Positions 1-64,000 of a stretch of DNA of 64,000 nt are shown here, in pieces (positions within the stretch are counted from its first letter, which is position 1; each line of letters opens with the position of its first letter). The notes under the pieces were generated by a model that saw only the letters and a program-made list of their open reading frames with translations, had not been told where the DNA came from and did not search any database. The DNA lies in the NCBI GenBank assembly GCA_964106915.2, contig OZ066923.1; one strand, written 5' to 3'. This DNA comes from Podarcis gaigeae (lineage: Eukaryota). The position numbers and the translations under genes were made by a program.

Positions 1-1481
1 TTTGAATGTTGCAGAAATTCAGCTCAAGCTGTCCAGTAACTAGGAAACATGAGCTGGGTTCAGTACCATGAACCACGGAAATTATTTGCTGGAAAAGAGA
101 TTTTTCAAAAGGGCAGGATGACTTTCTATTTAGCATGTCATTAAAATCTAAGACTCTTGCAACAGTCCCATGCATGTTTAATTGGTTGTATTGAACTGAA
201 TTGTTCTTACTGCCAAGTAGGTACACCTAAGATCACAAACCTACATCCACATAACCCATACACATGTGACTTTCTACTTTCTGTTTGTCTAGACTGGTAT
301 TTTCCAGATTTGTCTGTTTGGCCTAAATTCATAGCCATAGCCTAGATTCAAATTTTCATAGCTTCACTGGGATATTGTTATCCACATAAATCCCATGGTT
401 ATTACTATTGTATTTGATGAGAGAGTGCTTTTGGCCTTGCCAGAGATTTTAGGGTATAGGCAAACCTGCTTTGGCTGGGCATGTTCTTGAGGCATTTCAC
501 TCTTGCCTGATTTTCCAAGTACAGTTAACAGAATAATTTGGGTACATTCTGTTAAGATTCTTCAGGCTTTTTTGAAGGCAGATAAATGGGTTTTTCCAAA
601 CTTCAGTTTAGACACTTCGATATGGTGAATCAAATCCAACAATTCACATGGAAAGTACCTGTCTCTCTTGCCTAGAAGGTTCCAGCATGTCAGATGTACT
701 ATCCTATGTTTGCTTTCTTGAGAAGACATGGCAGAACTGGTATTTAAGAATTCTAGGAGACACTTGAATGAAAACATGGTCCGGGTCGTAGGGAAAGATG
801 TGGCCGGCAAACCCTGTTCTCTCTAGCTTTCCATCTGACCCTGATTTTTGCACCTGATGAACTGGCCCCTCAGTTTGCTACTGTTTATACAGGTAATCAG
901 CTTGATCCATGAGTCCTGTTTACCCCCATTGATTTAAGAAATGCAGTCAAGTGTGTTCACTGCCTCTGTACCAGTTCCTGTTGCCTAATTTTTCTTTTAG
1001 CGCTACAGAGAAAGTATACAGTACAATGAGAAGTACCTGCACAATGCAAAGTGGCTCTGGAAAGTCATGGGTATGTGCATTAAGGAAGGGACTCTTAAAA
1101 TAATTCCTGAGTCAATGTGTTTTTTTGTTTTTACTGCTCCACCAACACTTAGGTCAACACATCCACCGTTCTTTTCAAGAAAATATCCATGATATCCATG
1201 ATCATGCTACGAGTTGTTAAGCCCTTAAAGAAATGGGATTGAATTACCTGCAGGAGTTATGTGCATGATTATAAAATATCCTTGCCTCTGATGGTTACTC
1301 TTTGAGGATTTCTTGATTGGTGTCTTATTAAAAAGAGCTGAATCTGCTGTGCTGCTAGAGATGGTGGAAACCCATGCTATTACGTGTCATGGGAATAATT
1401 GTGTCTTTTTGTTAATTTCAATGAACTTCATCTCATTCTCTTAACTTCATCATTCATTTGCATACTGACATCACTTGAGAG

Positions 1482-1483
<2 letters not shown>

Positions 1484-1517
<34 letters not shown>
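1484..1517. repeat. (GT)n microsatellite
   Basis: Uninterrupted run of about 17 GT units. Confidence 0.95.
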
Positions 1518-1521
<4 letters not shown>

Positions 1522-3234
1522 CAAAGGAAGCCTGTGAAACTGGAAGTTGCTTGTTTGAAGTCTGGGTTCAGAGGGTGGTAAGTTCAAGATGTTGTTGTCA
1601 AGGAATATATCTGTCTCGTGTTTTTCTTGGAAGGATATATGGATATGCAGTAAACACACTCTTTTTGGTAATGATAACACTCAAAGATCCATTTGAGTTG
1701 AAGTGACCAGAGCCAGCCATTGAGATGGAATAGAACTATGCCAGCCAACCTGTTTCTGTCAAGTGGAATCTTCCTCCATTTTATACTTACTAATGTGAGC
1801 ATCATTTACTACGGGCCTTTTCTGAACTCAGAAATGCATCCTACTTGAAGATGGAATACAATGTTCTAATTATAGGAAGGCCAGCAGGTGTGACTGCCAC
1901 CTTAACGAAAAAGCAACGAACATTATTCTCTTAGCTAATTTTTTTTTAGAAGGCTATATGAGGTGGACATGATCTGGCTAAAATTGGTGGGAGACAGTCA
2001 ATGACGTCCTGGATTTTATTAAGGGTCCCCATTAGCTTTCTCCTTTCCCCTCAGTTTGAGCAGGGATGGGAAACATTCCTAATGTGCCTTATGGATGAGT
2101 TAAAAGTGCTTAAGATTCATCTTTTAAGAAGGGCTTTTGGATTTGCATAGCAAAAAAATAAAAAAATTCAAAGTGGACCAATATTTTCAAAATAAGGAAC
2201 ATTAGTGGTGGTGGTATTTATATACTGCTTTTTGAAACACAGCACTGCCTGCCCCCCCCCCCCCAGGAGGGCATTTTATACAACAAAATACACAGTCAAG
2301 TGCAATTTTAAAAATCCCATTTTGGCTTTTGGCTGGACTAGAAGGGGGTACCAACCCCCAACCCCCAGTACACATAAATATGAGCATCAGGAATGAACGG
2401 AGATTTGCATATTTTTTGTCATGTTAACATTCAGCTTCCAGCATTTAGTCTGCGGCAAATAAAAGTTTGGTAAAATTTCTTTATTTTATGCCCTGCACCT
2501 TTTGGTGTGTGTTACATTTGAAAGGAATAGGGTATTCTGTAGCTCAACAGCAGCTGCATAAAAAATGCCCTTTTTAGACATGGGCCAATTTGATGCCTTT
2601 GAGATTCCAAACAGAACTACTTATATTTGAATCCCTGTTACCCGAATTTCATTTATATATCCCTCATGTCACCTGTGGGTTGAGCCATTCAGATAAATGA
2701 GGCATCATAAAATTGCCAGCTATGCATGTAGTGACACGGGGACTTCAAACGACATTGTCCACCTCATGAGGAAATACAGCTCACTTGCGTTGATGCGCAA
2801 CAATGCTGGTTCCTACTTGTCAACTGAGAAAGAGAAGCAAGATCAACATCCTCCGCACGATGCATTTCTGAGGCCTTGCTCACATACAGACACAGTGGTG
2901 GTGGTAAAATTATCCCTGGACAACTTTAGATAGGCAACCATATGGTTGAATGAAAAATTCCCTGCTCCAATGCCAGCTTTCTGTTAGGCAAAGGCTGTGC
3001 TACTTGGTAGTACTTAGTTTTTGTGTGTGCTGAGGGACCATTCAGAGCCCTTCCACTCCCAGGTAACCTGAACTGGTATAATCCAGGAAGAATTTTAATA
3101 TTTCATCCGCTGTTTGGGGAAACTTTAGTCTGTGGCCTTGCCACAACTAATAACCATCATCATTGACCATGTTTCTTCTTGTTCTATTATTATTATTATT
3201 ATTCTTTTCTTTTCTCCCTTGTTTGTAAACAAAG

Positions 3235-3333
3235 ATGAGGAAAAAGGAGCGTTCTCGGACCTGCCCCAAAAAAGTGATCATGCTCTCTTCTTCCTCCATT
3301 TGCACTTCCTCTCCATCGTACCCCAGTCAGCAG
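3235..3333 (+). CDS. MICAL3: MICAL3 cassette exon, 99 nt, phase 0/0 (MRKKERSRTCPKKVIMLSSSSICTSSPSYPSQQ)
   Basis: Pyrimidine tract then aaag| acceptor; CAG|gtgatt donor; open frame. Resembles the recalled human MICAL3 alternative segment REREECSRTCPRRVITLS...QQ. Confidence 0.8.
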
Positions 3334-3513
3334 GTGATTTCATTCTGCATGCTCTGTCCTCCTTTCCCTCTCTTCCTGCTTCCACAAGTAGGCCACATAC
3401 CCTTTCTGTTTTGAGTTTTCTCCTAGTGTCAGCAGACCTCTTGATCTTCCCTTCCCCAAAACCAGTAACACAAGCAAACCCAGAATTCCTTTTATCATTG
3501 TTTGATTTAAGGT

Positions 3514-3575
3514 AACCCCAGAGTCGGTCACGACCGGACCTAATGGTCAGGGGTCCCTTTACCTTTTACCTTTAC
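3514..3575 (+). mobile_element. 5'-truncated Sauria SINE 3' end
   Basis: aaccccagagtcggtcacgaccggacctaatggtcaggggtccc plus (TTTACC)n tail; nearly identical to the 3' end of the copy at 12732-13061. Confidence 0.85.
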
Positions 3576-6012
3576 ACATATAACTTCTTACATTCTGTTG
3601 TTATGGTTACGTTGTGTAGTAGGTTGGTGTACCAAACAAAAACCTGAGATCTTAGTAAAGGTTGCTGTTGATAGCGCCCAGTTGTTATATTGGGTGCTGT
3701 AAGAGGAGTGACATACTGGTTTCTGGATCTAAAATGAGCAGTCTAGGTGGCCTTCAGCTTGGTTTTGCATTGTAATGAGAAGAGAAGCATAATCTAATGC
3801 TTCTGTGGGCTTCCCATTCATTGCTGAGATTACAGGTGCATCCTTTATCCATCTGTTTGTTTATTTGAAGTACTTACATGCTACCCTTCAGAGAAAAGCC
3901 ACTCACTCCCAAGGCGGCTTACAAAAGATATTTCAGGACAATTTAGCGGTTTAGGATATTTTTTCTCTCCCCTGCCCCCATTAAATACCACTGAAAGGGG
4001 TATCCTATCTCAGGATCAGAGCTTATCCTGGACCTTACTTTCTCTCTAATGAAAATAAGTTAGATAATGTGCCTAAACCTGCCTTCTCTGGCCTGTTCTA
4101 GTACAACTCTCATTACCCCAGACCATTAGCCATGCTGTGTAGGGTTGATGGAAGTTGGGGGTCCAATGATATCCTCAGGGCACCAGACTGGGGAATGTTA
4201 GCCTTGAAGCAGATTCTTACATTTGGCCTGTGATGTGGGAACTGCTGCAGCACCTCTCCCACAACACCCGGATGACTTTGTTTCATAAAGGGGTCGTGCA
4301 GACACCCTACGATTTGCTAGAATGTAAACCCATTGTTGTACCTACATTACTTAGAAGTTGGGGGAGGCCAGGATGCTCCCCACTTCACGAGAATGACAAG
4401 GAATTCCAAAACATAGCCCCCAAAAGTCCTCCAGGTTTTACCAATTCTAGCCTGCTGCGGTTTCCCTTACTTTCCTAGTGTGTTGTGCTGCTCTTACTTA
4501 CCTCCACCAACTGACCATAGTACCACTAATCAGCATGGCAGTGGTCTAGAATGCCTGGGCCCAGCTGTGTTACCTGGCTTTGGGACCTTGGGAAGCTTTC
4601 CTCATTTCCTGGTCACCCTCCCTCACTGACGTTGTTAAAACATTCCTCCAAAGTGGTTTATTGTTGAATGCTTTGTTCAAATCAGGCACCCCAGTTACAT
4701 GATTGTGTAAAAAATGTGGGGGCCTTGAGTCAATTTATAATAAATGGTTTTATTTGATAATAAAATTAGATAGCAGTGCAAAATACACTGATACAATACG
4801 GGGCAGTCGTACAATTTATCTCAACATCAATGACATATTTTATTGGTATCGCGCCATGTTGAACGTTCCGTTTGCGCAAGCATTGCAACTTGCCGAAAAG
4901 AATAATTCCTTCTCTTTTCTCCTCCCCAGCGTGCTACTGTTGGGGTTCTCCTGACCCCTACTCCCTAGCCAATTTCAGGGGGAGCAGGGGGTGGAGAGGA
5001 GGGAAAACCCATTGCACAAGGGGAAGTCCTTGTGCAGGACATTCACTAACTGGGTTGTTTTGTTAGATGAATCATGCTACATATTTTACCCCAGGAGTTC
5101 CCTCCATAAAGTCAGGGCCAAAATAGTATTAGTCACAAAGGCACACTTATTCTGATGTCCGCAATGTAGAAAATGATTTACTTACAGTTGGAAAAACTGG
5201 GTCAGGTTCTCTTGCTTGATCTGCAAGAAGAGTTAGCTTCTAAATGGGGAACTTACCACTCAGTCTTGTAAACTATTTGTTTTTAAGGTGTTTTATATTT
5301 CATATATAGTTGCATTGACTCACAAAACTAGAAAGTTGCAGGACACACCCACCCACACACACCTATTTTGTCTTATAAGTATGAGCAGGTTTGTGAGTTT
5401 CTGGGAGCTACATTTTTATAAAACTATACCTGTGTGTATAGAGGATAATCAAAGCTGCCTCCAGGTGTCTGCATTCTTGGGGCAGGGAAGATTACAGTCT
5501 GTCTTATCGTAGGATACCACTGTGGATTTCGCAGGCCAGGGAGCCTTGTTTCTTGTTCACGTTGAGGGGAGCCCAGGCTCTTCAAAATAACCTTTGAATT
5601 AAAAACAGACTTGGTGATTACTTAAGCTCAATGGACATATCTCACTTTGTCTCTAAAGTTCTCTAAAGTTTATTCCTCATATTACTTTTAAAACTAAACT
5701 AGGATTTTCCAAGGAACAATTTATGGTTTCTTGGGAGCAGTTCCTTCTTCTGCCACCACCACGTGTATCACTGTGTGGCTATTTATTGCTGTTGTCACCA
5801 TTTACTAACACAGTTTGTATAAAGTATTCTTTTTAACTGCTCTGCACAAAACCTCTTTCTTCACAGCAGCCACATGATCTTTGCAAACCTCCTATGGCTT
5901 TTCCAGGACTGTGGTTTTAATGTTTCTCTTGTAGGGTGACTCCTAACTGAATGATGCTATCTTTCTGTGAGTGTGTATGTGGGATTTGTCAAGGTCATTA
6001 TTTTGCCTGCAG

Positions 6013-6069
6013 GCAAACAGGGAACTTCATGGAGAACCAGCTGGAGAGCAGAGTCCCAGACAGCAGCGG
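6013..6069 (+). CDS. MICAL3: MICAL3 cassette exon, 57 nt, phase 0/0 (ANRELHGEPAGEQSPRQQR)
   Basis: ttttgcctgcag| acceptor; weak CGG|gtaaaa donor. Resembles recalled human TYRDLDADNRGKQSPHHER and sits in the expected order. Confidence 0.65.
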
Positions 6070-6693
6070 GTAAAATAGCATGAGCAAAAGCAGCATGAAG
6101 AGGGTGTGTGCACTCTTGGGAGAATGTTGTGCAAGCTGGGGGTGGGTAAGAGAAGGCTGGAGAGCTATTCATATGCCAGCATAATACTAATAGCCAGGCT
6201 CTACTGAAAATGCTTCGTAAAAATAGTGGTTTTGTGTCTGTGTGGCCTTTGCAGAATTACTTGCCTTGACAGGCTTTTGATCACTTTGAGCATCATGCAG
6301 TATGTTTTGTTTTTTTTTCTGTTGGGCACATATTAGCACTTTGAATTTGGCATTCCCCATTTTTCTCTATAATAGGAGATACTATAGTGGAGTAGAAAGG
6401 GCCTGCTGATGTGTCGGAAAATATCTATCCATCTATCCGAATCATTATTACCTCGTTCTTCAGCCAAAAAAGCTCCCAGAGCAGCTTACAGATCAATAAA
6501 AAGCTAGACAGTCCTAGCCCTCAGGCTCACACTTTAAAAGGAATGACACAAAATGAAAAAGGGATGGGGCAGAAAGAGGAAAACAAGACAATGCAGGAAC
6601 CAGTTCTTTGTTAGTTCTTTTTGTAAATAATAAAACTATTGTTAGTCCCTGTGGAACACCCTTCCATCCCATGTCAAGGAGATAAAGAACTAC

Positions 6694-6845
6694 ACAACTT
6701 TTAGAAGACATCTGAAGGCAGCCCTCTTATTGGGAAGTTGTTGTTGTTTGGCGTTTTATCGTGGTTTTTTGTGGGCTGGAAACTGTGGCTGGGGAAACCC
6801 AGCCCGATGGGTGGAGTTTTAATAATAATAATAATAATAATAATA
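6694..6845 (+). mobile_element. L2-type LINE 3' end fragment with (AAT)n tail
   Basis: Shares acttttagaagacatctgaaggcagccct and gtggctgg.gaaacccagcc with the copy at 31890-32343. Confidence 0.75.
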
Positions 6846-7300
6846 GCTGGGATAGAAACAGTTCACATAGCCTGATGGAATGCACAAATAAATCTTCATG
6901 ACAGTAGGGAGAAAGGGACATTTTTAAGCACCCCTCCACAAAAGCATACAAAACTAAATTAACTGGAATAAGCTTGGACCAATGTAGAACATACAAGGAA
7001 AGAGAATGAATTGACATAATAAAGGCATGGATCGATGCTGCAGTCTGCCTGCTCAATATATTTCTAAAAGCTGCTCATCACAGTAAGTAATATTGAAAAG
7101 GAACCCAACACAATACAGTTTTGAGGATACTGAGAATTTTGTGTTAAAACATCACTAGCCCCTCAGAGAATTATGCCTTTGCCATGACCCTTTCCCTTCC
7201 ATGACCCTTCTCTTCACCACTAGCTTGGTATTGCATCTAGTCTCCAAAACAACCAGGTTAAAAAGTTGGAGCGAGGGAAGTGAGGAAGGAAAACCCAGAG

Positions 7301-7555
7301 GAGAGCCAGTGTGGTGTAGTGGTTAAGAGCGGTAGTCTCGTTATCTGGGGAACCGGGTTCGCGTCTCCGCTCCTCCACATGCAGCTGCTGGGTGACCTTG
7401 GGCCAGTCACACTTCTCTGAAGTCTCTCAGCCCCACTCACCTCACAGAGTGTTTGTTGTGGGGGAGGAAGGGAAAGGAGAATGTTAGCCGCTTTGAGACT
7501 CCAGAAAGGGAATGAAAGGCGGGATATCAAATCCAAACTCTTCTTCTTCTTCTTC
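7301..7555 (+). mobile_element. tRNA-derived SINE (Squam3-like), full length, (CTT)n tail
   Basis: A-box tggtgtagtgg, B-box-like gggttcgcgtctc, CTT tail; near-identical inverted copy at 37842-38099. Confidence 0.85.
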
Positions 7556-8108
7556 CCTGTGTCCATATTGCATCTGCCTGGCTTCCCTGCCTCTATTCAC
7601 TCCCTACCTCTCAGTAGTGTGCGTCACTACAGACAGCAAGTGCCCTTCTCCAGATCCCTGTGACACACCTGTATTTCACAGCAACTAAACTATGATGCTG
7701 CTTTGGCGGCACAATCTTGGCTCCTTTTCCTGCTGCTGTAGGATTCATAAACCACAGCTTCCAAAGGTCACAGCCCTCTGCATGCTTCCTGAGCAGTAAA
7801 CCTATTTAAATCAGTGACTTCCAGAGTAGACCTAATTTGGATTTGGCTACCGTAAATGGTTTGTGTTGTATGTATGTCACATCTGCGGTGTGTGTGTGTG
7901 TGTGTGCGCAACCTTCATCCAGAGGATTTTGAGCTCTTGTTCCCCTCCTTACCCCTGTGTCCCACTTTTTTTTTAATGCACAAGCATTTAATTAACTGCC
8001 TCTGACCTTATTTTCAGCTTTGTTTCTTTTCCTACTGCCATGCTTTTTCCATGAATATTTTTCCCCCTGTGCTCTCTTGTTCATTTTCCCTCACTCATTA
8101 TTCTGCAG

Positions 8109-8222
8109 AGACCTCACCAGTTCTTTTCAGATGACCGTGTGCCAGAGCGCACGCTTACCATTGAGCAGAGGGCAAGCCAGCTGGCTGCCCTCCTGGAGCA
8201 AAGGCCAGCAACCAGGCATCAG
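8109..8222 (+). CDS. MICAL3: MICAL3 cassette exon, 114 nt, phase 0/0 (RPHQFFSDDRVPERTLTIEQRASQLAALLEQRPATRHQ)
   Basis: About 89-nt AG-free pyrimidine tract then ctgcag|; CAG|gtgact donor; GC-rich open frame with the same phase as its neighbours. Confidence 0.75.
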
Positions 8223-9486
8223 GTGACTGCCTTCCTGTCTGTCTGGCACTTTGTGTCTGCTTGCCGTTCCGTAGAATGGGAAATGAAAGGTTGCTTGGGC
8301 TGTAACATGGCTGGCATCAGATGTCCTGTTTTAATGGCTGATGAGTACACTATCACATTGTAGCAGAACACTTTCAAGCACTCTAGGGTAAAACAACAAG
8401 ATCCAAACTTATTATTCCGTCTTTCCTGTTAACTTACTGTTCCTGCTTGCTGAATCAACACTTAATCTTGCATAGATGCGTCTAGCACTAATAAAAGATG
8501 TGTGGCATATGTGGGGAGGAAGCTCCTAACTTAAAGGGGCTTTTGAGAGTTTGCACTTCCATAGAGTAGGGTAGAATCTGTATAGAAAGACGCCGCTAGA
8601 TTCAATAAGTGTTGGTGGAGCATTGCTTAGCCAGTCTGGAGAAGAAGAGGGTCTGCGGTACGTAACTAGGTTTCAGAAGCAAGGTTCTATAAAATTAGCT
8701 TGCTGAAGAGTAACCCAAAACAAATGAAACCAGGAAGTTAACTAACCTCAGAACAGCCTTTATATATAAACCAAATGGGCTTTGAAAACTTGTTTATTTC
8801 TTTAAGCAATATACACATTCTTTCTATATGTGCCCTAATTTTTAAACATGTATGTCAGTGCCAATATTCAATCATATATCATCAGTTGCTCATCAGAATT
8901 TATTTTCTGACCCTGTGTGGGCTGTTATAATGTATTTCATCTCGTTAAACTCTGGAAGGTCTAATATCAATTGCTTTTATTCATTTTGCCATACAAAATA
9001 CAGATGGGGTAAAAAGAGACTATTGAATGCAAGCACATGCATTTTGACATGTGTCTTGCTTAACAGTCTTGCAGTCTCTTTTACCATGCAGAAATTTTAG
9101 AAAGTTGTTTCTTTTCGACCTTCTTACTAGGATTTTTTGGTATTGCTTCATGATTAGAATAGAATTCCTCGTATTTTATTCAGGATACATCTAGCCCACA
9201 GTTCTTTATAAATCCACTCATTTCTAAAACTTGAAAGACAAGCATCAGGAAGGTCATTCACAGCTGAAATTAGTACATGGATTTGCTGTTCCACCATTCC
9301 CTCCCCCCCAAATATCAATGTTCTGAACTTTGGCTGGGGAGTTTAAAAGTAGTAGAGCATGCCCACAGTTTTCCTACGTCACTTGCAAGCTACAAGATCT
9401 CTGCTGCCTGTCTCACCCGCCCCTTCCCAAAAGCTCCTATCTATTTTAAAATGCCGTCTTCTGACTTTCTCATCTTTATTTTGTAG

Positions 9487-9594
9487 CCAGAGATTGAGCG
9501 ATCTCGTCGATCTGTTGTTGAGCAGTGGGAGCTCTCCCGCAACCTCCGCTCTTCCAGTCGCCCTTCTTCTCCCTCCTCTGACTCCCTCAGACAG
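9487..9594 (+). CDS. MICAL3: MICAL3 cassette exon, 108 nt, phase 0/0 (PEIERSRRSVVEQWELSRNLRSSSRPSSPSSDSLRQ)
   Basis: ttttgtag| acceptor; CAG|gtagca donor. Matches recalled human PEPEPPRRFFVDQWELSLSLRSSARPASPSSDSLRQ. Confidence 0.88.
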
Positions 9595-11052
9595 GTAGCA
9601 TGGTGTGGGGCTTGAGGCTGCACCCGGTTGCACATCTTTGGCCTATTCCATCTCCTGCCACTTGAGAATGCCGCACTGGATAAAGCTAGGCTAATAAGTT
9701 CTCTTTGCCTTGGGTGTGGCTGAGCTTAGCCTGTGTGCCTGCAGAAAGGCTTGGGATTCCTCTCTATCCTGGTTATTCCAAGGCTTGTGAATTTGGAAAT
9801 GGGGCATATCCTTTACACCTCAGAGTTACTGATTGTCTGGTAGGAGAGAGAGCAAACATTTCACAAAGAATATTGTATGTCTCATCCAGAACTGGCTTGT
9901 TCTGCCTTCAGATAAGTAAAGGCATACCCTGGAATGCACTCACCCAGTTGGGAGGTGTGTTGGGTCCGAACCACCAAGCCATAGTTTGATCATCAGAAGT
10001 TCTTTGTGGGCTTAAATGCTTCTTCCTCTGCTTTCTCCTGCATCTTCCTTGGGCTTCTTCACTTCACTTTCATTTCCTCCGTAGCTATATCTTGGTTTTA
10101 TTATAATGTTTTGAACAGGTGCTGCCATAATCACTTCTCACTATAATTCGTTCTCAAGTTGGCAATTAAAGCCAAGTTCAGATTGTGGTTTGAGTCACTC
10201 AAATGAAAACAAAATTAGGCTAGCAGTAATTATGACCTGCTAGTTTAACCATGGCTTCCCAGTATATCTTTTGCTATGCGGGGAAGGGAAGTGGAATAAT
10301 GCAGACTGCTACTGACCACCAAACCATGGTGATGTTGGAACTGGACCATTGTGTCAAACGGCCATTTCTGACTACTAAGGATCCCCCAATAAGGCTTCAT
10401 TGTTGCCAAGAGTGGGATTCACTGTGTTGTCTGTCTCTTAACAGCTGTTTCTAGCACTGGATTTTCTGTGGCCATTGAACATCTACATGATGAATAAATG
10501 CTTGTTTGCTCCTTCGCTTTGAGGATGTGATTCAAACCACTATATTGCTTTGTGTGTCTTATAATATAACAGATTAGTTGTGGTTTGATTTTTGAACAGT
10601 GTAGTGAATACTGAAATGCTTGCTGCTTGCCTCATCTAGATTAAGGTTTAAGGGATTTCTGATTGTTCTATAGGAAGAGCTATACTGTATTGGTCATTGT
10701 GTCACTAAATGTTGTCTAATTCTTCAAGATGGGCATGGGGAATGTGGACACCTGTCTGTTGTAGAACTAATATTTCATTTTAAACAATGTAGTCTTGCTC
10801 TGAGAATTCTGTAGGGTTTTTATGGGAGAGGTGGATTAGATTCAAATCGATGTTAGGCAAATGTAGTAATCTTTAGTATGGGCAAGAAGCACCATCCTTT
10901 AGAGCAGATAGTCCCCTCTGTCTGCTTGTAGACCTTGAAGGCCTTCCCTTCAAAAGAAAACTTGTGGACGACAATAGACCTGTTTCTGACAAAGCAACCA
11001 CATTGCCTCTCATTTGGTTTCCCATATTGTCCCCTCTACTTGACCTAGGGTA

Positions 11053-11395
11053 AAAAGGTAAAGGTAAAGGTGCCCCTGCCCGTACGGGCCAGTCTTGACA
11101 GACTCTGGGGTTGTGCGCCCATCTCACTCAAGAGGCCAGGGGCCAGCGCTATCCGGAGACACTTCCGGGTCACGTGGCGAGCCAGAGCCGCACACGGAAA
11201 CGCCGTTTACCTTCCCGCTGGTAAGCGGTCCCTATTTATCTACTTGCACCCGGAGGTGCTTTCGAACTGCTAGGTTGGCAGGCGCTGGGACCGAGCAGCG
11301 GGAGCGCACCCCGCCGCAGGGATTCGAACCGCCGACCTTTCGATCGGCAAGTCCTAGGCGCTGAGGCTTTAACCCACAGCGCCACCTGTGTCCCC
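11053..11395 (-). mobile_element. Full-length Sauria SINE with 12-bp target-site duplication
   Basis: (AAAGGT)n reverse tail; tRNA-like head with B-box (ggattcgaacc on +); CpGs intact; TGACCTAGGGTA at 11041-11052 and 11396-11407. Confidence 0.92.
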
Positions 11396-11429
11396 TGACC
11401 TAGGGTAGAAATAGGCTAAAAATTCTCAC

Positions 11430-12530
11430 AATTGTTGGAAATAGGTCATGGAATCCCCCAAAGATCTGCATTGGGACAGTTTATGAGGAAGTCTGTATCT
11501 GAAGAGATTTGTTTTGCACACAGTCCACACACAAAAGAAAAAAATAGAAGAGGCTGTCTTAGAGACAATAAGACTGTGTAACTTGCCCACAAATGATCTG
11601 GAAGTGATCAGTGAAAGCCAACTTTGCAGATGGCACCAATTTATAGAGCATGATGAAAACCTGAGCAGACTATGAAGAGTTCCAAAAGAACATCTCCAAA
11701 TGAGGTGAAGGGGCAAAAAAACGTGCTAATAAGTGTAAAGTGATATATATTGGAACAAAACATTCCAATGCTGATTGAGTCTAAACTGGCTGAGACTGTC
11801 CAAGAATGACAACTTGGAGCTGCGGTGGAGAGCTCAGTGAAAACTTGGTGCAGCAGCTGCGGAAAGACAAATTCCAATATTGCAGAGATGGATAAGTGGT
11901 GCAGAAGAGGCACCAAAATACCAGTCAAGAAGTTGGGAGGGCATTCCAGGCAAGGCTTGTATGTTTGGGGCCTTTTAATTTAGAAAAGAAATACTAAAGG
12001 AGACACAGTATAGGGTTATAAGATGATTATATACTTTTCAATGTCTACATGGCATCAAAGTGGTTTACAAAACATTAAAACCAGTTGCACAACCTTGTTG
12101 AAATACAGAATAATGAAGAACGTACCATAATTGAAATACACAATAAATCCATCCCATTAAAATGTTAAAATAGAAACACGTGATTAAAATATGGAATAAA
12201 ACTATCACATTAAAACCCCACAGCAATTAAAACAGGAGACTTGGGTCAAGAGATGAAAAGAATGCCTGTATAAACAGGTGTGCCTTCAGAGGCTGGTAGA
12301 ATACCAATATAGATGTGGAATGCACTACCCCAACACCTGTGCCATCAATAATACATGATGCGGGGAAAATGTGGGAATGTTTTTCCCTCTCATAAAACTA
12401 GAACTCGCTTAATGAAATTGTCAGTAACAGATGAAATAAAGCGTTTTTTTCACACAATATGTAATAAACTTATGGAATTCACTTGTGTCATAAGATGTGG
12501 TGGTCAATGGCTCAAATTGCTTTTTTAATG
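11430..12530 (+). mobile_element. Decayed CR1 LINE RT/3' region, interrupted
   Basis: Degenerate FADDTKL...EELQKDL...KCKVMHIG-like sequence at about 11620-11760 with stops and frameshifts; boundaries approximate. Confidence 0.6.
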
Positions 12531-12731
12531 ACTTGTTCATTTTTTAATTAAATTTATATATCACACATCATACGAAGATCACAGGACAGTTTACAACATA
12601 AAAACACAAAATTCATGACACAATCATAATAAAAACAACAACAACACACACCACATTTAAAAGGCCATAGATTGTTTAACAGAAGGCCTGGTTGAAGAGA
12701 AATGTTTTTGCCTGGGTCTAAAAGCAGTCAT

Positions 12732-13061
12732 GGACGCGGGTGGCACTGTGGGTTAAACCACAGAGCCTAGGACTTGCTGATCAGAAGGTCGGTGGTTTGA
12801 ATCCCTGCGACGGGGTGAGCTCCTGCCCACCTAGCAGTTTGAAAGCACGTCAAAGTGCAAGTAGATAAATAGGTACCGCTCCGACGGGAACGTAAATGGC
12901 ATTTCTGTGCGCTGCTCTGGTTCGCCAGAAGTGGCTTAGTCATGCTGGCCACATGACCCGGAAGCTGTACGCCGGCTCCCTCGGCCAATAAAACGAGGTG
13001 AACGCCGCAACCCCAGAGTAGGCCACGACTGGACCTAATGGTCAGGGGTCCCTTTACCTTT
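12732..13061 (+). mobile_element. Full-length Sauria SINE with target-site duplication
   Basis: ggacgcgggtggcactgtgggttaaacc head, TTTACCTTT tail; flanks taaaagcagtcatg and taaaagaagtcatg (1 mismatch). Confidence 0.92.
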
Positions 13062-14647
13062 AAAAGAAGTCATGAGAATTTACACAGATTCATGGGGTTA
13101 TGGATCTTTCAAAATGTGTAGATCTATCAGCAAGTAGCTGCAATTTGAAATACCGTATCATTTGAGAGTCCTGTTGACTTCAGGCCCTCCACCTGACCAG
13201 TCTTCTGGACCCTCAGGTCTATTCTTCTAACAGAAAGGCCCATTAGTTGTTAATAATGTATCTACTTAGGTAAATAGAAGGACTTGCTGATTTTACTCTC
13301 TGTTCTTCAGTACAAAGTGCATTGGCTTATAATAAGCGGAATATCTGTTGTTTTTGAAAAGGGCAAGCTGTCAAAGGTTCTTGAGCTGAATTTGATATTC
13401 TGCTTCCTTGCTGAGAGGCCAGGCAACCCTCATCTATTTTCCTCTCCCCATAAACCTAAGGGAGAATTTGGGGGGGGGTGCAGTTATATGACTTGCTAGG
13501 TGGGACTGTGTGTGAAGAATCTCAGTATCTAAGGTTCTGTAAACTTAATGGCTTGTGCTCTCCCCCACCCCCCAATATATTTCTGAAACACAATCCTATC
13601 TAGTTATCATTTTGTGTTATACGGTTTGCTGCTTAAATAACAGTTGAAACTAATCATGTTGTTTTAATAAAAATAAGCAAAGGCAGCCATATTGGTCCAT
13701 AAGACACTCCCCTCGCAACTTCCATAGTAAGGAAATACCTTTTTAAGGCCAACCAAGATGTAACAAAATAATGAGCAAGCTTTTGGGTTCTCCAGCATTC
13801 TTCATAAGCTGGATGTAGGTGAGAAAAAGCCTTGGTTGGTGTTAAAACGACAGTGTCTGCACATTGGCCTCCAACCTGAGATGGGGTATGAAAAGAGATA
13901 GTGGGCTTAATATCCAACTGGGGAGATGGGGATGAAGAAACAGACAGTGGCTATGGACACTAGTATTTTTGCAGCCCTGCAAGAAAGAACATATATCTGA
14001 GCATGCAAATTTATTACACCCCTCTTTCCCTTTTAACTTCTCCTCCAGATACCCTTTCCCCAGACTATGTAATTCCTCAGTCTGATTTTGGATATCATAA
14101 ATAGCCATGATATCCCAATATGGGTAATCCATGCTACCTCATCCCTGAACCCATAGCACTCTTAGTCACCTATTGTTGGGGTTTCCGTTTGGGGGAGGGG
14201 GTCAACAACCAGCAGCTCATGGACTAGATCTGACCCTATGGCAGGACAATGTTCAGCTGCCAATCTAGAGATAAGCATGGTGTTTGGAAAGAACATGGCA
14301 GCTCTTATGGGAAACCTTTGTGGGAGATGGGGTTAGAAACACGTTTCATCTCCAACGACTCTCTGGCAAAAGAAAGTCTCTGACCCAGGGTCTTAGAGTG
14401 GCTGATTACAAACTGCTAATAATTTTATTTAGTGCTGCCCACACCAGTGGTTGCTGAGATCACTTGTTTTGCTGGTGCCACACACGCTTGTGTTGTCCAC
14501 TGTCTTGGCATGGTTTCACCCCTTTCTGCACCTTTTTTGCCATTTTTTTCTTTCATAGTTTTCATCCTGAATTTATACTGTTTCTCTTTCCCCTCATTTT
14601 CCCCATCCATCTTACCTCCCCCCACCCTCATTACCTTCATCTGGTAG

Positions 14648-14755
14648 AAGTATATAAAGATGTATACAGGTGGCGTGAGCTCATTGGCTGAGCAAATAGC
14701 CAATCAGCTTCAAAGGAAAGACCAACCCAAAACCCTTCTAGACAAGAAGGAACTG
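14648..14755 (+). CDS. MICAL3: MICAL3 cassette exon, 108 nt, phase 0/0 (KYIKMYTGGVSSLAEQIANQLQRKDQPKTLLDKKEL)
   Basis: tag|AAG tandem acceptor; CTG|gtaaga donor. Nearly identical to the recalled human alternative segment preceding GSMKKEF. Confidence 0.92.
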
Positions 14756-15487
14756 GTAAGAGAATGATGTTCAGAAGGTGATGAGTATTTGTGATTAGAA
14801 GTTAGACAGCTCTTCCTTAGATCCTCAGTAATATGGAGCCTTTAGTTTTCCCTCAGTGTTTAGTTAAAGGTAGCTGATGTAAGCACTTCCTTGCCTGTTC
14901 CTCCACTTGCCCTTGTGGGTTCTTGAATTCTTGCTATAAATAAAATGGATAGTACACAAAAGATCTGTTGCTGAAAGCTTTGGTGTCTTTGGAGTAAATG
15001 TGTGGAGTTATCATTTGACAGTGGTTGTTTGGAGCCTAGCTTCAGTGGTAATGTGGGAGGAGGATGATTACTATCATAATTGTGTGACCATTTCCACAAT
15101 TCGTTAGTTGTGTACACTTGGTGTCTCTCATCAACTTTGTGAGGTATGTCATCATTATTCCCATTTTAGAGGCAGGATGTGTGGGAAAGCTAAAGCTGAG
15201 AGAATTAAAGAATTTTTAGATCCTTCAGTTCTCCCATATTCCGCCAGACTCTTTATTTTCAGGTGGTTGGATGCGACACCTTACGGAGGGTGTTCCTTGG
15301 CTGACCTTTTCTTCCTCATGTTGGGGCCTTGGAATTATCCATAGGTGCCTGCTTAGTGTTTTTGCTGAAACGTCCTCCATTTCCCTTTGAAGGATTCCAA
15401 AACAATCTAATGAATACATATGGCACGACAGTGGAAGTAACAGTAAGCTTGTGGCTCAGTCTAGACCTTTCCTTGTTGCTGCTTTAG

Positions 15488-15674
15488 GGTTCCTTGAAAA
15501 AAGAATTCCCTCCGAATGTGGGAGGCAGTGATGTCTGCTACTTCTGCCACAAGCGTGTCTACGTGATGGAAAGGCTGAGTGCTGAAGGCAAATTCTTCCA
15601 CCGCAGCTGCTTCAAATGTGAATACTGTGCTACAACCCTGCGCTTGTCCTCTTATGCCTACGACCTGGTGGATG
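15488..15674 (+). CDS. MICAL3: MICAL3 LIM-domain exon 1 ([47 protein letters not shown]...DG)
   Basis: CxxC...HxxCxxCxxC LIM zinc ligands; ttag| acceptor and G|gtaagt donor; 187 nt, phase 0/1. Confidence 0.98.
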
Positions 15675-16087
15675 GTAAGTGAAATTTACCTTTTCCCTTA
15701 GGAGGGGATGGGCAAGAGCTTCAACTGATGGGTTGCAATCAGCAAAATTGTTGTGCAGGTGACTTCTACTTGCATAACATAACTTCCCCTTCTCCTCCTC
15801 CTTCCCCCCACTTGTGTCCCCATACCCAAATCTTCTCTGGGGGTTCCCACAGGCTTCTGGGACAGAGTTTCTTTTGGGGGGGGGGAATCAGGGAGTAGAA
15901 GGAGAGGGAGTTCCATTGTACAAGCTGAAGTCATTGAGATCACAACATAACTTTTATTGGATTCAGCACTTTGACTTAGAAATAACCTTCAGGATTCCAT
16001 ATATCTTTAGTATGGTCAGGAAATTATTACATCACTGTTTGGCCCACTTCAGATACATCACCCAAAATTATTATTGTACAAGAGGTA

Positions 16088-16705
16088 CCGTATTTTTCGC
16101 TCTATAGGACGCACTTTTTCCCCTTCAAAAATGAAGGGGAAATGTGTGTGCGTCCTATGGAGCGAAGACACCATAGCCCCGCGACCCTCTCCCGGCTGGA
16201 GAGGTAACGTGCGGCTATGGCAGGAGGCTCCATAGCCGCACGTCACCTCTCCAGCCAGGAGAGTGCGCGCGGAGCTAAAGCAGCCCCCCGCGACCCTCTC
16301 CCGGCTGGAGAGGTGATGCGTGGCTATGGCAGCAGCCTCTCCGCTGCGCCTTTCCGCTGCTCCCTGACCTGCTCTTTGGGGCTGGTGGTGGGCTTCCCTC
16401 CGTCAGCCCCAAAGAGCAGGTCGAAAGGAACCTGAAGCCTGGAGAGCGAGTGGGGTCAGTGCGCACCGACCCCTCTCACTCTCCAGGCTTCCAAGGTAGC
16501 CGCCTGAACGCACCTTAAACGGCACCTTGTTTTAGAGCAGGAAAACAAGAGGGGGAAAATTCTCCCACTCTCTGCGCAGCGCTTCCTGCCGCTTCGCTGA
16601 AGGGGCGCTGGGCAGAGAGCGAAAGAATTTTTTCCCCTTGTTCTCCCCCCTCTAAAACAAGGTGTGTCCTATTGTCCGGTGCGTCCTATGGTGCGAAAAA
16701 TACGG
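16088..16705. mobile_element. Non-autonomous Tc1/mariner-superfamily (Tc2/pogo-like) MITE, 618 bp
   Basis: About 27-bp terminal inverted repeats CCGTATTTTTCGC(TCT/ACC)ATAGGACGCAC; TA on both flanks; CpG-rich interior with internal repeats; no transposase ORF. Confidence 0.9.
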
Positions 16706-17434
16706 TATTTGTAGAAACTAAAACGCACATTGTAAATACTGCAGTCTGAAGCTGTTTGAACTGAGAGTTGAACTCCTCTCCATGCTCAGGATTTTGTGTG
16801 CTGCCAGAGATTATGGAAAACTCAGAGTGGGAAGCCATTACTCTTGTATTTCCACCCATGGCTAGACAACTGCAGCATCATGTAAACAGGGCTCTCCTTG
16901 AATACTGTTTAGAAGGTTCAGCAACACATTGGAAGTTCTTGCAGCACCATACCACAGGCTAATTTGCATCTGTGAGATGATAACTTTTGAATATTTGTAG
17001 TTAGAAATCACCTGGGTGACCATAGTACATAGATTTCTGTTTGGATTGGTCACTTCTTGGTAAGCAGTGGTCTGTTTGGAGTTAATGCCCAGCCCTTTCC
17101 TCTTTGCATTCATTCTTGCCTTTTCCACAGCACTTCTGCCAGATTTCCATGTGATGCAGCCTTTGTTCCTCATACAGTGCTGCTTTGTGTGTGATACCAC
17201 GCAAGTTCCCCTGGGATGTTCTGGCTATTGGTTGGGTGCTGGGTAAATGGCTATCAGGCACCCTATGGAAAATCCATTTGTTTTCAGGAAAGGAGGAAAT
17301 TAACGTGAATGAAATCTTTGAGGCATAATTGTCTCCATGTATTTTGTATGTGACAGGGCAGAGGAGATACAGAGGAATTGTGGCATGTAGTTTTTGTCTT
17401 TCTCATTACCATTTCCCCCTTGCTCTATTTGCAG

Positions 17435-17523
17435 GAAAATTCTACTGCAAGCCTCACTACTGTTACAGACTTTCAGGTTATGCACAGAGGAAGAGACCGG
17501 CAGTGGGCCCTCTGTCAGGAAAG
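17435..17523 (+). CDS. MICAL3: MICAL3 LIM-domain exon 2 (KFYCKPHYCYRLSGYAQRKRPAVGPLSGK)
   Basis: tttgcag| acceptor and AAG|gtaggc donor; 89 nt, phase 1/0; supplies the last LIM CxxH ligands. Confidence 0.98.
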
Positions 17524-17716
17524 GTAGGCTGTTTCCTTGCATTTCCCAGATGAGACTGCTTTGCCATTTTATGTTGGGAAGTGGCTTTGGGTTGTTTGGA
17601 AGGGGGAGAGCAGTGTTGCAGAATCTTTCTGAATCCTATGTGCATTGATCTTGCCTGCCTTTATTAGCTGTAAACTCTTAAACAGAACACATAATGGAAA
17701 CTTTTTATCAGTTGTT

Positions 17717-17842
17717 GTTTTTATAAATTTGTTGGCTTACCAAAACCAGGACAGCAGTGTTTTTATAAATTTGTTGGCTTACCAAAACCAGGACAGCAGT
17801 GTTTTTATAAATTTGTTGGCTTACCAAAACCAGGACAGCAGT
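17717..17842. repeat. Perfect 3 x 42-bp tandem repeat
   Basis: Unit gtttttataaatttgttggcttaccaaaaccaggacagcagt at 17717, 17759 and 17801. Confidence 0.97.
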
Positions 17843-18464
17843 GTGTCTGGAGAGAGAAGATGAAAAGCTGTGCCAGTGATGTGCAAATAGGCACGTCGCC
17901 ATTCATATTTACTTCTGTCTATCCAAAATCCAATTTATGGTGTTGGATAATAAAAATAGGTTCTTTTTATCAGGGGACTATTGAAAAGTACTCATACCCA
18001 AAGAGTGGGAATTTAATAATTAAAACATAAAAATAAATTAAAGTAAATACTGCCTTGAGAATATATGTAATAGCTGATCGACTGGACAACGATTACATTT
18101 ACAAAGTAACATGAATTCATTTTACTTATGCAGTTAATTTTTTGGCAGTTGGTTTTACGGCAAGTAGTTCTTCAAGGCAATACTATGGAAAAATGATACA
18201 TGTGATACTATTATTTTTTGTTAAAATCAGCTAACCCCAGGCATGCCCTCCATATGGCTTTACTTGAAGAAGCAGTTAGATAAATAACAAAGATATACTG
18301 AGAATGTGTGTCCAGATCTGGAATATGCCTGAATAAACTAGGGTTATTGTTTCTCCTGGATCTAAAACCATAAAACCACCTTTTGTCTTTTTGCATTTGC
18401 TCACTTTTAAATTACATAAATTTAATAACTGCATCCTTCCTTGCCTGTTCCCCCCCCCCCCCAG

Positions 18465-18552
18465 GACAGCAAAGGGATCCAGCAGGACAACATGGCGGCT
18501 GACGGTGCCGGACGTGCAAACTCCATCTCAACTTCGTCAGAGAGGACTCCAG
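18465..18552 (+). CDS. MICAL3: MICAL3 exon (DSKGIQQDNMAADGAGRANSISTSSERTP)
   Basis: Poly-C then cag| acceptor; CAG|gtagct donor; 88 nt, phase 0/1. Matches recalled EAKGPLQD...NGRANAVASSTERTP. Confidence 0.95.
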
Positions 18553-18794
18553 GTAGCTCTGCTTCCTTGTTTGGCAGGGTGATGCAGTACTCGCTCCACC
18601 TCTTTGACAGAGTTAGGGTGGCAAGCCAGCTCCTGCAAAACACAGTTTCCTCAGTTGGGCACCACGTAGCCCAAAATCCTTTGGACTCCTTTTTCATGTG
18701 CCAGCTGATGGCTTTTGGAGTCCCCTTTATCTATGTCCAGTCAGAGGTTCTTGTGCAGATAATGGGGGAGTTTTTATCAGCACTAGGATATTAA
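18553..18794 (+). CDS. MICAL3: Alternative terminal extension of the short MICAL3 isoform (GSSASLFGRV...NPLDSFFMCQLMAFGVPFIY...GEFLSALGY*)
   Basis: Frame stays open for about 80 codons past the donor to TAA at 18792-18794. Strongly resembles the recalled C-terminus of a human short isoform (VAQNPLDSFFMCQLLAFGVPFLY). Confidence 0.82.
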
Positions 18795-21700
18795 TACAGT
18801 AATAACAACTTTTGTAACACTGTGTAACATGTGTGCAGGAGGAAATTAGGGGTTATGTGGTGGTGGGATTACATTATGGTTTGTAAGACAAAGCTGCTGT
18901 TCTGAATGCTGTCCAGGTAAACACAGACACCCAGTTCAAGATTTCTTGGGTAGGTAGAAATAAATTAAAAATTGCTAGTCATACCCAGAACAGACCAATT
19001 GAAATTAATGGACACGACTAACTTAGCTTAATTAATTTCATCAGGTCTACTCTGAGTAGAGCGTAGCTGGATGCAACCCTTAGTCTGCAAAATCTGCATT
19101 GCTGAGTGAATTAAATATAGCATTAGCATGGTATGAAGAAGTCCATTGACTGGATTTCTGTGTTCACCTGCAAAACTATCTTCTAGTTCTCACCAACATG
19201 GTGTCTGAATAGCAAAACATCAAAACCTTGTTGATACGTTTTGAACCATGCCTGCTATACATTCCTTGTTGTCTTTCACAGCCTTTAACTCTGGGTGATC
19301 TTGGTGTTGGCAGGTTGTGGAAATTTCTCCCAAATATATGCTTTGCTGTTCTGGACTGGGGCTGACAAACCAAGCTGTATGCTGTTGAGGGCATTCTGGT
19401 TAATCTTAAACTTGATTCCTGTCTCTGTGTGAGAGAGAGCGATAGACTCAATTTGTGCCACAAACTCTTGTTTGGACGGACTTTTACTTTGACCTTTTGG
19501 TGATTAAATTTGAATAGCACTTGATAAGAGGCCAGACTGGATTCTAGTTGCGGAATCTTCCAAGCCAAACAGATTTAGATTTTATTTTTTTATGTAGAAT
19601 TAAATTATATAGCCGTAGTCGTGCGTAGGAACTAAACTGTTACCCTTCCATTGGCTAAACGTTTCTAAATAGTATGAAAAGATCCAATTGAAGGATCATT
19701 CAAGATATGTTTTTTCATTTATTTATTTTTAGTTGTGTGCACTCAATAGCATTGTACAGTTTCTGTATTTGTGTGGCATTTCCCACCCAGAAGCAAAATG
19801 AAAGAGATTTAATATTTAAGTAAGCTCTGAAAAACATTTTGTATTAAGCAAGTCTTTCAAATGTGAAAACACAGCTTCTTGTAACTATTGGATAGGAGTC
19901 ATTTGGCTGTGGAAACACAGTTCTGGAATTTTGCACTAATTAAATTGCTTGATCAGAGATTGGATGTGGTTGTTCAGATAACTTTTAAGAGTTCAGACTC
20001 TGAATACTGCTTGTGTTGAGCTTCTGCCTCTGTTGTCATGAGACTGACAATCTTGCAGAAGTTGATTGCAGTTGGAGTTGCCAACTTGGTCTAGCATATT
20101 TCACCAGCTCTTTACCTTGTTAATTTCAGTTTAGCAATAATTATTCTTGGCCTAATATTGTAGTGAAACCTGTCCTACATTCCCTGTAAGCCATCTAACT
20201 TTTAGTTCTAGTTCCCTGCTGGTCAGGGCAAAAAGCAGACAATTTTTGGCTCTCTGCTGAGTTCAAAATTAACTTGAATGTATAAGTTTGCTAATCACTC
20301 AAAGAGTATGGGAAATTAATGTGTATTTTCATAGGAGGCTGCTAGAGGAATCTCTATATGTTTAAAGTTTAAGATCAGGACTCTTTCATGTGTCTTTGTT
20401 TACATATACCTATTTATGTGTCTATAGATATTGTAATCTCTACAAAGTAGAATCCAGCAATAATGAATTGAATAATTAATTCTGGCCTTTGTGTTATATA
20501 AGCACCATGAACTATTATAATAGTTAAAGACAGTGCTGGGGGGAAATATTTCAGATAATCAGAAGCCAGCATTTTATGTGTTCAGAGCTGATAAAAACGT
20601 TTCAGTCCCTGGATTCCAGCTGAAGTATCCTAATCAGAGAAGTTTCAGACTTTGGCAGTCCTCTGCGAGGCTGGTCTGTCCTCATGCAAACTCTGAATTG
20701 CCATTGAGGTAGAGATATAATTCTATTAACTGCATGTTTCGGACACTGGAATTCATGCAGAGATTGGCATTTCATAATGTGGAAAACGATGGTGATTTGA
20801 AAAGGGGGAAAATGTGATTTTAATAGAATGTAATTGGATGGTAGTGGGGGAAGCGGAGAAGTGCAGTCTTGGAACGAATAGAAATCTGCACCTCCCATTG
20901 GCCTGTGTTCATAGTCAGCTGCCCATTCCCGTGGAATAGGTAAATGCATGCTAGTGGAGCCGTGCTTACTCTATTTGCATGTTTCAAACAAATCTGCAAT
21001 CAGTATTTGCTTGGTTACTATGAAATTTTATGTCGCCTCCCTTCCCTACTTGTTGGCGAACTTGAATAGTGGAGAAGAGAGCTCTTCTGTACTGAGGCAT
21101 TAGAATAATGGTCAGGAAACAATAAGCACTTTTTATTGTGAGATAATTTCGCTCTCTGGCATGTGTGGCTCTTGCATTATAGGTGTTTTGTGACTTCCCC
21201 TATTCTGTTACAAAGGGGGAAATTAACTGATCTCAAAGCTCAGTATTTAGCCATTAGGATAGGCCAAATCTTCTCTTGATGTCCACCTCCTGGTCTGCCC
21301 AGGAGTGTGTGTGGCACATGTGAGTGCTTTAAGTGGGTTAGCTTTTGATGTTTGCTGCTATCCGGTTACACTTCTTGCACACTGTCTCCCAAACGTGCAA
21401 CCCTTTCTGCTGGTGCAGGGGTGGTGAAAGCTGTGACAGGCGCTTTCTTGTGCTGAACTCTGGCATGCTTCGGGCAAACTCTGTATTACGCCTTTTTCTT
21501 GTACTGTCTTCCTGGGATTTTGTGTCAAGCACTCTCTGCATTTGCCTTTGTGACACAATTGCTGCTGATGCTGGGCGTGGAAAAAAATCCCTTGCTTTTC
21601 AATGGTTGTATTCTGTAATAGTTGTATGTCTCTTGTATTTTGGAATGTTTTACAGTGAGTGTCATTTTTTATACATGTCTTTTTTTTTTTAACACGGAAG

Positions 21701-24700
21701 TATTGTTCTTTCTGCACTTCGTTGTAAATGTCTGTAAAATATTTTTGAATGTATTAATCCTCCTGTGGGTCCAGTGGGCTTGGAACAGTCTCTTTGCATT
21801 TTGCCCTTACAATTTTATATAAAGGCGGTTGGTTTTCACTCAATAACTTTTAGGGGTAATGAAATTAAGGTAATTCACCATGAGCTAGGTCACTGGAATG
21901 TTACACACATAGTCAAAAGCATTCTAATTAAAAAAAGAAAAGAAAAGAAATATAGGAAATTGAGAGAATTTGTACTAATATCCTCCTTTGAAAGAGGGGA
22001 AGTAAATAGTATTATCAGTGGAGTATATCTGTCCTTAACAGTGTATATTCCAGTGAAGTAAGCTAATTGCACTATAGTGAGGTGGCTGGAATGTGGCAAG
22101 TAATCATGAAATACTAGGACTTAAATATGACCTTTTTTCAGACTAACAGTCAAATCTTGGAACACATAGTTGCTGTTTTTAGTGGAGGCCAGCACTCCAC
22201 TATGGAATTTGCAGCATTTCACATGGACAGAAAGTTGGGTTGTAGGACTTCAGTTGCTCTTTCATATACTTGAAGGAGCTTTTGATGGGTGTCTAGTAGC
22301 ATGCACCCATATCTGCAGAATGCAAGCTGAATTTGCTTGTGTATTTGTTTTTAAAACACGGGAAGAGGGAGAGAGGGTGTAATCTTTGATCAGTGATTAG
22401 AGGTGCTCTATGCTCTTCTTTTATCAGTGATTAGAGGAGCTGCATCTTCTATTCCCTTTGATGCCATTTTGGCAGACTCTTCTTTCCTACATAAAAAGGT
22501 GTATCAGTAAATTTGTTCCTTTCCTCAATAGAGCACTGAATAATTTTGTTTAAAAAAACAACAGAAATTATATTGTTGGTTGTAACAAACATATTGTTGA
22601 ATCCTGAAACTGCATTGGTTCATCCAATGTATACCAATGAGAAGCATGAATTGCCATGGAATTGCACAGGGAGAAGTTAAGACATATTTCTGTGGGCCAT
22701 GATTCAGTATAAGCATGGTTAAGCTCTGTATTAAATTGTGCTAATGGTAATGTTACAACAACATACCTGCAGTATAGAATCAGTGAAGAATGTCCGTATA
22801 TATGTAATTTAATAAGATTATATAATGTCTCCTGGACACAAATTTTAAAATATTAGCATACTACCTTTAGTCTCAACAAACCATGATCTGAATGAATATA
22901 ATTCTTTGTTTTTTGACATAATAACTAGTGTATAAGTATTTTTTTTGATTCAGCGTATGCTTTACAAACTATAAATTGTGCTAAACTTGATCTCAGTTAA
23001 TATAGTTCCTTAAATTATTATTAGCTGTCGCCCTGGTTTAAAATGCACTTGATAGGTAATGCAAAATTCACTTGCCCCAAATTTGGCATGAACTCTGCCA
23101 GTACTCAAACAGCACCAATTTCTGTTTTAACAGAACATGTTCTTTACAGAATTAATCATAGGTTAGCAAACATTTGGGCTGATGTGATACAATTTTCCAC
23201 CTTTTTAGGAAGTCTAGAGACGGTCTTGGTAACCTTGCACAATGAAGGCAGCATTTGAGAAGTTTTTTTGAAATGTTTTTTGAAATGTTGCTTGGTTTTT
23301 ACTGTGTCCACTGCAGCAAGATAGCAACCATTTTTAAAAAACTCTGCAGGCCAATCAAAACTGTGTGCAGTGGATTCTGAACAAGTAGGAATAAGGATAC
23401 AGTTCTTTTTCTAAATGTTACTGTGGACCTGAAGCTGGGTAGAACAGTGGGACTCCAGGATTTATGCCACATTATGTGCAGACAGACCCAAGCAAGGTTT
23501 GTCTCTTCAAAGAGGTTAGGATTATTTTATATATTAAAGCAGCCACCTGGAATTTGATGGCTGCTCCACAAGAGGCCCTAATCAGCATTAATTGCACAAT
23601 AATAGATTGGCTCTATTGTGTAGTCTGTAAACAGTGTTTCCATGCGCTCTGGCTTCCGACACAGTGTTCCGCTGTGCCAGAAGCGGTTTAGTCATCTCCT
23701 GTACAGAATACCAGTGTATGGTTGCATTTCTTGTGGCCTGCACTGAACTGCCATAATGTATGGAATCACTTTTAGTATGAAATCAAAGGTCCCGTGTAGC
23801 TGGAAGTTTACTGTTAAGCATGCATGTTGAATGGCTGAAGATAGTGTCCCTACCCTGTGAAAAATAGCCTTCCAGAATTTAGCTTGGAAGCTTTCTTGAG
23901 AGACTGTTCCTAGACCCCGTTGCATCCCCTTCAGTGTTCTTACTAGGTTTTTATGGTGGGATTGATGTGGAGGGAAGAATGTGTCCAACCACAGGGCACA
24001 TGAGGAGGCAGCAAAATGAGGAGTCTGGACATGGTGCATCAAGGGAAAACGATGCACATAGGAAAATGCAGTGTTATGTGCTTTCAAAGTGAACATCACT
24101 TTTGAATAGCTACAGGGAAGAAATGAAATGTAAAATTTATACAATTGTTGGGGATCCACCATAAAATCCTGTTGAGAACACTTTTTTCCTGGGAGAGATG
24201 AAATTCCTTTCTCTTGTCCTTTCATCCCTTCTCAAACCTTGTAGATGATAGTGACTTGTATTGTTATTTGTGTATATATGCATTTCTTGAGGGATGATGT
24301 GAGTTATTCTGAGTATTTTCTTAAACAGAATGCAATATTACTTGTGTGTCAGCGAAAAATACCTTAAATCTCGTAAGAAACGGGTTTTGTTTTTTCCCCC
24401 TCCCAGCAATTAAACTGGGGTGTGCTTAAATGCCCCCTATTTTGAAATGCAAAATCCGAGGGGAAAAAACATCCCCTGCTTTGAGATTTAAGCTGTGGCT
24501 CAGGGAAGAATGGGAAATGTGCTCTGAAAAGCCTCACATCTCAAACTTGAGATGTTGTACCCTTTTTTATTTTTGTTTTCTTGCCCTTACTGTGGTGGTG
24601 CAGAGTTGCATTTGTGTTCAAATTCTGTAACTTTGGAACTCTTGTTGCTGTGAAAACAATACGTTTTTGTGCAAATGTTACCTCTTCACGTTAAAAAGGG

Positions 24701-24706
24701 AATAAA
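24701..24706 (+). terminator. Candidate distal poly(A) signal for the short isoform
   Basis: AATAAA preceded by TGTA and T-rich sequence and followed by a T/GT-rich tract, at the end of the repeat-poor region. A proximal AATAAA is at 18959-18964. Confidence 0.4.
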
Positions 24707-25930
24707 TTCCAAACAATCTTTCTGAGGTTTCAAAAGTTTCTGAGTTTTTCTTTTCTACTCCATTGTTTATCTCCTTTGATTCAAGCCTAAAGAGGTGGGG
24801 GATGAAGACTTCCTGGAGATGGAGTTTCTGCAGTTGGTCCATTAGATTGAAATTAAGTGTTGGCTAGTGCTAAGAAAAATATACTTTAGAGTAAGATTTG
24901 GCAGGACAAGGATTTGCTTAACATAATTCAGAGCTTGCATTTCCAGTTTATGGTTCTATAGTATGCATGGAGTCCCGAGGCAATAAGATGCCTTAAAGTA
25001 ATACATTGGTTCTTCTTAGAGGAAAAATGAGAACTTTGACCAGCAGCCAAAAATTTGTCCAGTGATTTCAAGTCAATATATAAAATTCAGCCTCTGTCCC
25101 TGTTCTCTTCGACTCCTTGCACCCTGCTTCCCAATATCACATGTCTTTAGGTCCCTTGCCTGCTGCCAACAACACATGTATTTCAAGGCCCAAGATTGAG
25201 AGGTTTTTTCCTACGGTAACTACAGTATCTCTCTCTTTCTGCTAAAGTGCATTGCTGCTAATATTCTCATTGTTGCTAACAACATCTTCTAAACAATCAG
25301 AATGTTTATGAACATCCTATTACCTCACAAGCTCAGCAAGTTTCTTACAGGAGAAGGTAGTGATAGCTGCTCATGCTCTAGCCCTCATACTGAGAAACAG
25401 AACCTAGTATGTAACTATACAGAAAGGGACAATCTTGATTCTAAATAAATGGAGCAAGGATAGCAAACGTGGTACAATCCAGATATTGTTGCACTACGAC
25501 TCGCAGTATTTTTGACCAATGGTCATGCTGGCTGGGGCTATTGGGGGTTAGAGTCTTAACAATATCAGGAAGACACTGTGTTGGCTAACCCTGAACTCCA
25601 TCAAAGGTGTGGAGCAGATTTAACCTCTTCCTCGGTGTTCCCTGAGTGAACCCCCTTAATTCTAAATAAGTATGTAAGAGCCATTCACTGCTATTGAGAG
25701 AAGTAAAGCACTGCACTAAGGGAGCCAAACTTGTCTTCCACTATTGATACCTAATGAGCTGTTCCTCTAAAACTGGGGTTTTTCATGCAAGCCAAGTGTG
25801 GATTTTTGCACAAAGTAACACAACAATGTTTGTGCATGCACATGTACACAAATACACAATCCTTCCAGTGCACAAGCCCCTCCCTTCCATACTACTAAAG
25901 AGCTGGAAACATGGAGGACAGGTTTAAGGG

Positions 25931-26130
25931 NNNNNNNNNNNNNNNNNNNNNNNNNNNNNNNNNNNNNNNNNNNNNNNNNNNNNNNNNNNNNNNNNNNNNN
26001 NNNNNNNNNNNNNNNNNNNNNNNNNNNNNNNNNNNNNNNNNNNNNNNNNNNNNNNNNNNNNNNNNNNNNNNNNNNNNNNNNNNNNNNNNNNNNNNNNNNN
26101 NNNNNNNNNNNNNNNNNNNNNNNNNNNNNN
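25931..26130. other. Assembly gap (200 N) with duplicated flanks
   Basis: 25702-25930 is repeated at 26131 to about 26354. Confidence 0.97.
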
Positions 26131-27189
26131 AGTAAAGCACTGCACTAAGGGAGCCAAACTTGTCTTCCACTATTGATACCTAATGAGCTGTTCCTCTAAA
26201 ACTGGGGTTTTTCATGCAAGCCAAGTGTGGATTTTTGCACAAAGTACACAACAATGTTTGTGCATGCACATGTACACAAATACACAATCCTTCCAGTGCA
26301 CAAGCCCTCCCTTCATACTACTAAAGAGCTGGAACATGGAGACAGGTCAAGGGGACACAAACTGTTAAATCCATATCAAAAAAGTTTCCAGGGGTTTATT
26401 TTCAACTTTAAGAATATCCCACAGAAATAAATATGCATCCACTGTTTTTTATTAATACCTGGTCAATGAGAATGATGTGTAGCCCTCTTGCTTGTGGTAT
26501 ATTTCTAATGTTGCTTCTGTTCTGAATCTGTTGTCCCACCTTTATTCTCCAAATCAGATAATAATTTTATCACGGTGGCAACACTTTCTATTTCTCAAAC
26601 ATGGCAAGGCTGCCGGAGTTCAGGAATGAACTGGTTTTGGCAGTAGTCAGCTTTGGAAGGGGTTTCTTTAAAATATTATTGGTTCAGCTCACTCTCGAGA
26701 CTGTGGGAGAATTTCATACTCCTAGTTTTTCTTTGCAAATTTGCAAACTAATTAAATGAACACTGGAAAACTTTTCTTTTTGTCATGCACTCCTTGTCAT
26801 TGAAAGTAATAGCAATAAAAGGCACGTGGAAGGCCTTGAGAACACTGAACTCCTAAAACACCTCTGGTCCTGGATGGTAAAATAGTTTGCACCTTGAATA
26901 AATAGCATTGCTTTGCCAAGTGCTACAGAAACCAGCAATAAAGCCAGATACTTTCTTCCTTCGCTTCATCTGACTATTCAGCTAACAATCGGTGTTGATT
27001 AAATACTATGCACTTAGCACTAGACTTGCTGAGTTTCATGATAAACATTGACAGTGTGTACCTCTGTTGTGCACATAGTAGAATGTGGTACGTTATCTCC
27101 TTTGCATCCGCAATCATATTAAAGATCCTCAGCATGTTGCTTAAAACTGTCTGTATCCAGCTAGACCATAGACAGCATCCTATGATAAA

Positions 27190-27372
27190 TCAGATCATAG
27201 AATTGATTGTAGAGTTGGATGTGATCCCAAGGGTCATCTTGTCCAAACCCTTGCAATGCAGGAATCTCAACTAAAGCATCCATGACAGATAGCCATCCAA
27301 CCTGTGCTTTAAAACCTCCAAGGAAGGGGAGTCCACACTGTCAAACAACTCTTACTGTCAGAATATTCTTCC
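27190..27372 (-). mobile_element. CR1 LINE 3' end fragment
   Basis: Similar to 41816-42010 (gggtcatc...aacccc.tgcaatgcaggaat...ccatccaacct). Confidence 0.7.
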
Positions 27373-28529
27373 AGATTATCTGGCTCAGTATTGCCTATAC
27401 CAGAGATGGGAGAAATGTGATCCTCCAAATGTTGCTGGACTCACTCCCATGATCCCTACTCAGCATGGTCTGTGGTCAAAGATGATGGGAGCTGGAGTCC
27501 AGTAACATATGGAGGGCCACAGTTTCCTCCATCCTTGTTATGTCTGTTTCACACATAACAGGCTTGGGAATTGGTCCAAAACTAACAAAATGAATTTCAA
27601 TGTAAGGTTCTACACTTAGGCAGGAAGAACCAGCATGCCCTATATAAGATAGGCAAGTAGTCCAGCTTTCTAGCTTTCATTTCTTTTCCTCTCAGCTTTA
27701 TAAGCTTACAGCCACCTCCATGGAACAGGGGCTTCGAAAGATAGAACCACAACTATAGTTAGTGAATTCAGACAACATGCCAAACCACAGTTTGCTAAGC
27801 CCACCTAAAAACGCAGTTTGCAAACCCAACCCAAGCCATGGATTCGGATTCTGAGTGTGGGCCAGTTGCAAAACCAGAAGAATCTGCCTTATACCAGGTC
27901 AAGACTACTGCGGTTGATGAGAGGTCTTGCCCATCACCGGCCATCTGATGTTTTTAAGTGGAGATGCCAGGAATTCTAAATTCAAAGCATGTTCTCTACC
28001 ACTGAGCTATGGTGCTTACCAATTCAACTTGAGCCAGTATGGAAATGAGTTTGCATTAGGCCTGCTTTAGTTGCTAATTTGAAAAATTAAACTTGCATGA
28101 TGAACCATCAATGCTATTAGAAGTCTATGGAATCCCCTTTTATTTAGTATTGTCAGCTTTTAGACACTGTTCATGAGAGTGCCTAAGGCAAGATTTGAAA
28201 CACACAAACTTCTATGAATAAAAATTAACTTTTGCTACAATCCTTCCCTGTCTCCTCCTTCCTCTCCCTTTTCTGTCATAAAAGGCCTAGTGATCCAAAC
28301 GGAAGCTCTGGGATAACCTTCTAAACACATAACACATAAAGGGGAAAGATCTGCAGGTATTAAGATAGATACATCACAAACTATAGGGAAGGCCCTTCAC
28401 ACTGTGGCACATAATCCCTTTCCTTGCAGCTGCATCCCTTGCTGCCATCATAAAATTTGAAATACAAACATTACTTTCTCACTTCTTTAATGTGCTCTTC
28501 TGCAGTAAAGTGTGCAAGGAGCTCTATAC

Positions 28530-28746
28530 CAGGGGTCAGCAAACTTTTTCAGCAGGGGGCCGGTCCACTGTCCCTCAGACCTTGTGGGGGGCCGGACTAT
28601 ATCTTTTGAATTCCTATGCCCCACAAATAACCCAGAGATGCATTTTACTCATGTAAAAACACACTGATTCCCAGACCGTCTGCGGGCCGGATTTAGAAGG
28701 TGATTGGGCCGGATCCGGCCCCTGAGCCTTAGTTTGCCTACCCATG
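28530..28746. mobile_element. hAT (Charlie-like) MITE, 217 bp
   Basis: Imperfect terminal inverted repeats CAGGGGTCAGCAAACT and CATGGGTAGGCAAACT; perfect 8-bp duplication CTCTATAC (28522-28529, 28747-28754). Confidence 0.92.
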
Positions 28747-31700
28747 CTCTATACATTCAAATCAAAATGCACCTCACCATGAGGCAATGGTTTTATGTTT
28801 ATAACATACTTCTCCTGCTTCTACATTTCAAAACATCTTGCCAGAAATATCAGCTTCACCTAAAAAAAAAAATGCAACCCAAAACCCGCCATAAAACATA
28901 CAAAAAGAATTGAAATAAAATCAGCAGCATGAGCAAAACACGTATCAGCTGCAAGTAACCTCTACCTCATCTTCAAACCCCCTGAAATAAAAGTTTTTAC
29001 AGAAAAGCAAGAGACCAAGAGTCAGGGGGCCAAATGAGCATCCTGGGAAAGAGAATTCCAAAGCCTGACTTCAGTGGCCCTTCCCCACATACACACACAC
29101 CCATGTAACCTGAGAAGACCATATATGAAGCTGCCTCATTCTTAGCTCCATCTAGCTCAGAATTTTCTGGCAATGCTACTGTACGGTTGTAGATGGGGGT
29201 CTTTCCCAGTCTTACATATAAATGCCAGGGATTGAACCTGTAACCTTCTGTATGCCAGAGCTATGGCTGAGCCTATGGCCTCTCTGAAAAGGCAGCAGGA
29301 CAGAGCTTGGGACTCAGCTGAAGACTAAGTGAGAAAGTAGGTTTCATATGTGCAAAGGCAGTTCTTAAGGTATCTTCCACCCCAGGTCATGTAAGGTTTC
29401 AAATGCACTTGGAATTGGGTTTATGTAAGGTTTATCAGCACTTGGAATTGGGCCCAGAAGCAATTATGGAGCCAGTTAAGTTAGTTTTGGAGTCCACATT
29501 CCTCCTATAGACAAGGCTGTTTTGATAACCTGCACCAATATCAAAAATACATCCTGTGAAGTAATACAGAAAAATGAATTAATACAGTGAATTAAAACAA
29601 CAAAGAAACAGCCATAGATAAAGACTGTGTTTATCTAGAATATAGCAACTCCCCCGTGTTTCTAGTTTGTCACAAGTATGTGTGTGAACAGTCATATAAG
29701 TACTGTAGTTAATGAAGTAACACACACACACAGTCTCAAGGATATAGATATGTATTATGGTGCAGTATATTTACTTTAAACTCTTTTAATATTTAAAAAA
29801 ACTCAGAGCAACAATAAAGCAGTATCATAAAAAATGGATGCAAACACTTCTCATAGTCTACTGAGGCTAAAGGGCTCAAGCCTGGGACTAGGCCAGAGGG
29901 AGAGAGCTGAACCAGCATAGGGTAGTTGCTAGGCAACTGGTGACATTCATTCTCTAGTACTTCTCCCATGCTTTGTAAACAGGCCTTGTGCTAAACTGTT
30001 TTTGGGGAGACAAGGAATAGATAGGATATGATGGGGCAGAATGTAAAGGTTGCCAAGTACCTGGATATTTTTTTTTTTAAATCTGGTGTCTAGAAACTCA
30101 ACTCATCAATTTAAAGGTACAGACACTAGATTGCAAACTCTGCTTAAAGTAACTAATTGACTCTGCACTCCTATATACATTTAACTGGGAATAAGCCAGA
30201 TTTGACTCAGTGCAAGTTACTTTTGAGTAGACATACATAGGGCTATGCCGTTAGTATTACAACTGCTGAATGCCCTTCAGAGGGCGAGGGCACCAGAAGT
30301 TGAGACTTTTGACACACCTTCTCCATCTGGGGTAAGTGATAATGTAAACCAGGGGCATCCATTTTCTTCTGTTGAGCGTGGCCTCATTCTGCAAAGGTTG
30401 GTCGGTAGGGGCCAGAGAGGTGTATAGCCACACAGGAGTCAGGATGAATAATATAATTGCTGTCTTCTAGCACAGCGGTGGGCAGAATTATCTACTGGTA
30501 GATCTCCGGGTAATTTCAATTTGATCTTACTTCAACAACAAAAATGCTACCCCCTGCTAAATTATACTGGTGAAATGAAGGAACTGTGTTGCAGGAGAGG
30601 GGATACTTTTGGGTGGAACGACTTGTGACTCAGTCCAATTCTATCATCATCACTATCATTTTATGCTATTAGGAAGTATTTGCCAAAATAAAAGCAATTA
30701 CTGGAGAAAACATCTCTAAATGTCCAGAGTCTATGCAGCTCAGTCTTTTCATGGGAGAAAATATTAACTTACAGCTCAAACCTCTAATAAGTTCTCTTTT
30801 ACTAGCATAGCAGACAGGCTCATAATAACAAGATACTGGAAAAACTGACTAACAAAATAAAATTGCACAAGGTTTGAAGCTCAAAGACTCATTTGCAACT
30901 GAATGGTACAGCTTTGTTATGTACATGTCTCCCCTCGCATTATAAAACCTTCCAGTTAACATAAATTATTTATCACCTTCTATACAAATGGTAGTCTGGA
31001 ACAAGAACTTATTATGTCATTTGGATGTTATTTTGCACGTATTGCCTATACACCATCTTCTGGACTCAGTCCAGTTCAAAACAAATTCCTGGGTTCAACA
31101 TTTTTATTACAGTATTATTTTATTTTAGTGTATATATTTCACACGAGGCTTGGTGGATCTTGGGGTTCAAATAAAAATACAAAATATATAATGCAAGCCT
31201 GACATCAGCCTAGCCCTAGCAAATAGGGGACTTTATGGTAGTCAAAGACAGGATGATGATATAACAAAGCAGTGCTGCACATAGACCCTCTTCATATGTT
31301 CCTAAAATCTATTCATGTGGTGATATGTGTGCTTCCCCTCCACACACACCTACTTACACTGAGTGGGAAGAAGAATTTCAGGAGAATTGTAAGTGTATTC
31401 AACTAAATGTGCTTGTTCCTCATTGTGATCAGGAACCCTGTGCCATCAGAATTCCCAATCACAGGGGCACAGTGGGATAGGGCCGCTGCCAGTAGCCCCC
31501 TTACCAAGAATGGAGAACTTGTGGCTCTCCAAATGATGTTAGATTACACCTTCCACTATCCCTTACCACTGGGGCTAATGCGAGTTGTGGTACAACGAGA
31601 TCTGGAGGCCACAAGTTCTCCTTCCCTGCACTACACAGATAGGCTTCAAGAAAACCCAAATAAGACTTATGTGAAATGACATGGCATCTCACATGTTCTG

Positions 31701-31889
31701 ACAATCTTGCGCCTGGATGATTCTGTGGGTACCTGAAAATAAAAGTGGTGTTTGTGTACACTAGGGGTTGGGGGACATTTTTCAGCCCAAGTGTTACTTA
31801 TCCTTCTAGTCAACCTTCTGCAAGTTATATGCCGGTGACCAGTGGAATCAGAAGCAAAAATGGACAGAATAATTTTAACTAGACTAAGC

Positions 31890-32343
31890 AGTTAGACTGG
31901 TGACTGGATGTGGCTGCCGAAACCTGAAAGACCTACATTGGCTCCCAGTACGTTTCCGAGCACAATTCAAAGTGTTGGTGTTGATCTTTAAAGCCGTAAA
32001 CAGCCTCAGCCCAGTATACCTGAAGGAGCGTCTCCACCCCCATCGTTCTGACTGGACGCTGAGGGCCTTCTGGTGGTTCCTTCACTGCGAGATGTGAGGT
32101 TACAGGGAACCAGGCAGAGGGCCTTTTTGGTGGTGGCGCCCACCCTGTGGAATGCCCTCCCACCAGATGTCAAGGAAATAAACAACTACCTAACTTTTAG
32201 AAGACATCTGAAGGCAGCCCTGTTTAGGGAAGTTTTTAATGTGTGATATTTTATTCTGTTTTTAATCTGTTGGCAGCTGCCCAGAGTGGCTGGAGAAACC
32301 CAGCCTGATAGGCGGGGTATAAATAAATAAACAACAACAACAA
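31890..32343 (+). mobile_element. L2-clade LINE 3' end, 5'-truncated
   Basis: LKDLHWLPVRFRAQFKVLVL is typical of an L2 ORF2 C-terminus; frameshifted; (AAAT)/(AAC) tail. Confidence 0.85.
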
Positions 32344-32989
32344 CTTGGCACAGTAGTGTAGTTTTACACACATCAAACACTCTTCTCCATCCAGGCAAAT
32401 GAGTCATTATGAGAGTTTAACATACCAACCAGGTAAAAACATCCAAGAAAATTAAATGAGTTACAGGTGTGGTCCGGGGCGGTGGGGGGGTGGCGGGGAG
32501 GAGGAGAGAATGACTGGAGAAGAGATGGTGGGCTGGTCAGAGTTCCAAGAGCTATCTCTTGGTATTGTACCTTCGTTGGGATTTGGCTCAGTTTTTTTAA
32601 ATCACAAGATGATGAAGGTGACCTTTCTCAACAAACAAAGCTTTGTTGATTTTTATGGAATTCAATATTTTCTGGATGCCTCTGGCAACCTTACAGAATA
32701 GAATTGTGCACACTGATATTTATTTAGCTGCTATGTGTTTAAAAAGTGCAATGTATTCCTGATATCTATTGACCTTTTTTTTTTTTAAAAAAAGAATGCC
32801 TTATGTATTCTAATTAATCAAGGGATTGGAAGCTTCTATAATGCTTCTGATGTAAATGCAGCCATTGATAGTTTTATTTGGCAGCTGCCCTGATTGAATG
32901 CATTAGATTGGACACTTGTTGAAGCCAATGATTTGAAAGCAACATAACTTGACCGGAGTTTATCAGGTTATGATTTAGGAACACATGTA

Positions 32990-33175
32990 GGCCTTTGCCA
33001 GATCATTGGTCCCTATTGCGTAGCACTGTCTCCTTTGACAGCATCTCTTCATGGTCACAGGCAAAAAACTTTCCCATCTCACCTGCTTTCTGATCCTTTA
33101 ACTGAGGATGCCAGAGATTGACCCTGGAACCATCTGCATGTGAAGCATGTGTTTTATCACTGAGCTGTAGTCCTT
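32990..33175 (-). mobile_element. Old tRNA-derived SINE (Squam2-like); related copies near 27885-28015(-), 29120-29280(-), 35570-35730(-) and 42880-43055(+)
   Basis: gatgccag.gattga.cctgg.acc.tctgcatg...actgagct is the reverse complement of a tRNA-like head. Confidence 0.6.
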
Positions 33176-36100
33176 GTCAGCCATGGTAGAAACTGAAAAA
33201 TGCTAGCCAGTTACGGAGATGTTTTGAGAGGAAGGAATGGGGGAACAATCATATTGTTAATTGATGATTACAGCCAAGCAATGGATCACCAAGGAAAAAT
33301 ATGGAAATTCCCTCTAACCCAAAGTATTTGTCCCCATCCCAATGGGTGGAAAGTAGTCAATACCAGAATTGTTTAGCACAGAACTGAACATCCTGACAAT
33401 TTACTTCCAGCAGAACCTTTTGGGCTTCAAAGTATATGGGTAAAGAGCAGTGCTTGTAAAATATTGGATTCCAGAGGTGGGACTGAGCAGGATGCCCTGT
33501 GGTCAATATTGTGGGGCTTCTGTTCCTGCACCCAGCAGCACAAACAAAACAAATAATTTAAAAGAAGACAATACATGCAAACTAATTGTGTTTGTGCATA
33601 GTTTTGCTCAGCATGGTACAAAACGATCCTTTTTTAAAAGCCCTGATAGGTCTGATGTGGGGAAAATATCTAAGAAAATTCCTTTAAGAATTCTCTTAAT
33701 AGCTTTTCTTGCTTTCCTGTGATCTTCTATCAAACACAGTGGCCTGGTCTGAAGCTGCAAAGATGCAGTTTGACCTCTTCACTTTGCAGTTCTGTGGTTA
33801 GGTTCTTTGTGGGCTTGTTTTCTCTCTACTAAGGCTTGTCTCAGTGGCTTCCACGTCAGATACCAAATGCTGATTTCTACTTCTGATTCCCAGACTATAA
33901 TGTATTCCCAGATTCCAAGTATGATGGCTAAAAGATTGAGCTGTGAAAAAGAATGTCCCTGATTCCACCATGTAAGCCGCTACCTTCTCAGATCTAGCCC
34001 CTACCCCACCTCCATGTCTACAATATATAGATAACACTGGCATTTGTTGTAAGGATTACAGAGAGAATGGCTAGGGTTAAAAGAAAGAAACAAACACTTC
34101 AACCAAGCATGGGAAGTCTTATGAGATCTACTTTAAAAAAACACCCTGAAATGCTGAGTTCTGTCAACTGGTGCCAGGCACAAAATAATCACTGAAGGGC
34201 AGAGCTAGAAACAAAATGGCACAGCCAATTACCTACTTACCCACCCCAGGCACTGGGGTAATTTGCATATGCAATTGACAATATACTTCTGAGTACAGGT
34301 CAGGGATTCTAATTGCCGCCTTTGTTGGGTGGGAAACTTTTTGCTGTGGTTATTGAACACCTGGGAGTCATGAGCTCTTGCTGATCTACAGCAAATTATC
34401 CAGTATTCCTCTTCCTACACTGTAGAAAACCATGTAGACTTCATTGGTTTTTTAAACAGCTAATTTTTTTGCCATATTGCAAATTGCTTTTGAGTTTATT
34501 GTGTTTCACATTCTACTGCTGTTTACGAAAAAGTGTAAAGTCTACTTGATATTGACAAAATTAGCTTCTCAGCCCTTAAGATCCTGGACAAAGTACATGA
34601 GGCCTCTAACACCGACTTCTCTAACCTGGCACTCTCCAGCTATTTTGGACTTCAACTCCCGTCAGCTCCAGCCAGCATAAAGTGTAGTATAAATGCTTAT
34701 GTATGTTCAGAGTTTCTGCCCATCCTAACCCACGCACCTCACAGAAGCAGTAGTTGCTGACTAGCTTCCTACCCTCACTGCAGAACCATTGCAAAGGAGG
34801 CAACAATCCAGTCAGTCCCTGATTTGTTTTGTCAAAATTGCATTGGGGAATGATGGTTGACTTTATGGGTGGGGGTGGTGTTCAGACAAATAGCTGTCAG
34901 TTAGCTTAATTTTTTAAAAAGTCACAGAAAACGGAGATTATTTTAGGAACATTCTATACAAGGGAAAAAGCCAAAGGACACGTCAGAGGAGTGATGTTAT
35001 CTCTGTCCCTGGCATTCCTTCTACCAAGAAGTTGGCTCGGTCAAGGATTGAAATAAATAAATCTTCTGTCAGCTTTCACAAAACAGCCAAGCGGGCTGCA
35101 CACTTATGAAAAACAGCTCCTTTTGGTTGATCTGTGTACTGCTCATCGCCAAATGCTTCCAAAACATAAAACTGTTGAGGAATAAAACACTTGTCTATTT
35201 AAGGATGTTTACATCTTACAACCTGATTTTTTTAACCGCCATATTAGCACATTTACCCATAAAATAATGCAGCAGGATAATAGAACTTTTAAGTGACGCA
35301 TCTGTGTGCAATACTGGTGTAATAGTGGTACTGTATCTGCTTGACTTTAATAGTAAATGGGACAATTATTTAACTTCCTTTGGTGGTGGATGGCTGCATG
35401 GATTGTGAGGTTGTATACTGAATACTTTTTCATATAAAACTACCAAATACTGTCTTCTCAGTTTGCCTTTGCAACAACCCTGATAGGATGATCGCTGTTG
35501 TAACTTGCCCAGAGTGCAAAACCTAGTCACTGGTATAAGATACATATAAATCTGTCTTACAACTAATCAGATTGTTTGGTCCATCTAGGCCAGTGTTGCC
35601 CACTCAAACTAGCAGGATCTCTCCCAAGTTATTGGGCCTTTCAGTTACAGTGATCCTTTTAACTGGACATGTAGATAAAAACTGGAATCTTCAGCAAGCA
35701 TAGCGTATGTTCTACCAGTGAGCTATGCCCTTCCCATTAAGTGTGTCACACTTTTTAACCATAAATGTCTTTTGGCATCAACTACACTATTCAGTATTCA
35801 AAGATTTATGTAAATCATAACTGGGTTATTTGGTATATGTTTGTTGTAGTAACGGAGCCTGAGTAAGATATAAGTGTCTACTGTGTTGACATCAAAAATC
35901 AATTCATATATTATGAAAAAAAAAATTAACACACACAAAAATAGCCATAGATTATAATATAAAAAGATCAACGTACAGACTAAGCCATCTTAAACAATCA
36001 TGTTACCATATTATAGAAATGTGATCCTAACTCCAGTTAGGAGTTTAATTCCAGTTATCAACAGTTAAACTAACCTTTATCAAATGAACATTAACAGGAC

Positions 36101-36749
36101 TATTTATCCAGTTTGTTTCTAAAACTAACCTCATTTCTTGCTCACCACCGTTGTGTTATGAATGTCTTAAACTTGAACTAATTATTGCTTCTTCCTGGAA
36201 TGGTAAAAATACTCCAGTAACTACATATCCTGCCAACAGTCCCCTTTTTATGTGCTCTGGAAACAGGCACATAATTCCAGTGGGGTCATTGCAGTGCAAT
36301 ATAGTTTTGCCTGCACCCTAACACTTAACAAAATCTTGTATCATGTCCTATGCCTGTTGTCTTCCTGCTCTGAATTTTATAGTCCTGTTGCTAGAAACAT
36401 GGAACAGATCAAAACAGAAATTATAACAAAATTTATATGCTAGTGCAAATGTGAACTTGGTCATTATTCAGTCTGTTTTGAAATGTCACATTAATATTAA
36501 GCCCCTGAAAATTTGGGGACAGGAGTCGAGATTTACTGACTTTTAAAATCTTGGTTCTTGCATCACCCAATGCTCTTTCATTACACAAAATTCATTTTGC
36601 ATTTGCTATGTAAGCCAAGATTGATAGACCACATTTCCAGACTATGCCTCCTGGTTCTATGAGTTTGTCATTGGGAGATGACAAAACTCGATTTTGGCAG
36701 AGTCTAGTGATGGTGGTGTTGGCGATGCTGGTTTTTATCATCATTATGA

Positions 36750-36905
36750 GAGGTGGTGGACTCTCCTTTCTTGAAGTTTTTTTTAAGCAGAAGTTAGATG
36801 ACTATCTATCATGTATGATCTAGTTGAGATTCCTGCATAGTAGGGGGTTGGACTAGATGACCCTCATGGTCCCTTCCAACTCTACAATTCTATGGTGCTA
36901 TGATT
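36750..36905 (+). mobile_element. CR1 LINE 3' end
   Basis: gggggttggactagatgacc...ggtcccttccaactctac.attctatg is the canonical CR1 terminus. Confidence 0.75.
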
Positions 36906-37121
36906 TTATTATTATTTACCCTTCATAGCTCTGGTCCAAATACCTAAGAAAATGGAGGGGAAAATATGAATAAGCTTTAATCGGTCATCTTTTTCATAGT
37001 CAGGGTAGTTAATGGATTCACTCAGTGCTCTGTTTAGAGTTGAAAGGGGGATTCTAATCCATGTTAATAAGTGAGAAATGAGGGAAGAAGTGATAGCATT
37101 TCTGTATTTATTAACCCAAAC

Positions 37122-37710
37122 CGTGGTTACCAGAATCCGGGGACACTTTTTTTTTTCTTTTTTTTTAAGCTTAGTAGCAACAGGGAGTCAGTAGTGGGGA
37201 TAGTGAAGCAAAAGACCCTGGGCCCAAGCACACATGCATATTGTATAAAGGTGCAAAGCCCTTCTTTCGCACCCTGTGAAACATAAATGAGCAGAGACTG
37301 GGCAACGGCGTGCCCCGCGCTCGTGACTCCCGAGCCTTCCCCGATCTCTTTCCCCCTTTGTTTTGACAGATCAGGGGAGGCTTGGGAGTCACGAGAGGGC
37401 AGGAGTTGCCCAGGAGGGGCCAGCCTGGTAGTGCAGTTGGCTCTGGCCGGCTTCAGGAGCTGCTCACTGTCGTGGTGCAGGAAAAAATGGTGGGCGCCAC
37501 GGCAGCGAGCAGCGAGCAGCGAGCAGCTCCTGAAGCCAGCCAGAGCCAACTGCACTAAGAGACTGGCTCCAGGCTGCTGAGGCTGCCGCTGCCGTGTTTC
37601 CCAGGGACAGATTTGCAAATCAGGGGATATTCTGATGACGGATTTTGTTCGGGGACAGATTTGCAAATCTGGGGACTGTCCCTGGGAACCGGGGATGTCT
37701 GGCAACACTA
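37122..37710. mobile_element. Non-autonomous hAT (Blackjack-like) element with internal hairpin
   Basis: 8-bp duplication ACCCAAAC (37114-37121, 37711-37718); imperfect ends CGTGGTTACCAGA and TAGTGTTGCCAGA; subterminal gggaca repeats. Confidence 0.8.
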
Positions 37711-37841
37711 ACCCAAACCAATGAGAATAAACATATACATGCATGCAACAGACTGAGGTGGGAGAGCAGACTTGTATACCATTTTTGAATGATCCCCTAG
37801 GTTTAAAAAATACAACAACAACAACAATTGAACTCTAGTAG

Positions 37842-38099
37842 GAAGAAGAAGAAGAAGAAGAAGAAGAGAAGAGGAAGAGTTTGGATTTGATATCCCGCCT
37901 TTCACTCCCTTTAAGGAGTCTCAAAGCGGCTAACATTCTCCTTTCCCTTCCTCCCCCACAACAAACACTCTGTGAGGTGAGTGGGGCTGAGAGACTTCAG
38001 AGAAGTGTGACTGGCCCAAGGTCACCCAGCAGCTGCATGTGGAGGAGCGGGGACGCGAACCCGGTTCTCCAGATTACAACACTACCGCTCTTAACCACT
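37842..38099 (-). mobile_element. Squam3-like SINE, slightly 5'-truncated
   Basis: Reverse complement of 7318-7555 with few differences; (GAA)n tail on +. Confidence 0.88.
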
Positions 38100-38443
38100 C
38101 AGCATAGCAAAGAAAGGGGTTCTTCTTCAGTTTTCTCCTTGGAGGTGGTTGCTCTACCCAACAGTCTCCTCACTGGGCGACATGTGTGGATTAAGCCTAC
38201 ACCTCTTACGTTGCATTACTTGTCAATATAAGGTAGACATTTTCCAGAAACAAAGCAGAAATTCCCTCTTATTAGTTCTTTTTCAAACCCTGCTTTTTAA
38301 TAACAGTTTTCATGGTCAAATCTCTTATTAGGAGAATCAACCAGAATCAAATTTGGCTCATTGATGGAAACAAATACAATGCTTTCACATTCCGGATCAA
38401 TGCTCATAATGCTCTTTTCCCCCTGTTATTTTTTGTTCCCCAG

Positions 38444-38639
38444 TTCCCAGTGTAAATGGCGTAGAGGAACCCAGTATTGCAAAGAGACTGCGTGGCACAC
38501 CAGAGCGGATTGAACTGGAGAATTACCGTCTCTCGGTACAACGGGAAGAGGAGTTGGAAGAAGTCCCTGAGGAGACCTTGGCAGAGCACAACCTGAGCAG
38601 CGTGCTAGACAAAGGAACAGAAGAGGATGTACCCAGCAG
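38444..38639 (+). CDS. MICAL3: MICAL3 exon (VPSVNGVEEPSIAKRLRGTPERIELENYRLS...EVPEETLAEHNLSSVLDKGTEEDVPS)
   Basis: ttccccag| acceptor and AG|gttatt donor; 196 nt, phase 1/2; MICAL signature TPERIELENYR. Confidence 0.97.
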
Positions 38640-38965
38640 GTTATTTTTATTTTTTCAAAAAGCCTTAATTTATTTAAAATATGACTTGGCTGCATTTCTA
38701 AAGAATGCCTGTTCAAGGTGGCTTGAAAAAGCAGAAGTTTTAAAAAATGTCAATAATACAAAAAGGCTTAGAGTTTCCCCCTTTAAAACCAAATGCAGTA
38801 CAACGCTGAATAAGGTTTCTCACATGCGCAACAGAATTTTCTCCCCTCTTTTCTCCACCTGCATATGCCGTATGCCCTCTCCAAATCTACTCTGGAGGGT
38901 TGGGGGAACCCCTAGAACAGATTTATGGGGTGCAGAGGGGAGAGCGGGAGGAAGTCCCATTGCTC

Positions 38966-39244
38966 TAGGGTTGCCAAATTTCAAAAAGTGGAAATCTGGA
39001 CACTAAAGTTGTTGAGCTTTTTCTTTTCCTTTTTTTTTTTTTTGCCAGAGTTGTTCAGTTTGGGTTTTTTTTGCCAGAGTTTCTGAGCAACTTTTAATGA
39101 AATTCAGAAAAATCTGCACTTCCAACATGGGCTGCCATATATCCAGATTTTCACAGACGTTTCAGCGATTTCCTGCCCAAATGCTGTTTAAGAGAGCTGA
39201 ATACTGGCTATTGTCTGGGAAATTCTGCAGGTATGGCAGCCCTA
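38966..39244. mobile_element. hAT Blackjack-like MITE nested in an older element
   Basis: Ends TAGGGTTGCCA and TGGCAGCCCTA; flanks CATTGCTC and CATTGCGC. Confidence 0.85.
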
Positions 39245-41123
39245 CATTGCGCAAGCAGGAATTCTTGTGCTTATGGGGCACTTAGCACTACATTAGACAG
39301 AAGCCAAAACATTCTCAGCCAACTAGTTAAAATACATTTCACAGTTCTAACAACCACAAGCCAAGCCAAAAAGCACTAAGCAGGAATAGGCCAGTTAGAG
39401 AACAGATGACATTCAAACCTTTTGAAAAACTTGAAGTAAAACTTGCAGTAATACAGAACCAAAAAAAGTTACTATTGAAATAACAACCATATCCTTGCAA
39501 AATAATCATATAAGACAAATTGCATCATAAGCCAGTTTACAGGCCAAAGTTTGCTTGAAGGTGCCCAGTCCTGAGAGATGTGACTGGCTGGGCCTTGTTC
39601 TCTCCCCCTCCATCCACTGCAAGTAGAAAAGGAACTTGGGGAATATGATTTTTAGCTGAAGAATGACACAAAGGGAAACTTTAGTTTATCATTTTTAAAG
39701 GCATTTACAGATCATCTTTCTGGACAAAGTCCTCTCAAGGTGGAAAAGGGTTAAGCAGCTTCACCTCACTTTTCTTCCACTTGAACACAGCTTGCACTAG
39801 AATCCTTTCTGCTTTAAAAGAAATATTTTAGAAGAAAGAACCTGAATTCCACTTTTTTTGTAATTTGAGCAAGTGTTCTGCACTTTGACAGGGAGTTGCA
39901 TACTATTTTTAAGTGTCAGTAAACATAAAACTGATTTTTTTTCTTCTTCCAACAAAGCAAAGCCAACATTCCTCCTTGAGGGCCTAGCTATCTGTCAGGC
40001 AATGTGCTAAAATAAAAAGCTGTTTTTAAAAAATAATTCTTAACACAAATGTTTGGAAAAACACATTCTTAGGAGTTGAGAAAATCACAATGAACATTTC
40101 TTTGTCTAGATAAAATTCCCAGAAGGATTATGCATTTCTGAAGTTTGCCCATAATTTCACATAACAGCCTTGTTTTAAAAAGTCATGAAAAACCTGTTCC
40201 CACATCTTTTGTGAAAATAGATGGCTAAGCAACAAATGGAAGATTTTGCAGTTTGTGTGAATAAAGACAGAATCCCACTGCTATTCTTAACTGTAACACA
40301 AGTAACAATATTTTTCCCAGGAACAAACAAAACAAAAATGAGATATATTTACTGTATACTTCTGCTGCTACAGTTCTAAGTGAAATGAGTTGGAGATATG
40401 TACCTCCTAATCTTTTCAGATATTTTTTGTACTGGAGAATTTCCTGCTGGATTTTGTCCAATAAAAATGGATAGGGGGAAAGGGTAAAACATATGACAAA
40501 GAAAAGAAGGGTGAATTCCTGTTGATTTAGCCTCCAGGAGAGGAGGAGCTTGCTTTTCTAAGAGGAATATGTAACAGGCCTATAAAGATTAAATGTTGTT
40601 TTCTTCTTCTAATGGGATCATTCCTCAGTAAGGCGTGTGCTGAAATGAAAGAGGCTGTCATTCCATTGATGCTGGTTGTGTCTGAGTGGTTACCTTCCTC
40701 TCATAACTGGCTCTTTTTGACTTTTTGGAATAAGGGACCGCAGAGACCTCAAACTGGCTTCAAACTGGGAGTGGGGAATATAACCCCTTGACAATTGGCA
40801 TGTAGGTTGTGTTTCAGTGCTAAATTCTGATTCAATTCTGTTTTGAATGACCCTGATCTGTCATAGTCAAGAGCAGGGGTGGGGAACATGTGGCAATGGT
40901 TGTGAAAAAGTGGCCTCGTGGACTCGCTTGCAGGCCAAGATTGGTCTATGGGCCGAAAGTTCCCCACTCCTGGAATAGATGGACAAATATTCTGACCTGG
41001 TTTGAGGCAGTTTGTTTTGTTTTGTTGGCTGTGATTATTTTAAAACAATCATCTGCTTCTACGCACAGGGGGGGAAACCCTGTTGAAGTATCATCTACTA
41101 ACTTTCCTGATTTTCCTCTGCAG

Positions 41124-41365
41124 TAGTTCAGAATCTGAGATGGAAGAAGAAGAGGAGGAGGAGGAAGAAGAACAGCCACAGCAGCCCACTTCTGACCTGG
41201 GTGGTGTGCCTTGGAAAGAGGCTGTGCGGATACATGCCATGCTGAAGGGCAAAAGTGAGGAAGAGCTGGACACAGAGAAGAATCATGACAATGAAGCAGA
41301 GGAGGAAGAGGAAGAAGAAGAAGAGGAGGAGGAGGGGGAAGAAGAGGAAGAAGTCTCTAGTGAAG
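41124..41365 (+). CDS. MICAL3: MICAL3 acidic exon (SSSESEMEEEE...SDLGGVPWKEAVRIHAMLKGKSEEE...SSE)
   Basis: ctgcag|TAG tandem acceptor; G|gttagt donor; 242 nt, phase 2/1; conserved DLGGVPWKEAV. Confidence 0.97.
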
Positions 41366-41702
41366 GTTAGTAGATAGTGATACGGATTCGGATATGTATA
41401 TTAATTTTATTTTTTCAATGCTATTCAATTTATATCTTGCCATTGATCCTGAAGAAGCCCAGGCTGGCATATTGATCACAGATTGCCATCATACAGAACA
41501 GATAATCAAATATAAAGTGCATCTCCCATTTCTTTTGGAAAACTTGGAAGTCAGTGCAAAGACTGCAAACCTGCTGGAGACTCATGTTTACGGACTACTG
41601 GGAAGTCCCATGAAAAATCTTTAGAAGAAGTATATGGGCCCAAGGTGGTGGTCTTCATCAAGCTGGCAGTTATTAAAATTGTATTTTCTCTAACCTATCT
41701 TG

Positions 41703-41711
<9 letters not shown>

Positions 41712-41750
<39 letters not shown>
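41712..41750. repeat. (CT)n microsatellite
   Basis: Pure CT run. Confidence 0.95.
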
Positions 41751-41753
<3 letters not shown>

Positions 41754-41815
41754 TTTCATCTCTGTAACACTGTTCCAGGCTTTCATTTTTCAGTCTGCAA
41801 ATTTACGTCTGGGAA

Positions 41816-42795
41816 TCAACATAGAATTGGAAGGAACCCCAGGGGTCATCCGGCCCAACCCCCTGCAATGCAGGAATTTCAGCAAGATCGTACATGACAG
41901 ATTGCCATCCAACCTCTGTTTAAACACCTCCAAGGAATAACAGTCCACCACCTCTTGTGAGAGTCTATTCCACTGTCGAACAGCTCTTAACTGTCAGAAA
42001 GATCTTCCTGGTGTTTAGTCAAAATCTCCTTTCTTGTAACTTGAATCCATTGGTTCAGGTCCTATCCTCTTGAGGAGAAGAAAACAAGCTTGCTCCATCC
42101 TCCATGTGACAGCCCTTTAGATATTTGAAGATGGTTATCATATCTCCTCACAGTCTTTCTTTAGCAAGCTAAAACATACCACATTTCCTCAATCATTCCT
42201 TATAAGGCTTGGTTTCCAGACCCTTGACCACCTTAGTCACCATTTTCTGCACACGTTCCGACTTGTCAATATCCTTCTTAAATTGTGGTGCCTAGAACTG
42301 GGCACAGTATTTCAAGTGTGGTCTGACTAAAGCAGAATAGAGCAGGACTAGTGACTTCACTTGATCGGGACACTGTGCTTCTGTTGATGCAGCCTAGAAT
42401 AGAAGTAGCTTTCTTCCTTTTTTTCTGCTGCATGTTGACTCCTACGAAATTTGTGGTCTACTAAAACCCCTAGATCCTTTTCACATGTAGTATTTGCAAT
42501 TCAGGTATCGCCTATCTTACATTTGTGCACCTGGATCTTCCTGATCAGGTATAGAACTTTACATTTGTCCCTACTGAAATTCATTTTGTTAGTTATGGCC
42601 CAGTTCTGCAGGCTGTTGAGGTCATCTGGAATCCCCATTCTCTCTTCTGCAGCATTGGCTTCCCATCCCAGTTTGGTGTCATCTGCAAATTGGATGAGTA
42701 TCTCCTCTATACCTACATCCAAGTCATTCATAAAGATATTGAACAACACTGGGCCCAAGACAGAACCTTGCAGCACCCCAGTTGTCACATGTTGC
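41816..42795 (-). pseudogene. 5'-truncated CR1 LINE (RT remnant plus 3' UTR)
   Basis: Minus-strand ORF 42501-42797 contains GVLQGSVLGPVLFNIFMNDL...FADDTKL...KCKVLYL, the non-LTR RT motifs; disrupted downstream. Confidence 0.92.
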
Positions 42796-44595
42796 ATTCA
42801 GGCTTAAAACAGAATTATAATTTGAGGAGCCGGTTCAACAGGCAGGTACTCCTCCATAACAAAAGGCTTGGGGAAGAGCCAAAGCTTAATTGTACAATGC
42901 ACCTTTTGCATGCAAAAACACCCTGGGCTCAATCCCTGGCAGTTTTGGGTAGGGCTGGATGAGACTTGACTGAAACCCTGGAGAGCTACCACCAGACAAT
43001 GTAGGCTATACTGAGCTAGATGGATAAATGCTCTATAGGTAGCTTTTTATGATCCTACATGATGGCAGCTGGGTGAGCTCAAAGGTCCATTGCCAGGGTT
43101 AGGGAAGTAATGAAAGATTGATTTGCCTGCTGGCCAAGGAAGTAGTTCAGTAGCAGGGTGAAGAGGCAAGTCAGGGCTGGAACTGTGATTCAGTAAGTAG
43201 GTTTAGTGAAAAGTTTGGCATGTTTCTGTGGCTGTTGGTGATGAAATGTTCAGAGGTTGTATTTATTTGGCTTGGATGTGTTTGCATAGGTTTAGAGTCT
43301 TATCACAGCTCAGAACTAGGAACCAGCAGCAAAGGCCTATGAACAGCAGAAAGGACAAAGCTTTGCTTCCAGACCAGAAGGACCCCTGCTTTTATTTATA
43401 TAGGGGTTTGCACTTGGATCAAAAATTGGATTTTATTTTCTCCTCAGCTCCTTTATGACTGCTTAAGACATGGATTAATTGGGGGTGGGAAACCACATGT
43501 CTGAACTAGGGATTACCACCTAAGGTAGTTGGGAAATCAAGAGTGAGTCACGAAAAGTGTTGTGTGTAGATATTCATGCTTGCATCTAATGGGAACAGTT
43601 CTGCATTAACTGCTTAAGGGAGTATCAGTTACAGATCAGAACAGGCAGGTGTCTCAGTTATTGAAAGGTTGGGGAACCATAAATCTGCATAATATTCAGT
43701 CTTCAGGGATTTATAGGGTGTTGGCATTTTAAATTACTTTTGAGGATTGTTTGTGGAGATAGAAAGCCTTGCTACTCAAGTCACTTTTTTGTCGTGGTGG
43801 CTGGTACCTGATCAGTTTCATCAGACATATATCTTTGGGGGGGTGGGGCTCTTCCAAATGAGGAGCTCAGCTTTCAAAATGGGCCTTGCTTGCCAGAGAA
43901 CTCACACATCTCTTGCAGCACCTGTTTAAGAACAAAGTGCATTTTCAGTAAAGGCACTGATGAGTTAAAGACAACAGAGATCAAGGCAGCTTCAATTGTG
44001 CTATTGAACAGACCAAGGAACTTGCTATTGGAGCTATCACTACAAAATATTTCTGTACCTGAATATTGTAAAGTTGCATCTTGGAGACAGATAATCTGGC
44101 ACTTTCTGCTTTAAGCAGGTTTACAAATGTGAAGTTCTCAGAATTCCTTTACCACCAGCTCACTTAAATTTGCACATCAGAAAGAAATTTAGTTGATGAA
44201 TGCCTTGGAACAGAAGAGCACTTTCAAGCATGATTTTTTTTCCCTGAACAGATATTGCTTTTTGGCAAGGAAATTACTTGTAACCCTATATGCAACTGTG
44301 ATTAATTTATATATACCTGTCATGAAGAAGGAAAGAGTTTTTTGCAACAGGCACACACAACAAAGTAGACAGGTGTTCATCATATGGGGTGGTGTTCCTA
44401 CACATTGCATTTCATTCTGTACACGTAAGTGAAATCTGTGTAAGGTTTCTTATAGGTGAAGCAGTCCTGAACCTTTCTGGATTTCCCTAAAACATTGCTG
44501 TGTTCTTTCTGATTCTCTGTTCTTCTCTTTTTCGTTGTTCTGCTCTAATTTCTGTATCAATGCTATTTGTTGATGTGTGACTCCCCCTGCTGTAG

Positions 44596-44685
44596 AGGGA
44601 GAGTATTACCCTTGGGAGAGAGAACTTCAGCAAGGCCTCTGGCTTCAACGTCTCTCAAATGAAGAGGACACGGGTACATTTAAAG
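44596..44685 (+). CDS. MICAL3: MICAL3 cassette exon, 90 nt, phase 1/1 (EGEYYPWERELQQGLWLQRLSNEEDTGTFK)
   Basis: About 129-nt AG-free tract then tgtag|; AAG|gtaccc donor; symmetric; not in the recalled human canonical isoform. Confidence 0.8.
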
Positions 44686-46066
44686 GTACCCTCACATTGT
44701 CATCACCTCCTCTAAAGAGGGGGACATTTTACAAAGAGCAGGCTTCACATGAAGCAACATATATTTTTTAAGTTGTTTCACCAAATTGGTTGTAATTGAG
44801 AATTACTGTTAAGCTTCCAGATAAGGAGCGAACAAAACCTGTAAATTTACAGCTCAAATTCTGTTTGCTTGCTTCTGTTCCTATTTCTGCTTTGATTCTC
44901 TGGGAAGAGAGGTCAAGCCTGTGAAGGGTGCTGAAATACCTACTTTATCTCATGAACCATATTCCTTTTGTTCCTTTTTTGCAGAATACATGATACACTG
45001 AAACAAAAAGCCTCAGTGCTTTATATGCAGTTTCAGTTATTATTGTACAAATCAGATAAAGGACACAGGAGTAATGACTGTTAACAAGGCCAATTAGCTG
45101 CCCTCAGATAAACATCTGTATCACACACACACAAATTCCCATCGGATAAATGTTCATTTAAGGTCTCTTAACTAGCCAAGTGAAATTGGGAATGGTGAAA
45201 TGCATTCAGAATAAGAAGGTACAGTTTGGGATGATAAGGTGAGGCCTGCTCTTTGGAAGCCTTGCTAGGTTTCTATAAATTTCCCTTCTACTCTCAATTC
45301 TTGCTGGTTGAAACTCACCCTTCTAACTCCTAATGCTGTGTGATGTGGTATAAACACTAACTCTACTTACCCAAGGACTTGCATCAAGGGGACTTGACAG
45401 CACGAGGTGCCATGTGGCCACCAGGATTCATCACTCACTTCTGAATAGCATTTTTCCTTCCACAGTTCAGTTTTATAACTCAATTTGTGTCAAATTAGAA
45501 AGGTATTAATTAAAAATAGCACAGTTCATGTTACTTTTTGAAATGCTTATGTCTAGAAAAGAAGGGGAACACAGAAGTCACTTTTTATATATAAATCATT
45601 CTGTAACGTCATCTTCCTGGGTTTTCTTAGTATTAAGCAAAGAATGCTAAAAAGTACAGGTTTGTGTACTTTTTCTGTGTGCATGGATATCCAGTTACTA
45701 GCAGAATGTGACTTTTCCCTGTAATAATACTTAAAAGGAAAACTTGGAGATGGTGAATTCTTGATTAATAATATGCATCATTGAACCATTTTTGGCATGG
45801 AGTGGAATTTCCAAACTGCAATCCTGTCTGTGCATGTGTGGGAGAGGGCGAGTGAGTCTGGAGGGGAGCATATGCATGCATGATGCTGAATTTTACCTGT
45901 CTTCTTTTGCCAGCTGATCTCAGCAAGTAACTTCTTTCATTTTTCCCTCCCTTTCCCTGCATTTCTTTCCTATTGTGTGTGCTCCTTTTCCTTCCCTCTC
46001 TTTTTCCTCCCTTTTATCCCTTGCCACTCCATCAACATGATCCACCATTGGCCTCTTGTCTGCTAG

Positions 46067-46204
46067 CTGGAAACCTGAGGCTGCAGCAGATAGTAAATCC
46101 GATTGATCCACTGGAGATCTTGGCAGATGTGCATTGGACACACATCCGTCAGAAAGAGGAGGAGGAAAAACTGGGCCCTACTTCTAAGTCCTCCACCTCC
46201 AGAG
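46067..46204 (+). CDS. MICAL3: MICAL3 exon (AGNLRLQQIVNPIDPLEILADVHWTHIRQKEEEEKLGPTSKSSTSR)
   Basis: tgctag| acceptor and AG|gtaaac donor; 138 nt, phase 1/1. Matches recalled AGNQRLQQ...DPLEIQADVHWTHIRE. Confidence 0.95.
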
Positions 46205-49200
46205 GTAAACGTGTCTGCTGCGTTGACCCCTTACATCACAAGGACATTTGTTCCCTATTGATTGTATCTCCAGAAAGGCCAACTCTCAAATGTCTTAATG
46301 TCACTTCTAGCAATGTTCAGTTCAGGTTGGTCTCCGTTTGTTGTTGCATCAAAAGGGAATCTTCCAGGCTTGCATCCCTGGTTACATTGATGCTCTGATG
46401 CTCTCCTACGTATAAGGATCTAATTGTAGCAGGAGAAAGATCTGAATACAGGACTTGATAGACCCTTGGCATGGTTTAGCAGGAAGACTTAGCGGAATTT
46501 TATTTAACTCTGAAAACAAATTGTTATTATTTGTGTCCACAACTTAGAGCTGTGTGGATCCCAAATTTTGTCTAAAAGCAGGAAGTGCCAATTTTCTTAA
46601 GATAGTAGAATGTTCTCTGGATTAAATTTGGCAGCTCCTTTTGTGACAATACAGTTGGTATCTGATACGGTTTTGCTTACCATAAGGTAGGAAGGAGAAG
46701 ATTTAAGTAACCCTACTAGGTGCTAAGTGCCCTACTAGGCTCCAGGTACAGAGAAGGATTTGAGAGCAGGAATTGGTTTCCTCTTTCAACCAGCTTCAAT
46801 ATGAGAAGTGTCTTCATCTTAAAAGTGGATGGAAGATAACAAAGGTGATCCCACCCTTGCTGAGGCTGAGTGGAAGAGAGGCTCATGGCACTTCCTGCTG
46901 TGTCTTACTTTCCCTTGTGCTTAACAAGGATATCATAGCCAGAGATGGTCCTCTCTCTGAGAAGCTTGTTCAAGGAGGTTTTGGCACCTAGGCTTAGGAA
47001 GTGGCTTTTAATGGGCCTGAAAATATGCCATGGAATGGTGAAAAAGTATGAGAACAGGATCACAATGATTGATGTCTGCTAGTATGCCTACGTGGGGTAT
47101 AGTAGAAGGCAGTCCTTTGAGCAGGCCTTTAAGTGTTCTGGGCTTCCTAAAGCAGATAGAAGCAGTTCTATACTAGTGAGAGCTTGTGGTGGCGGCTAAT
47201 GCAAGAAATGTGAAAGCAAGCAAGTCCCTAAATACCAGCAGCAGAGAGGTGTAGAAAGTCACATAGAAAGGCCAATCCATTTTTTAAAAACCTCAGTACT
47301 GTGGAGACCTCCGTTGGAATTTGGGATCCAGAGTAGAGTAAAAAGAACGATGAATGGCCTAGAAGCCAAATTATGTCTGGAGGATCTGAAAGAGTTGCGT
47401 ATATTCATTGTGAAGAGTAAAGTTTTACTTTTCATTTATTTAAATATATTTATATCTACTGCATGACTGAGAAATGTTTGAAGAAGAATAGAGAATGCAG
47501 TGCTAAATAATTAAGTTTTAAGAAGGTTGCTCCTTCTTAAGCGTTAGGGGAAATGTCCTAAGTATAAGACAAATATTGCCTATGACACTTCTGGATTCTT
47601 CTTCCTTGGATAATTCTTTTAAAAGCTGAAACTGAATGCTTTTAAGTATCTTGCCTGTAGCTAAAGAGGTGTTGCTCAATGCTCCTTATTCTATGCAGGA
47701 TTTGCGGGGAAATCCATACAAAGCATTCTCTGTGGGCGTGGGCCTCGTTAACCAGAAAAAAGCAGGGCATGGAAACTTGAAAATTCTCTTTCATTGCCTC
47801 TAGCTTCCTGTTGCTGTTGAGATAGTGGGCCCTTTCCTATGCTCAGAGCTCCCAGGAAATGCCTGCCTTTGCCTTTGCCATTGCCTGGAGCTGATGTTTC
47901 TTATGTCATTCCAGGTCTGTGTTGCTAAGGTACTTCCCATAAAGTAATTGCTTTGCACAATAACTGTGCAGCTTGTTACTTTCCTCTTGCAGTGGGTTCC
48001 AGACTTCTCTCTAGGTAATTCTTCAGCTGCAGGGATTCATCATGTGCCTAGTATTCAGAGAGCAGTATGTTGCTGCTACAAAGCTGTCAGGATCTGTAGT
48101 CCGTTTAGGTTCAGTTTTGGTTATATTTTCCAAATGATTTGCAGTGTCTCGTCTTCCCTCTAATATAGAACTAACTTTTAATAAATGTTCTGTGTTTGAT
48201 TAATATTGAAAATAAATTCTAAGTAGAGTAGGTCATGTGAACAGTCTTTGCAAGAGAAAGGTTATCTTTTCACTCTTTACACATTTCAAATGTCAGGAAA
48301 TGCCTATCCTTCAACCTCTGGCTGCATAATTTTCCCAGCCAGAATTCTCCTGTGTTTTGGAAACCTCACATAGGTGCTGTTAGTCTTCAGCCATGCCTTT
48401 CATCACCCAACTGCATATTCTATCTGCCTGTCTCAGGAAGTATCAAACCTTTTTAATAGCAAACCTCTTTAGGTCAAGGGAATTGTTCTTTCCTGGTTCT
48501 AAAGTTACAGGGCCAAAACTGAGAAGGCCCAGTCCCAAACACTGAGATCTTATTTCTCAAAGTAAAATAAAATTAAAAATTGAACTTGGAATGCCAGTAA
48601 ATCTCAGGACCTAGGAAATTTTATAACAGAAGTAGATGTTTGTTTTTGCTTTATTCCACATGAGGGTGTTACATAAACTTTCACTGGTGACCTAGAATCT
48701 GAATCTGTGTGCCCTTCTTGGAATCTTTTGAGTTTTCTTTCCTCTTATCCTATTCCCCATCTTGATTTTTATAAACTGTAAGCTGCTTTTACTGTCCACA
48801 GATTAATTTAGTATCTCTTGCTTGTCACATAAATAACAAATACAAGAGAATGGTGAAAAGAGACTAGGGCTTGCTGAAGGAGTACCATACAGAAGATGGT
48901 AAATTAGACATAAAGTTCCTCCTTTGTATTGTCTACAGTTCTACAGGAAAGGCTTTGTCAGGTGTGAGAAGTAAGAACCTGATGACTTTGAAGGGCTATT
49001 AGGAAATAGGGAACAGCATTCTGGGTAATGCAGGCATCAAATGAGTCTGTAACAGATGAGCTTGGCAGAAGACACAGCGAACTGAAGAGCCTTTGGTGGG
49101 AGGACACTGTTCTAAACCCAACAGTTAGGCATACATAAACCCAATGAAATCCTTGAGTTTAAGTAAGCCAAACTCTGTGCTGGACTTAGGCCATTGACTA

Positions 49201-49833
49201 CCTGACTGCACCTGGCACCCTCTAGATGTGTTCAGCTACAAGTCCCACAAACACTGGCCATTTGCCACTGTGATGGAGCTGGTGGGAGTTGTAATCCAAA
49301 ATATTTGAAGGCACCAGTTTGGGAAAAGTTGATACAGCACTTCACACACTTTAATGCATTAAATGTGTGGGAATTGAAGAATCAGTTCAACCATCCAAAG
49401 GGAGGTGGGGACATAATACAGATAGGGAAAGGGATACATTTTGCAGGACTGTTGTGATTTGAATGAAATGATATGGCCAGCAGTAGTCTAAGTGAGGCTT
49501 GATTGATCCAGAGCTTGGACAAGGATTCATCTGCTACCAGAGACGAACATCTTTGCACCACCTTTCCTTGCAGGTGGGTAGCACAAACCACTGCAGCAAT
49601 TACTCATGCTTCAAGGATTCATGCTTCATCTTTCTCCCCCCACCCCCCGCCTTTCGGAGCAGGGGGTGGGATGACTTTTGAGTCTGGTCTTCCCTGTGTT
49701 TGGTGTCTCCTTGGTCTGTCTGCTCTTCTTGAAGTTTCCCTCCCTTGATGTTTCCGTTTCAGATGTTTTCACCTTCAAAGTATTTGTTTCGTTGCTTTGA
49801 AATTTATTATTATTTTATTTTATTTTAATTCAG

Positions 49834-49896
49834 CATCGGACCTTCCCTCCATACGCCACGAGGCAGTGCAGGCGTGGCTGGAAGCAGTCCCAGGAG
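49834..49896 (+). CDS. MICAL3: MICAL3 cassette exon, 63 nt, phase 1/1 (ASDLPSIRHEAVQAWLEAVPG)
   Basis: ttaattcag| acceptor and GAG|gtagtt donor; GC-rich island in AT-rich sequence; symmetric; TGCATG cluster downstream. Confidence 0.78.
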
Positions 49897-50035
49897 GTAG
49901 TTTTGCTGATGTTCTGTTTTACAGCTCACAAGTAACCCTGCCCGCCACTGCTGGTGCTACCACCTGCCCGGAATTTTAGTGTTCCAGCTGCTGGCCCTTT
50001 TTTAACCATGGAGCTATCTATGGCTTTGGTGCTAC

Positions 50036-50107
50036 TGCATGCTGGGTTGGGGAGGAAGGAGAAGGGAGGAGGCTGCATGTCTCACTGAGATGGTTAATTC
50101 TTGCATG
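50036..50107 (+). promoter_or_regulatory. Cluster of three RBFOX motifs (TGCATG), putative intronic splicing enhancer
   Basis: TGCATG at 50036, 50074 and 50102, 140-210 nt downstream of the 63-nt exon. Confidence 0.65.
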
Positions 50108-52263
50108 AACTAGGCTTCCACGTTAACCTCTCCCAAGGCAGGCCAAACAAAAAAGAGGTCCATGTGTATTATGAAGGAACTGCAGCTGTTGTTGAGGAGG
50201 AAACAGATTTTTCATTTGTGCAGTAGGAAATTAGGAATTTAAATCTAACGTTTCTTGTACGTGGCACTTCAAAGAAGCTATGCAGATCCCTCTATGTTTT
50301 GAAGGTTGTTTTATGCAAATAATAATAATAAGGCCATTTATATAAAACTATATAGCATTATACGTCAAAGGGTTCAAGTTACTTCACACTTTTTCTATCA
50401 TTAATCTTTTTCTCATTAATCCTGTAAAATAGGTTAAGATTATTCCCGCATTGTAGATGTCAGCTCATTTTAAGAGATGATAGCTTGCCTTGTAGCTTCC
50501 TCTGAATTCATAGCAGAGGTGACATTTGGATTAGAGACATTTTCTTCACAGCCACTATGCTACAATAGCCCATGTGCATATGGCAGACATGAGCAGTGTG
50601 TAGGCCCAGGCACCTGGCTGGAAAATATCACAGCGACTTTGAAGCATCATGTTTACAGCGGCCCCTAGTTGTGAATTTCTAAGTTCCTCTATTCCTGAGA
50701 GAGACCTGGGCACCCCTGAATTTGGCATCATTTCAAAGAGGAGAAAACGCTTTAACAAACTGAAGCTTGTTGTAACCCAAAAATCTGAGAAAGGTGGAAT
50801 ATGTTAGCTGTTCTTGCCAGATCATCTTCTGGATCAGGGTTAGCCAACATGGCACTCTCCAGATGTTGTGGCCATTTAGCATGCTGTCTGGGACTGAAGG
50901 AAGCTGCAGTCTAAAACATCTGGAAAATGCCCTACTCCCTCCCTGCACTTATTATTCAGAATAACCCCCGTCACTGAAGGCATTTTAGGAAAGAAGAACC
51001 AGGTTTTTACAAGCTAGAAACTTAATTTTGCATAATAGAAAAGTGATGACTTGAGATTTGGCACCTGAGTTTTGCATGAATGTAGTTAGTGCATTTCTAA
51101 AACCTTTTGCTTCTGACAGCAGAGCTTACAGGACGGCTGCATACTGCCTTACCCAGTTGTGGCTGCTGACCAACTTGGACAAAATGTTGGATCCATTCGT
51201 TTCTGGCTACAGTAGTGCATAGCTCACAAATTTTGGTGTGACAGCTTTTATCCCTTTGCACTTCATCTTTAACTGTGTAGTGTGTGTAAATGCATACTTG
51301 TACAATAACTGTGAATAGGTACGTCTCTCCACCACACCAATATATGTTTGCACCAACGTGTTCCCAATTTGTACCTCCATTAAACATGCCACTGACTTCT
51401 GAGGTCTTTATTTTTATTCTGTGAATCGGCCTGAGATTATTCTGTGAACCGCCCTTAGACCTCCGGGCATGGTGGTATATAAATTCAATAAATAAATAAT
51501 ATAAATATATCTTGATAATGTTAACAGGGCAGTCATGGGAAATTGCATGATAGCTTGGGCAATTACAAAATATCATTTTTTAAAGAGGATGTTCCAAAAT
51601 GTTGCATCACGTAGCACCAATTCTTTTCGTCTCTGAGATGCTATATTCCAGCTTACCCAACCAGTGCTTGCTTTGGATAGTTGCGCAGACCAGCCAAAGT
51701 CTGGTAAACATATGCCAGATATAACTGTGCTTTGAAACTACTGCTTTGCAAGACAAAATGCACCCAACAGAAAACAAATCTGGTGTCATAGATTTTCAGA
51801 TATGATATAAGAGGTCACCCAAGCAATTTCAGGGCAAAAAATGTGTAAAGTGAACCTATTAAAAGTATCTGTGAGCTGAGCTACATGATCAGTAGTATAA
51901 TATAGTGCAACTCATGGTTGGCTTTACCATTTCAAATGCAAAAAGGTTTGAATGCTTCCATGTTTTGTTTAGGGTTGTTGTTTTTTTTTTTAAGTTCTAT
52001 ATAGTTTTCTCTCTGACATGCAAGGTTTAATATGCAAAGTGTGGTTTTATGAGGGCAGCATACAAACATACAGCACACCTCACTTTTAACTAGTGGTATA
52101 GTTCAGCAGAGTCTGCATCACATGATATTACTGTTTCTGTTGCTTAGATCTTCACACACAAAAGTGGACTTCTGAAGAGACCACAGTACACCTTAGAACT
52201 TGAACTTACATGGATCTGTTTTCTCCCCTACTCCCGTTTCTTTATGTATCATATTTATTCTAG

Positions 52264-52356
52264 CCCTGTGTGAGGAGAACGACTATGAAGATGAGGCAGG
52301 TACTGAGCCTGCAGAAGCTATTGAAGATGGGGACACAGGTGCAGAGTTGGATGATG
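52264..52356 (+). CDS. MICAL3: MICAL3 exon (ALCEENDYEDEAGTEPAEAIEDGDTGAELDD)
   Basis: ttctag| acceptor and G|gtatgg donor; 93 nt, phase 1/1; conserved GDTGAELDD. Confidence 0.93.
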
Positions 52357-52946
52357 GTATGGGACCATGAACTCCCTAGTGTGTCGTCAGACATAGTTTC
52401 TGTAGTACAAAGTCACGTCTCAAACGGGTGCAGTGGTGGTAGTTTGTGCAAGACTTAGCAAACCCCAAAACATTTGAGCTCAGTGCATGTGCTGTTTTAG
52501 CAGCGTGTGAATGTGTGTGGAGACAGTTGTAATTACAATTGTAATTTTTATTCATTTGAGGATTACCGGTGCTCAAGAAAGCTTCTGAGATGAGTGGAGA
52601 GAACCTATTGCTATCAATATTGACCTAGAGCTAGCCATATGCTAAATGGGTATACAAAAGTAATAAAGGATATGTTAATTATTCAGAGAATGTGCCAAGT
52701 CCTTCGCCAGCAGATTGTTTTAATGGGGGGCCATTTTGAGAATCAGATGCAGAAGTTGAGCCAGCCACCCTCCGTCCATCTGATTGCCTTCAAATCTTAC
52801 TGTCACAGCCACCATTTCCCTTCACTCATCTCTCTTGACTCTGGGTTGGCAAGGTGAAATCTTACCACAAAGACACTCTAGATTTGCATGTCAGATCCTT
52901 TAGTTTTTGTTCTTCTCCTTTCCTTGCAAAAAACAATGGGGAGCAG

Positions 52947-53099
52947 ATGACATCCCATCTGATGCAGAAGCAGAGTGCCGCTTGCATCAAGAAGAGGCAG
53001 AAGAACTAGAGCTGAAAGTCTCTGAAAAAGAAGAAGCAGAAGAAGAAGAAGAAGAAGAAGAAGAAGAAGAAACAGCTGCCCCTTCCATTGAGACAGAAG
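52947..53099 (+). CDS. MICAL3: MICAL3 exon (DDIPSDAEAECRLHQEEAEELELKVSEKEEAE11TAAPSIETE)
   Basis: GAGCAG tandem acceptor, so the start is 52944 or 52947; AAG|gtacca donor; phase 1/1; ELELKVSE motif. Confidence 0.88.
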
Positions 53100-53325
53100 G
53101 TACCAAAATTTAATCATCAAGTCTGACACCCCATGCAGTTTTGAGCAGTCTGCACTGCAGGCAGTACAGTATTCTCACACAATACATGGTTCTCATTATC
53201 ATTAAGTAAATCTGTGGCCAAATTGCCAGAGAACATTTGCTGCTCAGGGAATGCTTGCAGGTGGTTGCCATGAAGGTGTACACATGGGAAATGTTGTGTC
53301 AGGTTATGGGAATGATAGTCTAGGC

Positions 53326-53461
53326 CAGTGTTTCCCAACCTTGTGCCTCCAGATGTTTTTGGCCTACAACTCCCATCATCCCTGACCACTGGTCTTGCTA
53401 GCTAGGGATGATGGGAGTTGTAGGCCAAAAACATCTGGAGGCACAAGGTTGGGAAACACTG
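53326..53461. mobile_element. Palindromic hAT MITE, 136 bp
   Basis: Perfect 58-bp inverted arms with a 20-nt loop; perfect 8-bp duplication GTCTAGGC. Confidence 0.96.
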
Positions 53462-54414
53462 GTCTAGGCTGCTTTTTTAAAACCTGATTGGTCAAAAGCC
53501 CTAAAAGAAAAAGAATAAAAGGCCAAGGAATAATACTTGACATCTGACATTTTTATGGCAGCTGATCTTACTTGGATACTCAGGCTTCATAAGGGGGTAC
53601 TAGCTGGAGCCATGTTCACATTGGGGAGTCTTCTCGGTATGGGATACCTCTGTGGTGCTAGTTTCCATCAGTGGCTTCCTTTTGGCTCTATAGAAGGAGG
53701 ACTCCACAACTTACAGCTAACCATCTTAGACTGGCATGAGTCTTGTGGAAGCTGCTTCTGCTGTCTTGCCTTTGGGGTTTGTTAGTATCTTACCTGGAAA
53801 CGAAGGCTTCTCTTGTCATCTTCTGGCTTAATTTCCATCCTGCCCTTCCAGAATTTATGGAATTTGCTAATGCAAAATGTGGTGGTGACCACTAGCTTAC
53901 GTAGCTTTGAAGCAATTAGGCAAATGCATGGAAGACAGGGTTATCAATGACTATAAGCTACAATTAGTCTCTGTATCCTTCTTGTCCACTTCTCAGAGGC
54001 ATCTCAGAGGCCACTATGGGAAGCAGAATAGACTAGGATTAACCTTGTCTGGTCCAACTACCCTTTACTGCTAAACATATTTCTTTTTGACCTGTAATGA
54101 GCCACACCTCTACAAGACCTGTAATGAGTCACACCTCCCTCTCTACAAGCAGTGTAATATTTTAGCATCTAAAGCTACAATCCTGTGCATACCTATTTGT
54201 GAGTAATCTCTACTGATTTTAATAGTGCTTGCTGCCATCACATCAGGTTGCACCGATCATAGTACTGTGACTGTCTTGTATAACTGGGTGGAATGGTAGT
54301 GTTAAGTTAAGTACCAAGTTGACTATCTGGAAATAAGCAAGGAGGCGGCAGTAAACTCAGTGCACTTCATTTGGTTTAAAATAGTTATGGACTTTTTTGT
54401 TGGTTTTCCTTCAG

Positions 54415-54506
54415 ACCCTTGCAAGCTCTGTCTGCCTGATCAGTCACCGTGTGAAAGGGCTGCTCTGTCGACTCCAGCTGAAAACCACAAGGAAGAAGAA
54501 AAAGAA
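54415..54506 (+). CDS. MICAL3: MICAL3 exon (DPCKLCLPDQSPCERAALSTPAENHKEEEKE)
   Basis: ttccttcag| acceptor and GAA|gtaaga donor; 92 nt, phase 1/0, which is needed to join 53099 to 57087 in frame. Confidence 0.85.
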
Positions 54507-57086
54507 GTAAGAAAAGGGATTGTGATTTTCTTCATAGCTAATGCTTACGTACCCAGCTGAGTAAAATGTTAAAAGAGAAACTTGATCATAACCCCTGATT
54601 CCATATACAAAATATTTGTGAGCTTATTTTAAATTTTTATTTAAATTTTTATAATAGATTGGCTTGCAACGTAAATGCACGTGGAAGTGCTTCTCTCATT
54701 GAAACAGGACTGGCAAATAATTGGTTTGGAATCTCTGTATAAAAACAAGTTCCAAACATTCTGCCGTGAATATGCTTAGAACAAAAAATGGTGAAAAATT
54801 AATGGGAATGCGTTTTAAGAAAGTAATTGAGATAGCTGAAGCCACTGAATTTGTGAGAATGCTGCCTACATTATTTTTGGTACTTGGGGGAAAAATTCCA
54901 GAGTACAAAACAGAGGCATCATTTGTGAACACTGTGCTTTTGTACAAATAGTGGCTTTTAATAACAATATTTATTATTCATAAAGTTGCTCAACAGTCTA
55001 AAGACTATTTCAAAAATCAAGACAGGCCCTTCCCACACACTTAGAATCCTAGGATCACAAACCTACCTATGGAGAAGGTGTGATCTCATTCCTGTTGGTG
55101 CTCTCATTTTTGCTGTTTTTGCAAGCAAAGCCCACAGTGCATCCATATATTATTCTGTAAGGACACAGTACATATGCATTTAGAAAACACTACTCTTCAT
55201 TTGATTCACAAGAATTTATTTATTGAAATATTTATGTCCCATCCATCAACTAAATGTCTAGAGAACAACAGAAAATACACATCTTTCAGATGACTGCCCC
55301 GCCCCCACTGTAAATGCCTGAGTAAATAAAATCATTTTAAGCTAATGAAAGAAGGGCCAGTGCAAGACAGGAGGCCAGCTGGGACACCATCACAGTGAAG
55401 GCTCTCGTGTTATGGGTACAATTTGTGAGGCTGCTGACACCTTAGGTGTAGCCATGTTTTACTTTTGTACCTCATGCTCTGGAGTTTTCTTAGCTTTTTG
55501 AAAAGCTGATTTACTTTAGACGTTAAGAAACAGCTTGCTGCTTAATTAAAAGCAGTACTTTTAATTGGCTATATTCTGTGACAAGCGGGGTGGGCGGTGG
55601 CAGAATGAGACTTTCTCTTTATTCTTTCCCATAGATTTGTAGGTAAAAGACTCATTTCCCAGAATCTTCTTTACTTCAGTCTGTTGCAGGACAATTTTCC
55701 AACTTATTCAGAGCTGAGTCAGTCATTCCTTGAGGATGTGTCAGAAGTCAACAATCATCTTTGCTGGCACTTCGTGTGACTTGAACTAGTGTTATGAAAT
55801 ACAATCCGTGTGTCTTGTTGTTTTTTTAGCACAACATAAATGCTTAAATTCAAAAAAATACAGAACAAGAATGACAATCGTTAGTGACACAATGTCCAAA
55901 AAGTACACAGTGATCTAAATAGATATAAAAGTAATGCTGTCATAATGCCTGAAGAAGGAATAACTCATATTGGCTAGTACTGTAGTCCTTATTCATGGTC
56001 CTTATTCACCAGCTGTCTGTCTGTTCTGCCCTTAGATCTGCATCATATTACTGAATCTGTTGAGAGCTAGGGTTGTGAATTAAATTCTAACAGTGGAAAG
56101 TACCTAGCGTTGCATGGGAATTCTTAGAAACAAGATCCTCCCTGATATATATAACTGGAAAATGTGATTTGTTACAAGGGCTGTGTATGCTCCCCAGTCC
56201 TGCCCCAAATCAATTCAGGAGGCTGGGTTAATATTTTGGTTCTTTTAGATCCTATGCAACTTGGGCAGGGAAGGAGAAATTGTTTCTTCTTTCTTGCTTC
56301 CCCAACTGCACTGCAGAATGCAGAAGTGTTCAGTCTTGCTGGGTTCTTCTTCAACAGCATACTTCTTGCTGGGAACAGATCACTCTACTCAGCGAAACTT
56401 CACCCTTGGTGGACAACTAGTGTATGTGCCAGGTCTGTTTGCCACCTTCCCTCTCCCATGTCAATGCCCCCAACGTGTCTTAGCTCAGTTTAGACCCAGG
56501 CGTCCCTGCTGCCGCTGCCACCACCACCACCAACGATGCCACACCACTTTATTCTATGGCCGCTTCTTACTCAGCTAGTGTTGCTGTTGCTACCACCAGT
56601 ATATTGCTGGCAGCGGCTGCCTGAGCCGGACCCACGTCACAACCACTGCCACAAACAAACTTCTGCATCAGCCATCACCATGGGGGCAATAACCAAGTAT
56701 GAGAAACCAACCTGCAACATGGGGACAGTTCTTCTGTCCTCCTCTCCCCCATGGTTAGGTTCTCTTCCCGCTTAGGACCTTTGCAGTCTTGGCCACCCAT
56801 TTTTCAATCCTGCTTGGGTCTACTTGCCCAGTACTTTCCCTGTAGGTGACACACTCGCAATCCAGATCCCTGCAGCCAGCAATACTGCATCCTCTGGCCA
56901 GTGCCTCATATGAGCAGAGTGTGCACACTAGAATGTTTCCCAGAATTGCTCGTAACAATCTAGGGGTCTGTGGCAAACATGGAGCAGCTGGTATATGTAC
57001 TAAGTTTGGAACTCCTTGGTCTAGAACCTGCTGGTGGGTGTTTTGTTCCACTGATGATGCTCTGTGTTTTATATCTGTCTGTGTAG

Positions 57087-58944
57087 GACTCAAAGGAGCT
57101 TCTTGCAACAGCGCCCTGCAAAGATGAATCCCCCGATGTACGTTTTTTCCCTGAACCGTTCCTCCCAGGAGAGGAAGCACAAGTCAAGATCTGTGATGAC
57201 CAAAAAGTCAAAAGCCCACCTGCACCACTCTCTCCAATACGGTCCCAGCCAGTTGCAATGCCTGAGACCATCACACCAGCATCACCTGTGAAATTGCAGC
57301 CAGCAACTCCTGCAGCACCTGCATCTCCACCTGCCACCCCCTTGCCTATTTGTTCACAGCCTTTACCCTCTGGTGAAGCATCCATTCAATCTCCAGGGGA
57401 ACCTGTGTGTTTCCAACCAGTCCCAGCCTTAACCTCCACTCCTTTGGCCAAGCTTGCCCTAAAAAATCAAGATGGAGAGATGGAAAAATTGGGGAGCCCT
57501 ACCACAGCAGAAGAAGCTTTGAAAAGGAATAATCTTGTGGAGGAGTTCTGGATGAAGAGTGCTGAAATCCGGAGGAGTTTGGGTCTCACCCCTGTGAACA
57601 GAAGCAGGGGACCAGAGCCAAGCTTTACCATTTCCCCCCTTGAGTCTGCCCCCCTGAAAACATACACCCCTGAGCGTATTTCAGAAGAGAAGGGGATCCA
57701 CATTGTAAAACCTCAGTCAGCCTCAAAGAAGCCAGTCACAGCGAAGCTAGACAGTGAGCAGTTTTCTTTGCTGACTCCAAAATCCCCATCAGAGAGAGAG
57801 CTGAAAAATTTGAGTGATGTTAAGAGAGAGCTGTCCAGCAGTTCTGGACTGGGTCTTCAGGGCAGTTCATCAAACATGAGAACATTGGCCAGCCAGAGTT
57901 TCAACACTTCTGATTCCACCATGCTCACTCCTCCATCCAGCCCTCCTCCTCCACCACCTCAAAACGAAGAGCCAGCAACGCTGCGAAGAAAAAGGCACCA
58001 GGCAACTTGGCAGAATGAGGCTGAGTCTAAGCCGGCTTCTATGCAAACACCTCACCCGCCGCCAGCAGCCAATGAAAGGATCCGGCCAGCCAGGGAACCA
58101 TCCCAGCCCTCCAGAGAGGAGGTACGGAAATCATTTGTGGAGAGTGTAGATGAGATACCATTTGCCGATGACGTGGAGGACACTTACGATGAGAGGACTG
58201 AGGATTCGAGCATCCATGAAAAATATTACACGCCCCCCAGTAGACCGAGGCCAGAGAAGTCTCTTCACCTACATTTTGTTAAAGAGAATGGTGGGCCACC
58301 ATCAATGGAAGGGGGGAGCCAGCAAAAGAGAGGCTTCCCTCAAGTCTCTGCAGAAGCGAAGGAGCTAGCGGAGGAAAGAATGAGAGCCAGAGAGAAGTCC
58401 ATTAAGAGCCAGGCCTTACGCGATGCCATGGCTAAGCAGCTATGCAAGATGAAAGAGCTGGAGATGGCCAATGCTGCTGGCGCTGCCAAGTTGCACAAGG
58501 CATCTACCATGCCTTCAAAGACCAAAGAGCTGTATTTTGAATCCCAGAAGCATTTGGGTATGAAAGCTGGCGAAGGCCCCACGCTGAAACACGAGGCTAG
58601 TAGTGACAGGTTCTTTTCACCCTTTGCAGACACCAGTGGGCGTGATGGGTCAGTCACATCCTCAGAAGGCTCTGGAGGGAAGAGTAAGAAAAGGACTTCT
58701 CTCTTCTCCCCCCGCAAGAACAAAAAGGAGAAGAAGTCCAAGAATGACAGCAAGCTCTCTGACAAATCCAGCAGTGCGGCTGAGGAAGCCACGAAGCCCA
58801 AATCACTGTGGAAGTCTGTGTTCTCTGGCTATAAGAAAGACAAGAAGAAAAAGACAGATGACAAATCCTGCCCTAGTACACCTTCCAGTGGCGCCACGGT
58901 GGATTCTGGGAAGCATAAGGCGTCTCCAATAGTTAGAGCAGCAG
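57087..58944 (+). CDS. MICAL3: MICAL3 large Pro/Ser-rich exon, 1858 nt
   Basis: gtgtag| acceptor in frame with ORF 57258-59018; CAG|gtatag donor. Motifs LVEEFWMKSAEIRRSLGLTP, RKSFVESVDEIPFADDVEDTYD, KSQALRDAM, KSLWKSVFSGYKKDKKKK. Confidence 0.97.
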
Positions 58945-60374
58945 GTATAGTGTCACTGACTGCATTCTTTAGTGTACCTGAAAATCTTTTGCAGATTTCT
59001 TCCATACACAGAATATGAGCCCAAGAGATATTTGAGCAATGTAACCTGTGATTTGGGAGGTGATTAGGGGGGGGGGGGGAGGAAGAGATAAGCATAAAAA
59101 AGCAGAAGAGGAACAAGGAAAGCATGAAAAAATAGTATTTTACAAAAGCATGGGATTTCTAGTTTTAGCTTGAGGAATAGGAATATGTGTTCCTCTGGAT
59201 GTTCATGTGCCACAGTTCCAAGCAGTCATGGATGGTATCTGGCGAACAACACACCACAAGCTCCCTTTGAAGTGATGTATGCAAGGCACATGTATATTTT
59301 CTGTGGGTGCTTTCAGGGACTCCTTCAATTCTTGCAACCTCTTTCTCTTTTAAAAATGAAATTGTTGAAACAGCTTTCTTGTGGGAGGCCTGATTGGGGG
59401 GGGGGGGCAATTGCTCTGATGATGATTGAGAATTAGTCCCCTACTCCTAAGCAGCATATTCACAGACATGCACATTTGGGGGAGGGGTACACAGCTACCC
59501 AGTGGTATCGCTGTTCCCTGCCTAACTGGGAGCATCTGTTTTATCCAAGTGCCCCAAATGGGCTACAAAAGATCCCATGCGTGGCCTAGTTTTGTGAGGC
59601 ATGACTGGACACATTCATGAGTTTCCATTTTGCTGCAACACCCAGACTCTAGGGATATTTGTATCAGCAGCAGTGTTAGGCTTGATGTATGAGTCATCGT
59701 TTTCTCCCCCAGTTCCCATCTCAAGCCTGGTGAAGTCAGTATGAACAGTCTGCTTCATTTTCAACCAGGCTTGGGAGTTTAGGATTAGGTGCATCTGGTT
59801 CTGTGCCCTGCTCTTATTTTAAGCCACTTGGACAAATCCGTTTGAAGGATAGTGTTCTGAGTGGTCTGATGGTTTTCTTTCTCATAAATTGTCTGACTCA
59901 GTTTATAACTTTTAAAATAGCAGGTTGATTATCTGGAGAATAAGTAATAAAGGTGCCTCAGATGAAATCAGAAATATTCAGCAACTTGCAGCTTGAGGCC
60001 CAGCTCATAAACTTCCATTCCAGTTGCAACAGTATTGACCTAATTGGTAGCATACCTTCCAGATAACTTGCTTGGCATGGAAATAATAAGTCCCAGCTGT
60101 TCTTCAAGGAACATCTACACTGCTTTTGGAAGAAAAATATTGAAGAAGTATAAATCAAGGCATCTGAGAAAGTTACTAGTGGAGGTGCAAAAAGGCCACA
60201 CTCCTAGATCTTCCGCAGATTATTATAATTAATACCAGCAGCACGATATCTCTTTCCCATGTCATAGGAGAGGAGGGATGTAGTCTTACTGTAGGTAAAA
60301 CAGGGACAGATAAACCTGGTGTGTATTTGCTTTCTTCCACCGAACTCATAGATGCATAAACACACACTCCTTTT

Positions 60375-60517
60375 TATCTTCACAACAACAACCCTGTGAG
60401 ATAGGCTAGGTGAGTACCTCAAGGTCACCCAGTGAACTTCATGACCAAGTGAGGATTTGAACGTGTCTCTCCCCAGTTCCTGCCCAACACTGTAACCACT
60501 GCACCACCATGGCTCTC
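60375..60517 (-). mobile_element. Old tRNA/CORE-type SINE remnant
   Basis: caaggtcacccag...ggatttgaac...taaccactgcaccac.atggctctc, a diverged relative of the 7301 SINE. Confidence 0.6.
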
Positions 60518-60807
60518 AGTGATGTGGTTAGAAATAAATTTAGTAGTGACCAGGGAGGAGAAATGTGTCCTTCAGCATTAAAGAAATTGAGCACACAGAT
60601 GTCAAAGAACATCATTAAAAATGGGGAGGGGGAATCACAAACGGCCAGGGCATTGCTCCAGGAGAAAGGGGTAGCTGCTCTAGACAATGTAGCACAGTGG
60701 GTGGCATGTTCTTTTTTTCAGACTTCAAGAGACTCATCATCTAAGTTCATTATGATGCCAGCTGCTCCTCTGGCTGTGTCATCTGATTTGTTTCTTTACC
60801 ATCGCAG

Positions 60808-60902
60808 ATTTGCAACTACGTCGACACTTAAGCTTCTCTGAGGACTCTGACCTCTCCAACGATGACGTCTTAGAGCGCTCTTCACAGAGATCCAAGCGAG
60901 AG
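60808..60902 (+). CDS. MICAL3: MICAL3 exon (DLQLRRHLSFSEDSDLSNDDVLERSSQRSKRE)
   Basis: atcgcag| acceptor and GAG|gtaaga donor; 95 nt, phase 1/0. Matches recalled ELQLRRQLSFSEDSDLSSDDVLE. Confidence 0.96.
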
Positions 60903-63900
60903 GTAAGATTAAACTGGGTGGGAAATGTTGAGCTAGCTGTGCTCTTTCATAGTCAAGTTAAATAATAAAACCTTAGGAAAGCTGAAGTGATTAATGTTTA
61001 ATATTTCCTATTAATTTACTTTATCTGGGCTGGAAGAAACCTGCAGACAAAAGCCCACTTTTGGATATATCTGGAATTATACTGTAAAAACTCAGTGTTT
61101 ATGAAGAACATTGCTTTTCACATCTATTAATAACTATATATGGTATCTACACAGATCAGATGATCTGCCTATCTATACAAACACACTTTTAGCAAATGTC
61201 GGAACTGTGACATGCATATTTAGCACGCTGACCACTTGATTGCTTTATATCAGTTGTCCATTGGGGTATAGAACAAACACATTGATCCAGAAATATAGGT
61301 CCTCCTGAGGAATCCTCACTTTTGGCCTGAAATGCTGGATCTCTTTCCTAAATGATTCCACTGGCTATGTCTCAATCTCAGTTGTGTGATCTGTAGCATC
61401 AGTTTACCATCTCACGTTGCTCCTATTGAGAATGAGATGCAGCTTGCAAAGCTGGTATGTTTGTTCCAGTTGTTGTTCCTTTGATGTGTACTGGGAATGG
61501 CTTGTATGGTTTAAACCTCATGACAAACCATATCACTGGTTTAGAACTCAGTTTCCAAGCTTTATGGGAAAGTCACTACCTCATCAAAGAGGTGCTAAGT
61601 TCCTTGCACTGTTCAGTTTTGTGACAGCGAAGAACACCCTACAAGCGCTGTTTCAAATGGCAAGATGGAGGTCTTATTTGCAAGTATGATTATTTGCATG
61701 TCGAGCAAATAATCTGTAGTTTTTCCTGCTAAAAGATCTGCTTGTGAGTAAGCACTCCAACTGGCCACTTTATCTTGGATGATAAATTACAGCTCAGGCA
61801 GCTGTCCAAGAATGATGATGTAAGCTTGTAAATGTGACTGTCTTTCATACTCAGACGCTGAGTTTCTTCCCATGTTTAACATACCTATATTTGAGCTGTT
61901 GTTTTTTATTGGACCCTTCCCTGCCCCCCAACTTCCCAAATGCTTGCCTTCAGGATTTTCCTGGCAGGTTCCACATTACATCTGGGATGCAAAGGAATGA
62001 GGAGGTACCTGGGGATGCTGGAAACAGCATCATGGGAGAGGGTAGTAGTAACAATGTGGTGGGTTCTGATAAGTCATGAAGCACTTACTTATTCATATCT
62101 GCATAGACCAGATGTTGTGGGATTCCCACTTCTACCTTCCCCAGCCAACATAGGCAGTAGACAGGGAGGGTGGGAGTTGCAGCCCAGCAACATCTGTAGG
62201 GCCTTGGTACCCAATCCCTGGCTTAGAGTCCTGAAGCTGCCTCAACATTCATATAGCTGCTTAGCATGGATTGGTTAGCACTTCTGCCACATCTGATTCA
62301 CACAGGTGGCCAACATGTGATGAAGAGTGAGAATTACTTCACCTCTAAATAGCCATTGGAGTGCTTGATGGTTGTTTTGTTGTGTATTTTGAATATTGCA
62401 GACATTCCAGGTATCTTAATCAACAGCAAAGAACTGTTATTAATATGCATTGAGAGTTGTATCAAGAAGGAATATGTACTGAAAGAGTAGGAGTAATTGG
62501 TCATTTTACCAATCTTAACTCCTCCAGTTACATGAATGAAAGGATGGTTAAACATTCCATGGACCAACTAATCCTCTCCAGTTCTGATATTGAGCTGGGG
62601 TGCATAAAACAAAGCGGCTCCCTTATGTCAGTAGAGAGATCAGGAGCAGGCTGCAGGATTGTTGTGTCAGTGACAATACATGGCTTGACTGCAGTGAAGG
62701 AGAGAGGGGAGCAGCTGTGAGGAAGAAATACACAATTGCAGTCTGTTACCCATTGCTTAGTTGTAGTTCATAGAGCCACCTTTGCTCTTCACTGCCCCAG
62801 TGTGATGTCTTCCGTGCTGGTGAGTTGTGAGAACAGAAATGGCAGGGTGTTGTGGGATGGTCTTAATTTGATTACTAATCTGGAATACAAGGGCATGGTC
62901 TTGTGTGTACCTCCTGAGCCAGTATTTTCTTCTCTCTGCTACATGACCGATCATGAACTGCTTATAGACCAAAACCCAGCAGCTAGCGCTCTTGTTGCAA
63001 TACCATATCCTCTTCCCAAAGGTTGCCTGTTTGATGTGGTTTACTGTAATGTTTGTGATTAGCTCTTTAGTTTTGTCTGCTGTCTAACACTAGAAGCAGC
63101 TTCTAAATAAATGCTGGTATAGCTTGCTGTGGGATATGTGCTTCTTGGAGCTTTGGTCAGTGTATGTGTGTATGTGCTGAGGTTGTAAAATATTTGATAT
63201 ACTTAGTATCTGGCTGTTCATTCAAGGATATATTTCCTTCTCTGGTAGCCTGCTGAAGGCTGAGGTTTTGTCTAAAGCAGGGGTCCCCAACTGTCATGCC
63301 TGTTATGGTCATGGAGGACCCCTCCTAGTTACAAAACAGATCAACCTTTGGCCTGGTCCACTAGGCTTTTCTTATGCTCTTATGCTAAGGGGGATGTTTG
63401 ACACTGTGGGTTTCATATTGGAGGACCCAAAGTCTAAACTCTGGTTGCACTTCAGTTTCCCCTTCATGTTTATTCATTTATTTAATGAAAATTAAGCGCA
63501 CTGTGAAAGTACTGAAAGGCAGAGTGACATGTGTGCTTTAAGCAATTCCATAAAAGGTACCATACAATTGCAAAAAAAAAAAAAAAAATCTGGGCACAAA
63601 ATTCAGTGTTCTGAAAAATCACATTTCATTTAAAAAAAAGAGTGACACTTATAGCCTATGAAACGGGGAAACTCTGGTTTATTAGCTGCTGCTGGACACC
63701 ATTCATCCCTGTCCTTTGGCTGAGCTGCCTGGGACTGATGGGAGTTGTAGTCCAACAATTTCTGGAGGGCTGTAGTTCCCCCGTTCCTGCTATAACACTT
63801 CTGAGATGGGTAATGCCTTAGGGAGGAGCAAGGTTTTCCAGGGTAATTGACCGGGCTGCAATGGCCTGTTTGGCTCTTTGTCCTGCATAACTAACCAAAG

Positions 63901-64000
63901 CAGCACCACGTGCAAATTTTCATTTGCAAAATTGTTTAACTGAGTGCTTTCCAGGGTGGAAGGATGCCTAGGTGCCCTGTGCAAAATGATAATGTCTGTA

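Follow-up and report, generated by a model that had tools for sequence, protein, structure and literature searches.

Work on MICAL regulation focuses on the catalytic, CH, LIM and Rab-binding domains, and the long linker of MICAL2 and MICAL3 is regarded as a spacer. A 64,000-nt stretch of the genome of the lizard Podarcis gaigeae (the window, in which positions are given) raises the question of whether this CH–LIM linker instead carries a helical motif whose copy number is set by splicing. The window is lizard MICAL3. The two exons in which an earlier note had read a shared amphipathic helix, starting at 8109 and 14648, proved to be real and in frame (exons A and C; Table 1); every linker exon, spacers included, is in phase 0 with canonical splice sites. 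Exon A translates as RPHQFFSDDRVPERTLTIEQRASQLAALLEQRPATRHQ and exon C as KYIKMYTGGVSSLAEQIANQLQRKDQPKTLLDKKEL. An alternative exon A acceptor at 8131 was rejected, as it would shift the frame and no contig break falls there.

Table 1. Exons and helices of the lizard MICAL3 CH–LIM linker; positions are those of the window unless prefixed
Feature	Position	Strand	Remarks
Constitutive M1 exon	G000 C21:17170807-17170980 = L002:6807-6980		174 nt; 3.0-3.2 kb upstream of the window
Further cassette exon	L002:8481-8564		84 nt; upstream of the window
Cassette exon, Ser/Pro-rich spacer	3235..3333	+	99 nt; 3' end GCAG
Small cassette spacer exon	6013..6069	+	57 nt; bounded by ag/gt sites, tblastn match weak (E 0.003)
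Cassette exon A, carrier of helix M2	8109..8222	+	114 nt, phase 0; splice borders ctgcag, gtgact
Helix M2, IEQRASQLAALLE	8160..8198	+	
Cassette exon B	9487..9594	+	108 nt; in teleost mical3a, duplicated as a unit with the M2 exon
Cassette exon C, carrier of helix M3	14648..14755	+	108 nt, phase 0; splice borders tggtag, gtaaga
Helix M3, VSSLAEQIANQLQ	14675..14713	+	
First LIM-domain exon (end approximate)	15488..15679	+	constitutive downstream anchor of the cassette array

The constitutive helix M1 reads NKVKSMATQLLAKFEE, and M1, M2 and M3 are 13-residue predicted amphipathic helices that share the register [VI]xxxAxx[LI]xxx[FLY], i.e., [VI]1-A5-[LI]8-[FLY]12. In the AlphaFold2 model, the stretch between residues 645 and 950 is coil except for helices at M1, M2 and exon C, which were drawn with low confidence (pLDDT <50). 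The narrower pattern of the earlier note, [VI]xxxAxQ[LI]AxxL[EQ], matches both exons A and C; M1, which lies outside the window, keeps the register but, having Leu at 9 and Phe at 12, not the pattern as written, and the Tyr given for it there is the mammalian residue, the lizard having Ser. In alignment A2, Ala5 is conserved in 97% and Leu8 in 100% of 34 distinct M2 rows, and Ala5 in 97% of 34 M3 rows. Of the positions whose conservation the motif requires, the hydrophobic ones and the Ala held up, but the Gln did not: at position 7, MICAL2 M2, MICAL2 M3 and several teleost M2 have His, Arg or Val.

In the same lizard genome, MICAL2 has M1, M2 and M3 exons in the order found in MICAL3, all in phase 0, and its M3 exon equals exon C in length (108 nt), phase and rank in the exon order. 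The set of three therefore predates the MICAL2/MICAL3 split. The six peptides (M1–M3 of both paralogues) fell into one register in MAFFT, unaided, and the MICAL3 and MICAL2 M2 sets matched as profiles with an hhalign probability of 91%. When a six-peptide profile was run against 1.84 billion proteins, 78 matches were returned, of which 75 had MICAL2/3-like sequences and the other 3 were repeat artefacts, with no invertebrate-looking match among the 78. None of the three exons had a significant match by sequence in the PDB (best E 0.4), and the scores that exon C obtained in the ESM Atlas, 0.81, were at chance level. Pfam placed exon A in no family and returned one sub-threshold match for exon C, and our literature searches found no published description of the helices.

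Copy number was read from predicted gene models, some of them with intron read-through. On this basis, 23 of 57 sauropsid models carry M1 only, 19 carry M1 and M3, 1 carries M1 and M2, and 14 carry all three. Exon A is present in squamate, turtle, bird and teleost models; M2 is missing from 36/36 mammalian MICAL3 models, where M1 and M3 are found. All three helices occur in MICAL2 of marsupials, birds, reptiles and frogs, and M2 was present in 99 and absent from 18 of the 117 MICAL2 models. Two M2 copies were seen in 8 of 15 teleost models, and mical3a reaches a total of up to four helix copies through true tandem duplication, its two M2+B units being similar exon-wide (0/2000 shuffles as good, in 4/4 proteins). 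The proposal of 1 to 3 spliced copies is supported by models with one, two or three and by conserved, cassette-like exons that are probably spliced, except that mammalian MICAL3 models have only 1–2.

Contigs from RNA-like runs were checked for exon A in 4 of 12 such runs, over a single 1.9-kb stretch with exon C outside it. Contigs broke at the exon A donor, 8222, in 2/4 runs from two studies, a weak hint, and on the acceptor side in 1/4, with which the GCAG ending exon 3235..3333 is compatible; the RNA status of the runs is putative. In the remaining 2/4 runs, contigs only continued through the donor; the intron was covered in 4/4, and no joint was listed. Together with the gene models, these breaks suggest that exon A, as had been supposed, is probably spliced in. 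No RBFOX TGCATG site was found up to 300 nt away from exon A, B or C. Published MICAL3 splice events include a 51-nt exon adjoining the coiled coil (PMC12721327), an alternative last exon (bioRxiv 373704) and PTBP2-dependent exons (PMC3896118). They resemble the M2/M3 case in the heavy, tissue-specific splicing of MICAL3; unlike it, they involve other exons or exons left unnamed in the accessible parts of these reports, which do not mention a linker motif.

To what extent do the helices resemble one another? Among the 1064 windows of snake MICAL3, M2 and M3 ranked 2nd and 3rd on the M1 profile, M2 and M1 ranked 2nd and 3rd on the M3 profile, and M1 ranked 2nd and M3 6th on the M2 profile. With a shuffled-exon null, p was 0.001–0.003 for M1–M2 and 0.004–0.044 for the M3 pairs; with a synthetic amphipathic-helix null, it was 0.005–0.010 and 0.017–0.071, respectively, the comparisons having been selected post hoc. 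Column shuffles attained the cross-match score in 1, 4 and 4 of 150 cases. The expectation that the cross-match would exceed shuffled helices was upheld for M1–M2 (p 0.001–0.01), M3 being marginal. We regard M1–M3 as probably one helix class with a spliced copy number.

An unlikely alternative, yet one that keeps real weight, is that M1–M3 are separately conserved sites for different partners and that their likeness is mostly a generic amphipathic pattern; splicing would therefore swap functions instead of counting copies. Between 2 and 16 of 567 windows in a HEAT-repeat protein retrieved by motif search attain the MICAL3 cross-scores, and on the M2 profile a single window of the alpha-actinin rod reaches 11.5 versus 12.3 for M1; because such windows score nearly or equally high, much of the helix pattern is generic. 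Each exon also has conserved flanks of its own (MYTGG before MICAL3 M3, TVGKV and DHRP around MICAL2 M3, REF..K before MICAL2 M2), and MICAL2 M3 did not match the M1 or M2 profiles significantly (p 0.65 and 0.14). Like tandem duplicates, the three exons share a phase and lie in neighbouring positions, though the spacers are also in phase 0; no exon-wide similarity beyond the core was found among them (p 0.03–0.10), the whole-exon alignments being poor (p 0.028, 0.034 and 0.096) and out of register with the helices, which favours separate sites and lends no support to the old exon duplication that the earlier note had suggested. Separate sites sit less well with M1–M2 exceeding the pattern-preserving synthetic null, with 0/886 alpha-actinin windows attaining the MICAL3 M1-to-M2 or M2-to-M1 scores, and with some MICAL2-like M3 copies among the profile-search matches (I..KAxxLAILY) that are close to M2. 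Ala5 is, moreover, near-invariant across all six sets, whose motif windows were chosen by regular expressions requiring some of the scored residues.

If the helices are one class with a spliced copy number, F-actin is the partner that we somewhat favour. The reading as a whole, in which optional exons set the number of similar helices and these act as weak F-actin anchors, is tentative. One constitutive and two optional in-frame helix exons make up the set in the CH–LIM linker of MICAL3 and MICAL2, with exon choice likely setting the copy number. Each helix would fold upon binding and likely dock weakly in the hydrophobic cleft of F-actin; more copies would mean higher avidity, and the monooxygenase would stay longer on filaments or bundles, held beside the D-loop methionines that it oxidizes, while the helices would be dispensable for catalysis. 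Counting against this reading, redox-CH fragments that lack the linker are able to bind and dismantle F-actin (PMC5772675).

The model for such anchors is the Lifeact/ITPKA short F-actin motif (SFM), which contacts the D-loop of the neighbouring actin subunit. M3 agrees with the validated SFM of USP54 (VRSLAEQFQ) at 6/9 residues and M1 with the CASKIN1 motif (VKSIAAMLE) at 5/9 (PMC13364712 Supplementary Table 3). Like SFMs, M1–M3 are predicted, though at low confidence, to be short helices in a disordered region, with Val/Ile at P1 and Leu/Met/Arg/Lys at P4, and often several per protein. They differ in that the Phe-Glu end comes one turn later, though the first nine residues are similar, in the near-invariant Ala5, and in a copy number that varies via cassette exons, one copy having been duplicated with its exon; the SFM preprint reports no exon duplication. 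None of the helices conforms to the SFM definition (VxxLxxxFE; V..F-E): in one register, V/I stands at P1 and L/I at P8 but L/A/V at P9, so that Phe8/Glu9 is missing, and in the other, F/L/Y stands at P8, often with E/Q at P9, but P1 is Ala, seen in no row of the published SFM list. The first stage of the published screen let through one MICAL2 site, at residue 719, which docked on actin with an ipTM of 0.63; it was assigned to rejected cluster 2 (RMSD 6.9 Å), unrelated helices score equally high, and the final list is without MICAL. It is rather unlikely that M1–M3 form a splice-tunable array of extended SFM-type anchors, exon-duplicated before the gene split and re-expanded in teleosts, that sets avidity; if true, tissues would give the enzyme between one and four grips and in this way tune its avidity for filaments, and with it actin oxidation, separately from Rab-controlled autoinhibition. 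Both paralogues retain the three short helices across fish and tetrapods, and cassette exons carry two of the three; this offers a concrete and cheap handle on splice-form function, accessible in standard cells through M1 and M3 of mammalian MICAL3 and all three helices of the MICAL2 orthologues named above. The relevance would be greatest for the short MICAL2/MICAL3 forms, which have no autoinhibitory tail and need other control.

An intramolecular role, in which M1–M3 would bind the MO, CH, LIM or bMERB domains of the MICAL that carries them and so tune autoinhibition, is improbable. The precedent, in the accessible part of its report, is the amphipathic helix L2-alpha1 of the same linker, which MICAL1 autoinhibition employs (PMC11557892). 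L2-alpha1 is single, however, and lies just past the CH domain, beginning ~18 residues beyond it, whereas M1–M3 lie 100–300 residues further along; its counterpart in protein P0004 would be 636–644, with M1 starting from 721. Many models with M1–M3 stop before the bMERB domain. The AlphaFold2 pLDDT at the helices (<50) also speaks against docking, an argument that is weak because the MO domain was poorly folded in the model.

The number of titin Z-repeats varies through splicing, and a similar array is envisaged if alpha-actinin EF3-4, or some other calmodulin-like lobe, binds M1–M3 as 1-4-5-8 ligands. Such an array would attach MICAL to Z-discs and dense bodies; this reading is quite improbable and was weakened by our tests. 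All six sets match A-x-x-[LI]-[LAVI]-x-x-[FLY], with the 1-4-5-8 spacing at positions 5, 8, 9 and 12, and like EF3-4 ligands they start this hydrophobic spacing with a small residue, as in the alpha-actinin neck motif A266/I269/C270/L273, whose spacing is common to titin Zr-7, palladin, myopalladin and myotilin (PMC4259493; bioRxiv 2020.09.25.310029). Beyond spacing, sequence likeness to known EF3-4 ligands was not found, these ligands having either a poor score or a different register on the MICAL profile. On the six-set profile, the neck ranked only 19th–68th of about 890 windows (five alpha-actinins), a myopalladin-like motif ranked 30th of 301 in the M1–M3 register, and titin Z-repeats scored 5.2 and 8.5 bits, where helical background scores went up to 7.1. 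The actinin-BioID protein tables do not list MICAL2 or MICAL3, although their mRNAs are present (PMC8447243 supplements), nor do the titin-BioID tables (PMC7305127 supplements). A complex of invertebrate alpha-actinin EF3-4 with M2, predicted with no alignments and no control folds, received a score of 0.18 and a mark of 0.34, which speaks neither for nor against binding. Lizard palladin was not retrieved by two patterns, both of which matched a single exon that we take to be myopalladin-like.

That M1–M3 are WH2-type G-actin binders or myosin/IQ-type motifs, along the lines guessed in the earlier note, is very improbable despite the amphipathic helix, an (L/I/V)RRQ stretch about ten residues past M1 and an IQ at the start of teleost M2: no Pfam WH2 (PF02205) or IQ match was obtained at E up to 10 with both exons and two full proteins, M2 and M3 are followed by no LKKT-like tail, and the IQ copies lack the RG...R part that the IQ consensus contains. 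Both WH2 and the calmodulin/IQ motif were dropped. Exact look-up of lizard actinin and actin pieces found 0/9. An intronless actin gene is present in the lizard genome.

Part of MICAL3 covers the window, on the plus strand of contig C21 of the assembly. One MICAL2 exon in this genome matches Podarcis proteins at 100% identity, which places the animal among the lacertid lizards. When the exons of the CH-LIM linker were mapped by tblastn using snake and lizard proteins as queries, a constitutive exon was followed by a series of optional exons and then by the LIM exon. All the linker exons have ag/gt ends, a length divisible by three, and phase 0, so that every combination of them keeps the reading frame. 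The sequences that the earlier note had read for exon A (8109-8222) and exon C (14648-14755) were confirmed as written; these cassette exons encode the predicted helices M2 and M3, respectively, while the upstream helix M1 is NKVKSMATQLLAKFEE. Helix residues are numbered from the Val/Ile at position 1 through position 13.

Linker exons of MICAL3 and the MICAL2 exons with the corresponding predicted helices
Feature	Location	Length	Helix sequence	Basis
MICAL3 constitutive linker exon (M1)	L002:6807-6980 (3.0-3.2 kb upstream of window)			tblastn
MICAL3 optional linker exon	1.5 kb upstream of window			tblastn
MICAL3 optional linker exon	window 3235			tblastn
MICAL3 optional linker exon	window 6013			tblastn
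MICAL3 optional linker exon (A, M2)	window 8109			tblastn
MICAL3 optional linker exon (B)	window 9487			tblastn
MICAL3 optional linker exon (C, M3)	window 14648			tblastn
MICAL3 LIM exon	window 15488, after the optional linker exons			tblastn
MICAL2 M1 exon	same genome	150 nt		
MICAL2 M2 exon	same genome	102 nt	SIKEKASHLASMFG	
MICAL2 M3 exon	same genome	108 nt	GIGAVAEVLVNLYM	

We tallied isoforms in the 108 of 124 MICAL3 proteins containing both M1 and the LIM start; these are predicted models, assigned to clades by a sequence rule, and about nine bird models contain intron read-through. Sauropsid models carried M1 only (23), M1 and M3 (19), M1 and M2 (1), or all three helices (14), and teleost models M1 only (1), M1 and M3 (4), three helices (2), or four (8). 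Mammalian models (among P0016-P0119) carried M1 only (23) or M1 and M3 (13). The proposal that splicing sets helix copy number holds in outline, with models of one to four copies. M2 occurred in 0 of 36 mammalian models. Since M2 was also degenerate in one crocodile and two bird models (among the best 120 of 716 matches to the snake linker), the models suggest lineage-specific decay of exon A. In MICAL2, M2 was present in 99 of the 117 predicted models tallied (of 120), all selected for M3.

Contigs of four runs from a close relative (X1, X4, X5, and X6), whose RNA label is a guess, were aligned to window positions 7500-9400. The runs X1 and X5 come from two studies, and in each a contig ended exactly at 8222 and a second one began at 8193, an overlap of 30 bases, as expected for an assembly-graph fork at the exon A donor. 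X5 gave a second break at 8105/8134, consistent with splicing from an exon whose last bases are GCAG; exon 3235-3333 has this ending. X4 and X6 gave only contigs continuing through the donor, the intron was covered in all four runs, and no exon A splice joint was listed among these contigs. The contig breaks are a weak hint that exon A may be used at a low level. A possible second acceptor within exon A (ttcttttcag, 8130-8131) would yield a 92-nt frame-shifting exon; no break at that site was seen in the same contigs.

Of 17 candidates from a search with exon A, four contained the exon, and these were all squamates. Among the best 120 of 716 snake-linker matches, M2 was seen in squamates, turtles, and birds, its teleost form was (I/V)QERAxxLxxxF, and M3 was nearly invariant from fish to mammals. 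Because the M1, M2, and M3 exons of MICAL2 have the same order and phase as those of MICAL3, and the two genes align in their M2 sets (hhalign probability 91%) and, without gaps, in their M3 exons (p 0.0015), we infer that the helices predate the MICAL2/MICAL3 duplication. In 103 distinct motif windows from six sets, chosen by patterns requiring some of the scored residues, V/I stood at position 1 in 101, Ala at position 5 in 100, L/I at position 8 in 103, and F/L/Y at position 12 in 100. Gln at position 7, which had been taken as a conserved motif residue, occurred in only 53 and is not conserved. A MAFFT alignment of 60 full proteins, free of pattern picking, gave Ala5 in 97% and Leu8 in 100% of 34 distinct rows for M2, and Ala5 in 97% of 34 rows for M3. 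Another conserved helix-like stretch of MICAL2 (minus strand of L014), ALSGVLQRLQHVEEK, ends the cassette exon before M2, upstream of L014:7424-7525; no counterpart was seen in MICAL3.

When each motif profile was run against 1064 snake MICAL3 windows, the other two helices ranked 2nd/3rd, 2nd/6th, and 2nd/3rd. The M1-M2 cross-match was significant against shuffled exons (p 0.001-0.003) and against synthetic amphipathic helices of the same hydrophobic pattern (0.005-0.010), while pairs with M3 were less supported (0.004-0.044 and 0.017-0.071), and MICAL2 M3 gave no match to the M1 or M2 profile. By hhalign all three pairs aligned in the expected register, and only 1, 4, and 4 of 150 column shuffles scored as high, but the probabilities were no more than 3-14%. 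The motif search also gave three false matches, one a HEAT-repeat protein. By sequence, M1 and M2 are helices of one kind, and M3 is probably of the same kind, with less support. Old exon duplication, suggested as their source, may apply but gains no clear support from plain whole-exon alignments, which were weak and chose other registers. True exon duplication is evident only in teleost mical3a (P0043, P0049, P0057, and P0065): the unit of M2 exon plus exon B is present twice in tandem, giving four helices (0 of 2000 shuffles in each of the four proteins).

AlphaFold2, given a snake isoform with all three motifs and 60 sequences, returned a mean pLDDT of 44.6; within residues 645-950 it predicted helices only at 720-734, 844-855, 898-905, and 911-920. 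Searches of Pfam, PDB, and the ESM Atlas gave no named family or significant match for the linker helices.

Met44 and Met47, the actin residues oxidised by MICAL, are situated in the D-loop; short F-actin motifs touch this loop on the adjoining actin subunit. We tentatively propose, at somewhat less than even chances, that M1-M3 are weak F-actin anchors whose number would be controlled by splicing. The first nine residues of every MICAL helix resemble the start of the short F-actin motif (SFM; VxxLxxxFE, PMC13364712), and M3 matches the validated USP54 motif at 6 of 9 residues. Their Phe-Glu end follows a turn later than in an SFM, and neither register fits the SFM definition. Among the rows listed, MICAL is absent from the final published SFM list, and the screen examined one MICAL2 site before setting it aside (ipTM 0.63, RMSD 6.9 A, cluster 2). 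Since Redox-CH fragments are reported to bind and dismantle F-actin by themselves (PMC5772675), such anchors would modulate MICAL rather than be required for disassembly. It is rather unlikely that these are generic helices, each with a different partner. Intramolecular docking has a precedent in MICAL1 L2-alpha1, as described in PMC11557892, and we regard it as improbable here. Binding to alpha-actinin EF3-4 appears a little more doubtful still: the 1-4-5-8 spacing fits (PMC4259493; bioRxiv 2020.09.25.310029), but genuine neck, myopalladin-like, and titin sequences scored poorly, and MICAL2/3 were absent from two BioID tables in the supplements searched. That M1-M3 are WH2 or myosin motifs is very improbable.

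No paper describing these helices was found in the open literature, and the published MICAL3 splicing, in the portions seen, concerns other or unnamed exons (PMC12721327, PMC4465641, bioRxiv 373704, PMC3896118, PMC9982024). The linker helices are genuine and ancient, belong to two well-studied genes, and appear not to have been described before.

Downstream, the exon at 18465-18794 (plus strand), when read through, becomes an alternative last exon encoding the hydrophobic tail PLDSFFMCQLMAFGVPFIYV (hydropathy of its best 19 residues 1.5), conserved in birds, turtles, and mammals and more loosely in fish. This exon would terminate MICAL3 ahead of the autoinhibitory bMERB domain, and its tail might serve as a membrane anchor. 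A MICAL3 alternative last exon, not necessarily this one, is mentioned in bioRxiv 373704. The long intron 3' of this exon contains a run of 200 N at about 25930-26130. Many MICAL2 models (P0130, P0133, P0153, P0164, P0174, and others) are 1700-2000 aa long with a bMERB domain, in contrast to the MICAL2 without a coiled-coil domain described in PMC11557892. Three intronless actin-family genes (L022, L023, and L024) cluster at 6.35-6.40 Mb of contig C19, one of them encoding a near-conventional actin of 376 aa.

What the first reader, a model, noticed from the sequence alone, without database searches (positions are those of the whole stretch)
18465..18794. Donor read-through yields a short MICAL3 with a hydrophobic tail and no autoinhibitory C-terminus
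Seen: if the donor at 18552 (CAG|gtagct) is ignored, the frame runs about 80 more codons and ends in a charge-poor stretch (FFMCQLMAFGVPFIYVQSEVLVQIMGEFLSALGY*). Known: the C-terminal coiled-coil/bMERB domain of MICALs binds Rabs and mediates autoinhibition, and MICAL2 lacks it. From recall, a human MICAL3 short isoform ends in a very similar peptide, which would mean conservation across amniotes of a nominally intronic ORF. Inference: a splice/poly(A) switch makes a Rab-independent, possibly constitutively active actin oxidase whose tail may be a membrane-targeting helix. I know of no functional study of this tail.
Basis: partly seen in the sequence, partly recalled or inferred. Interest (0 to 1): 0.78.

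Follow-up and report, generated by a model that had tools for sequence, protein, structure and literature searches.

The report
Conserved short MICAL3 isoform tail
In this lizard's MICAL3 gene, one small exon can either be spliced onward or be read straight on, and reading on gives a short actin-oxidising enzyme ending in an 80-residue tail; this tail is conserved from an unidentified distant vertebrate relative to mammals and is already annotated in mammals, but nobody seems to know what it does.

Summary
Exon 18465-18552 ends at a weak donor (CAG|gtagct). Ignoring that donor leaves the frame open for 80 more codons, to TAA at 18792-18794.

The open frame is not chance.
- Ten orthologous sauropsid contigs and one more distant vertebrate contig keep the acceptor, the donor, the frame and the stop position.
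- All indels are multiples of three, and dN/dS is about 0.2-0.4.
- In the 34-codon core, variable sites by codon position are 7/1/20.
- The ORF is the best-conserved element in about 9 kb.

RNA from two related species shows both outcomes. One is the splice 18552>38444. The other is unspliced read-through, running on for at least 3.9 kb at exon-like depth, and it makes up about a fifth to a half of transcripts. The upstream intron has zero depth. So this is a composite terminal exon, that is, an intronic polyadenylation isoform.

The same tail ends GenBank proteins named MICAL3 in orangutan and camel. A preprint reports RT-PCR of a MICAL3 internal/terminal exon in human cells that is regulated by CELF1 and ELAVL1. 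The isoform is therefore already known.

What remains open is the function of the tail. AlphaFold predicts two helices. Hydropathy is below the transmembrane range, so a classical membrane anchor is unlikely. Constitutive activity is untested.

The parts
17435..17523 (+). Upstream constitutive exon encoding the end of the LIM domain and the start of the linker (K-F-Y-C-K-P-H-Y-C-Y-R...P-L-S-G-K); it ends in phase 0
   Evidence: Sequence read. A GT..AG joint 17521>18463 (cut +2) is seen in raw RNA reads and in two RNA contig sets. The peptide matches the named MICAL3 proteins P0021 and P0026.
18465..18552 (+). Shared 88-nt part of the composite exon: 29 codons plus one base, encoding a disordered linker
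   Evidence: the joint into 18463/18465. Conserved in 11 other contigs with the same acceptor. AlphaFold pLDDT is below 50 here.
18553..18558 (+). Alternative 5' splice site GTAGCT. It departs from the GTRAGT consensus at +4 and +5. When it is not used it also encodes Gly-Ser.
   Evidence: It is invariant as CAG|gtagct in all ten sauropsid contigs and reads CAG|gtaccc in L014. A loose end behind 18552 in X24, X1 and X2 matches 38444-38473 exactly.
18553..18791 (+). Read-through coding extension, 80 residues counting the Gly codon that spans the donor. Predicted as an amphipathic helix, then an N-P turn, then a hydrophobic/amphipathic helix with a nearly invariant core (residues 70-103 of the 109).
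   Evidence: Alignments A1 and A2. dN/dS is 0.11-0.49. Codon-position variability in the core is 7/1/20, p = 4e-5. There are no differences from a 94.5%-identical relative across 18510-18803. RNA contigs cover 18523-19370 (X1) and 18523-19088 (X2). AlphaFold predicts helices 31-70 and 72-106, with pLDDT 80-89 over residues 71-100.
18792..18794 (+). Stop codon TAA of the short isoform
   Evidence: The stop is at the same place, or one codon later, in all sauropsid contigs.
18795..22400 (+). 3' UTR of the short isoform, at least this long. The poly(A) site was not located.
   Evidence: There is sense-strand RNA depth across nearly all bins, and contigs at depth 15-26 (X1) and 3-14 (X2). The intron 17636-18371 has depth 0 in all four runs. 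X2 record 14 has 417 more letters beyond 22400. Candidate signals include ATTAAA at 22730 and AATAAA at 24701; neither was tested.
38444..38473 (+). Start of the next exon, used when the donor at 18552 is spliced (long isoforms). The intron is 18553-38443.
   Evidence: The 30-nt loose-end consensus from RNA matches here exactly and nowhere else in the window.

Best explanation
Window 18465 to at least 22400 is a composite terminal exon of the MICAL3 orthologue of a lizard.

Two outcomes are possible. If the weak 5' splice site at 18552/18553 is used, the 88-nt exon is joined to the exon at 38444 and the long, Rab-binding MICAL3 is made. If it is not used, transcription and translation run on. 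Translation adds 80 residues and stops at 18792. The mRNA ends somewhere in the 19.9-kb intron after a 3' UTR of roughly 4 kb or more.

The product keeps the N-terminal part up to and including the LIM domain. It lacks everything downstream: the acidic region, the partner-binding regions and the C-terminal bMERB domain. It carries a tail under purifying selection at the protein level.

Shown here:
- the frame;
- its conservation and coding-type substitution pattern;
- both RNA forms in two related species;
- the presence of the tail in named mammalian MICAL3 proteins.

Inferred:
- polyadenylation within the intron;
- loss of Rab and bMERB control, which follows from the position of the stop;
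- that the tail is a two-helix module acting through a specific hydrophobic interaction. That interaction could be peripheral membrane binding, binding of a partner, or packing back on the enzyme. It is less likely to be a membrane-spanning anchor.
For: Frame and signals.

Orthologues: 15 ORF proteins at 57-84% identity. The most conserved stretch lies inside the read-through.

Genomic contigs: all ten sauropsid contigs keep the acceptor, the donor CAG|gtagct, the frame and the stop. Indels are of 3 or 6 nt only. A more distant vertebrate contig, L014, has the same layout at 44% identity.

Selection: NG86 dN/dS in the read-through is 0.11-0.49. Variable sites by codon position are 30/21/48 overall and 7/1/20 in the core. 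There are 0 differences across 18510-18803 against about 3.7% in the flanks versus L001. In BLASTN against distant sauropsids, 18462-18772 is 75-86% identical; among the contigs that also hold the LIM exon it is 79-86%, as well kept as that exon.

RNA:
- splice joint 17521>18463;
- a loose end at 18552 that matches 38444;
- read-through contigs that branch exactly 30 nt before the donor, at depth 15 against 12.8 for the spliced branch in X1, and 8.5 against 37.8 upstream in X2;
- coverage that continues to 22400 and beyond;
- zero depth in the upstream intron;
- all raw reads in the orientation of sense RNA, except at the repeat at 18982-19014.

Annotation: PNJ08532.1 'MICAL3 isoform 14, partial' (orangutan) and KAB1254552.1 '[F-actin]-monooxygenase MICAL3' (camel) end in the tail directly after LIM and linker.

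[quoted passage not shown] Terminal use rises on CELF1 or ELAVL1 depletion (10.1101/373704).
Against: - No poly(A) site or 3' end was seen. Only one read-laying run was allowed and it stopped at 22400, so long-lived intron retention is not formally excluded.
- The RNA comes from related species (organisms A and B), not from the window's own organism. Tissues are unknown, and the raw-read depth is only a few reads.
- There is no peptide evidence that the tail is translated.
- Some mammal-like ORFs (P0018-P0020) have a degraded core, so the tail may be lost in some lineages.
- The preprint does not give coordinates. That its exon is this one is likely but not proven here.
- Synonymous divergence in the read-through (0.2-0.9) is lower than in the 29 shared codons (0.5-1.6). 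Part of the conservation may therefore be RNA-level.
Confidence: 0.85

Rival explanations
1. The open frame is a chance ORF in an intron, and the RNA past the donor is ordinary unspliced pre-mRNA or intron retention with no protein product.
For: An open run of 81 codons occurs at 1.3-2.7% of positions in this window. No poly(A) site was found. X2 also has an unspliced contig over another intron, at 17109-17463.
Against: The frame, stop position and donor are kept in 11 other species with only in-frame indels. The core shows 7/1/20 variable sites by codon position. Read-through depth equals or exceeds the spliced branch in X1, and the neighbouring upstream intron has depth 0. Named mammalian MICAL3 proteins end in the tail.
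Confidence: 0.03
2. The stretch is conserved mainly as RNA, through splicing and polyadenylation control elements next to a regulated 5' splice site (for example CELF1 or ELAVL1 sites). The peptide itself is incidental. The short isoform then serves chiefly to lower output of full-length MICAL3, and its hydrophobic end may make it unstable.
For: dS is lower in the read-through than in the shared exon. There are no substitutions at all against a 94.5%-identical relative. Terminal use of a MICAL3 exon is regulated by CELF1 and ELAVL1 in human cells. From general knowledge, hydrophobic C-termini derived from non-coding sequence are often degraded.
Against: Third-position changes dominate (7/1/20 in the core) and dN/dS is well below 1. 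Specific polar and Gly/Pro residues are invariant from the distant vertebrate to mammals while their codons vary. Conservation stops close to the stop codon.
Confidence: 0.07
3. The tail is a classical tail-anchor: a single membrane-spanning helix inserted post-translationally, making the short MICAL3 an integral membrane enzyme.
For: A hydrophobic run lies within 35 residues of the C-terminus. The tail is charge-poor. The only weak PDB profile hits are to a membrane segment of ABCB10, at E = 0.65.
Against: The best 19-residue Kyte-Doolittle mean is 1.51, below 1.6, and the unweighted Hessa sum is +6.5 or more. Q80, G85, P87, E94, Q98 and E102 are invariant inside the run. The last 18 residues are amphipathic rather than uniformly hydrophobic. 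The PDB hits are not significant.
Confidence: 0.1

Closest known systems
Annotated short mammalian MICAL3 isoforms, such as GenBank PNJ08532.1 'MICAL3 isoform 14, partial' (Pongo abelii) and KAB1254552.1 (Camelus dromedarius). By my recall only, the human RefSeq short isoforms are also of this kind; these were not compared here.
   Same: They have the same architecture: LIM end, linker exon, then the read-through tail with the same core (Q-N-P-L-D-S-F-F-M-C-Q-L...E-V-L-x-Q-I-x-G-E-F) and a stop at the equivalent place. Identity to the window peptide is 54-58% over 109 residues.
   Different: The last 6-7 residues differ by lineage. The lizard-like group (window, L001, L002, L009) ends L-S-A-L-G-Y, the other sauropsid contigs end in a Q-P-x-D-Q type, and mammals in a W-Q-x-V-x-Q type. 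The first helix is less conserved.
The human MICAL3 'alternative last exon' validated by RT-PCR in the CELF1/ELAVL1 study (bioRxiv 10.1101/373704)
   Same: It is described as a terminal exon that contains a 5' splice site and can behave as an internal exon, giving a protein with a shorter C-terminal region. That is the mechanism seen here in lizard RNA.
   Different: The paper gives no coordinates in the text I could read, so identity with this exon is an inference. Regulation by CELF1 and ELAVL1 was not tested for the lizard.
MICAL2, the family member without a bMERB domain
   Same: The short MICAL3 would share the MO-CH-LIM-only layout and the lack of a Rab-binding, autoinhibitory C-terminus. 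This follows from the stop position and from family knowledge (PMC11315924, PMC11557892).
   Different: The layout arises here by isoform choice, not by gene structure. The 80-residue tail has no detectable counterpart. A profile search of 1.84 billion representatives found only 7 proteins, all alignable with this same tail. Pfam gave no hit.
Other composite-terminal-exon (intronic polyadenylation) isoforms, for example SPTBN1 and PPP3CB named in the same preprint
   Same: There is competition between a 5' splice site and downstream cleavage/polyadenylation, and a short alternative C-terminus is encoded by read-through.
   Different: The read-through peptide here is unusually long (80 residues). 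It is more conserved than the adjoining constitutive linker exon.

Membership tests
MICAL3 orthologue (gene identity of the locus) | The LIM-domain end and post-LIM linker match MICAL3 proteins | tested here: met
   The translation of exon 17435-17523 matches the G-K-F-Y-C-K-P-H-Y-C-Y-R-L-S-G...P-L-S-G-K segment of P0021 and P0026, which their sources name MICAL3. The linker plus tail aligns at 54-58%.
MICAL3 orthologue (gene identity of the locus) | N-terminal FAD monooxygenase and CH domains upstream in the same transcript | not tested
I did not examine these.
Composite terminal exon / intronic polyadenylation isoform | The same exon is seen both spliced at its 5' splice site and read through in RNA | tested here: met
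   One search shows a loose end at 18552 that matches 38444. It also shows contigs and reads continuous across 18553, and zero depth in the upstream intron.
Composite terminal exon / intronic polyadenylation isoform | An in-frame stop lies in the read-through, followed by a 3' UTR | tested here: met
   TAA lies at 18792-18794. RNA depth continues to 22400 and beyond.
Composite terminal exon / intronic polyadenylation isoform | A cleavage/poly(A) site inside the intron, with a drop in coverage beyond it | tested here: inconclusive
   No molecule ends were reported within 16900-22400. There are several hexamer candidates.
Tail-anchored membrane protein | One sufficiently hydrophobic transmembrane segment close to the C-terminus | tested here: not met
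   The maximum Kyte-Doolittle 19-mer mean is 1.51. The insertion-energy sum is positive. Invariant polar residues and a G-x-P lie within the run. These are simple scales, not a dedicated predictor.
bMERB-less MICAL architecture (MICAL2-like) | The open reading frame ends before the exons for the C-terminal coiled-coil/bMERB domain | tested here: met
   The stop at 18792 precedes the next MICAL3 exon at 38444 and all later exons. I did not locate the bMERB exons themselves in the window.

The most novel reading that the evidence does not exclude
The 80-residue tail is an autonomous, vertebrate-wide targeting or regulatory module: a two-helix hairpin with an invariant hydrophobic core. It would either place a Rab-independent MICAL3 on a specific membrane, lipid surface or partner, or fold back on MO-CH-LIM as a substitute brake. 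Either way it would define a second, unstudied mode of MICAL control that is switched by splice-versus-polyadenylation choice.
Probability: 0.3. Interest if true: 0.6.

Novelty: already known. Interest (0 to 1): 0.35.

Why it matters
MICAL enzymes are potent actin-disassembly factors, held in check by their C-terminal bMERB domain and released by Rab GTPases. A conserved, sometimes abundant isoform that removes that half and adds a selected 80-residue tail would be regulated and localised differently from the MICAL3 usually studied.

Knock-downs, antibodies and constructs aimed at the C-terminal half would miss it.

The isoform is in databases, so it is not a discovery. What this work adds:
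- the tail is under clear protein-level selection, from an unidentified distant vertebrate to mammals;
- it is better conserved than the adjoining linker;
- read-through makes up roughly a fifth to a half of transcripts in two lizard-related RNA data sets.

That gives a concrete reason to test the tail experimentally.

Tried and rejected
- Pfam scan of the 109 residues: no family even at E = 10.
- Profile search against PDB sequences: only non-significant hits (E = 0.65 or worse) to a membrane segment of ABCB10.
- ESM Atlas: no usable hit.
- Foldseek of the AlphaFold model against PDB: no match. The model has a low pTM of 0.33, so this says little.
- Profile search of 1.84 billion representatives: only 7 hits, all ORF fragments or partial models. 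Full-length short isoforms are probably hidden inside clusters represented by long isoforms, so this search could not show how widely the isoform is annotated.
- Paper searches for 'MICAL3 + intronic polyadenylation' (0 papers), for RefSeq/UniProt isoform accessions (one unrelated variant report) and for 'MICAL3 isoform/short/transcript' phrases: none found a study of the tail.
- The shorter GFP-MICAL3 construct in PMC7199855 ends differently, judging by its reverse primer, so it is not this isoform.
- Poly(A) hexamer listing: it did not single out a site.

Steps left out on purpose:
- I did not fetch or compare contigs for the mammal-like hits P0011-P0016. Some may be human, and P0016 in particular looks primate.
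- I made no comparison with human sequence.

Full report
WHAT IS THERE

The window carries part of a MICAL3 orthologue on the + strand. An exon at 17435-17523 encodes the end of the LIM domain and ends in phase 0. Its acceptor AG is at 18463-18464. The exon runs 18465-18552 (88 nt), with the donor in the context CAG|gtagct.

Translating 18465-18794 gives 109 residues and then TAA at 18792-18794.

An open run of this length is only mildly unusual on its own. In this window, 1.3% of AG|GT sites and 2.7% of all positions are followed by 81 or more open codons.

CONSERVATION

A word search with the 109 residues returned 15 short ORF proteins at 57-84% identity. In their alignment, the best-conserved part is not the constitutive exon. 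It is a stretch inside the read-through, roughly residues 70-103.

I fetched the DNA for ten of these, all sauropsid-like contigs. I deliberately left the mammal-like ones alone, because some may be human.
- All ten are genomic and colinear with the window.
- All keep the polypyrimidine tract and AG, an 88-nt (once 85-nt) exon, the identical donor CAG|gtagct, an open read-through frame, and a stop at the same codon or one later.
- The only indels are of 3 or 6 nt.

Nei-Gojobori dN/dS in the read-through is 0.11-0.49, mostly 0.2-0.35. Counting variable sites by codon position gives 30/21/48 for the whole read-through. For the 34-codon core it gives 7/1/20 (chi-square p = 4e-5).

Against a 94.5%-identical relative (L001) there is not one difference between 18510 and 18803. 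The flanks differ at about 3.7% and carry indels.

In BLASTN against the distant sauropsid contigs, 18462-18772 is 75-86% identical. Within the 9 kb examined, among the contigs that also hold the LIM exon, it is 79-86% identical and is the longest and best-scoring match. That is as well kept as the LIM exon at 87%, and the match ends just before the stop codon.

A profile search of 1.84 billion representatives added a more distant vertebrate ORF, P0017, at 44% identity. Its contig L014 has the same acceptor, donor (CAG|gtaccc), frame and stop layout. Its taxon is unknown to me.

Three further mammal-like ORFs (P0018-P0020) have a degraded core. This hints at loss or relaxation in some lineages, and I could not identify which.

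RNA

No RNA run of the window's own organism was offered. Runs of two close relatives were offered instead, coded organisms A and B, holding 0.64-0.73 of the sampled words. I laid two raw stranded RNA-seq runs (X23, X24) and two contig sets (X1, X2) on 16900-22400.

X1 and X2 are RNA, because they carry the exon-exon joint 17521>18463.

Both outcomes at the donor are present.
- Spliced: a loose end behind 18552 in X24, X1 and X2 has a 30-nt consensus that matches 38444-38473 exactly and nowhere else. The long form therefore splices 18552>38444 across a 19.9-kb intron.
- Read-through: contigs begin exactly 30 nt before the donor, which is the branch point of a k=31 assembly graph, and run on unspliced. 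They reach 19370 in X1 (depth 15, against 12.8 for the spliced branch and 18.3 upstream) and 19088 in X2 (depth 8.5, against 37.8 upstream).

Further contigs and raw reads cover nearly every bin out to 22400, at depths equal to or above the exon. One X2 contig continues 417 nt beyond the laid stretch.

The upstream intron (17636-18371) has depth 0 in all four runs. This argues against general pre-mRNA or DNA contamination.

All raw reads, except at a repeat at 18982-19014, have the first mate on the minus strand. In the usual stranded libraries that means sense RNA.

I read this as a terminal exon with a 3' UTR of about 4 kb or more, used in roughly a fifth to a half of transcripts in those samples. 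I could not locate the poly(A) site. No molecule ends were reported in the stretch, hexamer candidates are several, and only one read-laying run was allowed.

IS IT KNOWN?

A cluster look-up gave source names for proteins that end in the homologous tail directly after the LIM domain and linker:
- 'MICAL3 isoform 14, partial' from Pongo abelii (PNJ08532.1);
- '[F-actin]-monooxygenase MICAL3' from Camelus dromedarius (KAB1254552.1);
- a Cervus LIM-domain protein.

[quoted passage not shown] It adds that terminal use gives a shorter C-terminal region, and that this use rises on CELF1 depletion and, less so, on ELAVL1 depletion, as validated by RT-PCR. The text gives no coordinates, so identity with this exon is likely but inferred.

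Reviews of the family mention multiple isoforms without discussing this one. None of my six paper searches found a study of the tail peptide.

WHAT THE TAIL MIGHT DO

Pfam, PDB sequence profiles, the ESM Atlas and Foldseek gave nothing.

AlphaFold on the 20-sequence alignment predicts a disordered shared exon (pLDDT about 45) and two long helices at residues 31-70 and 72-106, separated at a conserved N-P. pLDDT is 80-89 over residues 71-100, but pTM is only 0.33.
- The first helix is amphipathic, with a peak hydrophobic moment of 0.57.
- The second starts with a 16-residue hydrophobic run containing an invariant Gln and an invariant G-x-P.
- It continues as an amphipathic stretch with invariant Glu and Gln at i, i+4, i+8 spacing.

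The best 19-residue Kyte-Doolittle mean is 1.51 and the summed insertion cost is positive. A classical membrane-spanning tail anchor is therefore unlikely. Peripheral membrane binding, binding of a partner, or packing back on the enzyme all remain possible.

The invariance of specific polar, Gly and Pro residues argues against a mere hydrophobic degron.

Synonymous divergence is lower in the read-through than in the shared exon. Some RNA-level constraint, plausible next to a regulated splice site, probably adds to the protein-level constraint.

VERDICT

The splice/poly(A) switch, the deep conservation and the loss of the C-terminal half all hold. Constitutive activity and membrane targeting are untested, and the latter is not favoured in its strong form.

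The isoform is already annotated in mammals, and its exon's dual use has been reported in human cells. The novelty class is therefore 'already known'.

STEPS LEFT OUT BY RULE

- I did not fetch contigs for hits that might be human.
- I used no human sequence.
- I left the N run at 25931-26130 alone.

Noticed in passing
window 17104-17272: This block in the intron just upstream of the LIM exon is 70-74% identical to distant sauropsid contigs. It reads like an exon of about 113 nt: an acceptor ttttccacag near 17130 and a donor GG|gtaaat near 17243. The length is not a multiple of three, and one frame is open. An X2 RNA contig covers 17109-17463 unspliced. It may be a conserved poison or alternative exon inside the LIM-coding region.
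   Followed up: partly
window 18982-19014: A short repeat lies inside the 3' UTR. Reads from both strands pile up here with loose ends on both sides, and the relative L001 lacks 23 nt at 18993-19015.
   Followed up: no
L004, L006, L010, L011, L013 (inside the read-through ORF, at the codons aligned to window 18663-18674): In several non-lizard sauropsid contigs, a second CAG|GTAGCC sequence lies within the read-through frame. It could serve as another 5' splice site. The window has CAC GTA GCC there instead.
   Followed up: no
P0018, P0019, P0020: These mammal-like ORFs are homologous to the tail, but the invariant core is degraded (for example F-F-L-S-Q-L and A-L-R-M-P-L in place of the conserved motifs). 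This suggests lineage-specific decay of the short isoform's tail. Their taxa are unknown.
   Followed up: no
P0037 (XP_030893558.1) and P0038 (KAK2506197.1): Two long automatic gene models, from seal and pangolin, contain the tail internally. In the seal model (P0037), the one I examined, the tail is followed by unrelated residues before the acidic exon. Both look like mis-joined models rather than a third isoform.
   Followed up: partly
window 25931-26130: A run of 200 N lies inside the 19.9-kb intron. I left it as it is.
   Followed up: no
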